A stretch of 32,035 bases of DNA, taken from a virus. Taxonomy: Duplodnaviria; Heunggongvirae; Uroviricota; Caudoviricetes. Where the stretch lies: the IMG/VR virus record IMGVR_UViG_2690316263_000015, positions 1-32,035 of that record; one strand, written 5' to 3'. The stretch's first letter is position 1. Every line of letters begins with the position of its first letter. The translations under genes were made by a program, and so were the position numbers. Positions 1-32,035 of this stretch are shown here, one piece after another. The notes beneath the pieces were generated by a model. The model was not told where the DNA came from. It worked only from the letters and a program-made list of their open reading frames with translations, and did no database searches.

Positions 1-558
1 GGTTTTCACCCGTCAGAATCTGGCGGGGATCCGTCAGTAAAATCAAAACATGATCCGTCAGATAAAAAACCTTCTCGTCCGGACGCTTCGCAACCGGACA
101 CGCAGACGGCTGAACAGGATTTTTTAACTCGCCATCCTGATGCGGTTGTATTCAGCCCTAAAAAGCGCCAGTGGGGAACGCAGGATGATTTGACCTGCGC
201 ACAGTGGCTCTGGAAAAAAATCATTGCCCTGTACGAGCAGGCCGCCGAATGTGACGGCGAGGTGGTTCGTCCCAAAGAACCGAACTGGACAGCATGGGCA
301 AACGAAATTCGCCTGATGTGTGTGCAGGATGGTCGTACTCACAAACAAATCTGCGAGATGTACAGCCGCGTCAGCCGCGATCCGTTCTGGTGCCGTAACG
401 TGCTCAGCCCGTCGAAGTTGCGGGAAAAATGGGATGAGCTTTCCCTGCGCTTATCGCCGTCCGTCAGCACGCACACAGAAAAACGTGAAGACCCGTACTT
501 CAAAGCCAGTTACGACAACGTGGACTACAGCCAGATCCCGGCAGGATTCAGGGGGTGA
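1..558 (+). CDS. phage early-region protein, 5'-truncated at window edge; function unresolved (possibly replication-associated)
   Basis: Frame 1 is open from nt 1 with no stop until TGA 556-558, so the gene starts upstream of the window. Lies upstream of ninR-type genes. Family not recognised with certainty. Confidence 0.5.
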   Translation, partial: GFHPSESGGDPSVKSKHDPSDKKPSRPDASQPDTQTAEQDFLTRHPDAVVFSPKKRQWGTQDDLTCAQWLWKKIIALYEQAAECDGEVVRPKEPNWTAWANEIRLMCVQDGRTHKQICEMYSRVSRDPFWCRNVLSPSKLREKWDELSLRLSPSVSTHTEKREDPYFKASYDNVDYSQIPAGFRG

Positions 559-560
559 TC

Positions 561-1049
561 ATGAGTCTTTTGAATGACGTTCAGAAATTCATTGAAGCCC
601 ATCCGGGCTGTACTTCCGGAGACATTGCAGATGCTTTTGCTGGTTACTCACGGCAGCGCGTTCTGCAGTCAGCAAGCAAGTTACGTCAGAGTGGGCGTGT
701 GGCTCACCGTTGTGAAGGAGATACACGCAGACATTTCCCGCGCCTGACTGAGAGAGCGCAGGAGCCGGAACCACAATCTGTTCGTGAAACCAGACCTGTG
801 CGCAATTTCTATGTCGGCACTAACGATCCCCGGGTGATTTTGTGCCTGACCCGCCAGGCTGAAGAGCTGGAGTCCAGGGGCTTATACCGTCGTGCTGCAA
901 CGGTGTGGATGGCGGCATTCCGTGAAAGTCACTCCCAGCCAGAACGAAACAACTTTCTGGCGCGTCGAGAGCGGTGCTTACGGAAAAGCAGCAAGCGCGC
1001 TGTATCGGGTGATGAATGGTATCTGTCAGGGAATTACGTGGGGGCTTAA
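561..1049 (+). CDS. PerC-like transcriptional activator family protein
   Basis: ATG 561 preceded by GGGGG (551-555); the ORF-track GTG 555 start is less likely. C-terminal segment AEELESRGLYRRAATVWMAAF recalls the PerC-family signature; the N-terminal part looks like a small DNA-binding domain. Confidence 0.45.
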   Translation: MSLLNDVQKFIEAHPGCTSGDIADAFAGYSRQRVLQSASKLRQSGRVAHRCEGDTRRHFPRLTERAQEPEPQSVRETRPVRNFYVGTNDPRVILCLTRQAEELESRGLYRRAATVWMAAFRESHSQPERNNFLARRERCLRKSSKRAVSGDEWYLSGNYVGA

Positions 1050-1375
1050 TGACGACGTTAACTCAGTGTCAGCAGCAGGTGCTGGATATGCTGATTTCTT
1101 ATCAGAAAGAACGTGGCTTCCCGCCAACCAATCAGGAGGTGGCAACCATGCTGGGATACCGTTCAGTGAATGCAGCGGTGGAGCATCTTCGCGCACTGGA
1201 GAAAAAAGGCGTCATCACGATAAAGCGTGGCGTGGCCCGGGGCATCACGCTTCATACCGCGGTGAAGGACGACGACAGCGAGGCGGTCGGGATTATCCGC
1301 TCACTGCTTGCCGGTGAGGAAAACGCAAGGCTGCGTGCAACCCACTGGTTACATGAGAGGGGCCTGAAAGTATGA
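1049..1375 (+). CDS. LexA-type N-terminal DNA-binding domain protein (no peptidase domain)
   Basis: ATG 1049 overlaps the upstream stop (TAATG). LTQCQQQVLDMLISYQKERGFPPTNQEVATMLGYRSVNAAVEHLRALEKKGVI parallels the LexA winged-helix DNA-binding domain; protein ends after about 109 aa without the Ser/Lys autopeptidase domain. Confidence 0.6.
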   Translation: MTTLTQCQQQVLDMLISYQKERGFPPTNQEVATMLGYRSVNAAVEHLRALEKKGVITIKRGVARGITLHTAVKDDDSEAVGIIRSLLAGEENARLRATHWLHERGLKV

Positions 1376-1761
1376 AGCTGATCCTGCCTTTTCCGCCCAG
1401 CGTGAACACGTACTGGCGACACCCCAACAAAGGGGCGTTTGCTGGTAAGAGCCTGATAAGCGCGGCGGGGCGAAAATTCCAGAGCGCGGCGTGCGCAGCA
1501 ATAGTTGAGCAGTTACGTCGTCTGCCGAAACCAACGTCGGCACCTGCTTCAGTAGAGATTGTGTTGTTTCCTCCGGATAACAGGATCCGCGATCTGGACA
1601 ACTATAACAAGGCGCTGTTTGACGTTCTGACCCACGCGGGTGTGTGGGAAGACGACAGCCAGGTGAAAAGAATGCTGGTGGAGTGGGGACCGGTTATCCC
1701 GGAAGGGAAGGTCGAGATCACTATCAGTAAGTACGAGAAAACGGCGGGTGCAGACGCCTGA
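1372..1761 (+). CDS. rusA: RusA-family Holliday junction resolvase
   Basis: 129 aa; LPFPPSVNTYWRH ... RIRDLDNYNKALFDVLTHAGVWEDDSQV matches the RusA pattern including the catalytic acidic cluster; typical ninR-region position. Confidence 0.85.
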   Translation: MKLILPFPPSVNTYWRHPNKGAFAGKSLISAAGRKFQSAACAAIVEQLRRLPKPTSAPASVEIVLFPPDNRIRDLDNYNKALFDVLTHAGVWEDDSQVKRMLVEWGPVIPEGKVEITISKYEKTAGADA

Positions 1762-1780
1762 GCAAAAGGAGAAACGAAGT

Positions 1781-2590
1781 ATGAATAATCTGATGGTCAT
1801 TGATGGTATTGAAGTTCGTCGTGATGCTTATGGGCGTTACAGCCTGAACGATCTGCATCGTGCAGCAGTAGCATCTGGTGCAAATGCCAGAACCAAGGAG
1901 CCAGGAAAGTTTCTTTCCAGCCAACAAACTGTTGAACTTGTTCATGAATTGACCAACACCCAGAATTTGGGTGTTGACCCGGTGAGTGTGATTCATGGGG
2001 GAAATGAACGGGGAACTTATGTCTGCAAGGAACTGGTGTATGCCTATGCAATGTGGATCAGCCCGTCATTCCATCTGAAGGTGATCCGTACTTTCGATAT
2101 GGTAACCAGCGCACCGGAAAAATTATCCGGGCAGGCTGCTGACAAGATGCAGGCTGGAGTGATTCTGCTGGACTTTATGCGCCGGGAGTTAAATCTGTCT
2201 AACTCATCAGTGCTTGGTGCCTGTCAGAAACTTCAGGAGGCTGTTGGCTTACCGAATCTGGCACCGCGCTATGCCATTGATGCTCCTGCTGATGCACACG
2301 ATGGCTCAAGTCGCCCGACACTGTCACTGAGTGCACTGCTGAAACAGTATGGTATCCGCCTGACGGCTAATCAGGCATATCACCAGATGGTGAAGCTGGG
2401 GATCGTCGAGCAGCGTGAACGATACAGCCGTACCGCGATTAACAACATCAAAAAATTCTGGTCGCTGACAGCGAAAGGTTGCATGTTCGGCAAGAACATC
2501 ACCAGTCCCGCAAATCCGCGCGAGACGCAGCCGCATTTCTTCGAATCCCGATTCCCTGAGCTGTTAAAGCTGCTCGATACCGTTCATTGA
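1781..2590 (+). CDS. KilA-N domain protein (antirepressor-like)
   Basis: ATG 1781 preceded by AAGGAG. N-terminal MNNLMVIDGIEVR ... GTYVCKELVYAYAMWISPSFHLKVI is a KilA-N DNA-binding domain signature. Confidence 0.65.
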   Translation: MNNLMVIDGIEVRRDAYGRYSLNDLHRAAVASGANARTKEPGKFLSSQQTVELVHELTNTQNLGVDPVSVIHGGNERGTYVCKELVYAYAMWISPSFHLKVIRTFDMVTSAPEKLSGQAADKMQAGVILLDFMRRELNLSNSSVLGACQKLQEAVGLPNLAPRYAIDAPADAHDGSSRPTLSLSALLKQYGIRLTANQAYHQMVKLGIVEQRERYSRTAINNIKKFWSLTAKGCMFGKNITSPANPRETQPHFFESRFPELLKLLDTVH

Positions 2591-2591
2591 G

Positions 2592-3587
2592 GTGACCGTG
2601 AGAGCACTACTGACCCCTGAAATTGCCCCGCGTATGGGGATCGTATTGTTCAGGCCAGGTTCAGAGCTGATGCCCCTGTTTATGCAGGGGCGTGTCCTGC
2701 TGGAGCCTGAGCCGGAACGTTACTCATCTTTCGCCAGTGGTGCCGTTCCGGCGGCATCACAACCGCTGGCGGATGATCCTGCCGTTCGGGCCGTGTTCCG
2801 CAATGAGGCAGTGATCCGTCGTGCTGGTGGCGTGGAATGTCTTGAAAGCTGGTTACTTCGTGAAAAAGGCTGCCAGTGGCCTCATTCCGACTGGCACAGC
2901 GAGAACATGACCACAATGCGACACGCTCCGGGCGCAATCCGTCTGTGCTGGCACTGCGATAACCAGCTGCGCGATCAGTTCACGGAACGGCTGGAATCAA
3001 TGGCAACGGATAACTGTGCCCGCTGGGTGTTGTCTGTTGTGCGTCGGGATCTCGGTTTTGATGACAGTCACGTTGTGACAATGCCGGAACTGTGCTGGTG
3101 GCTGATTCGTAATGATCTGGCGGATGCCTTACCGGAAAGTGCAGCCCGTAAGGCACTGAGATTACCGAAGCCTGTTGTGCCATCTGTCACCCGGGAAAGT
3201 GACCTTGTGCCTTCGGTTCCTGCCACCAGCATCATCCAGGATAAAGCAAAAAAGGTGCTGGCGCTGAAAGTGGATCCGGAGTCGCCGGAGTCTTTTATGT
3301 TACGCCCAAAACGTCGCCGCTGGGTTAATGAAAAGTACACGCGCTGGGTTAAGACACAGCCGTGTGCATGTTGTGGAAAGCCCGCTGATGATCCCCACCA
3401 CCTGATAGGTCACGGTCAGGGTGGAATGGGAACAAAAGCGCATGACCTCTTTGTGTTGCCTTTGTGCAGAAAGCATCACGACGAGCTGCATGCGGATACC
3501 GTGGCATTTGAAGAGAAGTATGGCTCCCAGCTGGAGCTGATATTTCGTTTTATCGATCGTGCGCTGGCAATAGGCGTACTGGCGTAA
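2592..3587 (+). CDS. DUF968 (YdfU-like) protein with C-terminal Cys/His metal-binding motif
   Basis: 331-aa ORF; C-terminus CACCGKPADDPHHLIGHG ... LCRKHHDELH resembles DUF968 proteins found upstream of Q in lambdoid prophages. Start ambiguous (GTG 2592 or GTG 2598 after GAGGTG). Confidence 0.55.
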   Translation: MTVRALLTPEIAPRMGIVLFRPGSELMPLFMQGRVLLEPEPERYSSFASGAVPAASQPLADDPAVRAVFRNEAVIRRAGGVECLESWLLREKGCQWPHSDWHSENMTTMRHAPGAIRLCWHCDNQLRDQFTERLESMATDNCARWVLSVVRRDLGFDDSHVVTMPELCWWLIRNDLADALPESAARKALRLPKPVVPSVTRESDLVPSVPATSIIQDKAKKVLALKVDPESPESFMLRPKRRRWVNEKYTRWVKTQPCACCGKPADDPHHLIGHGQGGMGTKAHDLFVLPLCRKHHDELHADTVAFEEKYGSQLELIFRFIDRALAIGVLA

Positions 3588-3600
3588 GTGGAGAACGAGC

Positions 3601-4353
3601 ATGAACCTTGAAGCCTTACCGAAATATTACTCCCCAAAATCTCCAAAATTGAGCGATGACGCACCGACGACAGGCTCTGGTGGTTTAACAATTACGGATG
3701 TAATGGCTGCGCAGGGGATGGTGCAGTCGAAAGCACCGCTTGGGTTTGCCTTATTCCTGGCAAAAGTTGGTGTTCAGGATCCTCAATTTGCGATTGAAGG
3801 TCTGCTCAATTACGCGATGGCACTGGATAACCCGACATTGAACAAATTGAGTGAAGAAACCCGGTTACAGATCATCCCTTACCTTGTGAATTTTGCCTTT
3901 GCTGATTATTCCAGGTCTGCGGCAAGTAAGGCTCGCTGTGAGCATTGTGCTGGTACTGGATTTCATAATGTATTGCGCGAAGTGGTGAAACACTCCAGAA
4001 GCGGGGAATCTGTTATCAAGGAAGAGTGGGTGAAGGAACTATGTCAGCATTGTCATGGTAAGGGAGAAGTCAGCACAGCGTGCAGAGGGTGTAAGGGTAA
4101 AGGTATTGTCCTGGATGAAAAAAGGACCCGGCTTCATGGCACGCCTGTTTATAAGATTTGTGGGCGTTGCAATGGAAACCGGTTTAGCCGTTTACCAACC
4201 ACACTGGCGCGGCATCATGTCCAGAAGCTGGTACCAGACCTGACAGATTATCAGTGGTACAAAGGATATGCAGATGTCATTGATAAACTGGTTACAAAGT
4301 GCTGGCAGGAAGAAGCATATGCTGAGGCGCAATTAAGAAAAGTGACGAGATAA
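3601..4353 (+). CDS. antitermination protein Q-like late-gene regulator
   Basis: ATG 3601 after GGAGAA. 250 aa with paired Cys motifs (CEHCAGTG ... CQHCHGKG ... CRGCKGKG ... CGRCNG) as in Q-family antiterminators; followed by a promoter plus terminator pair. Confidence 0.7.
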   Translation: MNLEALPKYYSPKSPKLSDDAPTTGSGGLTITDVMAAQGMVQSKAPLGFALFLAKVGVQDPQFAIEGLLNYAMALDNPTLNKLSEETRLQIIPYLVNFAFADYSRSAASKARCEHCAGTGFHNVLREVVKHSRSGESVIKEEWVKELCQHCHGKGEVSTACRGCKGKGIVLDEKRTRLHGTPVYKICGRCNGNRFSRLPTTLARHHVQKLVPDLTDYQWYKGYADVIDKLVTKCWQEEAYAEAQLRKVTR

Positions 4354-4384
4354 ATGATTTTCGCCGAAGATGGCGACATAATGC

Positions 4385-4413
4385 TTGCATTTTTCAAAAA
4401 ATATGGATAAGAT
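4385..4413 (+). promoter_or_regulatory. putative Q-dependent late promoter (PR'-like)
   Basis: TTGCAT (4385-4390), 17-nt spacer, TAAGAT (4408-4413), about 30 nt downstream of the Q stop and about 45 nt upstream of an intrinsic terminator. The arrangement mimics lambda PR'/tR'. Confidence 0.35.
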
Positions 4414-4458
4414 TTTTCCAACGATGGGCTTTGTATGTCTACCGTTGATAAGATTTAA

Positions 4459-4486
4459 GAACCCGCCACTGAGCGGGTTTTTTTAT
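4459..4486 (+). terminator. intrinsic terminator (tR'-like)
   Basis: ACCCGC-cactga-GCGGGT stem-loop followed by a T7-8 run (aacccgccactgagcgggttttttta). Confidence 0.6.
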
Positions 4487-4606
4487 GCCTGAAAAACGGT
4501 ACAGGACGTTAAACGCGCTGGTGGTTGCGAATATTGGTCTTTCGGCTTGTATTTTTGTAAATCGATATATACTTATCTTGTGACCAGTAATGTCAGGGCA
4601 ATTGAT

Positions 4607-5350
4607 ATGAATGAAGCTTGTTCTGTTGTTTTTGTTCATTCCCCGTTTGTTGTGCTCTTTGAAGGAAAAGAGCTCTCTCTGGAAAGTGGTAGTGCACTTC
4701 TTGTCAGGGGGGGAGCTGGATCGTTATTGCCCTTTTCGGAATGTTTTCGGCGAATAAGTCTCAGTGAATCGACAATTATCCGTTACCTGTTGTGTGGAGA
4801 CGAAAAACAGGATGTAGTTTTAGTCCGGCAAATACCACGATATCTTTGCGTGAGTTTTCCCAAGGCAGAATTGATGGGCATCCTGATTGATTATCTTTGT
4901 GAGGAAAAGATTCATACGGACAATTTAGCGGAAATGCTTTCCTTTTCGTGTCTGGCGTTTTTCTCATCAGAGAAAATGTTTTCGTCGTTTCTGACCGCGT
5001 GTATTGGCAATATTAGTGACAGGCTTAGTGCATTGTTTCGTACGGACATTGCAGCAAACTGGACTCTGAGAGATGTGTCTTCGCGGTTATGTATCAGTGA
5101 AAGTTTGTTAAAAAAAAGACTGAAAGAAGAAGGCACCTGTTTCAGTGAGTTGTTGCTTACAGAGAGAATGAGAATGGCAGCAATGCTGTTGAATCAATCT
5201 CGTTGCGCCATCAACAGAATCGCTGCTCAGTGTGGCTATAATTTTACATCTTATTTTATCAGCGTATTCAGGAGTTATTTTGGTGTTACACCGGCAGGTT
5301 ACAGGATGGCTGCATTCAATGAGATGAGTTTAAGTGTTACTCAAGAATAA
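4607..5350 (+). CDS. AraC-family transcriptional regulator, AppY/EnvY-like (moron)
   Basis: ATG 4607. C-terminal double helix-turn-helix (WTLRDVSSRLCISESLLKKRLKEEGTCFSELLLTERMRMAAMLL ... AAQCGYNFTSYFISVFRSYFGVTPAGY); the N-terminal CSVVF motif recalls AppY. Gene is visibly AT-rich relative to neighbours and followed by its own terminator. Confidence 0.8.
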   Translation: MNEACSVVFVHSPFVVLFEGKELSLESGSALLVRGGAGSLLPFSECFRRISLSESTIIRYLLCGDEKQDVVLVRQIPRYLCVSFPKAELMGILIDYLCEEKIHTDNLAEMLSFSCLAFFSSEKMFSSFLTACIGNISDRLSALFRTDIAANWTLRDVSSRLCISESLLKKRLKEEGTCFSELLLTERMRMAAMLLNQSRCAINRIAAQCGYNFTSYFISVFRSYFGVTPAGYRMAAFNEMSLSVTQE

Positions 5351-5374
5351 TTGAATTTTGCACTCATTGAAAAC

Positions 5375-5399
5375 AGGCTCGCTGCGGCGGGCCTTTTTT
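5375..5399 (+). terminator. intrinsic terminator after the AraC-family gene
   Basis: AGGCTCGC-tgcg-GCGGGCCT hairpin followed by TTTTTTAT. Confidence 0.55.
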
Positions 5400-5537
5400 A
5401 TATCCGCGCCACGTCCGGCGCACATCAAAAAAACCACAGAGCCTTTCAGGGGTGAGCTTACGGGATGGTCAGTGTGACTTTCTCTGTGGGCTGGTCACCC
5501 CCGGGCGCAGGCTCACCCACTAAAAGGAAAAGTCACG

Positions 5538-5963
5538 ATGTTTGGTATTTTCAAAAAGAAAACCCGCAAGGCCATTACTGAAGTGAAGAAGATGGAGAAC
5601 CGCGACGCAGTGGAGGCGACCGTCTGGGGCGCGTATTCCATAGCATTCGCCGACGGCACCTGTGATGCGAAAGAAATCGCTGTACTGGAAAAAACCATTG
5701 CAGCACTTCCTGCCTTTGCGCCGTTCTCCGGTGAGATTGCACAAATGAGTGCAAATATCCGCGCCCGTTATGAAGCGTCACCTCGTAGTGCGAATGCTCA
5801 GGCTTTGCGTGAACTGGCTGATGTGGCAGGAACCGCCGAAGCGGTTGATGTGCTGTGCCTGTGTCTCGATATTGCTGACCAGGATGGCATTGGTCCGGAT
5901 GAAGAAGCGCAGCTCAAGAAAATTGCTCAGGCGCTGCAGTTGCCGCTGGAGCAGTACCTGTGA
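5538..5963 (+). CDS. TerB-family (tellurite-resistance TerB-like) protein
   Basis: ATG 5538 after AAAGGAAAAG. 141 aa; the fold pattern (VWGAYSIAFADGTCDAKEIAVLEK ... VLCLCLDIADQDGIGPDEEAQLKKIAQALQL) parallels the two DG-containing helical repeats of TerB. Confidence 0.65.
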   Translation: MFGIFKKKTRKAITEVKKMENRDAVEATVWGAYSIAFADGTCDAKEIAVLEKTIAALPAFAPFSGEIAQMSANIRARYEASPRSANAQALRELADVAGTAEAVDVLCLCLDIADQDGIGPDEEAQLKKIAQALQLPLEQYL

Positions 5964-6112
5964 AAAGTGCGCGCCTTGTGCTGGCTGCCATCCTGCTGTT
6001 TCTGGTAGTGGCGGTGGATTTCACCGGACGGCTGATGTCGGTGCTGGCAGATGGTGTGCTGGTGGCGATGGCGCTGGCCGTACTCTGGCCTTTACTGCGT
6101 AAATCTGAATAA
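5960..6112 (+). CDS. small hydrophobic protein (50 aa), hypothetical
   Basis: GTG 5960 overlaps the TerB stop (GTGA). Translation VKSARLVLAAILLFLVVAVDFTGRLMSVLADGVLVAMALAVLWPLLRKSE is almost entirely one or two transmembrane helices. Too short for the ORF track. Confidence 0.3.
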   Translation: MKSARLVLAAILLFLVVAVDFTGRLMSVLADGVLVAMALAVLWPLLRKSE

Positions 6113-6199
6113 CACCACACAAAAGGTATCTGCGGGTGCCTTTGACGGGTGTTTTTTACGGGTCGTTGGTGGCCCTTTTTTATTTACAGGAGAAAAAGT

Positions 6200-6592
6200 A
6201 TGTCTGAACCCTTGTCCGGTTCCGGTACGGCTGCGGCGCTCGGCGGGGCGACGGTATTCGGGCTGTTTACCGGAACGGATTTCGGGATTGTGTTTGGGGC
6301 GTTCGCTGGGGCGTTATTTGTGGCAACGATGCCGCAGGCGCTTTCAGCCTGGCGTGTGGCGGCGCATTTTCTGGTGTCGTTTATCGTTGGCGTGCTGGGT
6401 GCGCATGTGCTGTCAGCCTGGATTGCATCAAAAACAGGTTATGACGGTACATCGGCGGATGCACTGTGTGCGGTGCTGGTGGCGGTGGTGTCGGTGAAGA
6501 TTCTCTCGTTCATCCACCAGCAGGATATTGCATCGCTGGTGTCCGGCCTGTTCTCCCGCCTGCGGGGTGGAGGAGGCGGCAATGTTAAGTAA
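6200..6592 (+). CDS. putative holin (multi-transmembrane lysis protein)
   Basis: ATG 6200 after AGGAG (6188-6192). 130 aa with Gly/Ala-rich hydrophobic segments and a charged C-terminus; two genes upstream of the endolysin. Confidence 0.45.
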   Translation: MSEPLSGSGTAAALGGATVFGLFTGTDFGIVFGAFAGALFVATMPQALSAWRVAAHFLVSFIVGVLGAHVLSAWIASKTGYDGTSADALCAVLVAVVSVKILSFIHQQDIASLVSGLFSRLRGGGGGNVK

Positions 6593-6857
6593 CCTTCCCG
6601 GATTGCTGAATGTGGCGTTATGCACGGTTATCGTGCTGACGCTCTTTTTTTATCGTCGTCGTGATTCCAGACATAAACCGCTGATGTCATGGCTGGCCTG
6701 GTTGCTGATGCTGCTGTATGCCTTTGCGCCCCTCAGCTATCTGTGTGGTCGCCCGTTAGCAACGGGCTGGCTGGAAGTGTTTTTTAATCTGCTGTTCTGC
6801 GTGCTGGTGATACGCGCGCGCGGGAACGTCACAAAAATCTTTCCATTATTGAGGTGA
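6582..6857 (+). CDS. lysis-cassette membrane protein (holin/antiholin-like)
   Basis: ATG 6582 after GGAGGAGG, overlapping the upstream stop. 91 aa with about three hydrophobic helices (LLNVALCTVIVLTLFFY, WLAWLLMLLYAFAPL, VFFNLLFCVLVI). Stop overlaps the endolysin SD. Confidence 0.4.
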   Translation: MLSNLPGLLNVALCTVIVLTLFFYRRRDSRHKPLMSWLAWLLMLLYAFAPLSYLCGRPLATGWLEVFFNLLFCVLVIRARGNVTKIFPLLR

Positions 6858-6859
6858 AT

Positions 6860-7237
6860 ATGTCGGGTAAATTCAGATTCAGTCGTCGCAGCGAAAAGAA
6901 TCTGGAGGGCGTTAAACCACAGCTGGTTGCTGTCGTTCGCCGTGCGCTGGAGCTGACGGAGGTTGATTTCGGTATTACGGAAGGGCTGCGCACGAAAGAA
7001 CGCCAGAAACAGCTGGTCGCGGAAGGGAAAAGCCAGACCATGAACAGCCGCCACCTGACCGGTGATGCGGTGGATGTTGTTGCCTGGGTTGGCAGCCAGG
7101 TGTCATGGGACTGGCCTCTGTACGAGAAAATCGCGCAGGCATTTAAGCAGGCTGCCGCAGAGCTGGGAACAGCCATCGAATGGGGCGGGGACTGGCGGAC
7201 GCTTAAAGACGGCCCACATTTTCAATTGAAGCGATAG
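6860..7237 (+). CDS. endolysin, M15-family peptidase (L-alanyl-D-glutamate endopeptidase-like)
   Basis: ATG 6860 after GAGGTG. 125 aa; segments GLRTKERQKQLVAEGKSQTMNSRHLTGDAVDV and GGDWRTLKDGPHFQL match the VanY/M15 Zn-peptidase endolysin pattern. Confidence 0.75.
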   Translation: MSGKFRFSRRSEKNLEGVKPQLVAVVRRALELTEVDFGITEGLRTKERQKQLVAEGKSQTMNSRHLTGDAVDVVAWVGSQVSWDWPLYEKIAQAFKQAAAELGTAIEWGGDWRTLKDGPHFQLKR

Positions 7238-7253
7238 CTTGCAAAACATACAG

Positions 7254-7276
7254 GGCCGCCATGAGCGGCTTTTTTA
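7254..7276 (+). terminator. intrinsic terminator after the endolysin gene
   Basis: GCCGC-catga-GCGGC followed by TTTTTTATT. Confidence 0.5.
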
Positions 7277-7307
7277 TTGCTCAAAAAACGAAAGAACGGA
7301 GGTACGT

Positions 7308-7589
7308 ATGTACGCGCTGAAAAAAATCACGGTAACGGAAGATGGGCGCCAGGTTGAAGAAGTGCATGTTCTGGGGAATATGTATCGCCTGGAATTTTAC
7401 CCGCGCAACACTCACCTTGCTGCCCTGGTGGAGTATTGCCTGGATGGAAATGTACCATGCATTTCGGTGGAAAAAACGGATGAGGCCTACATCACTACGC
7501 TGGCGGGTGACACGGTTCGTTGTATCTGTCGCGGTGACACTAAAGCCAGGAATGAAATAGCCAGATGCCGCACCCAGGGCAGTAAATAA
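7308..7589 (+). CDS. hypothetical Cys-rich protein (93 aa)
   Basis: ATG 7308 after GGAGG. No transmembrane segment; six Cys residues. Bracketed by terminators on both sides. No family recognised. Confidence 0.4.
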   Translation: MYALKKITVTEDGRQVEEVHVLGNMYRLEFYPRNTHLAALVEYCLDGNVPCISVEKTDEAYITTLAGDTVRCICRGDTKARNEIARCRTQGSK

Positions 7590-7596
7590 AAAAACA

Positions 7597-7630
7597 AAAC
7601 CCCGGCTGCTGGAACAGTCCGGGGTTTTTA
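7597..7630 (+). terminator. intrinsic terminator
   Basis: CCCCGGCTG ... CAGTCCGGGG stem followed by TTTTTAGTTTT. Confidence 0.6.
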
Positions 7631-7720
7631 GTTTTCACGTCAAAGAGGAAATTGTGAGTAGTGAGTACGGAGAAAATCCTCGTGGGAAAGTATAAAAGAT
7701 TCTTTTTGAGGTTGTCCATT

Positions 7721-7834
7721 ATGAAAGGTATTGAAGTGGAAACTCCCGCGAGCCTTGATTTGACAAGGGCTGCGGCCTTTGCAATTCGCCTTGTGGCGGT
7801 CGCTGTTCTGATTTGGGCTGTGCGTTGGTGGTGA
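7721..7834 (+). CDS. small single-transmembrane protein (37 aa), hypothetical
   Basis: ATG 7721. Translation MKGIEVETPASLDLTRAAAFAIRLVAVAVLIWAVRWW. Stop TGA 7832-7834 sits 1 nt before the next ATG. Confidence 0.25.
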   Translation: MKGIEVETPASLDLTRAAAFAIRLVAVAVLIWAVRWW

Positions 7835-7835
7835 T

Positions 7836-8018
7836 ATGACGCGAAAACACTGGACACACAGAATGCCGCGAACGGCGGTGAAATGGGCACTGGTAGCGAT
7901 ACTGGTGCCTTTTTTCCTGGTGGGCTGCGTCAGCCTGGATAAGGCGCGCCAGCTTTTCGATACAGCTTCTCAGGTCTGTGAAATTGTTGATAGTGTCCGG
8001 CAGTGTATGCAGAACTGA
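7836..8018 (+). CDS. small lipoprotein (60 aa; lipobox LVGC), hypothetical
   Basis: Signal peptide with basic N-region, hydrophobic core WALVAILVPFFLVG, then Cys. Predicted mature peptide about 29 aa (CVSLDKARQLFDTASQVCEIVDSVRQCMQN). Confidence 0.4.
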   Translation: MTRKHWTHRMPRTAVKWALVAILVPFFLVGCVSLDKARQLFDTASQVCEIVDSVRQCMQN

Positions 8019-8060
8019 CCGACGGTGAGAGCAGAATATTTTTTAGAGGAGCGAAATTCT

Positions 8061-8411
8061 ATGCCATCACAAATCCCTCGTGCATGCCGTAAGCGAGGCT
8101 GTGCAGGCACAACGACGGACAGTTCTGGCTACTGCGATAAGCATCGCGGCGAAGGTTGGACACAACATCAACGCGGACTGAGCCGCCACCAGCGTGGCTA
8201 TGGCTCGAAATGGGATGCCATACGTGCGCGCATACTGAAGCGTGATAATCATTTGTGTCAGAACTGCCTGCGCAATGGGAGAGCCGTTGAAGCCAGAACT
8301 GTGGACCACATCATTCCGAAAGCGCATGGCGGTACGGATGCAGACGGTAATCTGCAGAGCCTGTGCTGGCCATGCCACAAGGCGAAGACGGCCCGTGAAC
8401 GGCTTAAGTGA
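8061..8411 (+). CDS. HNH endonuclease (packaging-associated)
   Basis: ATG 8061 after GAGGAG. Cys pairs (CRKRGCAG, CDKH) plus HNH core (VDHIIPKAHGG ... GNLQSLCWPCH); sits directly upstream of terminase small subunit, as in HK97-type packaging modules. Confidence 0.8.
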   Translation: MPSQIPRACRKRGCAGTTTDSSGYCDKHRGEGWTQHQRGLSRHQRGYGSKWDAIRARILKRDNHLCQNCLRNGRAVEARTVDHIIPKAHGGTDADGNLQSLCWPCHKAKTARERLK

Positions 8412-8535
8412 TAATGATTCTCAACTGCCAGAGGGGAGGGCAGGTCAAATCCCTGTGACCTGACGTCTTCCGGACTGCCCGCCCCATCGTTTTTTTATAC
8501 CCGCGAAAAATGAAATTTAACCAGGAGTGCCGCAT

Positions 8536-9030
8536 ATGGCTGGAACGGCGGGGCGTTCCGGGCGTCGCCCCAAGCCAACGGCGCGCAAGGTGCTGGCCGG
8601 AAACCCCGGCAAGCGAGCCCTGAATAAAGATGAACCTGTTTTTACGCCCATCAAAGGTGTTGAGCCACCGGAGTGGTTCGCTGAAGAAGATCTCCCTCTC
8701 GCCACGACCATGTGGCAACTGACAACCAAAGAACTCTGCGGTCAGGGCCTGCTGTGCGTGACTGACCTTGCGGTGCTTGAGCGGTGGTGTGTGGCCTATG
8801 AGTTCTGGCGGCGTGCCGTGAAAAATATTGCCAGACAGGGCAACACCATCACTGGTGCAATGGGCGGCAGGGTCAAAAATCCGGAGCTGACCGCCAAAAA
8901 AGAACAGGAGTCCGAGATGAGCAGCACGGGGGCAATGCTCGGACTCGACCCCAGCAGCCGCCAGCGTCTGATTGGCCTGGCGGGGCAGAAGAAAGCCACT
9001 AACCCGTTTCTGAAAATCATCGAGTCATGA
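8536..9030 (+). CDS. terminase small subunit (P27-family type)
   Basis: ATG 8536. N-terminal [30 protein letters not shown] is characteristic of P27-family small terminase subunits; overlaps the large subunit start (ATGA). Confidence 0.8.
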
Positions 9031-10760
9031 GCCGGAAATCTTACCCCAACGTAAATGCTGCCAATCAGTATGCCCGTGATGTCGTGCGCGGAAAGATTGT
9101 GGCCTGCCAGTTTGTGATTCAGGCCTGCCAGCGCCATCTTGATGACCTGATGGCGGAAAAAAGTAAGTCGTTTCGTTACCGCTTCGACAAGGACCTGGCT
9201 GAACGGGCCGCCAAATTTATTCAGCTGTTGCCGCACACCAAGGGTGAGTGGGCATTTAAGAGGATGCCCATCACGCTGGAGCCGTGGCAGCTCTTTGTGA
9301 TCTGCTGCGCGTTTGGCTGGGTCAATAAAGGCTCCCGGCTGCGCCGCTTCCGTGAGGTGTATACCGAAATCCCCCGTAAGAACGGCAAATCAGCAATCTC
9401 TGCCGGTGTTGCCCTGTATTGTTTTGCCTGTGATAACGAGTTTGGCGCGGAAGTGTATTCCGGTGCCACGACAGAGAAACAGGCGTGGGAAGTCTTTCGC
9501 CCGGCGCGACTGATGTGTAAACGCACACCCATGCTGACGGAAGCGTTCGGGATTGAGGTTAACGCCTCAAACATGAACCGTCCGGAGGATGGCGCGCGGT
9601 TTGAACCGCTGATCGGTAACCCCGGTGATGGTTCATCACCCCACTGTGCGGTGGTGGATGAATATCACGAGCACGCCACCGATGCGCTTTATACCACGAT
9701 GCTTACCGGGATGGGGGCGCGACGTCAGCCACTGATGTGGGCCATCACCACCGCCGGGTACAACATTGAGGGGCCGTGCTACGACAAGCGGCGGGAAGTT
9801 ATCGAGATGCTCAACGGTTCGGTACCCAACGATGAACTGTTCGGGATCATCTATACCGTTGACGAAGGCGATGACTGGACCGACCCGCAGGTGCTGGAAA
9901 AAGCCAACCCGAATATTGGCGTGTCGGTTTATCGCGAATTTTTGTTAAGTCAGCAGCAGCGTGCGAAAAATAACGCCCGTCTGGCAAACGTCTTTAAAAC
10001 AAAACACCTCAATATCTGGGTGTCGGCGCGTTCGGCGTATTTCAACCTGGTGAGCTGGCAGAGCTGCGAGGATAAATCACTGACCCTTGAGCAGTTCGAG
10101 GGGCAGCCGTGCATTCTGGCCTTTGACCTGGCGCGTAAGCTGGATATGAACAGCATGGCGCGACTTTATACCCGCGAGATTGACGGTAAAACGCATTACT
10201 ACAGTGTGGCCCCGCGTTTCTGGGTACCGTATGACACGGTGTACAGCGTCGAGAAAAATGAAGATCGCCGGACAGCCGAACGCTTTCAGAAATGGGTGGA
10301 AATGGGCGTTCTGACTGTTACCGCTGGTGCGGAGGTGGATTATCGCTACATCCTCGAGGAGGCCAAAGCGGCGAACAAAATCAGCCCGGTCAGTGAGTCA
10401 CCCATCGACCCCTTCGGGGCGACCGGGCTGTCGCATGACCTTGCTGATGAAGACCTGAACCCCATCACCATCATTCAGAACTACACCAACATGTCCGATC
10501 CGATGAAAGAGCTGGAAGCGGCGATTGAATCGGGGCGCTTTCATCATGACGGCAATCCCATCATGACCTGGTGTATCGGCAACGTGGTCGGCAAAACCAT
10601 TCCGGGTAACGATGATGTGGTGAAGCCTGTCAAGGAGCAGGCGGAAAACAAAATCGATGGTGCGGTTGCACTGATTATGGCGATCGGTCGGGCAATGCTC
10701 AAAGAACCCGACGATTTCCTCTCATCTCTTGATCCGGACGATGCTCTCTTAATTCTATGA
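9027..10760 (+). CDS. terminase large subunit
   Basis: 577 aa. ATPase region ([25 protein letters not shown], Walker-A-like) and C-terminal nuclease region; position and size typical of HK97-type TerL. Confidence 0.9.
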
Positions 10761-10918
10761 AATCACTAATTGCTGATGTTATCGGGTTGGCTGGTTTTGG
10801 CCTGCTTACGTGCGGGTTTTACCTGCAGTTTGGTATGGCTCCGGCTCTGATGCTGTCCGGCGGTTTACTGCTGGTGGGCGCACTGGCTATGGCCAGAAGG
10901 GGGACGCGTGCTGCTTGA
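10757..10918 (+). CDS. small hydrophobic protein (53 aa), hypothetical
   Basis: ATG 10757 overlaps the TerL stop. Translation [53 protein letters not shown]. Ends just inside the portal gene start. Not in ORF track. Confidence 0.25.
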
Positions 10919-12134
10919 TGCTCTGTTCAGAAGTAAATCACTGGAGAATCCTTCCACCCCGATAACCGGGGATGCCGTTGATACTGATGGGCTGTTCCGG
11001 GCAGACGTTTATGTCAGTCCTGAAACTGCGATGAAACTGGCTGCGGTGTATTCCTGTATCTATGTCCTGTCTTCCAGCCTTGCCCAGATGCCGTTGCATG
11101 TTATGCGCAGGCACAATGGGAAGGTTGAGCCCGCACGCGATCATCCGGCGTTTTATCTGGTTCATGATGAGCCCAATACCTGGCAAACCAGTTACAAATG
11201 GCGCGAACTGAAGCAACGTCACATCCTTGGCTGGGGGAATGGGTATACCTGGGTGAAACGTAATCGTCGCGGTGAAGTCATATCCCTGGATTGCTGTATG
11301 CCGTGGGAAACGACGCTGATGAATACTGGTGGCCGATACACCTACGGTTTGTACAACGAATATGGGGCGTTTGCGATCAGCCCCGACGATATGATCCACA
11401 TCCGTGCGCTGGGTAATAATCAGAAGATGGGGCTGAGTCCGATTATGCAACATGCCGAAACAATAGGCATGGGGATGAGCGGTCAGAAATACACAGAAAG
11501 CTTCTTCAGCGGTAATGCCCGTCCGGCGGGGATAGTATCCGTTAAAAGCGGACTCAATAAGGACAGCTGGGGCTGGCTTAAAGATCAGTGGCAGAAGGCA
11601 TCGCAGGCGTTACGCAGCCAGGAAAACAAAACCATGCTGCTGCCAGCCGATCTGGATTACAAGGCACTGACTGTGTCGCCAGTTGACGCTCAGATCATTG
11701 ACATGATGAAACTGAACCGTTCAATGATTGCCGGTATTTTCAATATTCCTGCGCACATGATTAATGACCTCGAAAAAGCCACCTTCTCCAATATTTCTGC
11801 GCAGGCGATTCAGTTTGTCCGCTACACGATGATGCCGTGGGTGACGAACTGGGAGCAGGAGCTTAACCGTCGCTTGTTTACCCGCGCTGAGTTAGCCGCC
11901 GGGTATTACGTCAGGTTCAATCTGACGGGGCTTTTACGCGGAACTCCGCAGGAGCGCGCGCAATTCTATCACTTCGCTATTACCGATGGATGGATGAGCC
12001 GTAATGAGGCCCGCGCATTCGAGGATATGAATCCGGTTGAAGGGCTGGATGAGATGCTGGTAAGCGTGAATGCTGCTAACCCGGCAGGAGATTTTAAGCC
12101 CCCAAAAAATGATGAGGGAAAAACCAATGAATGA
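10908..12134 (+). CDS. portal protein (HK97 family)
   Basis: GTG 10908 after AAGGGGG. 408 aa; size and position (after TerL, before prohead protease) fit HK97-family portal; C-terminal acidic tail. Confidence 0.85.
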   Translation: MLLDALFRSKSLENPSTPITGDAVDTDGLFRADVYVSPETAMKLAAVYSCIYVLSSSLAQMPLHVMRRHNGKVEPARDHPAFYLVHDEPNTWQTSYKWRELKQRHILGWGNGYTWVKRNRRGEVISLDCCMPWETTLMNTGGRYTYGLYNEYGAFAISPDDMIHIRALGNNQKMGLSPIMQHAETIGMGMSGQKYTESFFSGNARPAGIVSVKSGLNKDSWGWLKDQWQKASQALRSQENKTMLLPADLDYKALTVSPVDAQIIDMMKLNRSMIAGIFNIPAHMINDLEKATFSNISAQAIQFVRYTMMPWVTNWEQELNRRLFTRAELAAGYYVRFNLTGLLRGTPQERAQFYHFAITDGWMSRNEARAFEDMNPVEGLDEMLVSVNAANPAGDFKPPKNDEGKTNE

Positions 12135-12729
12135 CCGTGAAATCCGTTGTTACAGCGGTGAGGTGCGTGCTGAGCGGCATGACGATAACCCTGCGCACAT
12201 TATCGGTTATGGATCGGTGTTTGACTGTCGTTCTGAGCTGATATTTGGTTCATTCCGCGAAATCATCCGGCCCGGCGCTTTTGACGATGTGCTTGGTGAT
12301 GATGTACGCGCACTGTTTAACCACGATCCTAATTTTATTCTTGGGCGTAGTGCAGCAGGCACGCTGAATCTTTCAGTTGATGAGCGCGGATTGCGCTATG
12401 ACATCCAGGCTCCGGAGACACAGACCATTCGTGATCTGGTGCTGGCCCCGATGCAACGTGGAGATATTAACCAGTCATCTTTTGCTTTCCGTGTCGCCCG
12501 TGACGGCGAGGAGTGGTATCAGGATGAGGACGGGGTTGTTATTCGCGAGATAACCCGCTTTTCCCGTCTGCTGGATGTCAGTCCTGTGACATATCCTGCC
12601 TATCAGGAGGCTGACTCGGCTGTTCGCTCCATGAAAGCATGGCAGGAGGCGCGCAACAGCGGCGCGCTACAGAAAGCCATTAATCAACGTATGGCGCGTG
12701 AGCGCGTCCTGACCCTTCTTAACGCGTAA
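12127..12729 (+). CDS. prohead maturation protease (HK97/S78 family)
   Basis: ATG 12127 after GAGGGA. 200 aa, sits between portal and major capsid genes as in HK97-type head modules; assignment is by position and overall resemblance, catalytic residues not mapped. Confidence 0.85.
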   Translation: MNDREIRCYSGEVRAERHDDNPAHIIGYGSVFDCRSELIFGSFREIIRPGAFDDVLGDDVRALFNHDPNFILGRSAAGTLNLSVDERGLRYDIQAPETQTIRDLVLAPMQRGDINQSSFAFRVARDGEEWYQDEDGVVIREITRFSRLLDVSPVTYPAYQEADSAVRSMKAWQEARNSGALQKAINQRMARERVLTLLNA

Positions 12730-12739
12730 AGGAAACATC

Positions 12740-13969
12740 ATGAAACTGCATGAACTGAAACAGAAACGTAATACTATCGCAACTGACATGCGTGCCCTGA
12801 ATGAAAAAATTGGTGATAACGCATGGACGGAAGAGCAGCGCACTGAGTGGAACAAAGCAAAATCCGAACTGGAAGCGCTTGATGAACGAATTGCACGCGA
12901 AGAAGAACTGCGTCGTCAGGATCAGGCGTACATTGAAAGCAATGAGGAAGAGCAGCGTCAGAATCTTGATCCGGAAAACAATCCGCAACAGGATGAGAAA
13001 CGAGCTCAGGTTTTTGATAAGTGGATGCGTCACGGTGCCAGTGAGCTGACATCAGAAGAACGAAAGGCGTTGCGTGAACTTCGTGCCCAGGGCGTAGCTC
13101 AGGATGAAAAGGGCGGATATACCGTACCAGAAACATTCCTGGCGAAAGTTGTTGAGAAGATGAAATCCTACGGTGGCATCGCCAGTGTGGCGCAGATTCT
13201 TACCACTTCTGACGGTCGCACTATGGAGTGGGCAACAGCTGATGGTACTTCCGAAGTTGGTGTTCTGCTGGGCGAAAATGAAGAAGCCGGTGAAGAAGAC
13301 ACCGATTTCGGTATGGGAAGCCTTGGGGCGCTCAAAATGACATCGAAAATAATTCGTGTGTCTAATGAGTTGCTGCAGGACAGTGCGATCGATATGGAAG
13401 CTTATCTTGCCCGTCGCATTGCTGAACGTATTGGTCGTGGTGAAGCCCGTTATCTGATTCAGGGGACGGGGGCTGGTACGCCTAAACAACCCAAAGGGCT
13501 GGCAGCATCAGTGACCGGCACAACACAGACTGCCGCGGCAAATGCGGTGAAGTGGCAGGAAATTCTGGCTCTGAAACACAGCATTGATCCTGCATATCGT
13601 CGCGGACCGAAATTCCGCCTGGCGTTTAACGATAATACGCTGAAACTGATCAGTGAGATGGAAGACGGTCAGGGACGCCCTTTATGGTTGCCGGATATTG
13701 TTGGTGTGGCACCTGCTTCAGTGTTGAATGTACCGTATGTCATTGATCAGGAAATTGATGATATCGGGGCGGGTAAAAAATTCATGTTCTGTGGTGACTT
13801 TGATCGCTTCATTATCCGTCGTGTGCGATACATGATTCTTAAACGTCTGGTTGAGCGTTACGCGGAATATGATCAGACCGGTTTTCTGGCCTTCCATCGT
13901 TTTGACTGTATCCTGGAAGACACCTCTGCCATTAAAGCGCTGGTGGGGAAAGGTAGCGTTGGTGGTTGA
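12740..13969 (+). CDS. major capsid protein (HK97 family, with N-terminal delta/scaffold domain)
   Basis: 409 aa. N-terminal coiled-coil-like charged region (EEQRTEWNKAKSELEALDERIAREEELRRQ) followed by a capsid core; immediately after the prohead protease. Confidence 0.9.
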   Translation: MKLHELKQKRNTIATDMRALNEKIGDNAWTEEQRTEWNKAKSELEALDERIAREEELRRQDQAYIESNEEEQRQNLDPENNPQQDEKRAQVFDKWMRHGASELTSEERKALRELRAQGVAQDEKGGYTVPETFLAKVVEKMKSYGGIASVAQILTTSDGRTMEWATADGTSEVGVLLGENEEAGEEDTDFGMGSLGALKMTSKIIRVSNELLQDSAIDMEAYLARRIAERIGRGEARYLIQGTGAGTPKQPKGLAASVTGTTQTAAANAVKWQEILALKHSIDPAYRRGPKFRLAFNDNTLKLISEMEDGQGRPLWLPDIVGVAPASVLNVPYVIDQEIDDIGAGKKFMFCGDFDRFIIRRVRYMILKRLVERYAEYDQTGFLAFHRFDCILEDTSAIKALVGKGSVGG

Positions 13970-13994
13970 TTAGTCTTTTTACGTAATACAGCAC

Positions 13995-14037
13995 GCCGCG
14001 TAATGCGGTTTTTTTGTGCCCGCGTTCTGGCGGGCAC
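13995..14037 (+). terminator. two hairpins after the capsid gene (weak terminator/attenuator plus structured leader)
   Basis: CCGC-gtaat-GCGG followed by T7, then GTGCCCGC-gttctg-GCGGGCAC immediately before the SD of the next gene. Confidence 0.35.
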
Positions 14038-14047
14038 AGGAGGTTTT

Positions 14048-14371
14048 ATGCTGTTAAAAATGGAAGAGATTAAGCTTCAGCTTCGTCTGGATGATGATTT
14101 CTCTGATGAAGATGAGTTGCTTGAACTACTTGGGAAGGCCGCTCAGAGTCGGACGGAAAACTTCCTTAACCGTACGTTGTATGCAACCGCAGATGACAAG
14201 CCTGCGGATGATCCTGATGGGCTTGTGATATCTGATGATGTGAAGCTGGCGCTCCTGCTACTTGTCAGCCATTTCTACGAAAATCGCTCAACGGTTACAG
14301 ACGTTGAGAAAATGGAGTTGCCAATGAGCTTTAACTGGTTGGTTGCTCCTTATCGCCTTATACCACTATGA
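14048..14371 (+). CDS. head-tail connector protein (gp6-like)
   Basis: ATG 14048 after GGAGG. 107 aa, acidic, first gene after the capsid gene; typical of gp6-like head-tail connectors. Confidence 0.6.
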   Translation: MLLKMEEIKLQLRLDDDFSDEDELLELLGKAAQSRTENFLNRTLYATADDKPADDPDGLVISDDVKLALLLLVSHFYENRSTVTDVEKMELPMSFNWLVAPYRLIPL

Positions 14372-14778
14372 AAATTCGTCAGGCGCAGACCAGCGCAACC
14401 TACATTCTGCCTGACCCAGGCGAGCTGAATAAACGCGTCCTGATCCGCCAGCGGGTGGATATGCCCGCGGATAACTTTGGCGTGGAGCCTCAATACCCGG
14501 TTGCGTTCCGGGCATGGGCGAAGGTTATCCAGACCAGTGCCACCACCTGGCAGGAAACCGCGCAGATCGGAGATGCCATCACCCATTACATCACCATTCG
14601 CTACCGCCGGGGGATCACTGCTGATTATGAGGTGGTCTGTGATGACAGTGTGTACCGGGTGAAACGTCAGCGTGATCTGAACGGGGCGCGGCGCTTTCTG
14701 CTGCTGGAGTGTACGGAACTGGGTGCCGAAGAACAAATGGGAGGACGCAGTGGAGCAGACAGCATTTTTACACGTTGA
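14368..14778 (+). CDS. head-tail adaptor / head closure protein
   Basis: ATGA overlap with the previous gene. 136 aa; position between connector and gp10-like protein. Confidence 0.55.
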   Translation: MKIRQAQTSATYILPDPGELNKRVLIRQRVDMPADNFGVEPQYPVAFRAWAKVIQTSATTWQETAQIGDAITHYITIRYRRGITADYEVVCDDSVYRVKRQRDLNGARRFLLLECTELGAEEQMGGRSGADSIFTR

Positions 14779-15274
14779 TTTCAAACAACCGGAGGAGATG
14801 GAGTTTAATCGTGCCAGGCTCCGAAGGGCATTTGTTCAAATCGGGCGTGTCTATATGCGTGATGCCCGGCGGCTGGTGATGCGACGTGGTCGGTCTGCTC
14901 CAGGTGAAAACCCCGGCTATCAGACCGGACGACTTGCGCGTTCTATAGGTTATTACGTCCCCCGTAAAAGCTCCCGTCGTTCTGGCCTGATGGTCAGGAT
15001 TTCCCCTAACCAGAAAAACGGGCAGGGTAACCGGCGTTTTCCTGAAGGTTCTGCGTATTATCCGGCGTTTCTGTATTACGGTGTGCGTCATGCCGCATAC
15101 GGGATGAGCAAAAAGGATAAGCGCCAGAAAAAGCAGCATTCATCCCGCTGGCGGCTGGCACCACGTAATAACTTTATGGCTGATGTCATCGACCAGCGTC
15201 GTTACTGGACACAAAAGTTACTGTCCCGTGAGTTACAGCGGTCATTACGTCCTGTAAGAAGGAAAAAAACATGA
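14750..15274 (+). CDS. HK97 gp10-family tail/neck component
   Basis: Probable GTG 14750 after GGGAGGA (the ORF track starts at 14723 and overlaps the previous gene by 56 nt). Basic protein; position after head-tail adaptor. Confidence 0.5.
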   Translation: MEQTAFLHVDFKQPEEMEFNRARLRRAFVQIGRVYMRDARRLVMRRGRSAPGENPGYQTGRLARSIGYYVPRKSSRRSGLMVRISPNQKNGQGNRRFPEGSAYYPAFLYYGVRHAAYGMSKKDKRQKKQHSSRWRLAPRNNFMADVIDQRRYWTQKLLSRELQRSLRPVRRKKT

Positions 15275-15831
15275 AACTGACGCCTGTTATTGCTGCGCTG
15301 CGTGCCCGCTGCCCGTATTTTGAAAACCGGGTGGCAGGTGCGGCCCAGTTCAAAAATCTGCCGGAGGTCGGAAAGCTGAAACTCCCGGCGGCATATGTGG
15401 TACCGGGGGATGATTCTCCGGGAGAAAACAAAAGCCAGACCGACTACTGGCAGGAACTGAAAGAGGGCTTCTCCGTGATTGTCATACTGAGTAACGGGCG
15501 TGATGAGCGCGGTCAGTTTGCCTCGTATGATGTGGTGGGCGATGTCCGGCAGATGCTCTTTAAGGCCCTGCTGGGCTGGAACCCGGAAGCGTGCGGTAAC
15601 CCGATTACCTATGACGGCGGCACGCTGCTGGATCTGAATCGTCATGAGCTGATTTATCAGTTCGATTTTTCGGTCATCAGCGAGCTGACCGAAGACGATA
15701 CCCGCCAGCAGGATGAGCTGAACAGTCTGGATGAACTGCGAACGCTGGCGATTGATGTTGATTATCTCGATCCCGGTAACGGGCCTGACGGCGATATCGA
15801 ACATCACACCGAAATAACCCTTCCTTCCTGA
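15271..15831 (+). CDS. tail-associated protein upstream of sheath (tail completion/terminator-like), function uncertain
   Basis: ATGA overlap with the previous gene. 186 aa acidic protein immediately upstream of the sheath gene cluster. Confidence 0.4.
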   Translation: MKLTPVIAALRARCPYFENRVAGAAQFKNLPEVGKLKLPAAYVVPGDDSPGENKSQTDYWQELKEGFSVIVILSNGRDERGQFASYDVVGDVRQMLFKALLGWNPEACGNPITYDGGTLLDLNRHELIYQFDFSVISELTEDDTRQQDELNSLDELRTLAIDVDYLDPGNGPDGDIEHHTEITLPS

Positions 15832-15839
15832 GAATCTTC

Positions 15840-16010
15840 ATGTTTGTGAAACCTGTTAAAGGGCGGTCAGTGCCTGACCCTGCCCGCGGTGACCTTTTGC
15901 CCACCGAAGGGCGAAATGTTGATGAGAACAACTACTGGCTGCGCCGTGAAGCAGCGGGTGATATCCGGCGCGTGAATAAAAAGGTGAACACCGATGACGA
16001 TAAGCTTTAA
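15840..16010 (+). CDS. small protein (56 aa) preceding the sheath gene, hypothetical
   Basis: ATG 15840. Translation MFVKPVKGRSVPDPARGDLLPTEGRNVDENNYWLRREAAGDIRRVNKKVNTDDDKL. Overlaps the sheath start by 17 nt. Not in ORF track. Confidence 0.3.
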   Translation: MFVKPVKGRSVPDPARGDLLPTEGRNVDENNYWLRREAAGDIRRVNKKVNTDDDKL

Positions 16011-17490
16011 CACCATTCCGTCGAATACGCTGGTTCCGCTGTTTTATGCGGAAATGGATAACTCGGCGGCGAATACTGCACAGGACAGCGGGGCATCGTT
16101 GCTGATTGGTCACGCCAATAACGGTGCAGAGATTGTTGCCAACAGTCTGGTGCTGATGCCGTCGGCAGACTATGCACGCCAGATTTGTGGTGCGGGAAGT
16201 CAGCTGGCGCGTATGGTCGAGGCTTATCGCCAGACCGATCCGTTTGGCGAGCTGTATGTGATTGCCGTTCCGGAAGCCACAGGCGCGGCGGCAACGGTTA
16301 CGCTGACGGTGACCGGAGCAGCAACCGAAACCGGCACGGTGAATGTTTATGTGGGACGTACCCGCGTGCAGGCACCGGTGACCAACGGCGATAACGTCAC
16401 GACGATTGCCAGCAGTATCCAGGATGCCATCAATGCCGTTCCGGCCCTGCCGTTTACGGCCTCATCTTCGGCAGGCGTGGTCACGCTGACCGCGCGTCAT
16501 AAGGGGCTTTGCGGGAATGAAATTCCTGTCAGCCTCAATTACTACGGCTTTGGTGGGGGCGAAGTGCTGCCAGCGGGCGTACAGATTGCCGTGGCGACGG
16601 GGAGCGCCGGAACGGGCGCTCCGGTTCTCACCGGTGCGGTGGCTGCAATGGCGGATGAGCCGTTTGATTATATTGGCTTGCCGTTCAACGACACGGCCTC
16701 CGTTAACACGCTGGTGACCGAGATGAACGATACCAGCGGTCGCTGGAGCTATGCGCGTCAGCTGTATGGTCATGTGTATACGGCAAAGATCGGCACGCTG
16801 TCAGAACTGGTGACCGCAGGTGACCAGTTTAACCAGCAGCACATTACCCTGGCGGGATACGAAAAAGACACTCAGACGCCAGCCGACGAGCTGGCGGCAA
16901 GCCGTACCGCCCGCGCAGCGGTGTTTATTCGCAACGATCCGGCACGTCCCACGCAGACCGGTGAGCTGGTGGGTATGCTGCCTGCACCGAAGGGGAAACG
17001 GTTCACGATGACCGAGCAACAGACCCTGCTGTCTCATGGCGTGGCAACGGCGTATGTCGAAAGTGGGGTACTGCGCATTCAGCGTGATGTCACCACGTAC
17101 AGGAAAAACGCTTACGGGGTTGCGGATAACAGCTACCTCGACAGTGAGACGCTGCATACCAGCGCGTATGTACTGCGCAAACTGAAATCCGTCATTACCA
17201 GTAAGTACGGGCGTCACAAGCTTGCCAGTGACGGTACCCGCTTTGGTCCCGGTCAGGCGATTGTCACCCCGGCGGTGATCAAAGGGGAACTGCTGGCAAC
17301 CTACCGTCAGCTTGAGCGTGCGGGGATCGTGGAAAACTACGAACTGTTTAAGCAGTACCTGGTTGTGGAGCGTGATGCCAGCGATCCGAACCGCCTGAAC
17401 ACGCTGTTCCCGCCTGACTATGTTAACCAGTTGCGTGTCTTTGCCGTGGTTAACCAGTTCCGTCTTCAGTATTCAGAGGAGTCTGCATAA
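15994..17490 (+). CDS. contractile tail sheath protein (Mu gpL-like)
   Basis: ATG 15994 after AAGGTG. 498 aa; size and position (before tube and chaperone) typical of myovirus sheath. Confidence 0.85.
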   Translation: MTISFNTIPSNTLVPLFYAEMDNSAANTAQDSGASLLIGHANNGAEIVANSLVLMPSADYARQICGAGSQLARMVEAYRQTDPFGELYVIAVPEATGAAATVTLTVTGAATETGTVNVYVGRTRVQAPVTNGDNVTTIASSIQDAINAVPALPFTASSSAGVVTLTARHKGLCGNEIPVSLNYYGFGGGEVLPAGVQIAVATGSAGTGAPVLTGAVAAMADEPFDYIGLPFNDTASVNTLVTEMNDTSGRWSYARQLYGHVYTAKIGTLSELVTAGDQFNQQHITLAGYEKDTQTPADELAASRTARAAVFIRNDPARPTQTGELVGMLPAPKGKRFTMTEQQTLLSHGVATAYVESGVLRIQRDVTTYRKNAYGVADNSYLDSETLHTSAYVLRKLKSVITSKYGRHKLASDGTRFGPGQAIVTPAVIKGELLATYRQLERAGIVENYELFKQYLVVERDASDPNRLNTLFPPDYVNQLRVFAVVNQFRLQYSEESA

Positions 17491-17846
17491 TGGCCCGTAT
17501 CGGGGGAACCTGTTATTTCAAAATTGACGGTCAGCAGCTATCGCTGACCGGCGGCATTGAGGTGCCCATGAACAGGACGGTCAATGATGACATCATCGGC
17601 CTGGACGGTTCAGTGGACCGCAAGGAAACTCACCGTGCACCTTATGTCAAAGGGACCTTCAAGGTGCCGAAGAATTTTCCGGTGAGCAAAATCACCTCGT
17701 CTGATGAGATGACCATCACTGCCGAGCTGGCGAACGGTCAGGTCTATGTATTGTCGTCCGCCTGGCTGCACGGTGAAGCGAACCATAATGCCGAAGAAGG
17801 CACGGTTGATCTTGAGTTCCACGGTGAAGAAGGGGATTACCAGTGA
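17490..17846 (+). CDS. tail tube protein (Mu gpM-like)
   Basis: 118 aa directly after the sheath gene (TAATG overlap). Confidence 0.7.
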   Translation: MARIGGTCYFKIDGQQLSLTGGIEVPMNRTVNDDIIGLDGSVDRKETHRAPYVKGTFKVPKNFPVSKITSSDEMTITAELANGQVYVLSSAWLHGEANHNAEEGTVDLEFHGEEGDYQ

Positions 17847-18166
17847 TTGAGCTTGTACTTAAAAAACCGATCATCGCCCACAAAGAAACACTGCATGTGC
17901 TGGAAATACGTGAGCCTACGTATGACGAGATTGAGGCGCTGGGGTTCCCTTTCTCTGTTTCGCCTGATGGTGGTATGAAAATGGACAGTCAGGTGGCGCT
18001 GAAATATATCCCGCTTCTGGCCGGGATCCCGCGCTCGTCTGCAGCGCAGATGACGAAGCTGGATATTTTCAAGGCAGGCATGATTGTAATGCGTTTTTTT
18101 ACCGGCTTGGAGACGGAAGAGACCTCCGGAAGCGATTCTACAATGTCGCGTGGTTCTGGAAATTAA
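17843..18166 (+). CDS. tail assembly chaperone (G-like; candidate -1 frameshift site near its 3' end)
   Basis: GTG 17843. 107 aa between tube and tape-measure genes. Slippery T-TTT-TTT at 18094-18100 with the -1 frame open to 18257. Confidence 0.55.
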   Translation: MIELVLKKPIIAHKETLHVLEIREPTYDEIEALGFPFSVSPDGGMKMDSQVALKYIPLLAGIPRSSAAQMTKLDIFKAGMIVMRFFTGLETEETSGSDSTMSRGSGN

Positions 18167-18250
18167 ACCCCCTTGAACTTCGCCGGACGGCTATTTCCCA
18201 CTTTGCTGATCTGGAGGCAGAGGCCGTCCGTATAAATGAGGAGATGAAGC

Positions 18251-20158
18251 ATGGCTGATAATTTTCAGCTGAAAGCCATCATCACCGCCGTTGACAGGCT
18301 ATCCGGCCCGCTTAAAGGTATGCAGCGTCAGCTTAAGGGATTTCAGAAAGAAGTCTCCAGCCTTGCTCTGGGCGCTGCCGGGGCGGGTACTGCAATAATG
18401 GGGGCACTGGTACTCCCTGTAAAATCAGCCATCACCCTTGAATCGAAGATGGCTGATGTCCGCAAAGTGGTGGACGGTCTGGATACGCCGGATGCGTTTA
18501 AGGCCATGACGGAGCAGGTGCGTGACCTGTCAACCGAACTGCCTATGTCGGCGGAAGGTATCGCTGAAATCGTGGCGGCGGGTGGTCAGGCCGGGATTGC
18601 ACGTGATGAACTGATGCAGTTTGCCACTGATGCGGTGAAGATGGGCGTGGCCTTTGATACCACGGCTGAAGAGTCCGGGCAGATGATGGCCCAGTGGCGT
18701 ACTGCGTTTAATATGACGCAGGATGAAGTGGCCGGGCTGGCTGACAAAATCAACTACCTTGGTAATACCGGCCCGGCGAACGCGAAGAAAATCTCCGATA
18801 TTGTTACGCGTATTGGTCCTTTAGGTGGTGTTGCAGGTGTGGCTTCCGGCGAAATCGCGGCAATGGGGGCAACCATTGCCGGGATGGGCGTGGAGTCAGA
18901 AATTGCCGCCACAGGGATCAAGAACTTCATGCTTTCCCTGACCGCGGGAAATTCTGCGACAAAATCGCAGAAACAGGCATTGCGTTTTCTGCGGATCAAT
19001 CCGAAGAAATTAGCTGCTGATATGCAGAAAGATGCCCGGGGCACCATGCTGTCTGTACTGGATGCGATGGCTAAAGTGCCTAAAGAAAAACAGGCAGCTG
19101 TGCTGAATGCCCTGTTCGGGAAAGAGTCTCTGGGCGCGATAGCACCTCTGCTGACTAACCTTGATTTGTTGCGTACCAACTTCAGGCGGGTTGCGGATTC
19201 CCAGCAGTATGGCAGTTCGATGCAGAAGGAATATGCTTCGAGGGCAGCGACGACGGAAAACCAGCTTTTACTTCTGCAAAATCAACTTGATGCCATTTCT
19301 TCCACGCTGGGGGAAACGTTTTTTCCTGAGGTTAATGATGGTCTTGAAGCGGTAAAACCGCTCCTTGAGGAAGTGAGAACGTTTGTCCGTGAAAACCCGG
19401 AGCTCGTTAAGACCATTGCTAAAATCGGTCTGGCCTTACTGACGGTGGGAGCCGCTGCAGGCTCTTTGTCCAGAATTATGAAAGTTCTCGGCGGTGTGAT
19501 GAATATGACGCCTGCTAAGGGGCTGATTGCTCTTCTGGTTGGTGGCGCTTACCTCATTATTGATAACTGGGAAACCGTAGGTCCTGTCATAAAAAAAGTC
19601 TGGCACGTGATGGATGAAACGGCGCAGGCGATGGGGGGATGGGAAACTGTTCTGAAAGCGATTGCCCTGTTTATGGCAACCAAATGGGTTGCTGACGTTA
19701 CCAAATCCATTACCGCAGTGACCAGAGAGATGCGTACGCTGGGGAAGGTATCGGCAGAAACGGGATTGATGGGGAAAGGCCGCGGCTTTATCGGGAAGGC
19801 CGGGGTATATGGTTTTCTGGGAACCCTGATGTATGAGCCGGTTAAAGATACTCTGGAAAGTGTTGTTCCTGAAGATACGGTTAACTGGCTGGATAATAAA
19901 GGGCTGTTTCTGGCTTCAGACTGGACGCCTTTTTTTGATCGTAAAGAGTACGAGCAATATCAGGCCAGCCTGAGTCAGTACAAACCCAATGTTCCGCTGT
20001 TGAATCCATCTTCTTCCATGACACAGCACAGCGAGCTGAAAGTCACGTTCGAGAATGCTCCGCCAGGTATGAAGATAATTGATGTACCGGACAAAGCCGA
20101 TCCCCTGATGAAAATCACGCACGATGTGGGGTATTCCCCTTTTCGTTTTCCACGATAA
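18251..20158 (+). CDS. tail tape measure protein
   Basis: ATG 18251 after GAGGAG. 635 aa, alpha-helical, Ala/Gly-rich with hydrophobic internal segments; canonical position. Confidence 0.85.
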   Translation: MADNFQLKAIITAVDRLSGPLKGMQRQLKGFQKEVSSLALGAAGAGTAIMGALVLPVKSAITLESKMADVRKVVDGLDTPDAFKAMTEQVRDLSTELPMSAEGIAEIVAAGGQAGIARDELMQFATDAVKMGVAFDTTAEESGQMMAQWRTAFNMTQDEVAGLADKINYLGNTGPANAKKISDIVTRIGPLGGVAGVASGEIAAMGATIAGMGVESEIAATGIKNFMLSLTAGNSATKSQKQALRFLRINPKKLAADMQKDARGTMLSVLDAMAKVPKEKQAAVLNALFGKESLGAIAPLLTNLDLLRTNFRRVADSQQYGSSMQKEYASRAATTENQLLLLQNQLDAISSTLGETFFPEVNDGLEAVKPLLEEVRTFVRENPELVKTIAKIGLALLTVGAAAGSLSRIMKVLGGVMNMTPAKGLIALLVGGAYLIIDNWETVGPVIKKVWHVMDETAQAMGGWETVLKAIALFMATKWVADVTKSITAVTREMRTLGKVSAETGLMGKGRGFIGKAGVYGFLGTLMYEPVKDTLESVVPEDTVNWLDNKGLFLASDWTPFFDRKEYEQYQASLSQYKPNVPLLNPSSSMTQHSELKVTFENAPPGMKIIDVPDKADPLMKITHDVGYSPFRFPR

Positions 20159-20182
20159 CGCAGTCCTTTTTGAGGTCAGTCT

Positions 20183-21559
20183 ATGGATTTATCCTCATTT
20201 CCCACCCGACCTTCATTACTTTCGTCGTCTTCAGGCTGGCGTGACAGACTTCAGGACGCGTCATTTCGCGGCGTATCGTTTAAGGTTGAAGAAGAAAGTG
20301 CGGGAACCGGTCGCCGTGTGGAAACACACGAATACCCGAACCGCGACAAACCCTATACCGAAGACCTGGGGAAAATCACTTTCCGCCCGTCCATCACAGC
20401 TTATGTGGTGGGAGATGACTGCTTTGACCAGCGCGATCGCCTGATTGAAGCGCTGAATAAACCCGGTCCCGGCACGCTTGTCCATCCGACTTACGGTGAG
20501 CTGAAAGTCTGTGTTGACGGGGAAGTTCGGGTCAGCACATCGAAGAGTGAAGGGCGTATTGTCCGCTTTGACCTGAAGTTTGTCGAAGCGGGAGAACTCT
20601 CTTACCCCACTTCAGGTGCGGCGACGGCGCAGACGCTGATGTCATCCTGTTCTGCACTGGATGACTGCATCAGTGACAGCTTCAGTGGTTTCAGTATCGA
20701 TGGCGTGGCAGATTTTGTGCAGAACGACGTTATTGGTAATGCCAGCATAATGCTGGGGTATGTTTCTGATACGATGAAAGTGGTGGATTCTGCCGTATCG
20801 GATGCTGCCAGGCTGTTGCAGGGGGATATCTCGGTACTTCTGCCGCCGCCATCGTCAGGCAAAAATTTCGTTGAGCAGGTGCAGAAAATGTGGCGTACCG
20901 GGAAACGCCTTTATGGTAACGCCAGCGACCTGGTCACCATGATCAAAACGCTTTCCGGTGTCAGCCTCGGCAGCGATCTGCAACCGCGCGGCGTCTGGAA
21001 AACGGACAGTAAAACCACCGCCACGGCGACGCAGCAGCGTAACGTGGTTGCCAGCACCCTTCGTACGACCGCAATCAGCGAAGCGGCGTATGCCGTCACA
21101 CGATTGCCTGCGCCAACAACTTCCGCGGTGATGCAGAATGCCACAGTGGGGCAGTCAACAACACCCGCGCAGAGCACCGGCTGGCCTTCTGTCACGCATC
21201 CGGCACTGAACAATGCACCGGCGGTGAAAAACACGGTTGACCTGCCAACGTGGGAAGAACTGACCGACATTCGCGACACACTGAATACGGCAATTGATAA
21301 GGAGTTGTCCCGTACAACCAGTGATGCGCTGTTTCTGGCGCTGCGCCGGGTGAAAGCAGATCTGAATGCGGATATCAACACGCGCCTTGAACAGTCTGCA
21401 CGGATCATTCAGCGCACACCGGATGAGGTTTTACCCGCGCTGGTGCTGGCGGCGACCTGGTTTGATAACGCGGCGCGTGACGCGGACATTATCCGGCGTA
21501 ATGCCATTACGCATCCCGGCTTTGTGCCGGTGATCCCTCTGAAGGTGCCAGTGCAATGA
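20183..21559 (+). CDS. DNA circularisation protein (Mu gpN-like)
   Basis: ATG 20183 after GAGGT. 458 aa; the N-terminal region (RDRLQDASFRGVSFKVEEESAGTGRRVETHEYPNRDKPYTEDLGK) is typical of the Mu N-type domain. Confidence 0.7.
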   Translation: MDLSSFPTRPSLLSSSSGWRDRLQDASFRGVSFKVEEESAGTGRRVETHEYPNRDKPYTEDLGKITFRPSITAYVVGDDCFDQRDRLIEALNKPGPGTLVHPTYGELKVCVDGEVRVSTSKSEGRIVRFDLKFVEAGELSYPTSGAATAQTLMSSCSALDDCISDSFSGFSIDGVADFVQNDVIGNASIMLGYVSDTMKVVDSAVSDAARLLQGDISVLLPPPSSGKNFVEQVQKMWRTGKRLYGNASDLVTMIKTLSGVSLGSDLQPRGVWKTDSKTTATATQQRNVVASTLRTTAISEAAYAVTRLPAPTTSAVMQNATVGQSTTPAQSTGWPSVTHPALNNAPAVKNTVDLPTWEELTDIRDTLNTAIDKELSRTTSDALFLALRRVKADLNADINTRLEQSARIIQRTPDEVLPALVLAATWFDNAARDADIIRRNAITHPGFVPVIPLKVPVQ

Positions 21560-22635
21560 ACGATAACGTCACGCTACGGGTAAATGGCCGGGAGTGGAAT
21601 GGCTGGACATCGGTGCGCATCGGTGCCGGTATTGAACGGCTGGCGCGGGATTTCAGTGTGGAGATCACCCGCCAGTGGCCGGGAGATGAGGGTATCACCA
21701 CGCTTCAGCCGCGCATTAAAAACGGTTCAAAAGTGGAAGTGCTGATTGGTGATGAGCTGGTGATCACCGGCTGGGTGGAGGCGACGCCCGTTCGTTACGA
21801 TGCCCGTTCGGTCAGCACCGGTATTGCCGGACGCAGTCTGACCGCTGACCTGATTGATTGTGCAGCCGAACCGACACAATTTAACGGACGATCGCTGGTA
21901 CAGATTGCGCAGGCGCTTGCTGCGCCTTTCGGCATTGAGGTGGTGAACAGCGGTGCGCCGTCGGGTGTTATTCCGGATGTCCAGCCTGATCACGGTGAAA
22001 CGGTGATCGAGGTGATCAACAAAATACTCGGTCAGCAGCAGGCGCTGGCTTATGACGACCCGCACGGCAGGCTGGTGATTGGTTGTATTGGCTCAACGCG
22101 GGCACATACCGCGCTGGTACTTGGGGAAAACATCCTTTCCTGTGATACGGAGAAGAGTATCCGGGAGCGGTTTTCAGTTTACCAGGTGGCGGGGCAGCGT
22201 GCCGGAAACGACGATGATTTCGGTGAGGCCACCACCACCGCGCTGCGGGCCCGCACAGAGGACGCATTTATTGCCCGTTACCGTCCGATGTATATCAGGC
22301 AGACAGGGCAGGCTACGGGGGCAGGCTGTATTGCCCGTGCTGACTTTGAAGCCCGACAACGGGCGGCGCGGACGGATGAAACCACCTATGTGGTGCAGGG
22401 CTGGCGACAGGGTAACGGTACGCTGTGGCAGCCCAACCAGCGGGTGATTGTCTTCGATCCGGTCTGTGGTTTCGACAATACCGAACTGCTTGTCTCGGAA
22501 GTCACGTTTACTCAGGACCAGAACGGCACCCTGACGGAAATCCGTGTCGGCCCGCCTGATGCTTATCTGCCTGAACCCGAAGCCCCCGGCGCGCGGAAAA
22601 AGAAAAAAGCCAGAGTACAGGAGGACCCGTTCTGA
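21556..22635 (+). CDS. baseplate hub / tail protein (Mu gpP-like)
   Basis: 359 aa, ATGA-coupled to the upstream gene; position between the N-like and V-like genes. Confidence 0.65.
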   Translation: MNDNVTLRVNGREWNGWTSVRIGAGIERLARDFSVEITRQWPGDEGITTLQPRIKNGSKVEVLIGDELVITGWVEATPVRYDARSVSTGIAGRSLTADLIDCAAEPTQFNGRSLVQIAQALAAPFGIEVVNSGAPSGVIPDVQPDHGETVIEVINKILGQQQALAYDDPHGRLVIGCIGSTRAHTALVLGENILSCDTEKSIRERFSVYQVAGQRAGNDDDFGEATTTALRARTEDAFIARYRPMYIRQTGQATGAGCIARADFEARQRAARTDETTYVVQGWRQGNGTLWQPNQRVIVFDPVCGFDNTELLVSEVTFTQDQNGTLTEIRVGPPDAYLPEPEAPGARKKKKARVQEDPF

Positions 22636-23183
22636 TGAGGACGATTGAAGCCATGCAGCGACAACTCCTCGGCCTGATTGGGCGGGCCGTGGTAAAAAGC
22701 ATCAGTGCCGCCACGAAATGTCAGACCGTGGATGTGTCCCTGATTGCCGGTGAACCCAAAGCCGGGGTTGAACATCTTGAACCCTACGGTTTTACCGCAA
22801 GGGCAAACAGCGGTGCGGAAGCGGTGGTGTTGTTTCCGGATGGCGACCGTTCTCATGCGGTGGTTGTTACGGTGTCGGACCGTCGCTACCGGCTGAAAGG
22901 GCTGCAGACGGGTGAGGTGGCTGTCTATGACGATCAGGGGCAGTCCGTGACGCTGACCCGGGAGGGGATCGTGGTGGACGGTGCAGGTAAAACGATCACG
23001 TTTCGCAATGCACCTGAAGCACGTTTTGAAATGGACCTGGAAGTGACAGGACAGGTGAAAGACCTGTGCGACTCCGGCGGCACCACCATGTCAGCGATGC
23101 GGCTTGCCTATAACGGGCATCGTCACAGAGAGAACGGTCAGGGCAGTAACACCGACAAACCGGATAAAGCGATGGAGGCATGA
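22635..23183 (+). CDS. baseplate assembly protein V (spike, Mu gp45-like)
   Basis: 182 aa; position directly after the P-like hub gene. Confidence 0.7.
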   Translation: MRTIEAMQRQLLGLIGRAVVKSISAATKCQTVDVSLIAGEPKAGVEHLEPYGFTARANSGAEAVVLFPDGDRSHAVVVTVSDRRYRLKGLQTGEVAVYDDQGQSVTLTREGIVVDGAGKTITFRNAPEARFEMDLEVTGQVKDLCDSGGTTMSAMRLAYNGHRHRENGQGSNTDKPDKAMEA

Positions 23184-23608
23184 TGGAACTGTGGCTGACG
23201 GTGAACGGTAAACGCACCTGCGCCAGCGCACCGCTGGATCCGCTGACCCGCGCCGTGGTGATTTCCCTGTTTACCTGGCGGCGGGCGGAGCCTGATGACA
23301 ACGCCGACGTCCCGATGGGATGGTGGGGGGATACCTGGCCTGCGGTACAGAATGACCGTTACGGCTCCCGACTGTGGCTGCTTCAGCGCAGCAAACTGAC
23401 CAATCAGCTGGTGCAGACGGTAAGGGGGTATATCCGCGAATGCCTGCAATGGATGATTGATGATGGCGTGGTGTCCCGTATTGATCTGGATATCCGCCGC
23501 ACCGGGATTAATGAACTGGGTAACAGTATCACTCTCTGGCGTCGTGACGGACCGGTAATGATTTCTTTTGATGATCTGTGGAGTGCGATAACGCATGGCG
23601 GACAGTGA
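23180..23608 (+). CDS. baseplate protein (Mu gp46-like)
   Basis: 142 aa; position between the V-like and J-like baseplate genes. Confidence 0.55.
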   Translation: MMELWLTVNGKRTCASAPLDPLTRAVVISLFTWRRAEPDDNADVPMGWWGDTWPAVQNDRYGSRLWLLQRSKLTNQLVQTVRGYIRECLQWMIDDGVVSRIDLDIRRTGINELGNSITLWRRDGPVMISFDDLWSAITHGGQ

Positions 23609-24653
23609 ATTTCAGCGCCCGACGCTGGCAGAAAATATCAGTATGCTCCGTAACGATGTATTCGCCAGGCTGGACGTCAGCGACACGCTCCGGCGCATGG
23701 ATGAAGACGTGCGGGCAAAGGTGTATGCGGCGGCGCTGCATACGGTTTACGGTTACATCGATTATCTGGCAATGAACATGCTGCCTGACCTGTGCGATGA
23801 GTCCTGGCTGGCGCGACATGCTGCGATGAAACGGTGTCCGCGCAAGGGGGCCACGGCTGCCAGCGGGTATATGCGCTGGGGAGGTGTCAGCGATGGCCTG
23901 AAGGTGACTGCCGGGAGCGTGATTCAGCGCGATGACCTGGTTCAGTACACGGCAACTGCTGATGCAACCAGCTCCGGTGGTGTCCTGCGCGTGCCGATCA
24001 CTTGCTCAAGTGCAGGCGCGGTCGGTAACGCTGACGACGGTACGGCATTAATCCTGGTCACGCCGGTGAATGGTCTGCCGTCTTCCGGTGTTGCAGATAC
24101 CCTGACTGGCGGATTCGATACTGAAGATCTGGAAACGTGGCGCGCCCGCGTCATTGAGCGGTATTACTGGACGCCTCAGGGCGGGGCTGACGGGGACTAT
24201 GTCGTCTGGGCTAAAGAAGTGCCCGGCATTACCCGCGCATGGACATACCGTCACTGGATGGGAACGGGAACTGTCGGTGTGATGATTGCCAGCAGTGACC
24301 TGATTAATCCCATTCCGGAAGAATCAACGGAAACGGCGGCAAGACAACACATTGAGCCACTGGCCCCGGTGGCAGGCTCTGATTTGTATGTATTCAGGCC
24401 GGTGGCACATACGGTGGATTTTCATATCCGCGTGACGCCGGACACACCGGAAATACGGGCTGCCATCACCGCGGAGTTGCGTTCGTTCCTGCTGCGTGAT
24501 GGTTATCCGCAGGGAGAACTGAAGGTATCGCGTATCAGTGAGGCGATTTCCGGTGCGAACGGGGAATACAGCCATCAGTTGCTTGCACCAGCAGACAATA
24601 TCTCCATTGCGAAAAATGAACTGGCGGTTCTGGGGGCGATTTCATGGACGTGA
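23595..24653 (+). CDS. baseplate J-like protein (Mu gp47-like)
   Basis: 352 aa; size and position match baseplate J. Confidence 0.75.
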
Positions 24654-25228
24654 CAAACGATGATTACATCCGTCTGTTGTCGGCACTGCTGCCCCCTGGT
24701 CCGGCGTGGTCAGCCAGCGATCCGGCGATTGCCGGTGCGGCACCGTCATTAACCCGCGTTCATCAGCGTGCGGATGCCCTGATGCGGGAGCTGGATCCGC
24801 GCACCACCACCGAACTGATAAATCGCTGGGAGCGTCTGTGCGGCCTGCCGGATGAATGTATTCCCGCAGGGACACAGACCCTTCGCCAGCGTCAGCAACG
24901 ACTGGATGCGAAGGTTAACCTGGCGGGCGGCATCAACGAGGATTTTTACCTTGCACAGCTTGCTGCCCTGGGCAGACCAGACGCTACCATCACGCGATAC
25001 GACAAAAGCACGTTCACCTGCTCATCGGCCTGTACTGACGCGGTGAATGCGCCGGAATGGCGGTATTACTGGCAGGTCAACATGCCAGCCGCCACCAACA
25101 CCACCTGGATGACATGTGGCGATCCCTGTGATTCCGCACTGCGTATCTGGGGCGACACCGTTGTCGAGTGCGTGCTTAACAAACTCTGCCCGTCGCATAC
25201 CTACGTAATTTTTAAATATCCGGAGTAA
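24644..25228 (+). CDS. tail protein, DUF2313 / Mu gp48-like (YmfQ-like)
   Basis: 194 aa, Cys-containing C-terminus; located between baseplate J and the tail fibre, as in Mu-like and e14-type modules. Confidence 0.65.
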
Positions 25229-25231
25229 TCC

Positions 25232-26059
25232 ATGCATCGTATAGACACGAAAACCGCGCAGAAGGATAAGTTCGGCGCGGGTAAGAACGGTTTTACCCGT
25301 GGTAACCCCCAGACTGGCACGCCTGCCACCGATCTGGATGATGACTACTTTGACATGTTGCAGGAAGAACTTTGTAGCGTGGTGGAGGCATCCGGTGCCA
25401 GTCTGGAGAAGGCGCGGCACGACCAGCTGCTTACCGCGCTTCGTGCGCTGCTGTTAAGCCGCAAGAATCCGTTTGGCGATATCAAATCGGATGGCACGGT
25501 GAAAACGGCTCTCGAAAACCTTGGTTTGGGAGAAGGTTCAGCATTACCCGTTGGCGTGCCTGTTCCGTGGCCTTCCGCCACTCCGCCAACAGGCTGGCTG
25601 AAATGCAACGGTGCCGCTTTTTCTGCAGAAGAATACCCGGAACTGGCAAAGGCTTACCCGACCAATAAATTGCCTGATTTACGCGGTGAATTTATTCGTG
25701 GCTGGGATGATGGACGTGGAGTGGATGCGGGGCGAGCCTTGCTAAGTCTTCAGGATGACTCTTTTGAAGCTCACAGACATGAGTCCTTTTTTTACGCGGG
25801 TATTTCACGCAATGAAACACCATTAAAAAATCTTCCAAGTTCAGACGAGATGCTGACTTTAAGTTCCACAACTAATGCCTTGTCCCCGGACAGTATTGAT
25901 GCCACCAATTCGTTAATTGGTAATGATGATTACAACTGTCTGATTGAAGGAAATAAAAATAACAAACGAACGGCAACGGGGTTGAGTACCAGTATTGTCG
26001 GTGCAGCAGAGACACGCCCACGTAATATTTCATTTAATTACATTGTGAGGGCTGCATGA
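25232..26059 (+). CDS. tail fibre protein: constant N-terminal part fused to the currently expressed variable C-terminal part with a tail-collar-like receptor-binding region
   Basis: ATG 25232 after GGAG. N-terminus [29 protein letters not shown] typical of Mu S / side-tail-fibre N-termini; collar-like motif [33 protein letters not shown]; crossover site inside the gene at 25509-25534. Confidence 0.8.
25509..25534. repeat. left recombination site of invertible segment (hix/gix-like, 26 bp)
   Basis: CTCTCGAAAACC-TT-GGTTTGGGAGAA resembles Hin/Gin crossover sites and is an imperfect inverted repeat of 27459-27484. Confidence 0.6.
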
Positions 26060-26661
26060 TGTATAACGCCATCTTAAATAATAAATTTATTGCCACAAAG
26101 GCAGGAGAGATTACCGTTTATAACTATGACAGTGAGACACGGGAGTATATTTCTGCATCAATTGAATATCTTGCTGTGGGTGTCGGTATCCCCGCATATT
26201 CCTGTTTAGATGCTCCTGGCACACATAAGGTTGGTTATGCAATCTGCCGTTCGGCAGATTTAAACTCATGGGAATATGTGCCAGACCATCGCGGTGAAGT
26301 TGTCTATAACACCGAAACGGGAGAATCAAAAGAAATCACAGCTCCGTGTGATTACCCTGAAAATACAACCACTATCGTCCCGTTAACGCCATACGATAAA
26401 TGGGATGGTGAGAAATGGGTGACAGATACTGAGGCACAGCATAGTGCCGCAGTAGACGCGGCAGAAGCACAGCGCCAGTCGCTGATTGATGCTGCAATGG
26501 CTTCCATCAGTCTGATTCAACTGAAATTACAGGCCGGGCGGAAGCTGACGCAGGCAGAAACAACCCGACTTAACGCCGTGCTGGATTACATTGACGCGGT
26601 GACGGTAACAGATACCAGCACCGCGCCGGATGTCATCTGGCCTGAACTGCCGGAGGCGTAG
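26056..26661 (+). CDS. tail fibre assembly protein (Tfa)
   Basis: 201 aa, ATGA-coupled to the fibre gene; the C-terminal region ([62 protein letters not shown]) is a typical Tfa chaperone domain. Confidence 0.75.
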
Positions 26662-27076
26662 GCCATTCAATATCGGGGGCTGTTGAAGTATCAACACGCA
26701 TCAGCAGCACACGGTATTTCTTCCATTGGGTGAGAGTTGAAGTTTCTTCATCAGTTGCAATGCCCGCATCAACAGCATCCTGACGCCAGGATATTTCACT
26801 GTCAGCTTTTGCACGAAATGTGGCTTTCATGTTTTCTGCATCTGATATTTTCTGTTCTGGTGAAAGCGGCGGCTCATCAACCCATGCAAGGGCCCCTGAA
26901 ACCATTCCCAGCATTTTTCCTGTTGGCTTATTTCCCCCATTAAATCTGACAGCATCCTCATCGCTGATTTCAATACCATCCTGCGGCCATGTCCCCTCCT
27001 TGATATAACTTTCGTATAGCGCTGCGTTGTAGATTGCATTTTCGGAAGGGCTGTAAACACTTTTAACTTTATTCAT
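26633..27076 (-). CDS. alternative tail fibre assembly protein (Tfa')
   Basis: 147 aa on the minus strand; the C-terminal region (SPEQKISDAENMKATFRAKADSEISWRQDAVDAGIATDEETSTLTQWKKYRVLLMRVD) parallels the Tfa chaperone domain. SD GGGAGA upstream of ATG. Convergent with tfa, 3' ends overlapping 26633-26661. Confidence 0.7.
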   Translation of the reverse strand: MNKVKSVYSPSENAIYNAALYESYIKEGTWPQDGIEISDEDAVRFNGGNKPTGKMLGMVSGALAWVDEPPLSPEQKISDAENMKATFRAKADSEISWRQDAVDAGIATDEETSTLTQWKKYRVLLMRVDTSTAPDIEWPTPPAVQAR

Positions 27077-27080
27077 TCTG

Positions 27081-27458
27081 TTATCTCCCTTTCGCTATAT
27101 AGCAAAGATTAAACCCACCGCTACCTGACATACGGGCTGTAAAACCCGTTCTTGAAGTACCAGTTGAGTTAACTCCATAAGCAGGCATGGTTGTTGGAGA
27201 AAGCAGAGACTCCTGGATATCTGCCATTGTCAGTGTAATTGATTCGACCCGCGCGGGGAAAGGTAGCGGGAAAACAACATTCGTCCCTGTCTGTCCAACG
27301 GGGAAACCGAAAATACCCCATTGTGTAATTACCCCATCCGGCCCCTTACTCCATCCAGATTTAGGATTCGGCCAGTCTGCTGCTCCAGAGTGCCCCGTTG
27401 TAAAACTACTCATATCTGGTACTTGCCCGGTATCCGTTCCGACGTTCCTCGTTGCCGC
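27081..27458 (-). CDS. alternative promoterless tail-fibre C-terminal segment (Sv'-like), expressed only after inversion
   Basis: Minus-strand frame is open from the right crossover site to TAA (27081-27083), 4 nt before tfa'; it shares the crossover-encoded GLGE junction with the fibre gene. The N-terminal 'MMPFARY' part of the ORF-track call lies across the recombination site and is probably not coding. Confidence 0.6.
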   Translation of the reverse strand, partial: AATRNVGTDTGQVPDMSSFTTGHSGAADWPNPKSGWSKGPDGVITQWGIFGFPVGQTGTNVVFPLPFPARVESITLTMADIQESLLSPTTMPAYGVNSTGTSRTGFTARMSGSGGFNLCYIAKGR

Positions 27459-27484
27459 TTCTCCCAAACCAACGTTTATGAAAA
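27459..27484. repeat. right recombination site of invertible segment (hix/gix-like, inverted)
   Basis: Its reverse complement TTTTCATAAACG-TT-GGTTTGGGAGAA matches the left site over the GGTTTGGGAGAA half-site and the central TT. Confidence 0.6.
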
Positions 27485-27538
27485 TGCAGAAATAACGAGC
27501 AAATGGCATCATTCCTGCTTTTGTCAGGGGGATCTACC

Positions 27539-27667
27539 ATGCTTATTGGCTATGTACGCGTATCAACAAATGACCAGAACACAGATCTACAACGTAATGC
27601 GCTGAACTGTGCAGGATGCGAGCTGATTTTTGAAAACAAGATAAGCGGTACAAAGTCCGAGACCTAG
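27539..27667 (+). pseudogene. Pin/Gin/Hin-family serine DNA invertase, truncated after about 40 codons
   Basis: MLIGYVRVSTNDQNTDLQRNALNCAGCELIFENKISGT matches the invertase N-terminus nearly residue for residue (catalytic Ser in VRVSTNDQ), then diverges (KSET) and stops at TAG 27665-27667. The remainder of the gene is absent from the window. Confidence 0.8.
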
Positions 27668-27714
27668 GGCTGACATTGCTGTTCTTGATGCAAATTAAAG
27701 TATTTAATAGTGAG

Positions 27715-27742
27715 TAGCGGCCTTACTAAGGTAAGGCCGCTA
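27715..27742. other. perfect 12-bp stem hairpin at the prophage/islet junction (possible bidirectional terminator or recombination scar)
   Basis: TAGCGGCCTTAC-taag-GTAAGGCCGCTA; lies between the invertase remnant and the 3' end of the minus-strand DUF262 gene; no clean T-run on either side. Confidence 0.35.
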
Positions 27743-27762
27743 TAATCATTTTATTAATTGCA

Positions 27763-29712
27763 TTAATCGTGTTTTGGCCATACTTTCAATGCAATTTCCC
27801 CCAACTTTTTACCCCGCTCCAGGATTTCATCCTCATCCCATTTATCCTTAACTATAAGTGGAATGTTCAGTCGTAGATTGGTGTGGACGATGAGAGCATC
27901 ACGTTTTTTCAGAAATACAGCATTCTGAACAGAACGGTTTACGCTAAGGTTAAGCAAAGTTAGATTTCCCAAAGTAGCTATCGCTTGTTGCCGTTTCCTT
28001 ACCAGTAGCTGTTCAGGGGTAAGATCGGTTCCAGACAGAACAATTTGGTTCAATACCGTAGCATCTGAATTTGTCACCATACGACCATTTTCGAGAGGCC
28101 AACAGGAATACCAACTTTGGGGCATAAGATGATCGATATCGAGATTAGAAAGATTTGGAACATCAGGCTTTTCGGTCTTCACTTGGCGACAAAGTTCTCT
28201 TTCAAGTTCCGTTAACATTGAGCGCATTTTCGGTGCGTCGAGCCTGCCAGGATAAAGTGGAGCATTGATGCAAGCGTTGAGAAATTCTGAGTCACCAGGC
28301 CAACGTGAGGCTTCGCCATTTAAGTTATTGAGGATATTACGTAACTCAACACTGGAAATTTCCGTTTTAGCCAAGTGCCGCAATACATTCATAAATACAT
28401 TGTTGTAATTCTTTGGCGTCAGGCCACATACGGCTCTTCGTACTACGTAGGAGACAAGATCATTATACATGACTGCTTTCTCATCATCAGCGATGTTAGC
28501 TATCGAAATGAACAAAGCAAGCGGATAAAGTGTCGTCACATCATAGTCTGCGATGCGATATCCAAAGTGTGAGATGGGGGTTGTGCCAAAACCATCAACC
28601 AATTCTTTATATTGTAATGCATATTGTTTGAGGCGCTTTACTTGCAGATCTGCTCGTTGTGAAGACAAGTCCTTACTTACATAATCACGATACTCATTGT
28701 AAAGACGAGACAGATCAATTTCACGCTGCCTTTCTGATTGCAATGTCGCATGTACTAGCCACTCCATGCGTGGTTTATTAATACGTCCACGGCGTTGTTT
28801 TTCCGACCAGTATTTATCTTCAAAGCTCTTCCACTCATTTTCATATAATTCAATAGCATTAATATTTTCATGCTCTGCGCACATAAAGATATAGTTGCGA
28901 ATAAGATCCGTAGCATGAAGTTCCGCCCCTCGCCCATTTAATGTTTCAAAAATTATTTGGGCATCATCTTCAGCTTCGAGAAATATGCTTACCAGTTTCA
29001 GATCTGTTAAGACAGCCTCAATTAGAGCTACAGCATTTTCTTGTGGTGAGTGGTTTTCTATTTTAATCCATTTTATAAAGGCTTTAGTAAAAAAACATAA
29101 TGCTTCTAGTGATGGCGGGTGATTAAAACGCTTACGCAACGTACCATGCTGCGTGAAACTATCAGAGAATACGTCCCGGAGATCGTCAATCTTTTCAACA
29201 TTAAAACTTTGAATAAAATGAGTTTGATCCCGAAAAGTTGGCCACAGTTTGAAGCGTTCTACTTCTTTATTTCGCATTGTGTCTTCGTTTGAGTTTTTCA
29301 GGCAAGGCGAAATGAGAGCCTCTAAGCTGGAAAGATCCGTAGCACGTAATGCTAATCGGATGGATGCCAGAACATATTGAAGAGTGGTCAATCGTTGCTG
29401 ACCATCAATAATATGTATGGAATCTACACCTAATAATCCTTTTTTTGATTGAGGTTCCAGTACAACCGCACCAAGGAAATGGGGAGTTGGTTTTGTACCC
29501 GAGAGCCGGGATTGTGCTTTCTCTAGGATATCCTCCAGTAGAGCTGACCATTGGTCTTGCTGAGTCCATACATAGGCACGTTGATAGAATGGAACACAGT
29601 ATTGTCGGCGGTCTTGAAAAAGTTGTTGGACAGTTAGCGTCTCGGATTTCATGGTATACCTGTAAGCGACATTGTACAAAAGTGAGGAGTTAATCTGATT
29701 TAGAACAATCAT
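27763..29712 (-). CDS. DUF262-DUF1524 nuclease, GmrSD-like (type IV modification-dependent restriction candidate)
   Basis: 649-aa minus-strand ORF. N-terminal DUF262 motifs (FYQRAYVWTQ, IIDGQQRLTTL, FETLNGRGAELHATDLIRNY) and C-terminal DUF1524 His-Me finger (DIDHLMPQSW, GNLTLLNLSVNRSVQN). Likely true start at internal ATG 29652 (MKSETL). Gene is AT-rich. Confidence 0.8.
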   Translation of the reverse strand: MIVLNQINSSLLYNVAYRYTMKSETLTVQQLFQDRRQYCVPFYQRAYVWTQQDQWSALLEDILEKAQSRLSGTKPTPHFLGAVVLEPQSKKGLLGVDSIHIIDGQQRLTTLQYVLASIRLALRATDLSSLEALISPCLKNSNEDTMRNKEVERFKLWPTFRDQTHFIQSFNVEKIDDLRDVFSDSFTQHGTLRKRFNHPPSLEALCFFTKAFIKWIKIENHSPQENAVALIEAVLTDLKLVSIFLEAEDDAQIIFETLNGRGAELHATDLIRNYIFMCAEHENINAIELYENEWKSFEDKYWSEKQRRGRINKPRMEWLVHATLQSERQREIDLSRLYNEYRDYVSKDLSSQRADLQVKRLKQYALQYKELVDGFGTTPISHFGYRIADYDVTTLYPLALFISIANIADDEKAVMYNDLVSYVVRRAVCGLTPKNYNNVFMNVLRHLAKTEISSVELRNILNNLNGEASRWPGDSEFLNACINAPLYPGRLDAPKMRSMLTELERELCRQVKTEKPDVPNLSNLDIDHLMPQSWYSCWPLENGRMVTNSDATVLNQIVLSGTDLTPEQLLVRKRQQAIATLGNLTLLNLSVNRSVQNAVFLKKRDALIVHTNLRLNIPLIVKDKWDEDEILERGKKLGEIALKVWPKHD

Positions 29713-30495
29713 TTTATTCTGCTATGATACAACGTATTTGTTACCGGTTAAGTAAAAAACGCGTCTGAACGCTGACGTTTTAGGGCTTTACTGGTTATTC
29801 TTTCTTATCTCTTCATCATCCCATCGGCATCCTGTCGAGGTTGTTGACTTGTTGTTATTTATTTTGTCTAGGCGCTGTTTAATTATTATTGATAGAACTG
29901 ATGGTGAGAGGTGATTGAAATTGTAGGCACGTCGTTTGCAAGGACGTGCTACGACTGGCTGGTGAACTTCCGATAGTGCGAGTATTGAATGATTTCCTAC
30001 GTGCTAACTAGTGAACAAACAACTCTTCAGTAGACTCTCAGGTATCATTCAGAGTTTCCTGAACGAAAGTTTTAGCTCAATCTTTATCTGCAGTATGTCT
30101 AACTGAAAAACTATCGTTGCTGGTGGCTTTTACGATCATCTCCACATCGTCATAACGCTTGCCAATGTGTTGGGTTAACTCTTCCTTTAACGCGTCCACA
30201 GCGCCATTTGGCATTTGGTCATTTTGTCTTTGGTTATGGAGATCTCAATACGCATAACACTTCTTTTGTACTGCGTTTGTAGACAGTATTATTCTTATCT
30301 GTGTAAATAAACAGTATCAAGACTTCGTTTTAGCTGCATAAGAAAAAAGAGATGGATACATTCGGAAAGATTTTGATGGTGGTAGGCTAAGTGAATAGCC
30401 TAAAGGTGTTTTACCCCAATTATTCCCCGGTATTTCTCCGCATAAAAAACAATCATAAAAAACCAGCCATAATAGGCTGGTTCTTAAGGGATTTT

Positions 30496-30544
30496 TGGTC
30501 GCACGAGAGGATTTGAACCTCCGACCCCCGACACCCCATGATGG
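30496..30544 (-). other. orphan 3' fragment of a tRNA-Pro gene (about 49 nt, T-arm and acceptor 3' strand with CCA); not a complete tRNA
   Basis: Minus-strand reading CATCATGGGGTGTCGGGGGTCGGAGGTTCAAATCCTCTCGTGCGACCA matches, from recall, the 3' part of enterobacterial tRNA-Pro (proM-like). No matching 5' acceptor strand or D-arm upstream. Confidence 0.6.
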
Positions 30545-31465
30545 TTATGATAGACCGTAGTATTTTTTCAGAGCCGCTGTAGCTGCTTGAGTTGCAGCAG
30601 CTATTCCTATGCCCAAAGTACCATGGGCTGCTTTACTCGCAATATTTGCCAACCATTTACTAACAGATTGACCATATTCACCACGTTTGTTAGCTATCGG
30701 GCCATCTTCACCAATAGCAATTTCTAAATCGTTAACATCAGATTTAGGGAACCCCTGAGCTGAGAGAAACTCTTTTAATGACTCAGTGTCGTTTTTTACG
30801 ACGTGGTTATTCACAGAAAATGAGTTTTCATTTCCGAAGTTTATGACAGTATTGTCTCCAAAAATTGAGTTATGGAATAATGAAGACGTGTCGATATTTT
30901 TAAGTTTTTCTGTCATGTTTTTCTCATCTGGTATTTCAGAAACTTGATCAGAAAGTTCAAGTATAAAATCAAGTAGCCGTGACCTGACCTGAGTTAAGAT
31001 GGAAGTAAAGTTATGTAGTGCGATCTCTTTATAACAGCGTGTTAACTCATAGCCTTTATCGATACCTTTGCAGTACTTAACTAACGCGTAATCTAAAGGA
31101 ATTGGCTGCTGAAGAGCATGGCTATCACCAGCATTGGTTACTAGTTCTTCGATTTGACTGATTGAAAGCCTCACATTACTGGTTGTAGCATCTTCATAGT
31201 CATCTTCACTTAGATAGCCAATCGGTAACGGAAAAGCTCTATATAGGCGAACGCCGTTGTTCAGATCTGCAAGAATTCTTGTGCCAACAATTCTATAATC
31301 TGGAAGGGAAACTGAATCAGGATAACCGTTTATCTCATGATTTACCCATGCAGCAAGCTCCTTTTTCCCGATAGAGAAAAGAAGGATCTTCGTTTTTATG
31401 AGAGCATTTGTTGTGCCTTCATCACCAGTACTTAGTATCTGAATGATTTCTTGCAGTTGGTTCAT
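30545..31465 (-). CDS. abortive-infection-like protein (AbiTii-type N-terminal domain suspected)
   Basis: 306-aa minus-strand ORF. N-terminus (LQEIIQILSTGDEGTTNALIKTKILLFSIGKKELAAWVNHEINGY) resembles AbiTii-domain proteins as I recall them; C-terminus has an Ala/Gly-rich amphipathic tail. AT-rich. Family call unverified. Confidence 0.45.
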   Translation of the reverse strand: MNQLQEIIQILSTGDEGTTNALIKTKILLFSIGKKELAAWVNHEINGYPDSVSLPDYRIVGTRILADLNNGVRLYRAFPLPIGYLSEDDYEDATTSNVRLSISQIEELVTNAGDSHALQQPIPLDYALVKYCKGIDKGYELTRCYKEIALHNFTSILTQVRSRLLDFILELSDQVSEIPDEKNMTEKLKNIDTSSLFHNSIFGDNTVINFGNENSFSVNNHVVKNDTESLKEFLSAQGFPKSDVNDLEIAIGEDGPIANKRGEYGQSVSKWLANIASKAAHGTLGIGIAAATQAATAALKKYYGLS

Positions 31466-31479
31466 ATGTCTTATCCCAT

Positions 31480-31505
31480 AAAAAAAGCCCGCATTAGCGG
31501 GCTTT
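31480..31505 (-). terminator. intrinsic terminator on the minus strand downstream of ssrA
   Basis: Minus-strand GCCCGC-taat-GCGGGC followed by T7; about 130 nt beyond the tmRNA 3' CCA and 14 nt before the Abi-like ATG. Confidence 0.55.
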
Positions 31506-31633
31506 CATGTAACTAAAGAGCCGCGGCTCCTTTGCGTATCCTTTTTTGTCCCCTCACCGTCTGGTCGGTGTCCTGCTGAGACTGCTAACTTCCTGTTTTT
31601 ATTGGTGTTGTCCTTACACCGTCCAATCATGAT

Positions 31634-31996
31634 TGGTGGAGCTGGCGGGAGTTGAACCCGCGTCCGAAATTCCTACATCCTCGGTACTACATGCTTAGTC
31701 AGTCTTTACATTCGCTTGCCAGCTGCGGACGGACACGCCACTAACAAACTAGCCTGATTAAGTTTTAACGCTTCAACCCCAGGCAGGGCTTCCACGCGAT
31801 CTCTTTTGGGTTTGACCTCTCTTGATCCCCGTCCTAAGAGCGGAGGCTAGGGAGAGAGGGCTCTAAGCAGGTTATTAAGCTGCTAAAGCGTAGTTTTCGT
31901 CGTTTGCGACTATTTTTTGCGGCTTTTTACGAGGCCAACCGCCCCTCGGCATGCACCTTGGGTTTCGCAAATCCCGTCGAATCCAGAATCAGCCCC
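31634..31996 (-). ncRNA. ssrA: tmRNA (transfer-messenger RNA, SsrA)
   Basis: Reverse complement reads GGGGCTGATTCTGGATTCGACGGG ... GGACGCGGGTTCAACTCCCGCCAGCTCCACCA, 363 nt, with the tag reading frame GCAAACGACGAAAACTACGCTTTAGCAGCTTAA (ANDENYALAA) at 31875-31907. Confidence 0.95.
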
Positions 31997-32035
31997 AATG
32001 TGTAAAGGTAAGTATACCAGATTTATGAGCGCCAT

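Follow-up and report, generated by a model that had tools for sequence, protein, structure and literature searches.

The window, i.e. the whole stretch of 32,035 nucleotides analysed here (positions 1 to 32,035 of the IMG/VR virus record IMGVR_UViG_2690316263_000015), carries a lambdoid, SfV/e14-like prophage, in which the C-terminal part of an O-like replication protein is followed by a PerC-like gene, a short LexA-like gene, rusA, a KilA-N gene, a DUF968 gene, Q, and the lysis and morphogenesis genes. The LexA-like gene, hereafter LexD, is found on the plus strand at 1049-1375 and codes for a 108-aa protein with a LexA-type winged helix but without the S24 peptidase domain. Its ORF opens with an ATG at 1049 and ends with a TGA at 1373-1375. 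An alternative in-frame ATG at 1016 would give a 119-aa product; position 1049 was retained as the start because the homologues begin with MTTLT, as does a 100%-identical copy in its RefSeq annotation. A G-rich ribosome-binding stretch lies immediately 5' of this ATG, which overlaps the TAA stop of the PerC-family gene (TAATG), and the LexD TGA in turn overlaps the ATG of rusA (ATGA), rusA thus beginning inside the LexD stop codon. DNA 100% identical to LexD is present in E. coli F9792, where its product is annotated as WP_000210170.1, "LexA family transcriptional regulator".

The upstream neighbour of LexD, a PerC-family (yfdN-like) gene (555-1049, +), codes for a protein with an extra N-terminal half of ~95 aa showing weak MarR/wHTH similarity (phrog_1687); PerC/Pch homologues activate the LEE in EPEC and EHEC. 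The downstream neighbour is rusA, for a Holliday junction resolvase (1372-1761, +). Further along, the DUF968 gene (2592-3587, +) combines an Orf-like N-terminal part with a His-Me/HNH nuclease, the fusion by which DUF968 proteins have been described (PMC4118853, PMC5714182), and a Q-type antiterminator gene (3601-4353, +) closes the nin region. From the replication genes to Q, the genes of the window are tightly packed with no intergenic space, and no promoter-like site was found on the plus strand between positions 1 and 5600. In the E. coli F9792 prophage that carries the 100%-identical LexD, a separate and divergent pair consisting of a cI-like S24 repressor and a Cro-like protein (ymfK/ymfT) is located ~3 kb upstream, and the layout of phage mEp390 matches in having a separate repressor pair. 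Taken together, the position of the gene, the separate repressor and the lack of a plus-strand promoter indicate that LexD is a delayed-early gene of the nin region and not the immunity repressor.

Concerning the rest of the window, an AraC-family regulator gene (PF12833, PF00165; 4547-5350, +) is inserted as a moron between the Q/late-promoter region, with a terminator at about 4463-4490, and the lysis genes; prophage AraC-like regulators in EHEC modulate acid resistance and type III secretion. At 26633-27512 (-), a tail-fibre assembly gene (Caudo_TAP) and a gp53-like tail-fibre C-terminus run antisense to the other late genes and look like an alternative or invertible cassette. Two defence genes are found at the prophage/island end (27763-29712 and 30545-31465, both on the minus strand), the pair comprising a GmrSD-type type IV methyl-directed restriction enzyme (PADLOC mREase_IV, 1405 bits) and an AbiTii abortive-infection protein. 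LexD itself was discarded as an anti-phage defence component, its PADLOC result being a marginal, HTH-level match (E=3.6e-4) to the HTH portion of a CARF protein. The tmRNA gene, ssrA, occupies 31634-31996 (-), and a sequence resembling a tRNA/tmRNA 3' end, at about 30490-30545 and ~1.1 kb from ssrA, is a probable att duplication, because of which the element or elements in the window would have integrated at ssrA. In contrast, the 100%-identical nin region of E. coli F9792 belongs to a prophage located beside tRNA-Thr and proA.

The LexA_DNA_bind domain (PF01726) spans residues 1-65 of LexD (positions 1049-1243, +) and positions 1-65 of the 65 in the model, with an E-value of 2.9e-19 and a score of 69 bits vs. 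a gathering cut-off of 23.7, the threshold being passed over the whole domain model. Similarly, residues 1-108 align with positions 1-106 of the 106 in the profile of PHROG 362, "transcriptional repressor" (E=1.1e-59), and LexD is therefore a member of both families. Among PDB sequences, its best phmmer match is E. coli LexA (E about 1e-15). An AF2 model (pLDDT 83), built from an 18-sequence family alignment, displays a winged helix with helices at residues 6-22, 28-35 and 40-52 and strands at 56-58 and 66-68, and Foldseek places it on the E. coli LexA-operator complex 3jso with an rmsd of 1.0-1.1 Å over 67-68 residues at 50-51% identity. The fold is thus that of the N-terminal domain (residues 1-84) of E. 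coli LexA, with an rmsd of 1.0 Å.

The likeness ends there. The NCBIfam lexA equivalog TIGR00498 gives 70.8 bits on LexD, below its cut-off of 110.95, and only positions 1-91 of the 203 in the model are covered; no Pfam match to Peptidase_S24 was found in LexD, which ends at residue 108. Since the TIGR00498 match stops at 91/203 and rusA starts within the LexD stop codon, LexD lacks the peptidase half and with it Ser119 and Lys156. LexD was consequently rejected as a LexA orthologue, as it scores below the equivalog cut-off and lacks the S24 peptidase/dimerisation domain carrying these two residues. The first-pass annotation, which had recognised at 1049-1375 a DNA-binding domain of LexA that lacks the autopeptidase, is confirmed, far beyond chance, by PF01726, by the 3jso overlay and by the partial match to TIGR00498, and it was also right in taking the gene as phage-borne, the nin region being lambdoid. 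Without the autopeptidase domain, RecA-stimulated self-cleavage of LexD is impossible, as had likewise been proposed, and the protein is almost certainly insensitive to RecA. Heterodimerisation with LexA, also put forward, fares less well: the usual interface is excluded, as LexD lacks the C-terminal dimerisation domain of LexA.

The view that LexD ends before the protease region needs to be amended, since there is indeed no peptidase, but the winged helix is followed by ~40 residues that are modelled as a hairpin of two helices (75-88 and 93-103). This family-specific hairpin (residues 75-103; positions 1271-1357, +; consensus EAVxIIRALLAGEENARxRAxxWLHERG) is preceded by a low-confidence linker at residues 69-74 and has itself a block pLDDT of 85-87. 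A97 and L101 do not vary in the 18-sequence alignment and hardly vary among 108 unique family sequences, in which positions 80, 82, 83, 86, 87 and 100 also keep hydrophobic residues. In 75 related phage genes, dN/dS amounts to 0.20 for the tail as well as for the DNA-binding part, from which both parts can be considered functional. LexD is therefore more than a cut-off LexA, and possesses a conserved and selected hairpin tail of its own.

No counterpart of this tail was found by Foldseek among PDB structures, and a profile search with the tail only, in a database of 5.8 billion proteins, returned fragments of the same family and no other architecture. Dimeric repressors are usually built as a winged helix with a short helical module behind it, and from this architecture we infer that the hairpin is probably a dimerisation (or partner-binding) module. 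The BlaI/MecI-type repressors follow the same plan, with a winged helix and a C-terminal helical dimerisation domain, and the LexD model has a weak Foldseek match (E=0.019, rmsd 7.8 Å) to Rv1846c (PDB 2g9w), which we take to be a BlaI-type repressor; this is an analogy only, as their tails are not homologous to that of LexD. HMMER pairs the LLAGE of the tail (residues 86-90) with VAAGE, the cleavage site of LexA. The idea that LLAGE is a vestigial cleavage site was nevertheless set aside as unsupported: positions 88/89 are mostly S-G among the 108 unique sequences, A-G being unconserved, and the AF2 model puts the motif at a helix end and turn. The resemblance is thus regarded as probably fortuitous.

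Other combinations of the same domain were met. In the IMG/VR loci L014-L021, the LexD homologues are 157-158 aa long, with SPNAAASH in helix 3 and a different C-terminal domain of ~90 aa in place of the hairpin; the LexA head has therefore been joined to different tails in nin regions. Eight further proteins of ~140-350 aa (P0132, P0133, P0149, P0152, P0153, P0156, P0159 and P0163) have two LexA_DNA_bind stretches in tandem, so that each of them could be a pseudo-dimer made of a single chain.

By alignment with LexA, the recognition helix of LexD corresponds to residues 39-52 (SVNAAVEHLRALEK; positions 1163-1204, +). In LexA, the residues of helix 3 in contact with the operator are S39, N41, A42, E44 and E45 (PMC3091678). 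Helix 3 reads SVNAAVEHLRAL in LexD vs. SPNAAEEHLKAL in LexA, so that four of the five contacts (S39, N41, A42 and E45) are identical and the fifth, E44, is replaced by V. Q8, K53 and R64 are also conserved between the two proteins, as is the RGI motif of the wing, invariant in the family alignments and present in 107 of the 108 unique sequences. Within the family, however, neither of the last two contact positions is fixed: position 44 is A in 76, V in 29 and E in one of the 108 unique sequences, whereas position 45 is E in 66, A in 21, L in 13, S in 5, D in 2 and T in 1, and this variation is found even inside closely related clades and subgroups. The genuine LexA fragments recovered by the same searches all have AAEEH, which argues against a LexD family uniformly tied to the invariant SOS box of the host.

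LexD quite probably binds DNA in a sequence-specific manner. Kim and Little are said to have found in 1992 that the isolated N-terminal domain of LexA dimerises on operator DNA, and the authors of the 3jso structure reportedly attribute the spacing of the half-sites to contacts between the DNA-binding domains. Physiologically relevant binding of SOS boxes by the LexD of the window is more doubtful, and somewhat less likely than not. The suggestion of the first-pass annotation that SOS boxes could be occupied is made plausible, for the protein of the window, by the four helix-3 contacts that align with host LexA, and weakened by the variability of positions 44/45 across the 108 family sequences.

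Operators were searched in the window and in the 12 kb located upstream in the identical E. coli prophage, using the exact pattern CTGT-N8-ACAG, the 20-bp consensus with three mismatches, CTGT-Nx-ACAG with x=0-14, and a PWM for which ~20 SOS boxes of E. coli served as input. Two adjacent SOS-box-like sites were detected by the PWM at 30269-30316, namely TACTGCGTTTGTAGACAGTA (30269-30288; 14.1 bits) and ATCTGTGTAAATAAACAGTA (30297-30316; 19.5 bits, CTGTGTAAATAAACAG). They are the sole candidate LexA-type operators of the window, nothing else having come up in these searches, and precede a dinI-like remnant close to ssrA; they count as a candidate target of LexD only. The remnant itself, on the minus strand, comprises a 45-aa ORF (30077-30214) with its N-terminal stretch apparently in another frame. 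In the early region of the prophage, no SOS box was found by either the pattern or the PWM scans. The single exact CTGT-N8-ACAG of the window (vs. 0.42 expected) is not above chance by count.

Scans for conserved palindromes (6-nt arms, 0-14-nt spacers) around LexD in five helix-3 subgroups gave no candidate operator, and neither did scans for short inverted repeats in the Q-lysis and immunity intergenic regions. The repeats that were retrieved by the palindrome scans are coding-sequence repeats shared by descent, terminators and known SOS boxes only.

The LexD operon of other subgroups is headed by near-perfect SOS boxes, for instance TACTGTTTATTTATACAGTA, which follow a terminator and overlap promoter elements. 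In total, an SOS box scoring 16 bits or more lies in the 2.6 kb upstream of LexD in 28 loci; none was found over the same distance and at the same threshold in ~80 mEp390-like loci or in any of the E. coli-type loci. The arrangement is SOS box-dinI-hyp85-LexD-orf67-DUF968-Q in L111, SOS box-hyp85-LexD, without dinI, in L103, and SOS box-Rha-LexD-DUF968-Q in the Edwardsiella phage EPP-1 (L004). Such SOS-headed nin operons occupy positions 9293-12251 of L111, 9370-9900 of L103 and 3180-5806 of L004, and are also present in L003 and L104-L129; in the Klebsiella-type and Edwardsiella phages, a terminator and an SOS-box-overlapped promoter precede dinI or Rha, then hyp85, LexD, orf67 and DUF968, up to Q. 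This organisation suggests that LexA may directly control Q and the late genes, bypassing the cI switch.

As an SOS box heads the operon, LexD is predicted to be SOS-induced in the box-bearing phages, an arrangement that ties the family to the SOS circuitry and resembles that of the autoregulated host lexA gene. The boxes are nonetheless best read as sites for the host LexA and not for LexD, since all 16 loci encoding an E45L variant (16/16) still have canonical upstream SOS boxes.

Among 5426 complete E. coli genomes, 2233 (about 40%) carry LexD DNA, with up to four copies per genome, and at least 1000 contigs encode exactly this protein. LexD is also known from phages SfV, SfII, SfIV, mEp460 and cdtI, from Stx2c-converting phages and from others, under deposited names that include "LexA DNA binding domain protein" and "LexA repressor". 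More distant members (38-50% identity) are found in mEp390 and in phages of Klebsiella, Edwardsiella and Proteus. The length is constant at 106-108 aa and the tail motif is kept across the range of 38-100% identity. Phages in general, including Tectiviridae, commonly encode stand-alone LexA-type domains of 65-150 aa. The LexD family is thus abundant, already annotated, and ordinary in kind and distribution. No functional study of it was found in the searchable literature; a comparative paper on Stx phages merely lists "pham 237, LexA family, pfam01726".

Synteny was analysed by tblastn with the nin proteins of the window against 136 fetched loci. In every phage locus having enough downstream DNA, with the exception of L134, LexD has DUF968 behind it in the same orientation, and this pairing spans 38-100% identity to the LexD of the window. 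RusA, KilA-N and PerC are variably present around LexD, RusA being adjacent in most loci. The reverse does not hold, as 187 phage records have DUF968 vs. 61 for LexD, and the Stx2a-converting phages, although they have 94-99% identical DUF968 genes, are not among the organisms tallied for LexD-positive records. The pairing being one-way, LexD fits better as an accessory gene of one type of nin region than as an obligate partner of DUF968.

From these data, LexD is tentatively read as a RecA-insensitive, sequence-specific DNA-binding regulator of the lambdoid prophage, most likely acting on LexA-type boxes, a reading that we hold with somewhat less than even confidence. Its TAATG and ATGA overlaps show an operon position in the rightward string of nin-region genes, and the protein would accordingly be made as a delayed-early product during lytic growth or induction, and not in the lysogen. 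It would pair via its hairpin, and perhaps also via contacts between DNA-binding domains, as the N-terminal domains of LexA touch each other on DNA. The paired protein is expected to bind palindromes of CTGT-like half-sites, the likeliest targets being, given that S39, N41, A42 and E45 are kept, LexA-type boxes, i.e. the SOS operators of the host and the dinI-type boxes of prophages. LexD could then work as a repressor that RecA* cannot remove, damping or re-closing SOS-controlled promoters once the phage programme runs. A precedent exists in gp6 of GIL01, a truncated LexA homologue whose palindromic site lies in a promoter under the additional control of LexA (PMC6182141). The same precedent would, by analogy, speak against SOS boxes as the targets, because the gp6 site differs from the LexA box and gp6 activates instead of repressing.

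A stronger version, which we hold to be unlikely, is that LexD binds SOS boxes while immune to RecA* and re-silences the SOS regulon of the host when the prophage enters the lytic cycle. In the relatives having LexD behind an SOS box, re-silencing would start as soon as LexA is cleaved, and the silenced set would include LexA-controlled functions of competitors, such as colicins, antirepressor-controlled prophages and dinI-type genes. If true, this would amount to a phage-imposed, damage-independent off-switch of the SOS response and, on the SOS-headed phage operons, to a negative-feedback pulse generator.

Among the other explanations, the one that survives best, although rather unlikely, is that LexD is a phage factor of the gp6 type, recognising a palindrome of its own in phage DNA and switching a phage promoter on or off so as to time the lytic programme. 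GIL01 gp6, from a Bacillus thuringiensis tectivirus, is a characterised LexA domain without peptidase (Fornelos et al. 2018; PMC6182141) and is the nearest characterised analogue of LexD. It has evolved a distinct site, GaCACAnnTGTGaC, which overlaps the -35 of the late promoter P3, and activates P3, which LexA-gp7 represses (PMC6182141); truncated phage LexA proteins are therefore not new in kind. [quoted passage not shown] The diversity of residues at positions 44 (A/V) and 45 (E/A/L/S/D/T) within close subgroups, as if specificities were diversifying, and the wide occurrence of stand-alone LexA-type domains in phages are in keeping with this explanation.

On the other hand, no subgroup scanned has a conserved non-coding operator palindrome around LexD, the phage of the window leaves no intergenic space from replication to Q to accommodate one, and its LexD retains the four LexA contacts. 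The two proteins also differ in several respects: gp6 has no conserved hairpin tail as far as the paper (PMC6182141) describes, while LexD has one; gp6 recognises a non-LexA palindrome and activates a late promoter, whereas helix 3 of LexD is more LexA-like; and the host of gp6 is Gram-positive and its phage has no lambdoid nin region, the setting in which LexD is located.

That LexD serves as a DNA-binding accessory of the nin recombination module (RusA, DUF968), with no transcriptional role, is quite improbable. Its position upstream of DUF968 on the same strand in all but one eligible phage locus, and next to RusA in most loci, would suit such a function, and the ninR region of lambda likewise has a small dsDNA-binding protein, NinH, beside the Rap nuclease (PMC4118853). 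NinH and LexD indeed share the same niche, as small DNA-binding proteins among recombination genes between the replication genes and Q, but the likeness seen is one of genomic position, and the function of NinH is itself poorly defined. The records with DUF968 but no LexD, Stx2a phages among them, do not suit a dedicated partner, the one-way pairing may simply reflect the block inheritance of one nin-region type, and a recognition helix of the LexA type implies that a DNA sequence is bound rather than a DNA structure.

The two remaining explanations are scarcely credible. A decaying, functionless remnant of a captured lexA could account for the match to just the first 91 of the 203 positions of the lexA model and for the weak AGE likeness to the cleavage site, but is effectively refuted by the dN/dS of about 0.2 in both parts, the constant length, the tail motif kept down to 38% identity, the exact sequence on at least 1000 contigs and the translational coupling of the gene within its operon. 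Finally, a role as lysogeny repressor, which the label of PHROG 362 and the "LexA repressor" of some records might evoke, was rejected, LexD being a member of the rightward operon, where it stands after the replication genes and before Q, and the identical E. coli locus, like mEp390, having its separate repressor pair.

As for the preferred reading of LexD as a RecA-insensitive regulator acting on LexA-type boxes, its implications depend on the operator. [quoted passage not shown] If LexD has an operator of its own, it would be one more timing regulator of the nin region, mainly of interest to phage specialists. Either way, with copies in about 40% of E. coli genomes as well as in toxin-converting phages, LexD lends itself to binding and reporter assays, which would be both easy and informative.

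Follow-up and report, generated by a model that had tools for sequence, protein, structure and literature searches.

A conserved, covarying RNA leader precedes tciA/tciB and other cargo genes of prophages

Approximately 135 nucleotides upstream of the tciA start codon (positions 5403-5537 of the 32,035-nucleotide stretch of viral DNA that was analysed, hereafter the window) constitute a conserved structured RNA with five predicted, covarying helices. Comparison with related loci indicates that this leader is a widespread RNA structure, shared by unrelated phage cargo genes and absent from Rfam. The two genes behind it are identified by homology as the tciA/tciB module of phage P1, which is already annotated, and they are prophage late-operon cargo, located between the gene for antiterminator Q and the holin genes. 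The pair is another copy of an annotated accessory module and adds nothing new; the uncatalogued part is the leader. The features of the region are as follows.

5375-5400, + strand: intrinsic terminator found by a terminator scan, with a stem at 5375-5394 plus a T-run; it ends the AraC-like gene
5406-5421, + strand: helix HP1, GCGCC-ACGTCC-GGCGC, a 5-bp stem with a 6-nt loop; 5 of 5 pairs compensated, 98.8% of cells paired
5434-5441, + strand: 5′ strand of stem A, CCACAGAG, pairing with 5482-5489 and abutting the anti-Shine-Dalgarno strand
5442-5446, + strand: 5′ strand of helix O, CCTTT, the anti-Shine-Dalgarno strand, pairing with AAAGG at 5523-5527
5449-5458, + strand: 5′ strand of helix B, GGGGTGAGCT, which contains GGGTGAGC and pairs with 5510-5518
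5461-5468, + strand: 5′ strand of helix H, CGGGATGG, pairing with 5495-5503; compensation in 8 of 8 pairs
5482-5489, + strand: 3′ strand of stem A, CTCTGTGG, within the loop of helix H
5495-5503, + strand: 3′ strand of helix H, TCACCCCCG, from covariation pair counts
5510-5518, + strand: 3′ strand of helix B, GGCTCACCC, which contains GCTCACCC; from covariation pair counts
5523-5529, + strand: Shine-Dalgarno region of tciA, AAAGGAA, of which AAAGG is the 3′ strand of helix O; typical spacing to the ATG at 5538
5538-5963, + strand: tciA, predicted 141-aa cytoplasmic protein of TerB fold; ATG at 5538, TGA at 5961-5963
5960-6112, + strand: tciB, 50-aa DUF3927 protein; GTG start at 5960-5962
6113-6199, + strand: spacer of 88 nt between tciB and the holin gene, the 3′ boundary of the cassette

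The covariance model of the leader matches 108 copies at E < 1e-4, every one of them sense to the downstream gene and together comprising only ~22 lineages below 85% identity. Across these copies 94.5% of the cells are paired and compensatory changes are observed in 29 of the 37 pairs, where the pair counts of HP1, O, B and H are inflated because the alignment was fitted to these helices by the covariance model. By comparison, shuffles give 14.4 ± 2.1 compensated pairs and slid controls 7-9. Cells with double changes number 285, against 65 ± 12 in the shuffles, and extra pair types 72, against 52 ± 2.4; covariation at the observed level was not seen in any of the 500 shuffles. Pairs of the G-U type are frequent, which suggests that the structure belongs to RNA of the + strand. 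When 28 diverse copies were aligned with MAFFT and folded with RNAalifold, without the covariance model, HP1 alone was recovered, because the sequence alignment fails elsewhere.

Stem A is absent from the covariance model and still covaries, with CG replaced by UA in 14 sequences, AU by GC in 26 and AU by UA in 6. In an alignment-free test on 22 clusters, 14 different 7-mers occur at this place, and most have their exact complement at an unchanged distance. Because its 3′ strand is located inside the helix H loop, stem A would be pseudoknotted with helices O, B and H. Helix O is paired in 98.9% of the cells and shows compensatory changes in three of its five pairs; the flanking pair A5448-U5521 is G-C in 30 sequences. 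For helix B together with the two pairs that flank helix O, 9 of 11 pairs are compensated and 97.6% of the cells are paired. Helix B is mostly invariant in close relatives, with some single disruptions, and its compensation is found in diverged second copies of the motif, which score 38-61 bits and keep the helices. Changes in helix H include GC to AU, and A.C to GC or AU; its strands read AGGAGTG/CACTCCT in Erwinia phages and CAGGGAG/CTCCCTG in the L286 group. HP1 in the Erwinia phages likewise has different stems (CACATC/GATGTG and CCTGTC/GACAGG), with a similar loop, TCGCCC.

A structured leader at this place had been proposed by the first-pass annotation on the basis of nested inverted repeats, and the repeats are present where it put them, GGGTGAGC at 5450-5457 and GCTCACCC at 5511-5518; of the shorter repeats that it named, GTGAC occurs at 5474-5478 and GTCAC twice, at 5494-5498 and 5532-5536. 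From this one sequence the structure is not beyond chance: an 8-nt inverted repeat is expected ~0.08 times in ~100 nt by simple arithmetic, and the single-sequence fold of 5440-5545 has z = -1.35, since 19 of 200 shuffled sequences fold at least as stably. Comparison with relatives settles the question, the nested structure being conserved with covariation across the 108 copies. The proposal holds in this part; its GTGAC/GTCAC pairs are invariant, and its start at 5440 falls short of the best-supported extra stem, CCACAGAG/CTCTGTGG, which begins just outside, at 5434. The pairing of GTGAC with GTCAC (5474-78 with 5532-36) is uninformative: it is 94% pairable, without variation, and the alignment-free comparison gives a weak signal, 5.2 vs 4.6 of 6 positions. 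The inner helix of this single-sequence fold, 5459-5465 with 5481-5488, competes with stem A for the 3′ strand of the latter; it is paired in only 78.7% of the cells, has no excess of covarying pairs and was rejected. In the nested minimum-free-energy fold of 5403-5550 (-54.1 kcal/mol), GGGGUGA is paired with UCACCCC and the Shine-Dalgarno sequence is mostly unpaired. With O and B forced, the fold reaches -52.1 kcal/mol, 2 kcal/mol worse, and thermodynamics alone therefore does not predict occlusion of the Shine-Dalgarno sequence for this copy.

The leader (5403-5537) has no match at gathering score in a search of the whole window against Rfam 15, whose families include riboswitches, thermometers (among them Lambda_thermo), ribozymes, STnc100 and AgvB. 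At E ≤ 10 over 5300-6250, the leader core is clear of matches and weak terminator-like matches end at ~5405, the upstream terminator weakly resembling the 3′ end of STnc100. In 12 related loci the motif is again clear of Rfam matches, and tRNAs, STnc100, AgvB, C4 and isrK are found elsewhere. Three candidate identities were rejected. The 8-bp acceptor-like stem and the tRNA neighbours in relatives raised a tRNA remnant, for which ARAGORN finds a tmRNA gene only. The double-pseudoknot topology raised an HDV-like ribozyme; a G.U pair at the start of the first stem is typical of that class, and stem A has a 5′ strand that starts with C and no Rfam match. The long hairpin raised an integron attC site, and the RYYYAAC/GTTRRRY cores that are the signature of attC are missing. 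With regard to a possible riboswitch, the predicted fold is multi-helical and pseudoknotted; the genes that share it (TerB, TAXI binding protein, KilA-N/Ant) have no obvious metabolic theme in common.

Before tciA homologues the identity of the leader is 82-100%, and before TerB proteins of only 45% identity it is ~85% at the nucleotide level. The genes behind it are TciA type 1, the 45%-identical TerB paralogue (60.2 bits against Pfam TerB), a TAXI/NMT1-like binding protein, P22_AR_N, ANT and KilA-N, and in nearly all of 115 distinct copies an ORF starts ~10 nt past the Shine-Dalgarno sequence of the motif. Upstream, the motif follows an intrinsic terminator in 87 of 93 distinct contexts and tRNA-Cys in 4 of the 93. 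Of complete E. coli genomes, 24% contain it, with up to six copies per genome; O157:H7 EDL933 and other Shiga-toxin-producing strains contain several. It also occurs after tRNA-Cys in Erwinia jumbo phages, with 71-73% identity, where a tciAB-like pair lies among tRNAs and is followed by a TAXI gene. A search with filters off found no second copy in the window, and the motif has no match upstream of stx2e in phiP27. The first-pass annotation did not name the pair as P1 tciA/tciB, nor the leader as a mobile motif of unrelated genes.

TciA scores 29.9 bits against Pfam TerB (PF05099; cut-off 24.4, E = 7.5e-7), and fold searches predict an all-helical, TerB-like fold (TerB-like structures 2H5N and 2OU3), so that its earlier reading as a TerB protein is borne out by the profile and the predicted fold alike; a sequence search of the PDB gave no meaningful match. 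Two acidic motifs are present, ADGTCDAKE (residues 38-46) and DQDGIGPDEE (residues 114-123). Residues D43, D114, D116 and G117 are invariant among 21 TciA homologues, and D39, G40 and E46 nearly so; paired acidic motifs of this kind in TerB are thought to bind metal. TciA belongs to PHROG 632 and TciB to PHROG 1470 ('TciB-like'), and in RefSeq the names tciA and tciB are already attached to the pair in hundreds of E. coli prophages, as they also are in phage records.

The tciB start overlaps the tciA stop as GTGA, in agreement with the first-pass annotation, which also described the 50-codon ORF ending at 6112. TciB scores 57.8 bits against Pfam DUF3927 (PF13064; cut-off 25), its sole match, holin families giving none. 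It is a predicted two-helix membrane hairpin, with a conserved basic N-terminus, DFT(S/G)R turn, WP and basic C-tail. The conservation expected of the small ORF is confirmed in every homologous locus examined: tciB adjoins every TciA homologue checked, those of P1, O157 EDL933 and the Erwinia jumbo phages included, and with TciA type 1, TciA type 2 and the Erwinia homologues the two genes nearly always overlap or are no more than 6 nt apart. A single fused TciA-TciB protein of 196 aa is present in the database (P0061) and could be a sequencing artefact. Synteny, coupling and this one fused protein suggest that TciA and TciB may interact.

The order of genes in the region is Q (3601-4353), the AraC-like gene, tciAB, the holin genes (6200-6857) and the endolysin gene (6854-7237). 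The terminator at 5375-5400 is the 5′ limit of the conserved cassette; prophage homology begins at ~5375, and the left homology break-points lie at or within this terminator. At the other end, the terminator scan reveals a terminator-like hairpin (6160-6175 plus a T-run) inside the spacer between tciB and the holin gene. The GC content is 53-57% across 5450-6050 vs ~41% in the upstream AraC-like gene, in line with the earlier description of the TerB gene as GC-rich. No sigma-70-like site was found by the scan of the + strand over 3500-7300, and by eye the leader has only poor -10 candidates. No other ter genes occur near tciA, its neighbours being Q, the AraC-like gene, the holins and the endolysin, so the context is not that of a ter operon. 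A search of PADLOC-DB 2.0 with TciA, TciB and the AraC-like protein gave no family at E ≤ 1.

The equivalent slot in other phages accommodates other genes. In phiP27 it carries stx2e; tciA is absent there, the lysis cassette (holins and endolysin) is the same, and tciB is reduced to its last ~95 nt, with 85% identity to phiP27 over 6018-6200, the spacer included. In EDL933 the slot contains tRNAs, the leader motif, TerB and DUF3927, and STnc100, AgvB and an esterase gene intervene between the TerB/DUF3927 pair and the lysis genes. These observations, and the description by Tree et al. (2014, PMC4104026) of a site downstream of PR′ at which morons insert, support the earlier suggestion that the position is cargo space. 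The succession of terminator, structured leader, tciA, tciB and terminator probably represents, as part of the explanation given below, a self-contained piece of prophage cargo, or 'moron'.

The leader is most likely a cis-acting translational control element for prophage cargo genes, as the comparative data suggest. Its transcription would come from polymerase that reads through the upstream terminator, as Q-modified polymerase does once the prophage is induced. Helix O would then hold the ribosome-binding site, keeping translation of the cargo low or conditional, until the structure is opened by a trigger, for which a protein, an sRNA, a ligand, temperature and RNA processing are candidates. 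TciB would be produced through translational coupling to tciA and may anchor or partner TciA at the inner membrane, and the two proteins may exert a non-essential accessory function on the host envelope or on ion or stress physiology; a role of the pair as a conversion or exclusion module is possible. Taken as a whole, this explanation (a moron cassette in which a leader that pairs the ribosome-binding site gates tciA, with coupled tciB, as an accessory pair) is the one we favour, with some reserve. A broader proposal is more tentative, and we hold it to be possible rather than probable: the leader may represent a new class of ~130-nt pseudoknotted phage regulatory RNA that senses a signal and gates conversion or accessory genes, and the copies of which double as joints for cargo exchange. 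The signal in that proposal could be a phage- or host-derived protein, an sRNA, a small molecule or a cleavage event, and its scope covers the late-operon slots of lambdoid phages, including the Shiga toxin slot of related phages, and the Erwinia jumbo phages.

Several other explanations of the leader and of the gene pair have to be weighed against this translational control. It is rather improbable that the leader is conserved as DNA only, as a recombination 'joint' or mobile regulatory cassette that swaps cargo without any RNA function. A DNA joint would explain that conservation is higher in the leader than in the genes that follow, that it flanks different cargo genes and occurs in up to six copies per E. 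coli genome, and that the left break-points of homology lie at or inside the terminator; shuffling mediated by PeSL elements is documented in T4-type phages (PMC2839356). Recombination, however, selects for identity and not for the compensatory double substitutions found in 29 of the 37 pairs, and it does not account for the tolerance of G-U pairs on one strand only, nor for the persistence of the helices in copies too diverged to recombine (Erwinia, 71-73%; second copies, 38-61 bits). In addition, the fixed register of the motif to the Shine-Dalgarno sequence and the ATG argues for a role in the mRNA. The ideas of a DNA joint and of an RNA leader are mutually compatible. At the RNA level, the leader might chiefly be an element for processing or stability, cleaved by RNase III, E or P or self-cleaving, which frees the cargo mRNA, with the pairing of the ribosome-binding site being secondary or relieved by the cut. 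The motif starts right behind an RNA 3′-end or processing signal (mostly a terminator, in 87 of the 93 contexts, and in the Erwinia jumbo phages tRNA-Cys), HP1 would serve as a protective 5′ hairpin after cleavage, and O, B and H would together form a long irregular duplex of the kind cut by RNase III, as such duplexes are in the lambda N leader and the T7 early mRNAs; the C4 RNA of P1 is, moreover, a non-tRNA substrate of RNase P. We nevertheless regard this explanation as unlikely, as no known ribozyme family is matched in Rfam, ARAGORN detects no tRNA-like element, and the C at the start of the stem A 5′ strand disfavours an HDV-like topology.

Two further explanations have a still lower probability. 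The first-pass annotation had suggested an unrecognised part in lysis timing, and TciA and TciB might accordingly be a functional component of the lysis cassette, for instance an antiholin-like timer. Here and in about two-thirds of close homologues, 88-100 nt separate the pair from the holin gene downstream, and many holins and antiholins are small membrane proteins with two helices, as TciB is predicted to be. This adjacency is not conserved, which makes a role in lysis timing unlikely: the P1 pair lies in the ban/tRNA region, the EDL933 pair is separated from the lysis genes, the Erwinia pair is found among tRNAs, and at other loci the nearest 3 kb are free of holin genes. With the same holins and endolysin present in phiP27, which lacks tciA, with DUF3927 and no holin family matching TciB, and with a terminator-like hairpin between tciB and the holin gene, we consider a lysis function very improbable. 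Hardly credible, finally, is a stand-alone sRNA of the type of PasA/C/D, STnc100 and AgvB of the same prophage region. Its A-rich stretch at 5427-5433 could presumably bind Hfq, and prophage sRNAs do cluster in this lambdoid region (PMC4104026; preprint 10.64898/2026.05.13.724894), but the motif neither contains nor follows a promoter-like site, is not followed by a terminator, and runs directly into a Shine-Dalgarno sequence and start codon in nearly all copies. The complementarity of the EDL933 motif to the neighbouring STnc100 is not in excess either (z = -0.58).

If the leader controls translation, it offers a testable route by which prophages silence or time their conversion genes, the control of which has so far been studied mostly as transcription (Q, PR′) and through 3′ sRNAs. 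The leader could also be useful as an annotation marker of cargo boundaries and is a candidate Rfam entry. As a possible recombination joint, it may help to explain the mosaicism of the region.

The tciA-tciB-tciC operon of P1 (NC_005856, 70233-70929), reportedly annotated by Lobocka and colleagues in 2004, has the same gene order and the same stop/start overlap, and its products are 87% (TciA) and 55% (TciB) identical to those described here. The P1 operon has a third small ORF, tciC, whereas no ORF of at least 30 aa starts within the 88-nt spacer behind tciB. The P1 pair is located in the C1-controlled ban/tRNA region and the present pair in a Q-dependent late operon. P1 tciA also lacks a structured leader, the DNA homology beginning exactly at the ATG. 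The P1 tciABC genes are non-essential in a CRISPRi screen (PMC10695390). In P1 as here, function is assigned by homology only, the names referring to tellurite and colicin resistance and phage inhibition. In the terZABCDE clusters, which are associated with resistance to tellurite, colicins and phages, the partner of TerB is TerC, whereas TciA is accompanied by the 50-aa DUF3927 protein.

The position of the cassette, between Q and the lysis genes, is that of the moron site of lambdoid and Stx phages, often after tRNAs; an insertion site downstream of PR′ in lambdoid prophages is said to have been described by Juhala and colleagues in 2000. In EDL933 the convergent sRNAs STnc100 and AgvB lie behind the TerB/DUF3927 pair, matching the moron pattern of Tree et al. 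(PMC4104026). The papers on the moron site cover coding sequences and 3′ sRNAs, whereas the element described here is a 5′ leader; no description of a conserved 5′ leader at this site was found in the literature searched.

The leader resembles the PeSL elements (Arbiol et al. 2010, PMC2839356) in being a short conserved non-coding sequence with a terminator stem-loop, repeated before non-essential genes in plastic regions, and a plausible substrate for shuffling. PeSL elements, however, consist of a sigma-70 promoter and a terminator, whereas the leader has no promoter-like site and, unlike PeSL, comprises ~110 nt of covarying multi-helix RNA, of which the ribosome-binding site is a part. The Shine-Dalgarno sequence is paired with a strand upstream of it in the early transcripts of T4 lysozyme (e), in the leader of lambda N, which has an RNase III site, and in the leader of rpoS. 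The tciA leader would share with these a Shine-Dalgarno sequence that is paired in a long helix, and translation that depends on the transcript, on processing or on a trans factor. It has no sequence or Rfam kinship with them, and differs in being larger, pseudoknotted as predicted, and common to unrelated genes of different phage families.

The window comprises a phiP27-like lambdoid prophage adjoining the tmRNA gene, in which the genes relevant here are arranged as follows:

3601-4353, Q antiterminator gene, upstream of tciAB
4547-5350 (+), AraC-family gene, AT-rich, between Q and the tciAB cassette
5538-5963, tciA, a TerB-family gene of 141 codons
5960-6112, tciB, a DUF3927 gene of 50 codons
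6200-6592 and 6582-6857, holin genes, downstream of tciAB
6854-7237, M15 endolysin gene, followed by HNH endonuclease and terminase genes
30545-31465 (-), 306-aa ORF, adjoining the tmRNA gene on the same strand
31634-31996 (-), tmRNA gene, complete (295.8 bits, tag ANDENYALAA), at the window's right end

The position of the tmRNA gene suggests that the prophage is integrated at ssrA.

As described in the first-pass annotation, the GTG start of tciB overlaps the TGA stop of tciA (GTGA). Both ORFs have a G+C content of 53-57%, against ~41% in the AraC-type gene upstream. The assignment of TciA to the TerB family is borne out by Pfam (29.9 bits, threshold 24.4), while TciB matches DUF3927 (57.8 bits, threshold 25). 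In PHROGs the products correspond to phrog_632 'tellurite resistance' (5.6e-65) and phrog_1470 'TciB-like' (3.1e-25), and RefSeq labels the pair 'tellurite resistance TerB family protein' and 'DUF3927 family protein'. A DNA search gives 81% nucleotide identity to tciA of phage P1, the P1 proteins being 87% (TciA) and 55% (TciB) identical. Positions 5350-6200 are nearly whole in 165 complete Escherichia coli genomes, and some match occurs in 521 of 5,426. The gene pair is an ordinary one that already bears a name. Neither protein matches the defence-system models. The sole functional data found are from a CRISPRi screen in which P1 tciA, tciB and tciC were non-essential (PMC10695390); other literature repeats the homology-based name.

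In TciB homologues a basic N-terminus precedes two hydrophobic helices, which are separated by a DFT(S/G)R turn; the second helix closes with WP and leads into a basic tail. TciB is read as a predicted two-helix membrane hairpin. The small ORF is kept beside the TerB gene at all loci compared, either overlapping or within 6 nt. One database protein of 196 residues (P0061) contains both PF05099 (TerB) and PF13064 (DUF3927). It may be a genuine TciA-TciB fusion or else an artefact of sequencing or of a frameshift; a genuine fusion would speak for physical association of the two proteins. Contigs labelled Pseudomonas lundensis (L008), Bacillota MAG (L004) and Kocuria sabuli (L016) also encode TciA homologues, which share 88-97% identity with the E. 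coli protein; the latter two contigs carry the leader and the first does not. These labels most likely stem from contamination or mis-binning and not from the actual hosts.

Upstream of tciA, the inverted repeats noted earlier were located in the sequence: GGGTGAGC at 5450-5457 and GCTCACCC at 5511-5518, with GTGAC at 5474-5478 and GTCAC at 5494-5498 and 5532-5536. Taken alone, the sequence of the leader makes no convincing case: 5440-5545 folds with a z-score of -1.35, a promoter scan finds no promoter-like site in the leader, and an Rfam search gives no match to it. Reading of sequence variants led to the proposal of five helices:

5406-5410 with 5417-5421, helix HP1
5434-5441 with 5482-5489, stem A
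5442-5446 with 5523-5527, plus two flanking pairs, helix O
5449-5458 with 5510-5518, helix B
5461-5468 with 5495-5503, helix H

The Shine-Dalgarno sequence AAAGG forms the 3' strand of helix O, and stem A, which crosses O, B and H, is a pseudoknot. For the window's own sequence, a nested fold with the Shine-Dalgarno sequence largely unpaired is 2 kcal/mol better than one in which O and B are forced. Forcing stem A in the nested model costs 14 kcal/mol, so that this stem, if formed, would be a pseudoknot atop O, B and H or transient during transcription. In the minimum free energy structure of 5403-5550, ACAUC after HP1 (5422-5426) pairs with GAUGU (5537-5541) across the start codon; in the common variant AUAUC this predicted pairing would persist with one G-U.

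The case for the structure comes from comparison. Nearly all tciA homologues are preceded by a stretch 82-100% identical to the 163 nt before the ATG, which start from a terminator at 5375-5400; in P1 and a few others the leader is unrelated. A pattern search places the leader also before a TerB paralogue that shares only 45% identity with TciA and before an unrelated secreted protein, which Pfam assigns to the NMT1/TAXI-type binding proteins. Diverged copies (71-73% identity by BLAST) are present in the lytic Erwinia jumbo phages Caitlin (L218), pEa_SNUABM_6 (L219) and Asesino (L222), of ~240 kb, at about 1100-2850 of these loci. There a tRNA-Cys lies directly 5' of the leader, followed by terB, a tciB-like ORF (59-60 aa, 29-31% identical to TciB, under the Pfam threshold) and a TAXI gene, an order that links TerB/TciB to the TAXI gene. 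In enterobacterial prophages the TAXI gene has its own leader copy.

By nhmmer followed by a covariance model, more diverged second copies were identified in several prophages (L213 8792-8943, L114 8852-9002, L042 5095-5242, L003 5943-6089, L116 14208-14355, L249 4227-4374, L006 5478-5603 and L134 6959-7094); none was found in the window. Where examined, they are followed by P22_AR_N, ANT/KilAC, KilA-N or two unknown ORFs, and the second copy of pPE4 (L003) sits after the lysis genes. Of 5,426 complete E. coli genomes, 1,290 carry the leader, with up to 6 copies per genome. In E. coli AMA1167 (L304, 2501-2742) a 71% identical copy lies directly 5' of a truncated DUF3927 gene at a locus without a TerB gene, between IS100, IS4 and ISEcp1 elements. 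In 87 of 93 distinct upstream contexts, HP1 begins a few bases past the end of an intrinsic terminator, and a tRNA takes the terminator's place in 4; downstream, nearly every copy has an ORF starting ~10 nt past the Shine-Dalgarno sequence. These boundaries indicate that the motif is a 5' cap for cargo genes within longer transcription units.

A covariance model of HP1, O, B and H only, built from 47 close sequences and searched against 100 representative loci, yields 108 matches at E < 1e-4, all sense to the downstream gene. Standard pairs occupy 94.5% of cells, against at most 52% with the partners slid. Compensatory changes occur in 29 of 37 pairs (14.4 ± 2.1 shuffled, 7-9 slid), both-side changes in 285 cells (65 ± 12 shuffled), and 72 additional pair types are seen (52 ± 2.4 shuffled). 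According to the tool's notes, relatedness inflates the counts of pairs and of pair types least among these measures. Four of the five helices were used in fitting the alignment, which covers a modest number of independent lineages. Stem A was left out of the model and is therefore supported independently: CG is replaced by UA in 14 sequences, AU by GC in 26 and AU by UA in 6. An alignment-free test on 22 clusters of less than 85% identity finds 14 different 7-mers next to the anti-Shine-Dalgarno strand, with a 7-mer 34-48 nt downstream complementary at no fewer than 6 of 7 positions in 19 clusters. RNAalifold recovers HP1 from a plain MAFFT alignment, and the HP1 stems are entirely different in the Erwinia phages. 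The helix preferred by single-sequence folding, an alternative to A and H, reaches only 78.7% pairing, with no excess of covarying pairs. The structured leader suspected earlier is real, and more interesting than had been supposed.

The best-supported reading from these comparisons is a cis-acting mRNA leader in which helix O would hold the ribosome-binding site and gate translation of the cargo gene, tciB being expressed through coupling to tciA. The abundant G-U pairs indicate an RNA with the sequence of the coding strand. Such an RNA would be made when polymerase reads through the upstream terminator, as the Q-modified enzyme does after induction; its structure would repress translation, and TciB may tether TciA to the membrane. 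Covarying helices, a register with the start codon that stays fixed and gene neighbours that vary all argue against a purely DNA-level recombination joint, like the PeSL cassettes of T4 (PMC2839356), and against a stand-alone sRNA. The same observations make a role of TciA and TciB in lysis timing, as raised in the first-pass annotation, unlikely: the pair adjoins ban and tRNAs in P1 and lies among tRNAs in the Erwinia phages, and several tciA loci have no nearby holin. The genes are not bound to lysis genes. An RNA processing or stability element is a further possible reading, and one compatible with the translational control proposed here.

The suggestion that tciAB occupies cargo space before the lysis cassette agrees with phiP27, where the stx2e genes fill exactly this slot. 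phiP27 and SerU-LTIIb lack tciA, yet are 85-87% identical to parts of 6018-6199: all that survives in phiP27 is the final ~95 nt of tciB and the 88-nt spacer ahead of the holin, and in SerU-LTIIb the spacer. Judging by this remnant, phiP27 seems to derive from a phage whose tciAB was replaced by stx2e. Within the spacer (6113-6199, +) there is a terminator-like hairpin at 6160-6175. The AraC-family gene is probably a separate cargo gene; copies 99% identical precede tciA in viral contigs L063-L065, L073 and L077, and its best NCBIfam similarities are to YdeO, GadX and HilD, all under cut-off. It resembles the prophage-encoded GAD/LEE regulators of EHEC.

In O157:H7 EDL933 (L303) the slot holds two tRNAs, a TerB paralogue with DUF3927, an sRNA region (3730-3984) with STnc100 and, convergent after it, AgvB, and an esterase gene. 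STnc100 also follows the DUF3927 gene in L213, L114, L220 and L221 and the TAXI gene in L249, with Rfam scores of 81-146 bits, within a few nt of the upstream stop where annotated. Rfam finds neither sRNA in the window, where the sole such resemblance is a weak one of the terminator before the leader to the STnc100 3' end.

No prior description of the leader was found in open-access text, including that on tciA/tciB, DUF3927 and STnc100, or in Rfam 15. A 2026 preprint on the neighbouring Pas sRNAs lists TerB among conserved neighbours and searched the flanks only with Rfam models; PasA and PasC map directly upstream of the holin in EPEC (10.64898/2026.05.13.724894), a place shared, by position alone, with the spacer at 6113-6199. 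The EDL933 slot is the 'moron insertion site downstream of PR'' of Tree et al. 2014, who described cargo coding sequences and 3' convergent sRNAs and no 5' element (PMC4104026). With its well-supported architecture, the leader is a candidate for a new cis-regulatory RNA family of phage cargo genes.

Follow-up and report, generated by a model that had tools for sequence, protein, structure and literature searches.

A predicted 60-residue lipoprotein closing a phage holin and endolysin cassette as a candidate outer-membrane lysis factor without an i-spanin

In the window, that is, the whole stretch of 32,035 nucleotides of phage DNA that was analysed, the lysis cassette is closed by the gene of a small predicted lipoprotein, ORF2, which follows that of a short membrane peptide, ORF1. 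On the basis of sequence features and gene neighbourhood, we propose, at about an even chance, that ORF2 carries out the outer-membrane step of lysis without an i-spanin and that ORF1 is an accessory membrane peptide. Lysis of Gram-negative bacteria by phages is thought to need one device per envelope layer, and to our knowledge a single alternative, the disruptin, has been characterised for the outer-membrane breach in the ~13-15% of phages devoid of recognisable spanins.

The features of the locus are collected in Table 1. The preliminary description had placed ORF1 and ORF2 1 nt apart (position 7835), behind a terminator hairpin and in front of the HNH gene, an arrangement that we confirm. 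Both ORFs exist as genes under purifying selection, with a dN/dS of 0.36 for ORF1 (1.0-1.5 in off-frame controls) and of 0.26 for the whole of ORF2 and 0.20 for its mature part (0.91 and 1.67 off-frame). The first holin-like gene (Phage_holin_8) is found upstream of ORF2 without exception in the main clade, and many relatives carry a GH108 endolysin in place of the M15 enzyme. The phrog_33497 ORF, which has no TM segment, is present in a minority of loci only and does not belong to the conserved core. A 141-aa protein encoded upstream of the holins was considered as a second lipoprotein and rejected, the copy of the window (5538-5963) being TerB-like and soluble.

Table 1. Features of the lysis locus, numbered from the first nucleotide of the window
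Feature	Position	Strand	Remarks
Holin-like gene 1, Phage_holin_8 (PF16931)	6200..6592	+	Pfam E=7e-23; first lysis-cassette gene
Holin-like gene 2, Phage_holin_3_7 (PF05449)	6582..6857	+	Pfam E=1e-21; phrog_217 holin
Endolysin, M15 metallopeptidase	6860..7237	+	PF13539 E=6e-12; phrog_465 endolysin E=3e-75
93-aa Cys-rich soluble ORF, optional	7308..7589	+	phrog_33497 E=8e-50; between endolysin and terminator
Terminator-like hairpin, bidirectional, intrinsic-type	7596..7634	.	A-run, CCCCGG...CCGGGG stem, T-run; scan and folds
Conserved leader of ORF1	7635..7720	+	contains alternative GTG starts 7661 and 7682
Candidate sigma70-like promoter	7718..7689	-	10/12 matches
ORF1, 37-aa single-pass membrane peptide	7721..7834	+	ATG 7721, TGA 7834; phrog_4493/1115/3246 family
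Coupling junction TGGTGGTGAtATG	7824..7838	+	1-nt spacer
ORF2, 60-aa predicted lipoprotein	7836..8018	+	ATG 7836, TGA 8018; lipobox LVGC
ORF2 predicted signal peptide, aa 1-30	7836..7925	+	n-region TRKHWTHRMPRTAVK, h-region, L28-V29-G30
Terminator-like 11-bp RNA hairpin with U6, within the ORF2 signal-peptide coding region	7885..7916	+	scan
ORF2 predicted mature lipopeptide and stop codon	7926..8018	+	C31-N60, 30 aa: CVSLDKARQLFDTASQVCEIVDSVRQCMQN
HNH gene	8061-8411		3' of ORF2; terS and terL next

The n-region of the ORF2 signal peptide is basic, conserved and unusually long, the h-region reads WALVAILVPFF, and cysteines are found at positions 31 (within the lipobox L28-V29-G30-C31), 48 and 57. 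The lipoprotein signal with lipobox LVGC and the three-Cys mature part of the preliminary description are borne out by our rule-based reading; the mature peptide, put there at about 29 aa, is 30 aa long. No other credible lipoprotein signal was found across the whole 32-kb window. The Val at position +2 implies, as judged by rule, sorting to the outer membrane. Many gene callers start ORF2 at M10 (51 aa), and the 60-aa form is favoured because codons 1-9 show a dN/dS of 0.23 and because the SD-like GGTGGTGAT precedes ATG 7836. A dual start at M1 and M10, by analogy with holins, was rejected, M10 being replaced by V, I, T, A or Q in relatives, and so was a Tat signal, the RR motif occurring in the divergent clade only while the main clade has R-T. 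Codons 10-30 have a dN/dS of 0.40 and a lowered synonymous diversity (pS 0.16 vs 0.27). The RNA hairpin in the signal-peptide region (fold of -18.9 kcal/mol, z=-3.3) is kept in L101 and L109 and not in L103 and L105.

In 33 family members, G30, C31, C48 and C57 are the same throughout, even where identity falls to 35%. Frameshift decay in relatives had been named beforehand as an outcome that would speak against the pair; of 93 ORF2 copies, 86 keep an intact frame of 60 aa, and some frameshifted copies are found in decayed prophages of Raoultella and Cronobacter. The mature part has a net charge of -1, is non-cationic, contains no Pro and is predicted to form an amphipathic helix (hydrophobic moment 0.56) bearing the two conserved extra Cys; AF2 likewise gives one long helix, with low confidence (pLDDT 64). 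As a helix, its 30 residues would measure ~4.5 nm, far short of the periplasmic width. No Pfam match at E<=1 was obtained for ORF2 or the 33 family members (including PF06085, PF02402 and PF08085), nor any match of ORF2 in NCBIfam or PADLOC, and PHROGs returned function-unknown families only. The matches of a PDB profile search, all to designed helical repeat proteins, were discarded as spurious. A full-text literature search with the ORF1 and ORF2 peptide sequences returned no paper containing them.

The distribution of ORF2 follows that of the lysis genes. Of 5426 complete E. coli genomes, 313 (~6%) carry ORF2. Its family is narrow and enterobacterial, and includes members from the Stx-converting phages phiP27 and phiSTEC1575-Stx2k. 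At all 92 of 92 loci ORF2 comes after holin8, holin3_7 and an endolysin (M15 or GH108), in this order, and it is present in every intact holin8 cassette examined. Over ~100 ORF2 loci, the holin or holins and the endolysin always precede it, whatever the packaging or tail module: the backbones are P27-type myovirus, lambda-like siphovirus or Mu-like, and downstream of ORF2 stand either HNH and a P27-type terminase or lambda-type Nu1/gpA. In 33 loci the ORF2 start lies 14 nt past the M15 stop. In relatives of 35-60% identity, the lipobox and the two additional Cys are retained, and the gene begins 0-4 nt after that of the endolysin, or overlaps it, in other backbones (lambda-S-type holin with M15; Mu-like phage with GH108). 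Salmonella and Citrobacter cassettes show the same placement after holin and endolysin, and the minimal cassettes seen consist of one holin, an endolysin and ORF2.

This location next to holin and endolysin is that of an o-spanin, as is a lipoprotein signal without a Lol-avoidance residue at +2 by the rule-based reading. ORF2 could be an ordinary o-spanin whose i-spanin was missed, either as a distant phage gene, as an atypical membrane protein of the cassette or as a host TolA- or TonB-like protein, which we regard as unlikely. The periplasmic Cys of ORF2 are conserved as in spanins, and the phiP27 lipoprotein, to which ORF2 is 92% identical, was listed as a singleton o-spanin family (20706-20861; Kongari et al. 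2018, BMC Bioinformatics 19:326). In that survey, where the phiP27 assignment is bioinformatic only, the lipoprotein (mature part of 30 aa, 83% helix by Jpred) was paired with an i-spanin at 20348-20542 as a "separated two-component spanin", the pair having the shortest combined periplasmic length (62 aa) among the 677 phage genomes surveyed (Kongari et al. 2018). Moreover, T4 spanin genes can sit far from holin and endolysin (Kongari et al. 2018), and the window covers only ~32 kb of the prophage.

Against an ordinary o-spanin, no cognate i-spanin was detected in the window, no recurrent i-spanin-like ORF within 3.5 kb in 98 loci and no Rz/Rz1 match at any of the 92 ORF2 loci, and neither an i-spanin-like ORF nor an Rz/Rz1 homologue is present in the phiP27 and phiSTEC1575-Stx2k genomes, both of which are complete. 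The phiSTEC1575 lipoprotein of the same length as the 141-aa protein is an unrelated moron adjoining Q. The published phiP27 i-spanin occurs in phiP27 only, being absent from the window and all other loci, starts with TTG, is without a PHROG family and runs antisense within a conserved ORF of 90 aa that does have one (phrog_36812); judged by these features, it is probably a spurious call. The minimal one-holin cassettes also stand against a missed partner, and with a mature part of 30 aa no combined periplasmic length bridging both membranes is reached. At the family level, ORF2 is a lipoprotein without an i-spanin. In a survey of Stx phages, Rz was present in 277 of 279, and cluster C, made of two phages, had a canonical metallopeptidase endolysin (pham 762). 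This cluster matches the P27-type cassette, and we infer, the survey itself not saying so, that its two phages are the two Rz-less ones.

Another alternative that we regard as unlikely is that ORF2 acts in superinfection exclusion or receptor masking, as do the lipoproteins Cor of phi80/N15 and Llp of T5. It would block an outer-membrane receptor of the host, protecting the lysogen or, against adsorption to debris, the progeny. Like Llp, ORF2 is a lipoprotein of small size, predicted to reside in the outer membrane, whose Cys could form disulfides; it also stands at a module boundary, a common site for morons, with a terminator upstream. However, the presence of ORF2 follows that of holin and endolysin, and is independent of the tail and receptor-binding genes. 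It accompanies three unrelated tail types (contractile, lambda-J and Mu-like), and its presence both with the contractile tail of phiP27 and in a siphovirus of lambda-J type speaks against a role tied to one receptor. The 14-nt gap after the endolysin gene leaves no space for a promoter of its own, a scan of the window found no plus-strand promoter-like site for expression in the lysogen, and PADLOC and Pfam gave no match. The Cor-style exclusion put forward in the preliminary description is thus disfavoured.

ORF1 has the sequence MKGIEVETPASLDLTRAAAFAIRLVAVAVLIWAVRWW. Its N-terminus is basic or polar, and a TM helix near the C-terminus is followed immediately by the RWW end; its conserved core is AFAIR[LI]VA[VI]AVL[IV]WA[VI]RWW. 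Its start is ambiguous, GTG 7661 (57 aa) and GTG 7682 (50 aa) being also possible, and the 57-aa form matches phrog_4493 better (E=3e-23) than the 37-aa form (E=7e-16). No Pfam, NCBIfam or PADLOC match was found and the PHROG matches are function-unknown families only; in particular, this single-TM peptide matched no holin family of Pfam or PHROGs despite its place inside the cassette. ORF1 is carried by 1316 of the 5426 genomes, compared with the 313 of ORF2, and is missing at 52 of the 92 ORF2 loci as well as from every divergent ORF2 relative. In lambdoid Stx-type/EHEC prophages and in PhiR5_1 it lies 1 nt upstream of Rz/Rz1, and the ORF1-ORF2 pair is therefore facultative. Thus, of the tight coupling noted at the outset, the 1-nt junction is real and the partnership is optional; similarly, across related prophages each ORF is conserved and the pair is not obligatory. 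ORF1 is a separate small inner-membrane peptide, dispensable by distribution, an optional add-on to the cassette.

At the junction, the Trp-Trp-stop codons of ORF1 form the SD-like motif directly before ATG 7836, a reading inferred from complementarity to the 16S rRNA 3' end, and the junction is identical before ORF2 and before the Rz of lambdoid phages. These codons would provide the SD for the downstream gene, so that ORF1 would be translationally coupled to whichever gene serves the outer-membrane step, ORF2 here and Rz/Rz1 in lambdoid phages. ORF1 would then probably be a lysis accessory or timing factor, which is essentially a guess.

The terminator, whose G+C-rich stem pairs 7600-7605 with 7619-7624, marks the 5' edge of the ORF1 module; it is kept upstream of ORF1 in P27-type loci and has a diverged form in lambdoid loci. 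In the leader, long-range pairing is predicted to sequester the ORF1 SD (GAGG, 7709-7712). Such an organisation might indicate that ORF1 is a type-I-toxin-like or moron membrane peptide controlled by an antisense sRNA of the leader, its place before ORF2 being incidental, an explanation to which we attach a low probability. The minus-strand sigma70-like promoter faces the bidirectional terminator, which would yield an RNA of ~85 nt (fold z=-4.2), and hairpin, leader and ORF1 move together as a module; the conservation of the promoter hexamers is not independent evidence, because they overlap the ORF1 SD and start region. However, several ORF1 variants have a wholly different upstream region, without the leader and the minus-strand promoter, ORF1 is always sense-oriented in the late operon and coupled to the following lysis gene, and neither a significant Rfam match (over 5000-9000) nor similarity to known type I toxins was found. 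The membrane toxin suggested by the preliminary description is kept as a weak option, for ORF1 only.

That ORF1 and ORF2 form a minimal non-canonical two-component spanin, ORF1 being the inner-membrane half and ORF2 the outer one, fits a TM peptide and a lipoprotein encoded 1 nt apart, translationally coupled and recurring as a pair at ~40 loci, but is close to refuted by their distribution and in our view highly improbable, as ORF1 is missing at those 52 loci and from all divergent relatives, also precedes complete Rz/Rz1 genes and, because its RWW end directly follows the TM helix, has no periplasmic domain unless inserted N-out, and then ~16 residues only, so that the combined length could not span the periplasm. 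What survives of the spanin-like option of the preliminary description is the position of ORF2 in the spanin slot, together with the o-spanin listing of its phiP27 homologue; ORF1 and ORF2 as a module are not supported.

The reading that we prefer, an outer-membrane step taken by ORF2 without an i-spanin, can be put as follows. The cassette would run holin, holin, endolysin, optional small membrane peptides and, last, the lipoprotein ORF2, which would be expressed late from the Q-antiterminated transcript. After Sec-dependent export, ORF2 would receive its lipid at Cys31 and be processed by signal peptidase II; with Val at +2, it would be carried by Lol to the outer membrane and its inner leaflet, where it may form an amphipathic, coiled-coil-like helix of ~29 residues. 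It would probably be oxidised via Cys48 and Cys57 into disulfide-linked oligomers; both cysteines are invariant, and the sequence does not separate intra- from intermolecular disulfides. ORF2 would fill the slot of Rz/Rz1 in other phages, with no phage i-spanin. Its length falls far short of what contact with the inner membrane would require, and the outer membrane would most likely be destabilised directly by ORF2 after the endolysin has stripped the peptidoglycan support. By analogy, this action most likely resembles that of a bacteriolytic lipoprotein of the bacteriocin-release or entericidin type more than that of a membrane-fusing spanin. The entericidin style suggested in the preliminary description is therefore a reasonable functional analogy for ORF2, although sequence membership is lacking. 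We know of no demonstrated route by which a non-cationic lipopeptide of 30 residues and net charge -1 ruptures the outer membrane. The position in the spanin slot is circumstantial evidence; a recognised spanin is lacking altogether in ~13% of the phages surveyed (Kongari et al. 2018). A wider proposal, that such a disulfide-capable lipopeptide of 30 residues is by itself the third-step lysis factor of a widespread family of temperate phages of enterobacteria, acting from the inner leaflet, and that ORF1-like TM peptides, placed ahead of this gene or of Rz/Rz1, form a general and hitherto unrecognised accessory layer of lysis control, is tentative and appears to us rather doubtful.

The ORF2 family offers a clean and genetically tractable test case in E. 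coli, with a cassette of three or four genes. If the wider proposal is true, ORF2 would represent a third class of outer-membrane disruptor, one that is not linked to the inner membrane and stands beside the spanins and the disruptin, which is cationic. Should ORF2 suffice for outer-membrane rupture, the o-spanin/i-spanin assignment of phiP27 would be revised, a new lysis mechanism and a minimal outer-membrane-active lipopeptide would be at hand, and the result would matter for the way in which P27-type prophages release Stx. Should ORF2 turn out to have no part in lysis, the strictness with which it is linked to endolysins would itself demand explanation.

Among known systems, Lcc6 of the Shewanella phage LambdaSo is an analogue of ORF1, being a small single-pass protein with an effect on lysis and outside the known holin families. 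However, Lcc6 is an essential protein with an N-terminal TM and a cytoplasmic tail, and its gene is remote from the lysis cassette, whereas ORF1 has a C-terminal TM, lies within the cassette and, by its distribution, can be dispensed with; the two are not homologous. As for ORF2, the closest system is the phiP27 pair (Kongari et al. 2018), with which it shares the lipoprotein but not the paired i-spanin, absent here. Lambda Rz1 and related o-spanins (PF06085) are, like ORF2, lipoproteins with a precursor of ~60 aa, encoded by the last gene of the cassette and with a conserved periplasmic Cys, and ORF1 precedes either Rz/Rz1 or ORF2 at the same 1-nt junction. In contrast, Rz1 has 10 Pro and is unstructured, while ORF2 has none, is predicted to be helical, shows no sequence similarity to Rz1, has no Rz-type partner and is neither embedded in nor overlapped by another gene. 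With the u-spanin gp11 of T1, ORF2 has in common a single gene, an N-terminal lipoprotein signal and, as proposed here, an outer-membrane step; yet a u-spanin has a C-terminal TM and a periplasmic domain of ~100 or more residues, and ORF2 has neither, its C-terminus (...VRQCMQN) not being hydrophobic. The disruptin (gp28 of phage phiKT) is likewise a small phage protein that works as a single component and for which a replacement of spanins has been proposed or shown, but it is soluble, cationic and antimicrobial-like, whereas ORF2 is predicted to be lipid-anchored and has a net charge of -1. Finally, the bacteriocin release proteins (BRPs, PF02402) and entericidin B (PF08085) are tiny lipoproteins with a mature part of ~27-35 aa, encoded last in an induced operon, which perturb the envelope without a known inner-membrane partner; BRPs permeabilise the outer membrane in an OmpLA-dependent way, and their signal peptide is stable. 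ORF2 has no detectable sequence similarity to either, neither family model recognises it, and it differs from BRPs by two additional conserved Cys and a predicted amphipathic helix, but its 30-aa mature part falls in the BRP size class and its unusually conserved signal peptide recalls the stable one of BRPs.

ORF1, encoding a 37-aa transmembrane (TM) peptide, and ORF2, encoding a 60-aa lipoprotein, were found exactly where the preliminary description placed them, separated by a single base (7835), after a terminator-like hairpin and before an HNH gene. Both are genes. Over about 100 copies, ORF2 has a dN/dS of 0.26 (0.20 in its mature part) against 0.91 and 1.67 in the other two frames of the same DNA, and ORF1 has 0.36 against 1.04 and 1.49 off-frame; both are thus under purifying selection across related prophages, the neighbouring endolysin giving 0.11. 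ORF2 is full-length (60 aa) in 86 of 93 copies, with the stop codon alone lost in 6 others, and in an alignment reaching down to 35% identity only G30, C31, C48 and C57 are invariant past M1. ORF2 DNA is present in 313 of 5426 complete E. coli genomes, in up to 7 copies per genome, and ORF1 DNA in 1316. Neither ORF matched a Pfam, NCBIfam or PADLOC model; ORF2 belongs to phrog_7528 and ORF1 to phrog_4493/1115/3246. Both start codons are less certain than previously implied. ORF1 could also start at GTG 7661 (57 aa) or GTG 7682 (50 aa); PHROG 4493 matches the 57-aa form at 3e-23 and the 37-aa form at 7e-16, and a paralogue at locus L049 has an ATG at the equivalent of 7682. For ORF2, M10 is the start chosen by many gene callers; we favour the 60-aa form because codons 1-9 have a dN/dS of 0.23 and an SD-like GGTGGTGAT lies immediately 5' of ATG 7836. 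Loss of the ORF1 TGA gives natural read-through fusions, in the ORF2 frame (protein cluster P0005, an ORF1-ORF2 fusion) or into another frame of the ORF2 region (P0125 and P0126), and illustrates how little the 1-nt boundary separates the two genes. Upstream of the terminator lie two holin-family genes (holin8, PF16931; holin3_7, PF05449), an M15 endolysin gene and a 93-aa ORF, and three ORFs 5' of the holins, between Q and the lysis genes, resemble moron-type cargo.

Coordinates of features in the window and in comparison loci (L002 is the phiP27 locus)
Feature	Position	Strand	Remarks
267-aa ORF	4547-5350	+	AraC-family regulator-like, judged by eye from the translation
141-aa ORF	5538-5963	+	TerB-like; Pfam match to same-length gene at same position in related loci (this or the next match is faint)
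50-aa two-TM ORF	5960-6112	+	DUF3927-type; Pfam match as for the 141-aa ORF (one of the two faint)
93-aa Cys-rich soluble ORF	7308-7589	+	phrog_33497; between endolysin and terminator, in a minority of cassettes only
Terminator-like element	about 7596-7634		A-run, CCCCGG/CCGGGG hairpin, T-run; upstream of ORF1
Predicted antisense RNA	within 7598-7718	-	about 85 nt
Sigma70-like site	7718..7689	-	TGGACA-18-TATACT, 10/12 matches; directed at bidirectional terminator hairpin
ORF1	7721 (ATG) to 7834 (TGA)	+	37 aa: MKGIEVETPASLDLTRAAAFAIRLVAVAVLIWAVRWW
ORF2	7836 (ATG) to 8018 (TGA)	+	60 aa: MTRKHWTHRMPRTAVKWALVAILVPFFLVGCVSLDKARQLFDTASQVCEIVDSVRQCMQN
RNA hairpin	7885-7916	+	11 bp (two G-U pairs) and U6; ORF2 codons 17-27
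HNH	8061-8411		downstream of ORF2
terS	8527-9030		downstream of HNH
terL	9027-10760		downstream of terS
Published phiP27 i-spanin	L002 2671-2865 (phiP27 20348-20542)	+	64 aa, TTG start
90-aa ORF of phiP27	L002 2655-2927 (phiP27 20332-20604)	-	PHROG 36812
Published phiP27 o-spanin	L002 3029-3184		M10 form of ORF2 homologue
phiP27 lipoprotein ORF	L002 2996-3184		conserved frame
phiP27 L32	L002 2953-3108		RefSeq call in a different frame
ORF2 of vB_Apl-pPE4	PP818812.1 20079-20258		matches H61/H64
Frameshifted or truncated ORF2	L112 4983-5221; L113-L118 about 4280-4890		Raoultella, Cronobacter, one Salmonella prophage
Stacked single-TM ORFs	L049 about 4662-5000; L003 2213-2561		P27-type and lambdoid cassettes both

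The neighbours of ORF2 were typed by tblastn in 80 IMG/VR loci and in genome loci. All loci with sufficient upstream sequence show the order holin8, holin3_7, endolysin (M15 peptidase or GH108 muramidase), optional small ORFs and ORF2, which starts 14 nt past the M15 stop codon in 33 loci. On the 3' side, either HNH and a P27-type terminase or Nu1/gpA of lambda type come next, which assigns ORF2 to the lysis module rather than the packaging module. When 1.84 billion representative proteins were searched exhaustively with a profile, only 24 matched; the divergent ones (35-60% identity, e.g. CVTLEKARNWFGIAADVCDAVNDMKKNCDD) retain the lipobox and both extra Cys. At L101 and L103, the lipoprotein gene follows a lambda-S-type holin and an M15-like endolysin with gaps of 0-3 nt; at L105, in a Mu-like phage (GemA, Mor, Mu portal), it follows holin8, holin3_7 and GH108 via an ATGA overlap. 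Around relatives of the holin in Salmonella and Citrobacter, the cassette order is unchanged and ORF2 intact. The non-conservation envisaged in the preliminary description was not seen overall; frameshifts of the kind it mentioned occur in visibly decayed Raoultella and Cronobacter prophages and in one Salmonella locus. They look like decay in defective prophages, and in Cronobacter holin3_7 and the endolysin are gone from the cassette as well. Only 4 of 50,697 deposited phage genomes carry the gene and none names it. The true lipoprotein gene is left unannotated in the phiP27 RefSeq, vB_Apl-pPE4 and GER2 records. In vB_Apl-pPE4, deposited as an Actinobacillus pleuropneumoniae phage (an unexpected host for a module of Escherichia type), ORF2 is 90% identical to that of E. 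coli and lies inside a phiP27-like region.

The ORF2 family is already known, its phiP27 homologue figuring in the published spanin catalogue, where PhiP27 is entered with a two-component spanin of the "separated" type, its i- and o-spanin each forming a singleton family, and with a combined periplasmic length of 62 residues, the shortest among 677 genomes (Kongari et al. 2018). The published i-spanin ORF lies antisense within the 90-aa minus-strand ORF, to which PHROG 36812 is assigned; it has itself no PHROG and no homologue outside phiP27 in the collected ORF2 loci, and is a probable false positive. By tblastn typing, no Rz or Rz1 homologue was detected in any ORF2 locus. A scan of 98 loci for i-spanin-like ORFs (one N-terminal TM segment, tail of at least 45 aa, at most 3.5 kb from ORF2) gave no recurrent candidate, the matches being internal Nu1/ParB fragments and off-frame noise. 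Neither an i-spanin-like ORF nor a further small late lipoprotein was present in two complete genomes, those of the contractile-tailed phiP27 and of phiSTEC1575-Stx2k, a lambda-like siphovirus with gpJ, and ORF2 carries the only credible lipoprotein signal in the window. In an independent survey, Rz was present in 277 of 279 Stx phages; cluster C, two phages with a canonical metallopeptidase endolysin (pham 762), matches the P27-type cassette, and we infer, beyond the survey itself, that these are the two Rz-less phages. The negative searches therefore leave the ORF2 family as a spanin-slot lipoprotein without i-spanin; that ORF2 works with an undetected phage or host inner-membrane partner appears unlikely.

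The ORF2 signal comprises a basic n-region, a 14-residue hydrophobic core and the consensus lipobox L28-V29-G30-C31, in agreement with the LVGC first noted; the three Cys (31, 48, 57) hold as well, in a mature peptide of 30 aa instead of about 29. By the +2 rule of lipoprotein sorting, Val at +2 predicts Lol-dependent sorting to the outer membrane. The mature part (net charge -1) was modelled by AF2 as a continuous helix with low confidence (pLDDT 64), and the phiP27 homologue is 83% helix by Jpred (Kongari et al. 2018). L10, A14, V17, V21, V24 and M28 form a seam (spacing 4-3-4-3-4) flanked by C18 and C27. At about 4.5 nm, the helix is therefore unable to reach the inner membrane. The hairpin within the part of ORF2 that encodes the signal peptide has a folding energy of -18.9 kcal/mol (z=-3.3). 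L109 and L101 (46% aa identity) retain it with changes on one side only, whereas L103 and L105 lack it, and codons 10-30 show lower synonymous diversity (pS 0.16 vs 0.27). The hairpin may serve as an internal terminator or attenuator, or may simply reflect the repeated Leu-Val codons.

Minimal family members form a three-gene cassette of holin, endolysin and lipoprotein, a logic that would provide three genes for a three-layer envelope. As with every function proposed here for ORF1 and ORF2, we infer that ORF2 would serve the outer-membrane step of lysis, the likeliest reading and one with about an even chance of being right. ORF2 lacks an i-spanin and is too short for bridging the periplasm; it would probably weaken the outer membrane directly after peptidoglycan removal. 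The Cor-style superinfection exclusion considered earlier, with ORF2 as a Cor/Llp-like lipoprotein, is quite improbable, as ORF2 tracks the endolysin rather than the tail module and lacks its own promoter.

A hairpin, terminator-like on either strand, and some 90 nt of conserved leader lie 5' of ORF1 in most P27-type loci, with a diverged version in lambdoid loci. The minus-strand sigma70-like site, a predicted RNA that folds well (z=-4.2) antisense to this leader, and the predicted sequestration of the ORF1 SD by the plus-strand leader resemble a type I toxin-antitoxin arrangement. We give only a slim chance to ORF1 being a toxin-like moron of this type: the upstream regions of other ORF1 variants are unrelated, the promoter-like hexamers coincide in part with the SD and start region of ORF1, and Rfam holds no family for the leader/antisense RNA region.

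ORF1 is missing from 52 of 92 ORF2 loci and from every divergent ORF2 relative. In EHEC lambdoid prophages, its very common 37-aa allele P0133 follows an S-type holin, an R21-type lysozyme and about 220 nt, and precedes by 1 nt Rz with embedded Rz1, an order before Rz/Rz1 also seen in PhiR5_1; the junction TGGTGGTGAtATG is identical ahead of ORF2 and ahead of Rz. The Trp-Trp-stop codons of ORF1 match the extended SD GGAGGUGAU at 8 of 9 positions and, judged from the 16S rRNA 3' end, could act as SD of the next gene. Conservation centres on the C-terminal helix AFAIR[LI]VA[VI]AVL[IV]WA[VI]RWW; P27-type and lambdoid alleles differ by synonymous changes or Ile/Val/Leu swaps, and the N-terminus is variable (MKGIEVETPASLDLTR, MSADFIR, MKNGLELKAPVTDDISR). 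The endolysin-to-spanin slot of L049 and PhiR5_1 likewise holds small TM ORFs that are paralogues (phrog_1115, phrog_4906). Up to three small single-TM ORFs (these two and the ORF1-like phrog_4493) are stacked between endolysin and spanin or ORF2, making up a mini-array of membrane peptides that is variable. The ORF1 chain stops directly past its TM helix and therefore has no periplasmic domain. A mini-spanin of ORF1 and ORF2 is hardly credible, this feature, the absence from more than half of the ORF2 loci and the occurrence before Rz/Rz1 ruling out ORF1 as the missing partner; of the non-canonical spanin-like module first suggested, the placing of ORF2 in the spanin slot survives and the partnership does not. 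These features make ORF1 a small membrane peptide that lysis cassettes may carry or lack, coupled to the next gene for the outer-membrane step, be it ORF2 or Rz/Rz1. A lysis-timing or accessory role would be the most economical guess; unexpected small lysis proteins have a precedent in Lcc6 of LambdaSo, a small TM factor not homologous to ORF1.

What appears new here is the absence of any i-spanin with the probable falsity of the published phiP27 partner, the strict family-level endolysin linkage of ORF2 on at least 4 phage backbones, and the independence of ORF1 and ORF2. The ORF2 family makes the outer-membrane breach by spanin-less coliphages directly testable by simple E. coli genetics. 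Rz1 has 10 Pro whereas mature ORF2 has none, and colicin lysis proteins are not amphipathic whereas mature residues 7-24 of ORF2 have a hydrophobic moment of 0.56. Membership of the bacteriocin release protein (BRP) or entericidin family is excluded by sequence, with no Pfam match, so that the entericidin-style lipoprotein of the preliminary description holds in functional outline only. In that outline, ORF2 is similar to the bacteriocin-release and entericidin-type bacteriolytic lipoproteins, which are very small and encoded last in an induced operon, and its unusually long, conserved signal peptide is reminiscent of the stable signal peptide of BRP.

Follow-up and report, generated by a model that had tools for sequence, protein, structure and literature searches.

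The window, i.e., the whole stretch of 32,035 nucleotides that was analysed, is an SfV-like prophage with 96–98% identity to phage SfV. Two small open reading frames are found at module junctions on its plus strand. ORF1 (positions 10757–10918, 53 aa) lies between the genes for the terminase large subunit (TerL; 9027–10760; PF03354, PF20441) and the portal protein (10908–12134, with a GTG start; PF04860, Pfam E=2.9e-98), and ORF2 (15840–16010, 56 aa) lies between the gene for a Mu gp37-like tail terminator (15271–15831; PF23840, E=3.9e-26) and the tail sheath gene (15994–17490; PF04984, PF17482, PF17481), all of these neighbours being encoded on the same strand. ORF1 specifies a conserved small protein of phrog_7105, predicted to be membrane-located and putatively assigned to the YmfR/Sb3 superfamily. 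ORF2 specifies a DUF2635 protein (PF10948, phrog_208) that corresponds to SfV orf10 and is a homologue of Mu gp38. A lysis cassette, composed of a holin gene (6528–6857; PF05449) and an M15 endolysin gene (6854–7237), is situated 3.5 kb 5′ of ORF1.

ORF1 overlaps both of its neighbours. As an earlier note on this DNA had pointed out, the frame overlaps the TerL stop; on the plus strand, the sequence reads ATGA at 10757–10760, and the ORF1 ATG together with the TerL TGA is kept in 79 of 80 related viral contigs, the remaining one having a GTG start. At the 3′ end, ORF1 runs 11 nt into the portal gene, which begins with a GTG at 10908. A Shine-Dalgarno sequence is not evident in front of ORF1, and no promoter-like site was found on the plus strand within 10300–11200. 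The portal gene has its Shine-Dalgarno sequence, AAGGGGGA (10897–10904, plus strand), inside ORF1 codons 47–50 (R-R-G); this sequence is conserved across the close-clade loci, all of which carry (A/G)AGGGGGA 4 nt 5′ of the portal start; in loci L009, L016 and L017, this start is an ATG at the same position. The GC content of ORF1 is 0.556, versus 0.546 in TerL, 0.515 in the portal gene and 0.39–0.41 in cargo genes. A terminator-like hairpin at 10811–10827 within ORF1 is not meaningful, with one site found versus 0.8 expected by chance; the “putative terminator” annotated within SfII_03 is probably the same kind of artefact.

ORF2 starts 8 nt past the stop of the tail terminator gene. It had been described as a basic frame that fills the gap before the sheath gene; it does sit there, but it also overlaps the sheath start at 15994 by 17 nt, and with 12 K+R versus 10 D+E the protein is only mildly basic overall.

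Because 109 open frames of at least 30 aa overlap positions 8000–18500 (10.5 kb) of the window, the length of such a frame alone is not significant, and this abundance is what speaks for ORF1 and/or ORF2 being chance frames. That both are genes follows from their conservation, i.e., from intact relatives and from frame-specific dN/dS or pN/pS values. None of the 80 related IMG/VR viral contigs (24 protein variants) has an interrupted ORF1, and the geometry of the gene is identical in all of them; its 53-codon geometry is found again in an E. coli siphophage, in a Klebsiella phage and in divergent metagenome loci. PGAP calls a gene of identical geometry, the “hypothetical protein” WP_015364398, in 261 complete E. 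coli genomes. The dN/dS ratio of ORF1 is ~0.17 in frame versus 1.05 and 3.5 in the shifted frames, and the variable sites are distributed 24/15/42 over the three codon positions; for ORF2, pN/pS is 0.21 in frame versus 2.1 and 1.4 out of frame, with a distribution of 7/9/33. An ungapped control over the last 100 TerL codons is possibly misaligned for loci with another TerL type, and its value is unreliable. Towards the C-terminus of ORF1, conservation is in part explained by the embedded portal ribosome-binding site, which confounds amino-acid conservation at R48 and G49.

Hence, ORF1 and ORF2 are real genes under purifying selection. Their codon-position periodicity and frame-specific selection, the intact state of ORF1 in all of the 80 relatives and the strong E-values with which both match HMM families effectively refute the chance-frame reading already, and its residual probability is negligible. 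The earlier note was, thus, right in taking both for small genes at module junctions and in placing them; the lack of conservation or interruption in relatives that it named as counter-evidence is not seen. Its description of both as unannotated needs qualification. ORF1 is indeed missing from the SfV record, solely because the portal start has been placed there 48 nt too far upstream; however, ORF2 is SfV orf10 with a DUF2635 assignment, and ORF1 is present in PGAP and PHROG. Both are, therefore, already catalogued, ordinary genes, although NCBIfam holds no family matching either of them and neither protein has a significant sequence match among solved structures.

The ORF1 protein matches phrog_7105 with E=9.2e-22, residues 1–52 aligning with profile positions 1–52 of 52; phrog_7105 and WP_015364398 are its own family and do not differ from it. 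The family comprises 121 clusters at 50% identity, nearly all of 47–60 aa, sharing the motif D7, G10, G13, G20-x-Y-L-x-F-G26 and G35. Its hydrophobic character, noted previously, is confirmed by a 15-residue Kyte-Doolittle mean of up to 2.16. The AlphaFold2 model (mean pLDDT 86) is a helical hairpin with helices at residues 3–25 and 27–48. The first predicted transmembrane helix (10763–10831, plus strand) carries the conserved D7, G10, G13 and G20, and the second one (10835–10900, plus strand) carries the invariant G35 and is followed by a basic tail that would be cytoplasmic. Column conservation and hydropathy were computed over 92 family members; the mean K+R content per segment is 1.1 at the N-terminus, 0.33 in the loop and 2.2 at the C-terminus. 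Based on this positive-inside distribution, an N-in/C-in topology with both ends in the cytoplasm is predicted.

All of the 92 scanned family members match phrog_7105, and 44 of these also match phrog_502, for which the match of ORF1 itself is weak (E=1e-4). The Sb3 family was identified as YmfR, i.e., phrog_502, designated “membrane protein” in PHROGs. An hhalign comparison of the ORF1 family with the Sb3/YmfR family yielded a probability of 95.6% and a score of 41.4, and 100 column shuffles gave 11.1 ± 2.6 with a maximum of 22.4; a mere effect of composition is excluded by this control, which remains far below the actual score. Profile comparison, thus, supports a remote, superfamily-level homology of ORF1 to YmfR of the E. 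coli K-12 prophage e14 and to Sb3 of Salmonella phage ST64B, but not its membership of YmfR proper. Like YmfR, Sb3 and SfII_03 (Shigella phage SfII), ORF1 is small, with two hydrophobic helices (predicted in ORF1), a short Gly/Pro turn and a basic C-terminal tail, and YmfR-type genes, too, are located between TerL and the gene for an HK97-family portal. In contrast, YmfR (60 aa) is 7 residues longer and only ~25–30% identical. Its turn reads WLIYPP, versus YLQFG in ORF1; the W-L-I-Y-P-P turn and the C-L-x-W-S-W helix 2 of YmfR/Sb3 are absent from ORF1, where the aligned positions read Y-L-Q-F-G-M and G-G-L-L-L-V-G-A-L. The YmfR-type gene also possesses its own Shine-Dalgarno sequence and follows TerL after an 11-nt gap, whereas ORF1 is joined by the ATGA overlap. 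The portal next to the YmfR-type gene is only 28% identical to that of the window. In the literature, nothing on function was found for ymfR, and nothing specific with the terms terminase, portal and transmembrane.

At all loci examined, the gene directly 3′ of an ORF1-family member is a PF04860 portal gene; this arrangement was seen in the window and in loci L007–L013, L016, L017, L019–L021 and L110–L120. Two of these, L020 and L110, lack an upstream TerL, and yet in both the small gene is retained and overlaps the portal gene by 4 nt. A genome-wide scan with a narrower alignment of the family yielded nine loci. The mosaic structure of the head modules allows the relations with either neighbour to be separated. 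A breakpoint between SfV-type and SfII/ST64B-type head modules was mapped to 10680–10685, some 26 codons short of the TerL stop; with megablast, the matches to SfI, SfII, SfIV and ST64B stop at window position 10682 (query position 283), and beyond this column the alignment diverges sharply. Compared with the window, SfII and ST64B are 91–97% identical in TerL, but only ~30% in the small protein and 28% in the portal, while six further loci show the reverse pattern, with 35–37% in TerL, 62–72% in the small protein and 82–85% in the portal. Across most mosaic recombinants, the similarity of the small protein, therefore, tracks the portal and not TerL. The linkage is not absolute, since the recombinant L085 has a portal 97% identical to that of the window, but a small protein of 53% (TerL, 36%).

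With regard to expression, ORF1 would be translated within the late operon by coupling to TerL, i.e., by termination-reinitiation at the ATGA, and ribosomes that end ORF1 would be delivered to the portal ribosome-binding site within its final codons. This raises the question of whether ORF1 mainly serves as a translational-coupling leader that hands ribosomes over from TerL to the portal gene and sets the portal-to-TerL ratio, the peptide being incidental. The overlaps with both neighbours (ATGA on the 5′ side, 11 nt on the 3′ side), the portal Shine-Dalgarno sequence inside the last codons and the lack of an evident one upstream of ORF1 itself would all suit such a function. However, a leader has no need of a two-helix membrane hairpin, and purifying selection acts on the amino acids along the whole of ORF1 (dN/dS 0.17). 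Moreover, the ordered motif is kept over 121 clusters in spite of substitutional saturation of their DNA, and YmfR-type genes preserve the same protein architecture with another junction geometry and a Shine-Dalgarno sequence of their own. We, thus, consider this explanation very unlikely. A programmed frameshift that joins ORF1 to the portal, resulting in a membrane-anchored portal, was rejected because the portal frame is closed by a stop just 3 codons 5′ of its start (L007, L008, L009, L016 and L017). ORF1–portal fusion proteins do occur in databases (e.g., P0033) and are best explained as indel errors.

As for the protein itself, ORF1 is envisaged to enter the inner membrane and to form there an N-in/C-in hairpin whose helices would be held together by the conserved glycines, leaving only ~7 residues exposed to the cytoplasm at either end. 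Because it adjoins the portal gene in every arrangement and its similarity mostly follows the portal, the likeliest role would be that of a non-virion, membrane-located accessory working with the portal in early procapsid assembly or packaging; this proposal is a tentative one. The adjacency might reflect mere linkage and translational coupling, and a protein that exposes so little outside the membrane would offer a small surface for portal binding. In addition, a membrane requirement is not known for HK97-type procapsids, and a portal-assembly step at a membrane is established solely for the gp20–gp40 pair of phage T4. The T4 portal assembles on the membrane with a viral chaperone; gp40 is the phage factor that helps the gp20 portal dodecamer, from which the prohead is nucleated, to form at the inner membrane (PMC9958956). 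Between gp40 and ORF1, there is similarity neither in sequence nor in size, and the gene context is another one; the likeness is one of hypothetical function only. The further-reaching idea that the ORF1/YmfR superfamily as a whole is a dedicated membrane partner of HK97-family portals is, in our view, rather improbable.

A different explanation, possible though equally doubtful, is that ORF1 is a membrane-acting host-takeover protein that serves, e.g., superinfection exclusion, lysis timing or an antiholin-like control, or depolarisation of the membrane; its place beside the portal gene would in that case be due to historical chance, and it would have stayed there because the coupling provides suitable late, low-level expression. 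Class II holins and pinholins are small proteins with two transmembrane helices, whose faces are rich in glycine, and with a charged C-terminus. ORF1 shares these features with, e.g., S21 (its two helices being predicted), and as a tiny glycine-rich hairpin with almost no soluble surface it resembles pinholins and small membrane modulators. Furthermore, the related phrog_502 is filed by PHROGs under “moron, auxiliary metabolic gene and host takeover”, a holin gene is the other-side neighbour of the small gene in L110, one of the 92 family members has a weak, sub-threshold holin Pfam match (E=0.0028), and L085 demonstrates an exchange of the small gene apart from the portal. On the other hand, ORF1 has neither a promoter nor a terminator of its own and is of native GC content, which is not moron-like; a canonical holin and endolysin cassette is present elsewhere in the window, and no PADLOC match was obtained. 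A function unrelated to the portal is also hard to square with a gene that is always found directly 5′ of the portal gene, even where TerL is lacking.

Narrower identities were considered and dismissed. ORF1 as the phage holin was rejected in view of the holin and endolysin cassette at 6528–7237; it lies outside this cassette, is shorter than known holins, and no Pfam model, those of holins included, gave a match to it, the single family member mentioned above remaining sub-threshold. Neither was a moron, defence or superinfection-exclusion gene retained, considering the native GC content, the overlap of both ends with neighbouring genes and the lack of a promoter and of a PADLOC match. The lambda gpW gene, located between A and B, is likewise small and occupies the equivalent slot between TerL and portal, and in one phage record a YmfR-type gene is labelled “head-tail joining protein W”. 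However, lambda gpW is a soluble α/β protein, ORF1 and YmfR are hydrophobic hairpins (predicted in the case of ORF1), and neither of them matches Pfam gpW; the label is a position-based mis-annotation. What had been called unexplained in the earlier note is, thus, explained in part, by its place in a broad YmfR/Sb3-type superfamily of two-helix membrane proteins and by its genetic tie to an HK97-family portal gene.

ORF2 matches PF10948 (DUF2635) with E=4.2e-16 and 58.8 bits versus a gathering cut-off of 26.6, and it is 42% identical to Mu gp38 (E=8e-7). The gene order terminator–DUF2635–sheath is strict in ten phages with different head modules; besides the window, it is seen in Mu, ST64B, EPP-1, phiP27, YeP1, phiNP, BZS1, PG1 and PY223. 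ORF2 and gp38 are, thus, placed alike, gp38 being flanked in Mu by the genes for the terminator (gp37) and the sheath (gp39); they differ in length (56 versus 67 aa), with a shorter and more acidic C-terminal tail in ORF2, and in the head module to which they are coupled, which is HK97-type for ORF2 and Mu-type for gp38. AlphaFold2 predicts a β/α core of ~45 residues with a disordered, charged C-terminal tail (mean pLDDT 83). A convincing fold match to known tail-completion proteins was not obtained, and nothing was found in the literature on DUF2635 or Mup38.

The earlier suggestion of a small tail component is plausible by synteny within the tail module, and a structural tail protein, i.e., a sheath terminator or a tail-completion subunit, is a conceivable though not a probable identity of ORF2 and gp38. 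In favour of it are the invariant place between the terminator and sheath genes, the annotation of Mu_38 as “putative sheath terminator protein” in the current Mu GenBank record, and the listing of gp38 among “probably structural” proteins by the authors of the Mu structure (PMC11915804). However, the cryo-EM analysis of the Mu virion from 2025, with maps at 3.3–3.8 Å, resolved gp37, gp39 and gp40, but not gp38, and in the 3.5 Å terminator–tail map gp37 alone caps tube and sheath, with no density assigned to gp38 (PMC11915804); these data concern Mu and not SfV. The missing sequence match to any solved structure and the missing fold match to tail-completion proteins are further points against a structural subunit. 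The absence of gp38 from the maps is compatible with a low-copy or disordered virion component. Since the near-atomic maps of Mu did not show gp38 (PMC11915804), a role in assembly without being a structural part is no less likely than that of a tail component. ORF2 may be a tail-assembly accessory that is translated together with the sheath and probably not kept as an ordered subunit of the virion, a view to which we assign slightly less than an even chance.

Taken as a whole, with the inferred roles included, the explanation of ORF1 and ORF2 as true late genes, conserved by vertical descent, of a temperate SfV-like myophage is regarded as highly probable. Small phage genes are often dropped from annotation, as exemplified by the records of SfV, without ORF1, and of phiP27 and SfIV, without the DUF2635 gene. 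The Mu tail is otherwise well resolved, and the role of DUF2635/Mu gp38 is among the last of its parts to be assigned. About one in four complete E. coli genomes carries a member of the widespread YmfR family, to which ORF1 is now linked, and the most useful lead is a predicted membrane hairpin that is always encoded directly 5′ of the portal gene. If this placement is functional, head assembly of the HK97 type would gain a step at the membrane. Should the superfamily indeed be a dedicated portal partner, many HK97-like sipho- and myophages would nucleate their procapsids or dock their packaging vertex at the inner membrane via a hairpin of ~50 residues, a counterpart of the gp40/gp20 step in T4 that has gone unrecognised, and the strict retention of the gene 5′ of the portal through mosaic recombination would reflect co-adaptation and not linkage alone.

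The two small open reading frames (ORFs) pointed out in the earlier note, the hydrophobic 53-codon ORF1 (10757-10918, + strand) and the 56-codon ORF2 (15840-16010, + strand), are present exactly as described there, in a region that shares 96-98% identity with Shigella/Enterobacteria phage SfV and is also close to SfI, SfII, SfIV, SKA5 and related E. coli prophages. The gene order of the window was confirmed by Pfam scans, comprising holin (6528-6857), M15 endolysin (6854-7237), HNH endonuclease (8025-8411), TerS (8527-9030), TerL (9027-10760), ORF1, portal (10908-12134; PF04860), protease, major capsid protein and connector proteins downstream of the portal, tail terminator (15271-15831; PF23840), ORF2, sheath (15994-17490), tube (17490-17846), tail assembly chaperone (17843-18166; PF10109), and a 635-aa ORF (18251-20158) that is a putative tape measure by position. 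Between the end of the chaperone ORF (18166) and the next large ORF lie 85 nt, the usual site of a frameshift-extended chaperone product.

ORF length alone is little evidence for a gene, since as many as 109 ORFs with 30 or more aa overlap the 10.5-kb stretch around ORF1 and ORF2. ORF1 overlaps both of its neighbours: its start codon and the stop codon of TerL form an ATGA, and at its 3' end 11 nt are shared with the portal gene, which starts with GTG. With these same overlaps, the 53-codon frame is intact in 80/80 IMG/VR contigs whose portal is at least 89% identical (24 protein variants, 33 distinct DNA sequences), and the geometry (162 nt, 4-nt TerL overlap, 11-nt portal overlap) is kept in members down to 64% identity, originating from metagenomes, a Klebsiella phage and an E. 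coli siphophage. The dN/dS ratio across 11 loci amounts to 0.17 when read in the frame of ORF1 and to 1.05 and 3.5 in the two shifted frames; variable sites are distributed 24/15/42 over codon positions 1/2/3. Thus, the loss or interruption in close relatives that was to speak against the gene is not found, and purifying selection acts on ORF1 at the protein level. At five loci, the portal frame has a stop three codons upstream of its start, which excludes a conserved ORF1-portal frameshift fusion.

The designation "unannotated" is correct for the SfV records, but not for PGAP, which, in 261 of 5426 complete E. coli genomes, lists the gene product as a "hypothetical protein" (WP_015364398). 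In SfV (NC_003444), both GenBank and RefSeq let the portal CDS (1961-3235) begin with a GTG that precedes the conserved start by 48 nt and lies inside ORF1, so that the 3' third of ORF1 falls within the portal CDS; ORF1 is missing from the SfV records because of this misplaced start. The window does not contain that upstream GTG. The conserved Shine-Dalgarno sequence (A/G)AGGGGGA just upstream of position 10908 and an ATG at exactly this position in several relatives support 10908 as the true portal start.

ORF1 has no match in Pfam, NCBIfam or PADLOC, but is matched full-length by phrog_7105 (E=9e-22). Searching 1.84 billion representative proteins with a profile yielded 121 clusters at 50% identity, nearly all of 47-60 residues, with the ordered motif K2, D7, G10, G13, G20-(V)-Y-L-x-F-G26-L, A-L-M, invariant G35, L-L-L and a basic tail. 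AlphaFold2 predicts a tight helical hairpin (residues 3-25 and 27-48; mean pLDDT 86), and the distribution of K+R in the family (mean 1.1 at the N-terminus, 0.33 in the loop, 2.2 at the C-terminus) indicates an N-in/C-in topology with a periplasmic turn of ~6 residues.

In SfII, ST64B and 689R6, where TerL is 91-97% identical to that of the window and the head module is different, the slot between TerL and portal holds another two-helix "membrane protein" (Sb3/SfII_03) of 58-60 residues, compared with 53 in ORF1. This protein is encoded by ymfR, a gene that was named in the E. coli K-12 e14 prophage and is carried by 1390 of 5426 complete E. coli genomes; among the papers listed as mentioning ymfR, none said what YmfR does. 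Aligned by hhalign, the two families score 41.4 (probability 95.6%, E=1.3e-8), far above 100 column shuffles (11.1 ± 2.6, maximum 22.4) and the reversed alignment (16.7), so the similarity is not due to composition alone; 44 of 92 ORF1-family members also match the YmfR-type phrog_502. By these profile comparisons, the two families are related. In Escherichia phage vB_EcoM-689R6 (2879-3055), the YmfR-type hairpin is labelled "head-tail joining protein W", which appears to be a mis-annotation that goes by position, on the model of lambda.

At ~10682, 26 codons before the TerL stop, the similarity between SfV-type and SfII-type sequences breaks off abruptly; with the breakpoint inside the TerL 3' end, the TerL C-terminal tail, small gene and portal are exchanged together. 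SfII and ST64B share 91-97% identity with the window in TerL, ~30% in the small protein and 28% in the portal, while six other loci (L007, L008, L016, L017, L115, L116) share 35-37%, 62-72% and 82-85%, respectively. Over 39 loci, identity of the small protein correlates with that of the portal at 0.84 (Pearson), versus 0.58 for TerL. The exception is IMGVR_UViG_2585427789_000003 (L085; 36%, 53% and 97%), with a GTG-started VKQLITDMTG… variant, in which the identities place the exchange point between small gene and portal gene. Among distant family members, the gene lies between TerL and portal in L019, L021 and L111; L020 and L110 have no TerL upstream (a holin is there in L110), and the small gene still directly precedes a PF04860 portal gene with a 4-nt overlap. 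On this comparative basis, the portal is the near-constant partner of the family. The genome of the symbiont Symbiopectobacterium purcellii (NZ_CP189882.1) carries one TerL/small gene/portal block in five separate chromosomal copies (L116-L120), each encoding an identical 52-aa small protein.

That the gene stays next to the portal is the only functional clue to ORF1, and we tentatively favour, as one possibility, an accessory protein in the membrane that helps to assemble the portal or procapsid, or helps in packaging. ORF1 has no promoter-like site of its own, and its last codons contain the ribosome-binding site of the portal gene. Its translation would occur late, by termination-reinitiation from TerL, and would leave the ribosomes that complete it placed at the portal start; the product would sit in the inner membrane as a hairpin packed through its glycines. 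A precedent exists only in T4, where assembly of the portal gp20 on the membrane depends on gp40 (PMC9958956); there is no homology to ORF1. The main rival, about equally likely, is that ORF1 acts at the membrane in host takeover, exclusion or lysis timing and simply profits from the expression slot. The GC content of ORF1 is native (0.556), versus 0.39-0.41 for the cargo genes. That ORF1 is purely a translational-coupling leader is unlikely, as selection acts on its amino-acid sequence.

ORF2 corresponds to SfV orf10; it begins 8 nt downstream of the terminator gene and shares 17 nt with the start of the sheath gene. It matches Pfam DUF2635 (58.8 bits; cut-off 26.6), phrog_208 and Mu gp38 (42% identity, E=8e-7), with pN/pS of 0.21 in frame versus 2.1 and 1.4 out of frame. 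The order terminator-like protein (~185 aa), DUF2635, sheath, tube is found in 10/10 phages with HK97-type or Mu-type heads from Escherichia, Salmonella, Edwardsiella, Yersinia, Citrobacter, Serratia, Pseudomonas/Stutzerimonas and Bordetella. The conserved core, F-V-K-P-x-x-G-R-x-V-P-D-P-x-x-G-x-x-L-P-x-x-G-x-x-V-x-x-x-x-Y-W-x-R-R-x-x-x-G-D-V, is followed by a variable charged tail; AlphaFold2 predicts a small beta/alpha domain (pLDDT >90 for residues 1-40) and a disordered tail. Mu gp38 is termed "putative sheath terminator protein" in the current GenBank record. However, in the 2025 Mu virion structure, gp37 caps both tube and sheath and gp38 could not be located (PMC11915804), which makes an ordered virion subunit rather doubtful and favours, at somewhat below even chances, a non-structural tail-assembly accessory co-translated with the sheath. 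In phiP27 (NC_003356, 1801-1962) the DUF2635 gene is intact and unannotated, and it is apparently absent from the SfIV annotation (KC814930, NC_022749), the same small-ORF gap as for ORF1 in SfV.

Elsewhere in the window, an ORF of 60 aa (7836-8018, +) that separates the lysis genes from the HNH gene has no Pfam match; its signal-peptide-like N-terminus and lipobox-like L-V-G-C motif (…VPFFLVGCVSL…) would fit a small lipoprotein, e.g., o-spanin-like. Directly after plus-strand ORFs at 25232-26661, genes for a tail-fibre C-terminal domain (PF21882) and tail-fibre assembly (PF02413) lie on the opposite strand (26633-27512, -), an arrangement that resembles an alternative or invertible fibre cassette of the Mu G-segment kind. 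The tail-fibre genes are followed by two minus-strand genes (27763-29712 and 30545-31465; GC 0.39-0.41), one for a GmrSD type IV restriction endonuclease (PF03235 and PF07510), the other for an AbiTii abortive-infection protein (PF18864), which together look like a prophage cargo defence island.

Altogether, the earlier interpretation of both ORFs is borne out in part; as sequence features they are already known, each belonging to a catalogued family. What is added here is the cause of ORF1's absence from the SfV record, its homology to YmfR as indicated by profile alignment, its near-constant linkage to the portal gene, and an argument from the literature by which DUF2635 probably does not form an ordered part of the tail.

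Follow-up and report, generated by a model that had tools for sequence, protein, structure and literature searches.

What do two hairpins standing in tandem between the major capsid protein gene and the head–tail connector gene do, in the middle of the late genes of an SfV-like prophage? The window analysed here is a whole stretch of 32,035 nt, which is such a prophage. Its segment 13500–14500 shares 98.5% identity with Shigella phage SfV and 99.2% with Escherichia phage SKA5, and most of this 1-kb region is present in 259 of 5,426 complete E. coli genomes. Strains of E. coli and Shigella with SfV-like prophages number in the hundreds. The late genes lie on the + strand in the order terminase, portal (10908–12134), prohead protease, capsid, connector, head closure protein, tail terminator and sheath. 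The capsid frame is annotated as capsid or major head protein in SfV, and the connector corresponds to SfV orf6, which is called head–tail adaptor Ad1 in the SfV records. The gap between these two genes is 78 nt, and it is occupied as follows, with the genes that matter to the argument included.

3601–4353, + strand: Q-like antiterminator gene (PHROG 127 'anti-termination protein Q-like', E 1.5e-108)
12740–13969, + strand: major capsid protein gene, HK97 type (from the ORF list; Pfam PF05065 Phage_capsid, E 7e-65)
13967–13969, + strand: capsid stop codon TGA, read from the sequence
13970–13994, + strand: non-conserved spacer of 25 nt from the capsid stop to hairpin 1
13995–14009, + strand: hairpin 1, made of GCCGC (13995–13999), the loop GTAAT and GCGGT (14005–14009)
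14009–14015, + strand: run of seven Ts (T7) that directly abuts hairpin 1 with no spacer
14016–14037, + strand: hairpin 2, a perfect 8-bp stem made of GTGCCCGC (14016–14023), the loop GTTCTG and GCGGGCAC (14030–14037)
14038–14043, + strand: Shine–Dalgarno sequence (SD) AGGAGG of the connector gene, immediately 3' of hairpin 2
14044–14047, + strand: TTTT spacer between the SD and the ATG
14048, + strand: start of the connector ATG, read from the sequence
14048–14371, + strand: head–tail connector gene, a gp6-like adaptor (Pfam PF05135 Phage_connect_1, E 2.7e-11)

The preliminary description of this DNA had placed two hairpins, a T7 run and a perfect 8-bp stem next to the connector SD, and the sequence bears it out to the base. 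Hairpin 1 is a weak GC stem with four G-C pairs and a closing G-U. An ATG in its loop shares the reading frame of the connector gene, which would gain 15 codons from a start there (14003–14047). This is an unlikely start, because changes of loop length in the relatives break the frame. At the other end of the connector gene, the head closure gene (14368–14778) begins with an ATG at 14368 that overlaps the connector stop (ATGA). That ATG is most likely the true start. The old SfV orf7 (6014–6310 of its record) starts at about window position 14482, which looks too far downstream, since the longer frame matches Pfam Phage_HCP from residue 16 onwards.

The Q-like gene is located upstream of the late genes, and SfV annotates Q at the equivalent place. 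Its product probably renders late transcription terminator-resistant; Q-modified polymerase is able to read through terminators (PMC3851460). Downstream of the Q-like gene are two strong terminator-like hairpins on the + strand, at 5375–5394 and 7885–7910 (−17.6 and −18.1 kcal/mol). They flank the lysis genes, one before and one after, which is the usual layout of a lambdoid late operon. At the end of the window there is a complete tmRNA (ssrA) gene on the − strand (31634–31996, 295.8 bits). It is probably the attachment site of this prophage, which would set the prophage apart from SfV itself.

Taken one sequence at a time, the two hairpins fare differently against chance. Hairpin 2 folds at −19.7 kcal/mol (z −5.4), and none of 200 shuffles folds as well. 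Hairpin 1 alone gives −7.5 kcal/mol (z −1.0), a value equalled or bettered by 35 of the 200 shuffles. The 91-nt stretch as a whole beats all 200 shuffles (z −3.9). Within this sequence alone, hairpin 2 is the only hairpin that is above chance. A consensus terminator scan of the region found no excess, with 14 sites against 12.3 ± 3.3 in shuffles, and a search of the gap for a + strand promoter at which transcription could restart found none. Searching the whole window against Rfam 15 at the gathering score gave no match except the tmRNA elsewhere, and relaxing the limit to an E value of 10 over 13900–14120 returned chance-level hits only (E 1.3 to 7.3), none of them relevant.

The case for the element comes from its relatives. 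Loci were gathered by way of proteins related to the connector, with the connectors of the window, F1055, EPP-1 and phiP27 as queries. This gave 235 usable loci, whose connector proteins are 47–100% identical. A scan of the genome collection with the connector protein added only four distant loci, none of them informative. In 152 of the 235 loci, representing 55 distinct sequences, hairpin 1, the T-run, hairpin 2 and the SD follow each other in the same contiguous order. The spacer that separates hairpin 1 from the capsid stop has diverged beyond recognition, keeping a length of 21–32 nt in most relatives, and both loops vary in sequence and in length, from 3 to about 14 nt. Pairing and covariation were counted in an alignment of 43 of the sequences (A1). 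There, 97.3% of the cells of the alignment that should pair do so, as against 46–59% when the partners are slid by one to three columns. Fifteen cells have changed on both sides of a pair, compared with 4.8 ± 1.6 in shuffles, and none of 500 shuffles reaches 15. Given the relatives, RNAalifold independently predicts the same two hairpins.

The changes also tell which strand is folded. Canonical cells number 510 of 513 when the + strand is read as RNA and 485 of 513 for the − strand, a difference that arises because the changes are G-U wobbles. In hairpin 2, 99.1% of the cells are paired (A1), and the stability in relatives has a median of −18.4 kcal/mol. Its base pair (columns 44–67) covaries, being G-C in 28 sequences, A-U in 11 and G-U in 2. 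The second pair (45–66) is U-A in 35, U-G in 6 and C-G in 1, and four further pairs vary through G-U only. Since wobbles and compensatory changes such as G-C to A-U keep the pairing, what has been maintained is an RNA structure on the + strand. Its position is maintained as well, with GGAG starting 0–2 nt past the stem of hairpin 2 in every aligned relative.

Hairpin 1 is conserved in another manner. All cells of its stem are paired in all 43 aligned relatives while its loop sequence is free, and the CCGC/GCGG core is nearly invariant, with one-sided changes only and zero compensatory ones in A1. What supports hairpin 1 in the alignment is thus that it stays the same between flanks that diverge, and not covariation. 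None of the T columns varies in A1. Among 58 distinct relatives, in which the median stability of hairpin 1 is −7.9 kcal/mol, the T-run has 5–9 Ts (7 in most) and in every case follows the stem without a gap. The conserved terminator-like unit in the alignment is hairpin 1 plus the T7 run. The suggestion of a weak terminator-like hairpin with T7 in the preliminary description fits this geometry, a GC stem of 4–5 bp abutting the T-run, across those 58 relatives. Hairpin 1 has the form of an intrinsic terminator, with a short GC stem, a loop within the 3–8 nt range and a U-run abutting the 3' side. It also has the position of one, being at the end of a gene, in the same orientation, 25 nt past the capsid stop. 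At −7.5 kcal/mol it is weaker than the two hairpins flanking the lysis genes, which fits a leaky site.

A terminator has in fact been annotated here before, only not on hairpin 1. The SfV record (GenBank U82619.2 / NC_003444.1) carries a "putative rho-independent terminator" at 5547–5584, between orf5 (capsid) and orf6. This is the same locus, and the 56-nt element is 100% identical to that of the window. The SfV feature corresponds to 14015–14052, so it covers hairpin 2, the SD and the TTTT, and not hairpin 1. It could be argued from this annotation that hairpin 2, extended into the SD by U:purine pairs and followed by the TTTT at 14044–14047, is the real rho-independent terminator and that hairpin 1 is incidental. 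The terminator scan does give a 14-pair stem at 14010–14043 followed by TTTTATG, and the extended stem reaches −22.7 kcal/mol. The lower part of that stem, however, consists of weak U-G and U-A pairs, and the core GC stem runs not into U but into AGGAGG, with the TTTT 6 nt further on. The TTTT between SD and ATG is found in only 15 of 55 distinct relatives, the others having ATCCT, AAGTCT or AAAAT, while the invariant T-run sits upstream of hairpin 2, abutting hairpin 1. For these reasons, hairpin 2 as the terminator seems very improbable, and the SfV reference annotation probably marks the wrong hairpin.

The reading that we prefer, with a probability of roughly 55%, is that the element is a weak, leaky terminator followed by a stable hairpin on the read-through RNA, which together would lower the expression of the neck genes relative to capsid. 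Starting from the structures, their strand and position, and their conservation and covariation, we infer termination, its leakiness, the fate of the read-through RNA and the protein ratios along the following lines. Hairpin 1 with U7 would act as a weak intrinsic terminator that halts a fraction of the polymerases, mostly those not modified by Q. Transcripts ending at U7 would cover the genes through capsid, and not the neck and tail genes. Hairpin 2 would form in read-through RNA only, as a very stable and strongly selected stem between the U-run and the connector SD, and there it most likely serves in one or both of two roles: as a barrier to 3'-to-5' exonucleases that guards the capsid message, or as structure at the ribosome-binding site of the connector. 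The net outcome would be more capsid protein than connector and neck protein. Hairpin 2 has the features of an intercistronic stabilising hairpin, being stable, conserved as RNA and just downstream of a highly expressed gene.

Several considerations weigh against this preferred reading. Hairpin 1 by itself is no more stable than shuffled sequence, and the changes in its stem are one-sided. With a Q-like antiterminator upstream, read-through of an intrinsic terminator should be permitted, which may blunt any attenuation. A strong step-down would be costly, since many copies are required of the tail sheath and tube as well, whose genes lie further downstream. In the phiP27 group (L006 2000–2030 and loci L206–L234), which has a different capsid type, the spacer is 0 to −12 nt, and the stop codon TAA either falls within the loop of hairpin 1 or immediately precedes the hairpin, at gaps of −12, −9 or 0 nt. 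A ribosome terminating there would cover the hairpin, which speaks against a terminator.

Because Q passes terminators, the attenuation by hairpin 1 may be small, and we therefore give substantial weight to a purely post-transcriptional explanation, even while we consider it on the unlikely side. It holds that there is little or no termination under Q and that the hairpins act on the finished polycistronic RNA, so that differential mRNA stability sets the ratio. Either hairpin 2, and more weakly hairpin 1, would block 3'-to-5' exonucleases once the RNA has been cleaved further downstream, or RNase E would cut the single-stranded U-run, so that the capsid message would end in a hairpin and the neck and tail message would begin with one. 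The U-run does lie unpaired between two stems, hairpin 2 is the stable and covarying structure of the two, and several variants have UUCG and GNRA-type loops. As to Q, the upstream gene is in place, and letting polymerase pass terminators is what Q does (PMC3851460). What such an explanation leaves unaccounted for is the T-run abutting hairpin 1 in every relative, which is the signature of an intrinsic terminator, and hairpin 1 is too weak to make a good exonuclease barrier.

In the SfII-type relatives (83 loci), a single strong hairpin without a T-run is found 7 nt past the capsid stop, and it is kept in 24 variants. It is GGGGCGCG-GAAC-CGCGCCCC (L005 1750–2001 and 82 similar loci), the 8-bp first stem within a fold of −20.2 kcal/mol at L005 1750–1790. 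Retention of a strong hairpin after the capsid gene where there is no T-run favours the post-transcriptional explanation. These relatives also have an extra frame of 66 codons between capsid and connector. In a more distant relative (L238), whose connector is 47% identical, a single canonical terminator is found at the same place, in favour of the terminator reading. What the family has in common is that a stable RNA hairpin follows the capsid gene, and this suggests that the element influences what becomes of the RNA, by protection or processing of a 3' end, besides termination or instead of it.

The preliminary description had further proposed that the hairpins could attenuate transcription past the capsid gene, so as to set the stoichiometry of head to tail proteins, and/or modulate translation initiation of the connector gene. 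The structures are real, on the sense strand and conserved as RNA, so that a part in expression at the capsid/connector boundary has a sound basis. The part about translation initiation failed the controls applied to it. In its most explicit form, hairpin 2 would set the U-run beside AGGAGG, and U:A and U:G pairs would hide the SD, throttling connector translation, possibly in a temperature-dependent way like a fourU switch. Folding predicts the window SD to be 94% paired to the U-run; its probability of being unpaired is 0.06 in the native sequence and 0.96 when U7 is replaced by A7. RNAalifold likewise extends hairpin 2 into the SD, and in every relative the U-run, hairpin 2 and the SD form one uninterrupted series. 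But any U-run pairs with any purine-rich SD, so that a pairable fraction of 95% is uninformative, and the extension is worth only about 3 kcal/mol. The SD partner is not conserved either, since in many relatives it is predicted to be a CUCCU in codons 2–6. Finally, the cost of opening the SD is not above that of shuffled upstream sequence; the fraction of shuffles at or above the real value is 0.02–0.91, with the window at 0.14. On these folding models, we take SD clamping as a weak possibility and not as a finding, and a rather improbable one. Examples of the CUCCU in connector codons 2–6, predicted to pair with the gene's own AGGAG SD, are seen in the F1055 and phiP27 lineages (L002 2030–2058 and L006 2040–2068).

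The element also sits at a module junction. Among loci found by a scan of viral contigs with the pattern GCGG-T7-RTGCCCGY, the KALTGK-type capsid is found with either the MLLKMEEIK or the MAAIVEKLR connector, joined in both cases by the element. In one locus (L286), a phiP27-type capsid end with hairpin 1 is fused to hairpin 2 and the connector of another lineage. The element is thus a recurrent crossover point between the head and neck modules. This raises the question of whether the sequence is kept mainly as a shared linker for homologous recombination of those modules, the hairpins being a by-product or a feature at the level of DNA. The DNA of phiP27 becomes similar to that of the window exactly at hairpin 1 (query 495, window 13994), and the same hairpins join different capsid and connector partners. 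The alignment argues otherwise: pairing on the + strand only, kept by wobble and compensatory changes, speaks for selection on RNA structure, and a loop length of 3 to about 14 nt excludes a protein site on DNA with fixed spacing. A role in crossover is compatible with a conserved function, and probably a consequence of the conservation of the element. We therefore regard recombination as the main reason for its maintenance as quite improbable.

Motifs of similar appearance turn up outside this family. Bacillus phage vB_BspP_Dartukuta (MW749009.1 56298–56339; L241 2500–2545) has a near-identical tandem motif (90.7% identity over 43 nt, E 4e-7), which reads GCCGC-ATCA-GCGG, T7, GTGCCCGC-GTTATG-GCGGGC. 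The phage is unrelated, and its copy of the motif occupies GC-rich, non-coding DNA upstream of an antirepressor-like gene. Similar tandem motifs occur in L244, L268 and L310. The scan of viral contigs with GCGG-T7-RTGCCCGY also found this shorter pattern in other phage contexts (L255, L277, L294, L343, L353, L318 and others), often directly followed by a short GCCCG hairpin. One example is just upstream of genes of 150–215 aa that start MSVSLPNGSL and look like major tail proteins. Placing a hairpin right after the U-run of a terminator could be a design of wider use; alternatively, the base composition favoured by the search pattern could account for these finds.

These observations touch on a more ambitious version of the post-transcriptional explanation, in which hairpin 1, U7, hairpin 2 and the SD form one dedicated cassette that would work even if Q abolishes termination, through either the RNase E cut or the SD clamp, and that, being conserved across head and neck modules that are otherwise unrelated, would double as the standard joint for their exchange. 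We rate this version as improbable.

Four other candidates were rejected. Function on the minus strand, or as a bidirectional terminator, is disfavoured in that A7, and not U, comes after hairpin 2 when the − strand is read, and 25 wobble cells become C-A mismatches. A DNA palindrome for a dimeric protein does not go with loops of free sequence and of 3 to about 14 nt. An antitermination RNA of the boxB/nut or put type was set aside on account of the non-conserved loops, the position in mid late operon and the absence of Rfam support. Lastly, the two hairpins could pair with each other, as both have the form CCGC...GCGG; reading the sequence, such cross-pairing would give only 4–7 bp, against 5 and 8 bp in the separate stems, and would need non-conserved loop bases.

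Our literature search turned up no specific description of hairpins in tandem downstream of capsid genes of the HK97 type. Intercistronic stabilising hairpins are known from the malE-malF REP elements, the 3' hairpin of papA and the puf hairpins of Rhodobacter. In these systems, a stable stem-loop follows the gene whose product is most abundant; it shields the message upstream of it, and the genes of one operon come to be expressed unequally. By their anatomy, both hairpin 2 and the SfII-type hairpin without a T-run would fit this class. They differ in that their sequences are unrelated to REP, and hairpin 2 lies directly against the next SD, a position that stabilising hairpins need not have. 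In fourU RNA thermometers, such as that of Salmonella agsA, a U-run at the foot of a hairpin pairs with AGGA in the SD. The U-run of the window is likewise predicted to pair with the AGGA of its SD at the base of hairpin 2, but here the pairing is neither conserved nor above chance, and the stem above it is much too stable to be melted. A terminator tail is a better explanation for the U-run than a fourU element.

Terminators associated with capsid genes form the other comparison. In T7, the terminator Tphi follows gene 10. A terminator right after the capsid gene is described for both T7 and the T7-like phage LUZ100 (PMC10134795). The likeness lies in the placement directly behind the capsid gene, where a terminator raises the level of capsid mRNA over that of the genes that follow. 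Those terminators, however, are strong and act on the single-subunit RNA polymerase of the phage, whereas the polymerase here is that of the host, the hairpin is weak and antitermination by Q is likely. A further comparison is the P22-like phage L, for which an intrinsic terminator is predicted within the late operon, behind the module of procapsid genes (PMC8022706). As in the window, it lies inside a single late operon controlled by antitermination, right after the head genes. It belongs to another phage group and has another sequence, and it is described as a single hairpin, with no adjacent second hairpin at the next SD. The roles of such terminators "are not known"; partial termination or the blocking of spurious transcription have been suggested (PMC8022706).

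Judged by comparison with its relatives, the two-hairpin element is real, strongly conserved and folded as RNA from the sense strand, and it is an ordinary feature of a kind already annotated. A conserved RNA signal at the border between capsid and neck genes agrees with what is assumed for many phages and changes little in that picture. The gains are modest: the hairpin that the reference annotation marks can be reconsidered, hairpin 2 is seen to be a separately conserved RNA structure, and a recurrent crossover point is located. If the element is indeed a dedicated cassette, then the GCCCGC-type hairpins after U-runs in unrelated phages would belong to a wider, undescribed design rule. Being so well conserved, the element offers a convenient test case for the terminators found inside antitermination-controlled late operons (PMC8022706).

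Follow-up and report, generated by a model that had tools for sequence, protein, structure and literature searches.

A predicted programmed −1 ribosomal frameshift in an SfIV/phiP27-like Escherichia coli prophage: the gene for the tail assembly chaperone

Recoded tail chaperones of P2, lambda and Mu and their counterpart in the prophage

The paradigm of frameshifting in tail chaperone genes is reportedly the −1 shift that gives rise to gpG and gpGT of phage lambda, known from the work of Levin in 1993 and of Xu, Hendrix and Duda in 2004. Tailed phages with double-stranded DNA have in common a conserved frameshift located between the genes for the major tail protein and the tape measure, P2 using for this purpose the sequence TTTTTTG (PMC3091744, PMC2628397). 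The P2 product gpE+E′, encoded in the FETUD tail operon, originates from a −1 frameshift at T TTT TTG (Christie et al. 2002, as cited in PMC3091744). In lambda, the short and long products are made at a fixed low ratio of about 30:1, with no stimulatory structure needed (PMC5009743), and for gp41 of phage Mu, a −2 frameshift has been reported (PMC5009743, PMC2628397).

The DNA analysed here (the window, i.e. the whole stretch of 32,035 nucleotides) comes from an SfIV/phiP27-like E. coli prophage that combines an HK97-type head with a Mu-type contractile tail. The part of its tail module that is of interest consists of the following features:

17490–17846, + strand: tail tube gene, 118 aa (Pfam PF10618 Tail_tube, E 2.4e-33)
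17843–18166, + strand: short chaperone, i.e. the zero-frame product, 107 aa, GTG start (Pfam PF10109 Phage_TAC_7)
18094–18100, + strand: slippery heptamer T TTT TTT, contained in CGT TTT TTT = R84 F85 F86
18100–18258, + strand: −1 frame extension, 52 codons plus TGA (18256–18258), an open frame read from the sequence
17843–18258, + strand: long chaperone, the predicted trans-frame product of 138 aa, assembled from the zero and −1 frames
18238–18243, + strand: GAGGAG, the Shine-Dalgarno sequence of the tape-measure gene by direct reading, 7 nt upstream of the ATG at 18251
18251–20158, + strand: tape-measure gene, 635 aa (Pfam PF10145, E 6.2e-43; TIGR01760, E 3.7e-97)

The tube gene, having identical coordinates in the PGAP annotation of E. 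coli LR-46, ends with a TGA (17844–17846) that overlaps the chaperone start. [quoted passage not shown] The same product is assigned to phrog_166 ‘tail protein’ (E 1.3e-25) and bears the RefSeq label ‘phage tail assembly protein’.

The closest paradigm for this gene is gpE/gpE+E′ of P2 rather than G/GT of lambda, both of them belonging to one conserved class. P2 E is also a member of PF10109 (E 1.4e-12), and in both proteins the domain ends at the shift site—at residue 86 in the window and 85 in P2, corresponding to profile position 78—the site in the window being in register with the annotated P2 −1 site in the alignments. Both heptamers are of the T6N type positioned over x-F-F/L codons, T6T in the window and T6G in P2 (G-F-L), and in both cases the zero frame is terminated soon after the site, the zero-frame tails counting 21 and 6 aa, respectively. 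The −1 extensions are 52 and 57 aa long, and in the window as in P2 (gene T), the extension stop follows the A of the tape-measure ATG by 5 nt. Both also have their genes in the order sheath-tube-chaperone-tape measure.

The two systems differ in the rest of the tail module, which is Mu-like in the window and unlike that of P2, and the overall identity of the window's product to that of P2 is about 15%. Further differences concern the extension itself: the family PF06528 (Phage_P2_GpE) recognizes P2 E′ with 76.3 bits, but neither the extension from the window nor six homologous extensions, even at E 10, and the PHROG is 32181 in the window versus 1756 and 6416 in P2. When a profile of 20 fused sequences was compared with P2 E+E′ using hhalign, a probability of 70.5% was obtained (E 3.9e-5, 119 columns, shift sites in register); a profile of 7 sequences gave 14.9% (E 0.0018), and the extension alone aligned weakly with P2 E′ (E 0.036).

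Lambda G/GT resembles the locus in logic and position, the chaperone gene lying just upstream of the tape measure with the heptamer near its 3′ end, and gpGT is a long form with a common N-terminus, as predicted for the long chaperone of the window. It is unlike the window in having a non-contractile tail, another slippery sequence and another protein family. With regard to Mu, the tail module of the window is of the Mu type (DUF2635, sheath, Tail_tube PF10618, DNA circulation protein, gpP, gp45 and gp46), its chaperone occupying the same slot as gp41. Mu gp41, however, belongs to PF23746 (E 9.1e-35) and phrog_508 and contains no zero-frame X XXY YYZ heptamer, whereas the protein from the window matches PF10109 only and its gene does contain one. 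A Mu-like −2 shift, leading to the +1 frame, was also considered and rejected, since that frame stops about 70 nt past the T run, well before the tape-measure gene, the conserved extension being that of the −1 frame. With a chaperone and a recoding site of the P2-E type in Mu-like surroundings, the tail module is therefore mosaic in this respect.

The slippery site and the −1 frame

The T-TTT-TTT run, which the original prediction had placed over the codons R-F-F of the zero frame about 70 nt before the chaperone stop, is indeed present in the X XXY YYZ register of that frame, as CG[T TTT TTT], with 66 nt from its end to the last base of the stop codon. The −1 frame, expected to remain open for about 52 codons, comprises exactly 52 when read from TAC at 18100: YRLGDGRDLRKRFYNVAWFWKLNPLELRRTAISHFADLEAEAVRINEEMKHG. 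A correction applies to its stop codon, given originally as TGA at 18255–18257; that triplet reads CTG, the TGA occupying positions 18256–18258, and the feature thus ends at 18258. The overlap with the tape-measure start holds, the first 8 nt of that gene (ATGGCTGA, with the ATG at 18251–18253) being shared with the end of the extension, and the GAGGAG sequence is embedded in the final extension codons (…N-E-E-M…). The short chaperone is the counterpart of P2 gpE and lambda gpG; the long one, corresponding to P2 gpE+E′ and lambda gpGT, would consist of the zero-frame residues 1–86 and the 52 residues of the −1 frame, the junction reading ...MRFF/YRLG....

Judged from the sequence, it is highly probable that the chaperone gene of this SfIV/phiP27-like prophage undergoes a programmed −1 ribosomal frameshift. 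The majority of ribosomes would read CGU UUU UUU ACC and proceed to the stop at 18164–18166, releasing the short chaperone of 107 aa, while a minority, holding two tRNA-Phe on UUU-UUU, would move back by one base, each tRNA re-pairing with UUU in the new frame. The slipped ribosomes would continue with UAC CGG and the rest of the 52 further codons up to UGA at 18256–18258; the resulting long chaperone of 138 aa would possess the N-terminal domain of the short form and a new C-terminal domain, ending within the start of the tape-measure gene. The extension would be accessible only to ribosomes arriving from the chaperone gene. By analogy with lambda G/GT and P2 E/E+E′, the rare slip would deliver the two proteins in a fixed ratio; the same two phages suggest that the common domain may bind the tape-measure protein and the extension may recruit the tube protein, both chaperone forms presumably being needed for tail assembly and absent from the virion.

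Concerning stimulatory signals, single-sequence folds of segments of 80 nt and 201 nt containing the site were not more stable than their shuffles (z 0.66 and 0.04), and RNAalifold applied to two homologue sets yielded no pairs or just one 4-bp stem 50 nt away. A downstream stimulatory structure, which the original prediction had considered worth looking for, was thus not found by either approach; its absence is usual for this class, frameshifting in tailed phages apparently requiring no stimulator (PMC5009743). Upstream of the heptamer, inspection by eye revealed nothing convincing as a Shine-Dalgarno-like element. Because neither type of signal was found, the heptamer appears to act alone; since, in addition, U UUU UUU has been reported as less shift-prone than A AAA AAG in E. 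coli (PMC5009743), the efficiency of the shift at this site may be low.

The substitutions in the extension are concentrated at the third codon positions of the −1 frame. Past the zero-frame stop, they are distributed over codon positions 1/2/3 as 2/1/15 in the comparison with phiP27; for the non-overlapping part of the extension, the respective values are 4/2/13 against ST64B and 4/1/15 against Mixta, and for all pairs together 262/145/453. This pattern indicates that the −1 frame downstream of the zero-frame stop is under protein-coding selection. The start-less −1 frame with such a signature supports the conserved G/GT-type frameshift proposed originally, the class being the same and the nearest model being P2 E/E+E′.

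Conservation of the site and competing readings

The conservation of the heptamer in homologues, suggested earlier as a check, was evident in all 31 distinct homologous contexts, all of them exhibiting T6[T/C]: positions one to six are T without exception (100%), the seventh base being T in 14 and C in 17. The first Phe codon of the site is TTT throughout, and the codon preceding it—GGT, AAT, CGT, AGT or GTT, i.e. five different amino acids—ends with T in every context. By comparison with the invariant T6, the neighbouring third-codon positions share just 29–65% identity. [quoted passage not shown]

The same 138-aa protein could be obtained by transcriptional slippage, if RNA polymerase added one U on the T7 run in some of the mRNAs. 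The site is, in fact, a homopolymer of seven T's, at which one added U would give exactly ...R-F-F-Y-R...; productive realignment at homopolymers is known (PMC5009743), and single-ORF fused variants carrying genomic T8 (L013) or T5 (P0001, 137 aa) show the run to be prone to DNA-level slippage or sequencing error. This explanation is nonetheless quite improbable, the run being reduced to only six T's in the 17 T6C contexts as well as in P2 (T6G), for which the annotation gives a translational frameshift. Moreover, evolution has kept the X XXY YYZ register, down to the third base of a preceding codon that otherwise varies; this is the requirement of tandem tRNA re-pairing, and it goes beyond the length of the run alone.

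The heptamer with a −1 extension of 50–57 aa was found in all eight related loci from phage and E. coli records, the phages being phiP27, ST64B, F1055, SfV, AH07, EPP-1 and YeP1. At the level of different bacterial species, 34 of the 37 loci possess the heptamer and a 50–57-aa extension showing the motif [FY]..A.[FY]W[KR].NP, the range reaching as far as uncultured proteobacteria and a Methylococcales MAG; among viral contigs, the two-frame arrangement with heptamer and extension was seen in 78 of 80. An interruption of the −1 frame in close homologues, which would have refuted the original prediction, is therefore not observed. The arrangement persists in lineages only 31–40% identical to the product from the window, the zero-frame tail behind the heptamer varying from 3 to 27 aa among the homologues. 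It should be pointed out that for ST64B, a ‘frameshift mutation in a tail assembly gene’ is on record in the literature; its identity with the present site was considered and rejected, as it is located in SB21 (PMC3853940), the ST64B chaperone site being intact.

The above counts also bear on the possibility of a broken gene, the real chaperone being a single ORF of 138 aa, from which the window would have lost 1 nt of the T run owing to a mutation or a sequencing error. Fused single-ORF versions do occur in databases—besides P0001 and L013 mentioned above, the S. flexneri variant P0007 is found on 661 contigs, with an indel downstream—but they have arisen from differing, unrelated indels, in the way that assembly errors or secondary mutations would produce them. 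The two frames, by contrast, are retained in nearly all of the viral contigs and species-level loci, in all fetched phage isolates of the group and down to the lowest identities given above, and a broken gene is accordingly regarded as very unlikely.

It is similarly hard to believe that the −1 ORF could be an independent small gene, translated from its own internal start into a protein of ~50–60 aa. A ‘hypothetical protein’ of 60 aa has been annotated over the chaperone end in phage vB_EcoM-689R6 (SfV type), and phrog_32181 is made up of such annotated ORFs; the −1 frame of the extension in the window, however, offers no ATG, GTG or TTG start giving an ORF of at least 20 aa, and the conservation of that frame sets in directly at the heptamer, whose presence would be left unexplained.

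For the chance background, the genes of the window were represented by 35 + strand ORFs. The −1 frame behind the 33 heptamers found in their zero frames stays open for a median of 13 codons, and in no more than 6 of the 33 cases does it extend beyond the zero-frame stop. A mere coincidence of a T run with an open −1 frame, the 85-nt stretch before the tape measure being a non-coding spacer, has a negligible probability. Zero-frame slippery heptamers are indeed common in the window, but their median continuation is short, and the third-position bias in the ‘spacer’, together with the deep conservation of both heptamer and extension, excludes a neutral spacer. As a separate observation, four of the six long continuations are found in a single ORF (6051–6497) that lacks a Pfam match and overlaps a holin gene of another frame.

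The extension in databases and genome annotations

The peptides of the extension include FYNVAWFWK and TAISHFADLEAEAVR. Its only family match is phrog_32181 (E 4.5e-6), the function of which is unknown, searches against Pfam (also at E 10) and NCBIfam giving no match. A phmmer search against 1.84 billion representatives returned only 7 matches at E ≤ 0.001, which, save for one unrelated repetitive protein, are ORFs from this very locus, either chimeric or mis-called, so that no connection with PF06528 emerges. The extension is nearly missing from protein databases because gene callers cannot see it. Among solved structures, no relative was found, and the AlphaFold model of the natural fused variant P0001, calculated without an alignment, had a mean pLDDT of 54.8, too poor for a fold search. 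A more far-reaching reading, itself rather doubtful, would see in the extension a partner-binding domain family of its own, serving tail tubes of the Mu type, which would have either replaced P2 E′ or diverged from it beyond recognition; on T7 variants, slippage of RNA polymerase may add to that of the ribosome, in which case the T7 and T6C lineages would differ in their long:short ratio.

On the + strand, no promoter-like or terminator-like sites were detected in the region 17400–18400, including the 85-nt ‘gap’ before the tape-measure gene. The 138-aa product is absent from the annotations of SfIV, phiP27, ST64B, SfV, F1055, AH07, EPP-1, YeP1, two vB_EcoM phages and PGAP-annotated E. coli; in the SfIV genome paper, ORF-12 is a hypothetical protein, and a full-text literature search found no paper describing the frameshift in SfIV, SfV, phiP27 or ST64B. 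The locus represents an ordinary, as yet unannotated case of a well-known recoding class and adds nothing new on the mechanism. Its main value lies in annotation, a probably essential tail protein being missing from all the records inspected. Recognition of the site also helps in judging prophage integrity: probable defects can be flagged in the fused form from S. flexneri, in variants with a T5 or T8 run and in decayed endosymbiont copies. DNA similar to the tube-chaperone-tape-measure stretch is carried by 1081 of the 5426 complete E. coli genomes, in 211 of them over at least 80% of the stretch.

Tail module and slippery site of the prophage

The prophage that makes up the window belongs to E. 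coli/Shigella. Around the proposed frameshift site it is 99.8% identical to a prophage in E. coli LR-46, 99.2% identical to Shigella phage SfIV, and 74–77% identical to phiP27 and ST64B. On the + strand, a contractile tail module of the Mu type comes after a head module of the HK97 type:

15994–17490, +, sheath
17490–17846, +, tube (PF10618)
17843–18166, +, tail assembly chaperone ORF, 107 aa (PF10109, phrog_166)
18251–20158, +, tape measure (PF10145, TIGR01760)
3' of the tape measure, +, DNA circulation protein, gpP, gp45 and further baseplate genes

The 107-aa ORF is identified as the tail assembly chaperone by its profile matches, scoring 32.1 bits (cut-off 25) with PF10109, 'Phage tail assembly chaperone proteins, E, or 41 or 14', and E 1.3e-25 with phrog_166. 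Within it, TTTTTTT at bases 18094–18100 forms a zero-frame X XXY YYZ heptamer, read as CG[T] TTT TTT (R84 F85 F86). The next codon after a −1 slip is TAC at 18100, from which exactly 52 codons are open (YRLGDGRDLRKRFYNVAWFWKLNPLELRRTAISHFADLEAEAVRINEEMKHG), the extension stopping at TGA 18256–18258 in a region overlapping the tape-measure start codon at 18251 (ATGGCTGA). The Shine-Dalgarno sequence of the tape measure, GAGGAG (18238–18243), is embedded in the extension's final codons, and the predicted fused chaperone has 138 aa; the +1 frame after the T run is closed. The original prediction of a −1 programmed frameshift here, with its R-F-F heptamer, about 52 open codons and a stop overlapping the tape-measure start, is correct save that the TGA had been placed one base too early, at 18255–18257.

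Tail chaperone frameshifts are a textbook recoding class, of which the window site is an ordinary, unannotated member. None of the phage/E. coli records inspected annotates the long product, correct copies of the extension are essentially lacking from protein databases, and the SfIV genome paper calls ORF-12 a hypothetical protein.

Conservation and coding character of the −1 frame

The heptamer was compared over 31 distinct homologous contexts, a check that the original prediction had suggested. Its first six T's are the same in all of them, and the seventh base is T in 14 and C in 17; the flanking third-codon positions show only 29–65% identity. The first Phe codon is TTT in all 31, and the codon preceding Phe-Phe encodes G, N, R, S or V, always as GGT, AAT, CGT, AGT or GTT. 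RNA polymerase slippage on the T7 run would yield the same protein, but it is less parsimonious, since more than half of the distinct contexts, and P2 as well, have only six T's and it is the codon register that is conserved.

A −1 extension of 52–53 aa ending on the tape-measure start is found, with its frame uninterrupted, in every related phage/E. coli record compared (SfIV, E. coli LR-46, phiP27, ST64B, F1055, SfV, AH07, EPP-1 and YeP1). It is likewise present in 78 of 80 viral contigs and, at 50–57 aa, in 34 of the 37 loci found on one-genome-per-species contigs, extending to a Methylococcales MAG and an uncultured proteobacterium. The three exceptions (L098, L106 and L111), of which an Arsenophonus endosymbiont accounts for two and the MAG of a 'Candidatus Pantoea' symbiont ('Ca. 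Pantoea bathycoeliae') for the third, are the only species-level loci with a broken chaperone or extension frame; their chaperone frame is broken at further places, consistent with decaying prophages, all three coming from insect-symbiont genomes. The zero-frame tail past the site is poorly conserved (3 to 27 aa), and the extension retains the motif [FY]..A.[FY]W[KR].NP..L plus a C-terminal A.RI. A single chaperone gene that has been broken is contradicted by this near-universal two-frame arrangement. A small gene initiated independently in the −1 frame is contradicted by the missing start codon, as no ATG, GTG or TTG there gives even a 20-aa ORF; a scan of the + strand of 17400–18400, the 85-nt 'gap' included, found neither promoter-like nor terminator-like sites.

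Substitutions were counted past the zero-frame stop, in the part that can be coding in the −1 frame alone.

Substitutions at −1 frame codon positions 1/2/3
Window vs phiP27: 2/1/15
Window vs ST64B: 4/2/13
Window vs a Mixta prophage: 4/1/15
All pairs, eight sequences: 262/145/453

This codon-position bias (chi-square p 2e-37, only indicative because the pairs are non-independent) places the −1 frame under protein-coding selection and, together with the invariant heptamer, excludes a chance T run with an open frame. Such comparative evidence is a stronger argument than heptamer counts within the window. There, 33 zero-frame heptamers occur in the 35 + strand ORFs counted as its genes, the median length of their −1 continuations being 13 codons; no more than 6 of the 33 run beyond the zero-frame stop, four of them in ORF 6051–6497, which has no Pfam match and overlaps a holin gene in another frame.

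It should be mentioned that genomically fused chaperone alleles also exist (S. flexneri proteins P0007, P0003 and P0004, as well as P0001, L013:1501-1908 and L014), one S. flexneri form occurring on 661 contigs. In the S. flexneri fusion, an indel downstream of the heptamer joins the zero-frame tail (...RFFTQSETGSTSG) to the −1 frame (KRLYNVAWFW...); a T5 run (P0001) or a T8 run (L013) occurs in less common variants. A fused allele would have a long-form-like protein as its sole product, and such alleles may be signs of defective prophages or of sequencing errors in the homopolymer. Concerning ST64B, its chaperone has both heptamer and extension intact; the published 'frameshift mutation in a tail assembly gene' behind its defectiveness was considered for chaperone sb15 and rejected, being located in SB21 (PMC3853940).

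Relation to P2, Mu and lambda, and the proposed mechanism

The P2 record annotates E (91 aa), E+E' as a joined CDS and a 'site of -1 translational frameshift'. This site, T TTT TTG at G-F-L, lies 21 nt before the zero-frame stop, and the 57-aa extension stops 5 nt after the A of the T-gene ATG, the same geometry as in the window; in both chaperones the PF10109 match runs to profile position 78 of 79 and stops right at the shift site. Aligned with P2 E+E', a 20-sequence fused-product profile gave an hhalign probability of 70.5% (E 3.9e-5), spanning the two parts and keeping their shift sites aligned, whereas a 7-sequence profile reached only 14.9%. The extension alone did not align significantly with P2 E' (E 0.036) and, unlike P2 E', has no match to PF06528; its match is to phrog_32181, a family of unknown function whose members include the −1 ORF of an SfV-type phage, there called as a small gene in its own right. 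The locus would thus work like P2 E/E+E', on the strength of the shared PF10109 N-domain family and the shared site. The tail module of Mu otherwise resembles that of the window, but its chaperone differs (PF23746, phrog_508), gp41 having no zero-frame X XXY YYZ heptamer and reportedly using a −2 shift.

In the best-supported reading, two tRNA-Phe would slip in tandem by −1 on U UUU UUU. E. coli has a single tRNA-Phe (anticodon GAA) decoding both UUU and UUC, which fits the T6T and T6C versions of the site. The original prediction had proposed looking for a downstream stimulatory structure; no conserved structure was found, the folds being no stabler than shuffles (z 0.66 and 0.04) and an alifold of homologues showing nothing close to the site. 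This agrees with the statement that certain tailed phages shift without a stimulator, inefficiently yet importantly, and with the modest shifting reported for U UUU UUU in E. coli (PMC5009743). The −1 frameshift product is very likely made. If the locus behaves like lambda G/GT (PMC5009743), the domain common to both products would bind the tape-measure protein, leaving recruitment of the tube protein to the extension.

Other features of the window

A second zero-frame heptamer, C CCT TTT at 20137–20143, precedes the tape-measure stop by 15 nt. Its −1 frame stays open for 33 codons, to 86 nt beyond that stop, and enters the beginning of the DNA-circulation gene; ORF 20124–20444, which overlaps it, has no Pfam match, and the arrangement is probably due to chance.

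Region 25232–27512 looks like an invertible host-range cassette of the Mu G-segment type, with a 20-nt inverted repeat, 95% complementary, at 25516–25535 and 27458–27477. No invertase ORF adjoining it was found in the window; LR-46 has a recombinase gene at the place corresponding to the cassette flank. Two likely defence genes, absent from the otherwise collinear LR-46 prophage, lie just past the tail-fibre genes near the right end:

25232–26059, +, tail-fibre gene holding one repeat arm
26056–26661, +, and 26633–27076, −, fibre-assembly genes between the arms
27081–27512, −, oppositely oriented fibre C-terminus ORF holding the other arm
27763–29712, −, GmrSD-type restriction endonuclease, likely anti-phage defence (PF03235 + PF07510)
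30545–31465, −, AbiTii-domain protein, likely anti-phage defence (PF18864)

Finally, ORF 6051–6497 (148 aa) is probably spurious; the ORF it overlaps, 6149–6592, encodes a Phage_holin_8 protein. A further holin-like gene (Phage_holin_3_7) comes next at 6528–6857, and two holin-family genes seem to be present in the lysis cassette.

Follow-up and report, generated by a model that had tools for sequence, protein, structure and literature searches.

The window (the whole 32,035-nt stretch of DNA that was analyzed) very probably carries the P segment of a prophage of the e14 family, i.e., a Din-type (Pin/Gin/Cin/Hin) inversion switch in the tail-fibre operon, and the interpretation offered by the first-pass annotation is supported. 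This system is already known and the feature is an ordinary one. In the window, both crossover sites and the predicted recombinational enhancer are retained, whereas the adjacent invertase gene is reduced to a short remnant. The locus is thus unable to flip by itself, although related loci with the same truncation are found in both orientations.

The left 26-bp crossover site, of the pixL type, lies at 25509-25534 (CTCTCGAAAACC TT GGTTTGGGAGAA) and the right site, of the pixR type, at 27459-27484 (TTCTCCCAAACC AA CGTTTATGAAAA). Each is identical to a site of K-12 e14 (positions 2779-2804 and 4606-4631, respectively, of our K-12 locus, L004), and the left sequence also occurs at eight other loci. 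The architecture is that of the Din family: the sites are inverted relative to one another, each is made up of a 2-bp core flanked by imperfect half-sites of 12 bp, and the cores, TT on the left and AA on the right, are the same upon inversion. The two sites had been described from the letters alone as inverted and imperfect copies. Indeed, they present 21/26 identity once one of them is reverse-complemented and, besides their identity to e14, differ little from gix of Mu and cix of P1. A repeat search returned an inverted repeat of 20 nt, 95% complementary, at 25516-25535 and 27458-27477. The similarity between the two 26-mers is significant, as the 15-mer TTGGTTTGGGAGAAG, common to both sites, is present in exactly two copies in the 32-kb window, one per strand, where 0.08 are expected in shuffled sequence and none of 100 shuffles reached two. 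A Din-type 26-bp consensus, derived from the sites of Mu and P1 and searched with three mismatches allowed, matched only these two sites in the window, with 0.01 matches expected. A multi-site shufflon like p15B Min was therefore rejected, as the consensus search yielded two sites only. Both sites fit the consensus given in PMC4134206 and are conserved at 26/26 positions across all loci examined, except for one mismatch in locus L011. The sites stand far above chance and, as judged by these sequence comparisons, are genuine Din-family crossover sites.

The invertible segment, measured between the two central dinucleotides, spans 1950 bp (25522-27471), in agreement with the approximately 1.95 kb noted at first pass. 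When the window is compared with E. coli genomes and phages, the matching stretches start and stop at these positions, and a flip at these boundaries reproduces natural genomes. The segment lies between the ymfQ-type baseplate gene (24644-25228; PF10076 Phage_Mu_Gp48, Mu gp48-like), which precedes the fibre gene, and pin, with the same gene order as in K-12 e14 and its relatives. The expressed tail-fibre gene (25232-26059, + strand) encodes 275 aa and is composed of a constant N-terminal part, Sc, outside the segment (25232-25521, + strand) and a variable part, Sv, which contains a phage Tail Collar domain (PF07484, E 1.6e-15, aa 108-155). This fibre shares 68% identity with StfP2, the K-12 protein obtained by flipping e14. 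The left site is found inside this ORF, at the codons for LGLGEG. On the minus strand, the silent variable part, Sv' (27081-27471), encodes a gp53-like C-terminal domain (PF21882, E 2.2e-10 on the in-silico fusion). The minus-strand ORF is extended across the right site by a short leader outside the segment (27472-27512, MMPFARYFCIFINVGLGE), the counterpart of the K-12 stfE/stfE2 start (StfE2 is described in PMC12529663). The full minus-strand ORF (27081-27512) is in frame across the right site in both orientations and reads ...VGLGEAATR there, so that the GLGE junction proposed for the alternative segment is confirmed. When the segment was flipped in silico at the central dinucleotides, the 101-aa Sc, a prefix common to the current and flipped fibres, was joined in frame to the minus-strand module, yielding a fibre of 226 aa. 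Of these residues, 224/226 match CDSs annotated in 19SZHZ663Rt and GPEC1189, which are natural flipped genomes. The proposed swap of the C-terminus by inversion is thus borne out by two in-frame fusions, of 275 and 226 aa, the second of which exists in natural genomes.

As for expression, a consensus scan of 24500-28000 yielded no sigma70-like promoters, where 4.8 were expected, and hence no internal promoter for the silent module, although this should be regarded as weak negative evidence. As no promoter is evident within the segment, the fibre would be expressed only from the module facing the constant part.

Each variable part is accompanied by its own tail-fibre assembly chaperone gene. 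The tfa gene cognate to the expressed Sv (26056-26661, + strand) encodes a TfaE-type protein of 201 aa (PF02413, Caudo_TAP, E 1.6e-30) with 89% identity to K-12 TfaE. The silent alternative, tfa' (26633-27076, - strand), encodes 147 aa (PF02413, E 7.1e-33); its product shares 29% identity overall with K-12 TfaP, yet carries the same 13-residue C-terminal tail. The arrangement, with Sv and tfa encoded on one strand and their counterparts Sv' and tfa' on the opposite one, is thus as the first-pass annotation read it, and the minus-strand frames encode fibre-like and Tfa-like proteins, as judged by their PF21882 and PF02413 matches. The two convergent tfa genes overlap at their 3' ends by 29 nt (26633-26661). 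The overlap itself had been noted correctly, but its description as unusual was wrong, since the same overlap, nearly invariant in sequence, is found in K-12 e14, B1S11, H22, UTI89 and the P2-like phages 500465-1 and P2(T22). It is a standard arrangement of e14-type and P2-type cassettes.

The invertase gene remnant, pin (27539-27667, + strand), consists of 42 codons followed by TAG and covers profile positions 2-47 of 145 of the resolvase N-terminal domain (PF00239). Its homology to full-length pinE stops at about nt 122-124 of 555, such that ~78% of the gene length is lost, and the equivalent remnant is annotated in RefSeq as a partial recombinase pseudogene. What a Din system would have here, a gene for a small serine invertase that combines the resolvase-type catalytic domain with an HTH at the C-terminus, is thus absent, as the remnant contains no HTH domain, and no other recombinase is present within the 32-kb window. 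With a stump of ~42 codons as the adjacent invertase gene, self-sufficient inversion is not to be expected. The retained 5' end nonetheless includes the predicted equivalent of the Fis-dependent recombinational enhancer (27557-27628), which corresponds to the annotated P1 enhancer, cin nt 19-90, and is 100% identical to K-12 pinE. Two matches to the Fis consensus are found here, at 27561-27575 and 27609-27623, 48 bp apart, and pin, gin and cin all carry such matches at equivalent positions. The consensus used, KNNYRNNWNNYRNNM, and the 48-bp spacing reportedly go back to Hübner and Arber in 1989 and to the Johnson laboratory. The proximal match lies 96.5 bp from the centre of the right site. 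In the Hin system, the enhancer is likewise ~100 bp from a site (PMC3798978). At the sequence level, the enhancer that the first-pass annotation proposed to look for in this 5' end is therefore present, in cis and ~100 bp from the nearer site.

In place of the lost 3' part of the invertase gene sits a type IV restriction gene of the GmrSD family (DUF262/DUF1524; 27763-29712, - strand; PF03235, E 3.1e-34; PF07510, E 4.6e-20), which is a neighbour of the switch rather than one of its components. A direct repeat near the truncation point (27134-27155 and 27667-27688), having 73% identity, was judged to be due to chance and not evidence of a deletion mechanism. GmrSD and AbiTii defence genes adjoin the switch. 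The structural module of the prophage is complete, running from terminase to baseplate with Mu-like baseplate genes, and the switch lies at the prophage end. A tmRNA (31634-31996) was the sole Rfam match in an RNA-element search of the region, and the same tmRNA was found by ARAGORN.

The mechanism proposed for this locus borrows its strand-exchange chemistry and Fis dependence from the Din family. Each 26-bp site would be bound by one serine invertase dimer, and the two sites would pair on the Fis-bound enhancer ~100 bp from the right site. At the central TT/AA dinucleotides, all four strands would be cut, turned by 180 degrees and rejoined, inverting the 1950-bp segment, while the 101-aa N-terminus would be read from the upstream late operon. 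In the window state, the constant N-terminus would be joined to the Collar-domain tip and served by the TfaE-type chaperone; in the flipped state, it would be joined to the gp53-like tip, with the second chaperone. The invertase gene lost ~78% of its length when the GmrSD gene took over, whereas both sites and the predicted enhancer are intact. What is left is an orphan substrate that nothing but a Din-family invertase encoded at another place in the genome could flip, and the enzyme serving the window's segment would thus probably be one acting in trans.

Of 5426 complete E. coli genomes, 288 (~5%) share the pin truncation/GmrSD junction seen in the window. At least 67 of these 288 carry the segment flipped relative to the window, a count that relies on coverage thresholds applied to clonally related genomes. 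Natural flipped forms were found with intact pinE and also with truncated pin. When the UTI89 locus is flipped in silico, it equals the EC9682 locus with no mismatches over 10,978 bp, and both contain the truncated gene. SOI121 and 20KM0223N were considered as a second exact flip pair and rejected, given the many differences left after flipping; these two genomes indicate that the cassette type occurs in both orientations, and nothing more. As the truncated lineage includes both orientations, with UTI89 and EC9682 differing by an exact inversion, the orphaned segments still flip, presumably via an invertase supplied in trans. Inversion in trans is a mechanism already published: PinQ and PinR, acting in trans, can flip the P segment of e14 (Kirigo et al. 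2025, PMC12529663), and in the EC958 prophage Phi4, where the invertase is truncated, the segment still inverts (PMC4134206). Inversion of e14 has also been seen in MG1655 cultures (PMC4272514).

A potential source of such an enzyme is common, as sequence similar to the 3' part of pinE is found in 4690 of 5426 E. coli genomes (~86%). A candidate helper is found in IHE3034, which is both flipped and truncated: a P2-like prophage of this strain encodes a Din invertase of full length. Further pinE-like sequence was found in 8/11 flipped as compared with 15/46 non-flipped strains (Fisher p = 0.02, for 57 related and non-independent strains). Three of the flipped strains (PMV-1, GN06489 and GN06758) contain none at blastn sensitivity, such that their helper would be a more distant enzyme or one since lost. 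In UTI89, the region 2,495,001-2,545,000, selected as a second pin-like place by a synteny guess from IHE3034, contains housekeeping genes only, and the genome paper on MS7163 does not mention the locus. The window's own copy may be frozen, since the window contains no invertase.

On this alternative, the switch would be a relic, invertible in the ancestor but in this genome locked in the Collar/TfaE orientation, with the invertase gene destroyed, no compatible enzyme at hand, and sites and enhancer that have simply not decayed. We consider this unlikely. It is true that pin retains no more than about 122 of its 555 nt, that the 32-kb window offers no other recombinase and that 31/46 of the non-flipped truncated strains sampled lack other pinE-like sequence at the blastn level. 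Such a relic is, however, difficult to reconcile with both orientations being present in the truncated lineage, including the exact flip between otherwise identical 11-kb loci, with the at least 67 of 288 truncated genomes that are flipped, or with sites that have kept all 26 positions at every locus save for the L011 mismatch. The ~86% of E. coli genomes with sequence similar to the pinE 3' part (4690/5426) speak against the lack of an enzyme, as does the finding that the more distant PinQ and PinR also act on the P segment (PMC12529663). Orientation differences could instead be explained by RecA-dependent recombination between the 20-bp inverted repeats, or by assembly artefacts, yet this we find hardly credible. 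Wherever a crossover took place within the 15 bp that the repeats have in common, its product would indeed be indistinguishable from that of a crossover at the core. Stretches of 15-20 bp are, however, far shorter than the length efficiently used by RecA, and the flipped forms come from at least 67 independent assemblies. Moreover, a single mismatch in the outer half of a site keeps its place in flipped genomes, and the exchange therefore lies inside the site. The repeats also match exactly the experimentally defined Din crossover sites, and inversion of the K-12 P segment, with identical 26-bp sites, depends on Pin enzymes (PMC12529663).

A different view of what the switch is for can also be taken. 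The deletion might have spared the sites and the Fis enhancer because these were kept by selection for the use of host invertases, with the orphan now serving as a host-operated, phase-variable anti-phage switch. Inversion would then chiefly toggle the minus-strand ORF that starts at 27512, in the window's orientation the counterpart of StfE2, as a surface or decoy protein. In K-12, StfE2 (leader plus gp53-like domain) is reported to block adsorption of phage T2, and inversion of the segment is reported to be driven in trans by PinQ and PinR (Kirigo et al., PMC12529663). The window's ORF (27081-27512) is in frame both ways, it shares the leader MPFA.YF.IFINVGLGE with K-12, and the deletion ends ~40 bp beyond the distal Fis-consensus match. 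Nonetheless, the gp53-like part of the window is only ~31% identical to K-12 StfE2, the consensus scan revealed no promoter-like site for the minus strand, and retention of the enhancer could be a matter of chance in a single deletion event. As the structural module of this prophage is complete, ordinary fibre switching would suffice. We thus regard such domestication as improbable, even more so than a locked relic. If it were true, invertases of other prophages would be driving an orphan switch beside GmrSD and AbiTii defence genes, rather than a decaying host-range switch.

The locus being a textbook system, the chief value of its analysis is that such loci can be annotated correctly. In RefSeq, what is called a 'gp53-like domain-containing protein' on the minus strand and what is called a 'recombinase family protein' pseudogene are parts of one switch and not independent genes, and assemblies of strains with this locus may present either orientation. 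A single pin truncation is common to 288 complete genomes, with sites and enhancer intact and the segment flipped since. This offers a natural demonstration that Din substrates can outlast their own enzyme and be serviced in trans, as was proposed for EC958 Phi4 and shown for PinQ and PinR in K-12. Should phage adsorption depend on the fibre or the short chimeric ORF in ST95 or other ExPEC lineages, orientation would be a phenotypic variable to record.

The comparison with the Mu G segment, the P1 C segment and e14, suggested at first pass, reveals the same logic throughout, with sites identical to those of e14. The closest relative is the P segment of K-12 e14 with its invertase PinE, reportedly described by Plasterk and van de Putte in 1985 (as cited in PMC4272514). 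The 26-bp sites do not differ at all, and the two loci share the flanking genes (a ymfQ-type gene upstream and pin downstream), the constant fibre N-terminus and the 29-nt tfa overlap; the chaperone is of the TfaE type (89% identity), and the 5' end of pin shows no difference as far as the enhancer extends. The two differ in that the window's pin breaks off near nt 122 and GmrSD is the next gene, whereas K-12 has mcrA there. The second module of the window (gp53-like tip and 147-aa Tfa) shares ~30% identity with K-12 StfP/TfaP, the distal part of the Collar tip differs, and the segment is 1950 bp as compared with 1827 bp. The window prophage is structurally complete and located at ssrA, whereas K-12 e14 is at icd.

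The Mu G segment/Gin and P1 C segment/Cin systems likewise provide Sc with either of two partners, Sv or Sv', which have separate chaperones (U and U', respectively), possess 26-bp sites (gix and cix) with an AAACC-NN-GGTTT core and carry the enhancer within the first ~90 nt of the invertase gene. Their segments are, however, 3-4.2 kb long, with long fibres and an intact invertase, and the U and U' genes are 28 nt apart, whereas the tfa genes of the window overlap. EC958 Phi4 (ST131; Forde et al. 2014, PMC4134206) also presents an invertible tail-fibre segment beside a severely truncated invertase gene. Both orientations were found there in PacBio reads, from which the authors infer inversion in trans (PMC4134206). 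Phi4 is, however, another prophage, with gix-like sites (TTATCGAATACCTCGGTTTACAGGAA) and a 3106-bp segment, and its inversion was observed within one culture, whereas for the window we rely on genome comparison. Finally, Salmonella Hin/hix shares the enzyme family and an enhancer with two Fis sites ~100 bp from one site, and here too a helper, the invertase Fin of prophage Fels-2, is described as acting in trans (Kutsukake 2006, as cited in PMC12529663 and PMC4272514). Hin, however, flips a promoter, whereas the segment in the window is a cassette of coding sequence.

The fibre region of the window (25232-27667) comprises five coding elements. On the plus strand, a 275-aa ORF (25232-26059) carries a phage Tail Collar domain (Pfam PF07484, E 1.6e-15), and its end is overlapped by a 201-aa ORF (26056-26661) of the tail-fibre assembly family (PF02413, E 1.6e-30). 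The minus strand encodes a 147-aa member of the same family (26633-27076, E 7.1e-33) and a 143-aa module with a gp53-like C-terminal domain (27081-27512; PF21882, E 2.2e-10), while the fifth element, a plus-strand stump of 42 codons (27539-27667), is a match to the resolvase catalytic domain (PF00239) over its first 47 positions. Upstream are genes for a Mu gp48-like protein (24644-25228; PF10076), Mu-type baseplate proteins, sheath, tape measure, capsid, portal and terminase; the prophage is structurally complete, and these genes form its late operon. Sigma70-like promoters, searched on both strands of 24500-28000, gave 0 matches as compared to 4.8 expected from shuffles, in keeping with a cassette that lacks a promoter and is read from the late operon. 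The early, regulatory part of the prophage (1748-5350) encodes a KilA-N protein, a DUF968/HNH protein, a Q-type antiterminator and an AraC-family regulator (4547-5350) that may be cargo.

The first-pass annotation had placed 26-bp crossover sites on both sides of the cassette, and their coordinates proved exact: the left site, CTCTCGAAAACC TT GGTTTGGGAGAA, is found at 25509-25534 and the right site, TTCTCCCAAACC AA CGTTTATGAAAA, at 27459-27484. With one site inverted, 21 of the 26 positions are identical, and both sites fall within a 20-nt inverted repeat that is 95% complementary. A 15-mer common to both occurs twice in the 32 kb (0.08 copies expected; none of 100 shuffles reached two), and when the window was searched with a 26-bp consensus built from the Mu and P1 sites, these two sites alone matched (0.01 expected), indicating a simple two-site switch. 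The sites share the AAACC-NN-GGTTT architecture with Mu gixL/R and P1 cixL/R, as positioned by the annotation of the Mu and P1 records, and conform to the consensus for Din crossover sites that Forde et al. reproduce (PMC4134206). The sites flanking the invertible P segment of the E. coli K-12 element e14 are identical to both window 26-mers. Among ten loci compared, the sole site variant is the left site of the 20KM0223N locus (4510-4535 of that locus; a flipped genome with truncated pin), where one substitution gives GGTTTTGGAGAA instead of GGTTTGGGAGAA.

To predict the outcome of inversion, we flipped the 1950-bp segment in silico, placing each cut in the middle of the core dinucleotide. 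This joins the first 101 codons of the Collar ORF to the minus-strand module, yielding a 226-aa protein, of which 224 residues are identical in annotated coding sequences of 19SZHZ663Rt and GPEC1189, where the same segment points the other way with respect to the ymfQ-type gene and the invertase gene pin. The in-frame swap of fibre tips proposed earlier thus has natural counterparts. Matches to the window in other E. coli genomes and in P2-like, P1-like and other phages are bounded by the sites (25510 or 25516, and 27477), so the cassette is exchanged as a module.

The invertase itself is a remnant. In an alignment with pinE of K-12 and B1S11, gin of Mu and cin of P1, the window tracks pinE from the right site as far as nt 122-124, out of 555 in the full gene, and departs from it beyond that point. 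The presence of an enhancer in this retained 5' end, an idea raised in the first-pass annotation, was borne out at the sequence level: the Cin enhancer annotated in the P1 record spans cin nt 19-90, and its equivalent here (27557-27628) is 100% identical to K-12 pinE. The Fis consensus KNNYRNNWNNYRNNM, reportedly due to Hübner & Arber 1989, matches nt 23-37 and 71-85 in each of pin, gin and cin, corresponding to 27561-27575 and 27609-27623, 48 bp apart, in the window. A distance of 96.5 bp separates the proximal match from the site centre, in agreement with the native enhancer spacing of "about 100 bp" in the Hin system (PMC3798978). Judged by sequence, the cis elements are complete and the enzyme is gone. 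While mcrA directly follows pin in e14, exactly that place is taken here by a GmrSD-family type IV restriction gene (27763-29712, minus strand; PF03235 and PF07510), whose presence coincides with loss of the invertase 3' part. Between the remnant and the 3' end of this gene lies a strong hairpin (27714-27743; GC-rich 13-bp stem followed by a T-rich tail), probably a terminator brought in with the GmrSD module. The GmrSD gene is separated from a complete tmRNA gene (ssrA; 31634-31996, minus strand) by an AbiTii-domain gene (30545-31465, minus strand; PF18864, E 3e-33), and GmrSD and AbiTii make up a small cluster of defence genes where the prophage ends. The position of ssrA at the window's end places this prophage at ssrA; in relatives, the same tail, P segment and GmrSD module is found at icd (H22, SOI121) or beside ydfV/flxA (GPEC1189), so that prophages at three chromosomal sites share one module.

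Segments next to a truncated pin nonetheless occur in both orientations. The truncation junction (window 27472-27871) was found, at a coverage of >=80%, in 288 of 5426 complete E. coli genomes. A synthetic query joining the inverted Collar-module start, the remnant and the GmrSD end, for which 80% coverage is attainable only by genomes both truncated and flipped, matched 67. Three cassette variants carry the truncation, each in both orientations: the window versus GPEC1189, H22/SOI121 versus 20KM0223N/MEI148-20EC, and UTI89/S88 versus EC9682/IHE3034. When the 10,978-bp locus of UTI89 is turned around in silico at the core dinucleotides, it shows 0 mismatches to that of EC9682, and this is decisive evidence that orphan segments flip. 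The single mismatch between the two sites, in the outer half-sites, keeps its position in flipped genomes, so exchange takes place inside the site, as expected of conservative site-specific recombination.

No second recombinase is encoded in the 32-kb window, and sequences like the pinE 3' part, absent from the remnant, occur in 4690 of 5426 genomes. The principle of inversion in trans is already documented in the literature: the e14 segment is inverted by PinQ and PinR of other cryptic prophages (PMC12529663), Phi4 of EC958 inverts despite a truncated invertase (PMC4134206), and cultures of MG1655 show inversion of e14 (PMC4272514). In the truncated and flipped strain IHE3034 (ST95), a P2-like prophage (818-5439 of the compared locus) has its own Mu-G-like invertible fibre segment and encodes a Din-type recombinase of full length (199 aa), which is a candidate for the helper of the orphan segment there. 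In a sample of 57 strains with a GmrSD gene identical to that of UTI89, a further pinE-like place was found in 8 of 11 flipped genomes and 15 of 46 others (Fisher p = 0.02), an association that is only suggestive given the clonal kinship of the sample. Three flipped genomes of this sample have no such place, so the helper can be more distant, or lost since.

RefSeq labels the minus-strand ORF 27081-27512 as a "gp53-like domain-containing protein" in its own right. Its ATG lies outside the segment (leader MMPFARYFCIFINVGLGE), and its frame continues across the right site whichever way the segment points. As oriented in the window, the ORF corresponds to K-12 StfE2, which reportedly blocks T2 adsorption (PMC12529663). 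That the orphan switch is maintained for host benefit through this ORF seems to us improbable.

The convergent tfa genes overlap by 29 nt (26633-26661), as the first-pass annotation held, although its description of the overlap as unusual did not stand. While U and U' of Mu and P1 are separated by a 28-nt gap, the identical 29-nt arrangement is annotated in K-12 e14 (tfaP/tfaE), B1S11, H22 and UTI89, as well as in the P2-like phages 500465-1 and "P2" of strain T22, and is thus a conserved trait of the cassette family rather than an oddity of the window. The central ~65 nt are nearly invariant across these loci, and outside them the partner chaperone genes divide by sequence into two families; the overlap arises because the seven-residue tail of the partner Tfa (PPAVQAR) extends into the end of the TfaE-type gene. 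The tfa genes of the IHE3034 P2-like prophage have a 28-nt gap, like Mu.

Taken as a whole, the locus shows every feature tested for an e14-type P segment, and every one tested for a Din inversion system apart from an invertase of its own, which upholds the earlier reading as an invertible tail-fibre segment. The system type is not new, the feature being already known, and near-identical loci are annotated in RefSeq. Compared with K-12 e14, the window differs in its second module, only ~30% identical, in the distal part of its Collar tip, in its truncated pin with GmrSD in place of mcrA, and in belonging to a structurally complete prophage that is integrated next to ssrA.

Follow-up and report, generated by a model that had tools for sequence, protein, structure and literature searches.

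An apparent accessory arm carrying GmrSD and AbiTii genes in an ssrA-integrated SfV/e14-like prophage

Several described systems resemble parts of the locus analysed here. The UTI89 'UT enzyme' and the Eco94 GmrSD protein have been characterised; the UT enzyme restricts T2, T6 and other T-even phages and is insensitive to the T4 inhibitor IPI*, and its gene has been reported beside prophage tail-fibre genes (PMC4437046). In the K-12 prophage e14, the gene order is pinE, mcrA and attR (icdC). Phage LLS, which is viable and was isolated on K-12, has the order tail fibre, inverted repeat (IR), Fin invertase, small cargo genes, an attP made up of the trailer and a tmRNA pseudogene, a hypothetical gene, int, xis and yfdQ/yfdP. 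The equivalent cargo region of SfV, between the tail fibre and attP, holds the gtr serotype-conversion genes. The AbiT system of Lactococcus lactis works only with AbiTi and AbiTii together, and other AbiTii domains occur as fusions with HEPN (PMC3710099, PMC13064643). The tmRNA locus is E. coli defence hotspot #9, to which prophages and other mobile elements bring defence genes; the paper that catalogues its occupancy does not mention GmrSD, AbiT or the structure of slots within prophages (PMC10121019). In principle, an attP that includes the 3' fragment of a tDNA restores the target gene upon integration (PMC4383910).

The window is a 32,035-nucleotide stretch of DNA from a Caudoviricetes virus, whose positions 1-25000 share 97% identity with SfV and SKA5. 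Positions 27661-31633, bordered by ssrA (31634), contain a GmrSD gene, a DinI-like pseudogene, a tRNA-Pro 3' fragment and an AbiTii-domain gene (Table 1). With a probability of roughly 0.85, we regard this stretch as the accessory ("moron") arm of a temperate SfV/e14-like prophage that has integrated in ssrA, situated between the tail-fibre invertase and attR and built by modular recombination. The original prediction correctly described about 4 kb of AT-rich DNA reaching up to the tmRNA (GC is 0.37-0.44 over 27600-31400, versus 0.54-0.62 over 22000-25800, where the tail genes lie) with two minus-strand genes from defence families, both of which have Pfam and PADLOC matches. The arm shares its position and its AT-rich foreign cargo with the SfV-/LLS-type region from tail fibre to attP, as well as an attP containing a tDNA 3' fragment by which the target gene is restored. 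However, its cargo serves defence against phages instead of modifying the O antigen, and it also keeps two fossil att sites from earlier exchanges of modules.

Table 1. Features of the arm and its surroundings (window coordinates)
Feature	Position	Strand	Basis or remark
Left inverted repeat (crossover site) of invertible tail-fibre segment	25516..25535	.	20 nt, 95% pairing with 27458-27477; context only
Right inverted repeat of invertible segment	27458..27477	.	corresponds to annotated IR-R of phage LLS
Truncated pin/gin-type serine invertase gene	27539..27667	+	~40 codons homologous to pinE
gmrSD cargo module (terminator hairpin, CDS, promoter region, relic att)	27661..29997	-	shared between prophages at different att sites
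GmrSD single-chain type IV (modification-dependent) restriction endonuclease, 629 aa	27763..29652	-	Pfam, PADLOC
Degenerate ssrA-type att relic (terminator, trailer, ssrA 3' core), upstream of gmrSD	29753..29920	.	alignments
DinI-like pseudogene	30011..30255	-	one frameshift, two in-frame stops
Fossil proL att	30457..30543	-	tRNA-Pro(GGG) 3' fragment 30497-30543 plus 40 nt of proL downstream flank
Exchangeable att-proximal cargo slot	30545..31480	.	AbiTii here; 2.7-kb cassette in UTI89
AbiTii-domain protein, 306 aa	30545..31465	-	Pfam PF18864, 3e-33; PADLOC AbiTii, 113 bits
Phage-borne copy of ssrA trailer	31481..31633	-	intrinsic terminator 31508-31482, GCCCGC-UAAU-GCGGGC then U7
ssrA (tmRNA), tag ANDENYALAA	31634..31996	-	ARAGORN; Rfam RF00023, 295.8 bits

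The left edge of the arm lies within the invertase gene. The Pfam Resolvase profile is matched at positions 2-47 of 145 and nowhere beyond, the match to e14 pinE (27458-27660, 96% identity) stops at 27660, and the truncated frame runs to a stop codon at 27665-27667. A loss of invertase homology near 27656 had been predicted, which is within 4 nt of the measured base, and in about 1300 further E. coli genomes, whose pinE is intact, homology is lost at that same base. PGAP labels the gene 'recombinase, missing C-terminus' in all relatives examined. DNA common to all gmrSD-bearing prophages begins at the right inverted repeat, and segment 25516-26827 is inverted in one of them (L011) relative to the window.

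The prophage itself was thought to end inside the invertase, a claim that its att sites contradict. The att repeat consists of the 3' 32 nt of ssrA (31634-31665). In UTI89, a 185-bp repeat comprising these 32 nt and the 153-bp trailer recurs beyond the integrase, beside glaH, and in c1-17, which has the layout of the window, the 32-nt repeat is found again beyond the integrase. Intact ssrA repeats occur in related E. coli genomes only at ssrA itself and beyond the integrase. Because these intact repeats enclose the 4-kb stretch, the stretch lies inside the prophage. The trailer copy in the window is 89% identical to the native trailer beside glaH in UTI89 and 90% identical to the attP region of LLS, and its terminator hairpin is seen in an RNA fold. 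The unit from att to att is about 42-43 kb long, near the 42.9 kb of LLS. Comparison with related genomes, proposed as a means of finding an empty ssrA flank, did reveal one: the empty ssrA-glaH site, reconstructed as ssrA-trailer-glaH, occurs intact in 709 of 5426 genomes, and both stretch and prophage are absent there. The same comparison was expected to define the borders of an islet. Genomes with intact pinE do fix its left edge at 27660, but the att repeats surround the prophage and the stretch as one unit.

The gmrSD module is 90-98% identical to DNA in prophages L008 (proL), L010 (near paoD), L011 (icd) and L009, and this identity across prophages at four sites implies horizontal exchange of the module. 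The junction between truncated pin and gmrSD (27660/27661) is identical in 288 genomes, in prophages integrated at ssrA, intact proL, icd and near paoD. In L011, the module takes the place of exactly pinE after nt 136 and mcrA, to 7 bp before icdC. The prophage e14 belongs to the same family (ymfQ, stf/tfa invertible cassettes, pin), and the occupant of its invertase-attR slot is again a type IV modification-dependent nuclease. However, McrA is an unrelated HNH enzyme whose target is methylated or hydroxymethylated C, and e14 retains an intact pinE, whereas cargo has replaced the 3' three-quarters of pin in the window and the prophage resides in ssrA rather than icd. A single ancestral event probably exchanged this part of pin and the following DNA for gmrSD with its relic ssrA att, and the module would then have passed between related prophages by homologous recombination.

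The expected DUF262 and DUF1524 domains of the GmrSD protein are both significant (GmrSD_N, PF03235, 3e-34; GmrSD_C, PF07510, 5e-20), and PADLOC agrees, assigning it to mREase_IV (1405 bits, profile positions 1-629 of 629). Its start was corrected to 29652 from the upstream ATG at 29712. The DGQQR motif at residue 83 and catalytic residues D507, H508 and N522 are kept. The protein differs from UTI89_C2960 by seven amino acids (A46V, K154N, R175H, K190E, L346S, V394A and A559S), and its gene sits at the same locus as that of the UTI89 protein, between truncated invertase and ssrA in the same type of prophage. Judged by its sequence, the GmrSD of the window is a near-copy of the already characterised UTI89 enzyme and offers little novelty. 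An N-terminal DUF262 NTPase and a C-terminal DUF1524 His-Me nuclease are predicted to cut incoming glucosyl-hydroxymethylcytosine DNA, and the small distance from the published enzyme, together with the domains and motifs, suggests activity on T-even phages.

Towards ssrA, the two loci have different neighbours. The match to UTI89 is lost exactly at 30544/30545 and picked up again at 31481; the window has AbiTii in this interval, whereas the UTI89 cassette encodes PD-T4-3 (453 bits) and a protein with a DpnII/MboI-type nuclease domain. AbiTii occupies the same attP-proximal slot in the window, CFT073 and strain 190, in different prophages. The slot is probably a place where defence cassettes are swapped, and its cargo would travel only with the phage or via recombination between phages.

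The true family of the Abi-like gene was named as one place where novelty might lie, but the gene is indeed AbiTii, as its PF18864 and PADLOC matches support. An alpha+beta AbiTii domain (residues 4-192) is followed by a conserved helical region (residues 193-306), which corresponds to phrog_16090 (no assigned function). The N-terminal ~190 amino acids match nearly all of the AbiTii profile, a domain shared with lactococcal AbiT and the HEPN-fused proteins (PMC3710099). However, the window's protein has neither an AbiTi partner nor a HEPN fusion, instead has the helical C-terminal ~115 amino acids, and is borne by prophages in Enterobacteria. It might act on its own in abortive infection or as a sensor, the helical third being its output. 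Alternatively, it might be the orphaned sensor or regulatory half of a system whose nuclease partner was lost, or a lysogeny or attP accessory factor kept by position. We consider this alternative unlikely, though worth weighing: the two-component lactococcal system and the HEPN fusions fit it, as do homologues in Pantoea and Sinobacterium that are directly followed by a DUF4145 (HEPN) or HNH_5 gene, of which the window has none. No enzymatic domain or fold was recognised in the protein, and no solved or viral structural relative was found. However, members of this family of ~305-amino-acid proteins are conserved from end to end across gamma-proteobacteria, from 100% identity (the CFT073 protein) down to 37%, with invariant residues in the C-terminal third. 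Homologues are solo in most contexts sampled, and the cassette that replaces AbiTii in UTI89 has defence-type genes, including one of the validated PD-T4-3 family.

About 780 bp of non-coding sequence had been described. The gap between the two genes is about 890 bp and consists of three recognisable relics. The ssrA-type relic is colinear with the active copy (31479-31644), to which its similarity is weak (57% identity, z = 14 against shuffles); its main support is a ~70% match (z = 52) to the att copy in L005 and L007, an intermediate sequence. In the pseudogene, a 45-amino-acid ORF matches Pfam DinI, a tblastn match at 78% identity to the DinI protein from phage PhiR63_1 is split over two frames and interrupted by stops, and PGAP labels the gene 'frameshifted; internal stop'. 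The predicted orphan tRNA-Pro fragment was borne out as the 3' 46 nt of intact proL with one 1-nt deletion, and the alignment runs on through ~60 nt of downstream DNA. A terminator scan places a hairpin at 30458-30485 in this flank. Every E. coli proL locus aligns with 30457-30545 at 87-89%, and in strain VTB96926v the 3' part of an intact proL together with the DNA that immediately follows it is 98.5% identical to 29815-30545. Two blocks were probably joined to the gmrSD arm: DinI/proL-att, from a relative that integrates at proL, and AbiTii/ssrA-attP. With a truncated invertase, pseudogenes and att relics in its arm, the prophage could be partly defective.

Such relics and the truncated invertase also invite the reading that one or two older elements, one at ssrA and one formerly at proL, left the 4 kb behind as remnants of a tandem array, which are trapped, have dropped out of any functional phage genome and are inherited only vertically. 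Tandem islands do occur at ssrA, where c1-17 has a second integrase island, and none of the sequenced free phages in INPHARED carries this gmrSD or this AbiTii gene, so that packaging of the exact cargo is not observed. This history is nevertheless improbable. The relics lie within the active att pair, so excision would take them along, and the unit is of LLS size. Both ORFs are intact, with the GmrSD catalytic residues kept, and modules of 90-98% identity at four sites reflect horizontal exchange, not vertical decay.

The least credible reading, a mobile defence islet in its own right, inserted in the 3' flank of the tmRNA gene beside a prophage whose end was deleted in the invertase, draws on the abrupt drop in composition, the end of pin homology, the relic att sites and the correctly predicted status of ssrA as a hotspot for many kinds of element (PMC10121019), but it is largely refuted by the joint att enclosure, by the pin/gmrSD junction at sites away from ssrA and by the failure to find an integrase, transposase or flanking repeat belonging to the stretch; LLS has an equivalent interval, and in every context examined with the stretch at ssrA the prophage is there too.

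As an accessory prophage arm, the 4-kb feature belongs for the most part to a common and already understood class of element, and its two single-gene anti-phage functions would protect the lysogen. The AbiTii ATG is 16 nt past the ssrA terminator, and a simple consensus scan found no sigma-70-like site on the minus strand between ssrA and this ATG. The same order of co-oriented ssrA, ~170-nt trailer with terminator, and AbiTii is found in Citrobacter (77% protein identity) and Yersinia (49%). This spacing in Escherichia, Citrobacter and Yersinia suggests that AbiTii is expressed by read-through, and, from the geometry and the scan, expression probably depends on the strongly transcribed ssrA. 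AbiTii would then be expressed only after integration. The spacing between the ssrA terminator and AbiTii is the one new lead of this analysis.

The AT-rich stretch at 27661-31633, between a truncated pin/gin-type invertase gene and ssrA, belongs to an SfV/e14-like prophage as its cargo arm and is not a defence islet beside a broken one. The window is E. coli DNA, and its positions 1-25000 share 97% identity with Shigella phage SfV and Escherichia phage SKA5. GC content is 0.37-0.44 over 27600-31400, versus 0.54-0.62 in the tail genes at 22000-25800, and homology to pinE of strain K-12 stops at 27660. The only genes in the stretch are gmrSD, a DinI pseudogene and an AbiTii gene, together with a tRNA-Pro 3' fragment, and an Rfam scan of the window at gathering thresholds finds no RNA gene besides the tmRNA. 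The original prediction of an AT-rich stretch by ssrA, with a truncated invertase and two minus-strand genes of defence-associated families, agrees with GC content, Pfam and PADLOC. The profile searches that it proposed (GmrSD_N, GmrSD_C and AbiTii profiles, and PADLOC) support both families.

Features at the right end of the window
Feature	Position	Strand	Remarks
Invertase remnant			54-codon ORF; matches Resolvase profile positions 2-47 of 145 only
Strong hairpin, 13-bp stem	27714-27743		Between the stops of the invertase remnant and gmrSD, within the shared module
gmrSD, type IV restriction endonuclease	start 29652	minus	629 aa; Pfam and PADLOC
Degenerate ssrA att relic	29753-29920		Colinear with active terminator, trailer and ssrA core; 57% identity, z = 14 versus shuffles
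DinI-like pseudogene	30011-30255		One frameshift, two stops; 45-aa remnant ORF
proL relic	30457-30543		3' 46 nt of tRNA-Pro(GGG) plus 40 nt of downstream flank
Phage-borne ssrA trailer	31481-31633		153 nt; 89-90% identical to the native chromosomal trailer and the phage LLS trailer
ssrA (tmRNA)	31634-31996	minus	Tag ANDENYALAA

The extent of the prophage is apparent from complete genomes, of which seven have the exact layout of the window and many ExPEC strains, including UTI89, have a variant right end. In UTI89, the prophage runs on for about 40 kb to a tyrosine integrase, which is followed by three more genes and then by a 185-bp direct repeat immediately before glaH, the chromosomal gene across the empty ssrA site. 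This repeat corresponds to window positions 31481-31665, that is, the 3' 32 nt of ssrA plus the 153-bp trailer. In c1-17, which has the window's layout, a 32-nt ssrA repeat is found past the integrase and two small genes, and it adjoins a second integrase island; the ssrA locus of this strain is a tandem array. Besides its own integrase, the second island (L015, 5141-10365) encodes two proteins: an ATP-binding one of 572 aa and one of 582 aa that carries the annotation 'response regulator receiver domain'. Of 5426 complete E. coli genomes, 709 contain, without interruption and at 99% identity, a reconstructed empty site consisting of ssrA, the native trailer and glaH. The positions of the distal repeats and the existence of empty sites imply that the insertion spans ssrA to the distal repeat, with the AT-rich 4 kb inside. 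The 4 kb has the prophage's own attL on one side and its attR on the other, and is missing along with the prophage at empty sites.

The prophage had been thought to end abruptly inside its invertase gene, but the prophages of UTI89 and c1-17 enclose the 4 kb between ssrA repeats. Similarly, alignment to relatives had been proposed as a means of defining islet borders; it did recover the empty ssrA site, but the borders are those of the whole prophage rather than of the 4 kb. The view of the tmRNA locus as an integration hotspot is well founded. The proposal of a separate mobile islet is not supported, because the 4 kb is enclosed within the prophage att repeats and has neither an integrase of its own nor flanking repeats. 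No integrase is found within 27661-31633, the prophage's integrase being some 40 kb off at its far end, and a search of the surroundings of 27657-31633 for repeats, direct or inverted, that would mark an independent element gave nothing beyond short chance matches. Islander criteria for an independent tDNA-integrating island call for its own integrase and its own intact cognate tDNA fragment, and the 4 kb has neither: its tDNA fragments are the degenerate ssrA relic and a piece of a different tDNA, proL.

Escherichia phage LLS (42.9 kb, isolated on K-12) carries an equivalent cargo interval in a viable phage of like architecture, although its cargo genes differ from those of the window. The annotated order in LLS is tail fibre, inverted repeat, Fin invertase, seven small genes, "tmRNA pseudogene / attP" and a hypothetical gene, beyond which are integrase, excisionase and then yfdQ/yfdP-family genes. 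The interval from invertase to attP is a normal cargo region in this phage type. The LLS attP region is 90% identical to window positions 31481-31672, which take in the terminator, the trailer and the ssrA 3' end, so the phage brings a replacement for all three. Restoration of the tDNA target is expected of such integrating elements (PMC4383910). The unit in UTI89 and c1-17 is about 42-43 kb, comparable to LLS. At the DNA level, no phage in the INPHARED collection carries this gmrSD or AbiTii gene; matches there are limited to the 5' end of the invertase gene and to the DinI and attP pieces.

The larger gene encodes GmrSD as a single fused polypeptide, with full-length similarity to characterised enzymes of about 600-630 aa. 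The GmrSD_N domain (DUF262, PF03235) matches with an E-value of 3.1e-34 over the whole profile (1-199 of 199) and has a DGQQR NTPase motif at residue 83, and the GmrSD_C domain (DUF1524 His-Me finger, PF07510) matches at 4.6e-20. The PADLOC mREase_IV model scores 1405 bits over positions 1-629 of 629. A 649-aa product from an upstream ATG was dropped, since 629 aa fits the PADLOC profile alignment, the PGAP annotation and the size of the published enzyme. In 629-aa numbering, the protein retains D507, H508 and N522, which are the catalytic residues of Eco94GmrSD (PMC4437046). Eco94GmrSD, which is 93% identical, cuts glc-hmC and hmC DNA in an NTP-stimulated reaction, and such cleavage and restriction of T-even phages have been shown for the UTI89, CT596 and Eco94 enzymes (PMC4437046). 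Among T-even phages, T2, T6 and others, but not T4, are subject to restriction by the UTI89 enzyme, which is insensitive to IPI*; He et al. also noted that these gmrSD genes adjoin prophage tail-fibre genes (PMC4437046). Because UTI89_C2960 differs from the window protein at only seven residues and its activity and location are published, the GmrSD part of this finding is already known. The window gene is of the known GmrSD allele type, and its product is predicted to restrict T-even phages. A weak promoter-like site is present upstream of gmrSD at 29751-29724, although such sites are not more numerous than in shuffled sequence. The hairpin beyond the gene probably terminates two convergent transcripts, those of gmrSD and the invertase remnant.

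The gmrSD gene is found in 306 of the 5426 genomes, and wherever its context was examined, the gene lies behind an e14/SfV-like prophage's invertible tail-fibre cassettes and the same truncated invertase. These prophages integrate at different sites, including ssrA (the window and UTI89), intact proL (VTB96926v), icd (20KM0223N) and a position near paoD (ARS-C101). A query across the 27660/27661 junction is covered by 288 genomes, and about 1300 others have an intact pinE and lose homology at exactly the same base. The shared junction and the common break point to one ancestral event that subsequently spread by recombination. In K-12, the cryptic prophage e14 ends with pinE, mcrA and attR(icdC), whereas in 20KM0223N the gmrSD module exactly replaces pinE after nucleotide 136 together with mcrA, extending to 7 bp before icdC. 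This exact replacement at icd implies that one slot can be filled by either of two type IV nucleases, GmrSD or McrA. In the ARS-C101 prophage near paoD (L010, 8610-11786), gmrSD is followed in the same cargo arm by a gene for a 1058-aa type ISP restriction-modification enzyme.

The tail-fibre invertible segment of the window (25516-27477) is bounded by 20-nt inverted repeats, and the adjoining invertase gene is truncated. The 20KM0223N locus (L011) has the same invertase truncation, and its tail-fibre cassette is 98% identical but lies in the opposite orientation. Reversal of the cassette beside a truncated invertase suggests flipping in trans by the invertases of other prophages.

About 780 bp of the 4 kb had been described as non-coding. 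The interval of about 890 bp between gmrSD and the AbiTii gene is composed of recognisable relics, namely an ssrA att site, the DinI pseudogene and a proL att site. Strains 2013C-4991 and 504239 have an att copy to which the ssrA relic is about 70% identical (z = 52), and what follows the att core there is matched by positions 29925-29997. Together, positions 29753-29997 form a degenerate third copy of the ssrA terminator, trailer and core. The relic accompanies the gmrSD module wherever the module occurs, including in prophages at icd, at proL and near paoD, so an ssrA-integrating phage probably once had gmrSD as its att-proximal gene. As for the proL relic, positions 29815-30545 are 98.5% identical to the DNA that lies behind intact proL in VTB96926v, a strain in which proL borders directly on the same gmrSD-bearing prophage end. 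By sequence, the relic is a fossil att site from a proL-integrating relative. The VTB96926v block of truncated invertase, gmrSD and DinI pseudogene that abuts intact proL (L008, 3389-7759, with an inserted IS2) is the living counterpart of this fossil.

Compared with UTI89, the window loses homology at 30544/30545, at the edge of the proL relic, and regains it at 31481, at the T-run of the ssrA terminator. The slot so delimited holds the AbiTii gene in the window and a 2.7-kb cassette in UTI89 (L002, 9115-11851), which encodes a PD-T4-3 protein (PADLOC 453 bits; LEM-3-like GIY-YIG), a 97-aa protein and a protein with a DpnII/MboI nuclease domain. The 97-aa protein has no family match, and the DpnII/MboI protein also resembles PADLOC Aga_Helical-REase models. 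In CFT073 and strain 190, whose prophages otherwise differ, the ssrA-proximal prophage gene is again an AbiTii gene, at 94-100% identity. Defence-family cassettes are exchanged at this slot beside attP(ssrA). The three UTI89 genes between the integrase and the distal att repeat (L003, 29114-30984) encode a weakly HATPase_c_2-like protein, a DUF4325 STAS-like protein and a hypothetical protein, and have no PADLOC match. These genes make up a second cargo slot, located on attP's int side, and could constitute an uncharacterised system.

The AbiTii start codon (ATG at 31465) is located 16 nt past the ssrA terminator (GCCCGC-UAAU-GCGGGC then U7, 31508-31482), and no sigma-70-like site was found on the AbiTii strand between ssrA and this ATG. 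The AbiTii genes of Citrobacter freundii and of Yersinia proxima (49% protein identity) are likewise co-oriented with ssrA and lie about 170 nt after the tmRNA 3' end (L016, 4469-5921, and L023, 3450-4915, respectively), in Y. proxima directly behind a terminator-like hairpin. This geometry suggests that AbiTii might be transcribed by read-through from ssrA, in which case it would be expressed only in the integrated state. The trailer folds more stably than shuffled sequence (z = -3.0). A 41-codon minus-strand ORF within it (31505-31630) is probably spurious.

The AbiTii domain is well supported (PF18864, 3e-33, profile positions 3-184 of 189; PADLOC AbiTii, 4.5e-33). In gamma-proteobacteria, conservation of this family of about 305 aa extends over the whole protein, at identities as low as 37%, and invariant residues occur both in the AbiTii domain and in the C-terminal third. 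In an AlphaFold model (pLDDT 78), the N-domain is alpha+beta, residues 204-223 form a disordered linker and the C-terminal part has four helices. The protein has no informative match in PDB (by fold or sequence), viral structures or NCBIfam, and a PHROGs match covers only the C-terminal 123 aa and belongs to a family of unknown function. A transmembrane helix or membrane anchor at the C terminus is not claimed, because the last helix has a mean Kyte-Doolittle value of about 0.8 (calculated by hand), below the usual threshold of 1.6, and because distant homologues carry a Glu in this helix.

Lactococcal AbiT is a two-component system that requires both the AbiTi and AbiTii genes (PMC13064643). 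The AbiTii domain is common to both cases, whereas no AbiTi partner lies beside the window gene: the gene lies between the proL relic and the ssrA terminator and, leaving aside the 45-aa DinI pseudogene remnant, is flanked by no ORF of at least 60 aa. AbiTii-HEPN fusions of the c2405/Ymh type carry at their C terminus a HEPN domain whose H (and R) motif is conserved (PMC3710099), whereas the window protein has no HEPN domain. Among eight AbiTii homologue contexts, three (Citrobacter, Yersinia and Pantoea) are terminal cargo genes of prophages with SfV/Mu-type baseplates or of P2-like prophages. Two are directly followed by a nuclease-type gene, and the remainder are solo genes in variable regions. 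The following genes encode a DUF4145 (HEPN-type) protein in Pantoea (L018, 5001-6782) and an HNH_5 protein in Sinobacterium (L020, 5001-7093), and are separated from the AbiTii homologue by 18-97 bp, which hints that some family members may work with a separate nuclease. Several distant homologues are mislabelled 'response regulator receiver protein' by their sources. Our best guess is that the window protein is a putative stand-alone sensor-effector Abi protein; that it is an orphaned sensor is a serious alternative. The joint reading, in which a solo AbiTii is a self-contained Abi gene with a new helical effector domain, is transcribed only by ssrA read-through and so depends on integration, and owes its arrangement to selection across Escherichia, Citrobacter and Yersinia, is unlikely, at roughly one chance in five.

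The main value of these results is that an apparent islet is resolved as the prophage's own cargo arm, with a published restriction enzyme as its larger gene. Such an arm is ordinary in kind; the slot structure, the att fossils and the coupling of AbiTii to ssrA are modest new details. The fossil proL and ssrA att sites record recombination of phage modules with different integration specificities. The invertase-att slot of e14/SfV-like prophages, occupied by McrA or GmrSD, and the slot by attP(ssrA), occupied by AbiTii or by PD-T4-3 with a DpnII-like nuclease, are convenient places to seek new cargo. The position of AbiTii behind the ssrA terminator in three genera provides a cheap, testable hypothesis that expression of a candidate defence gene may depend on integration.
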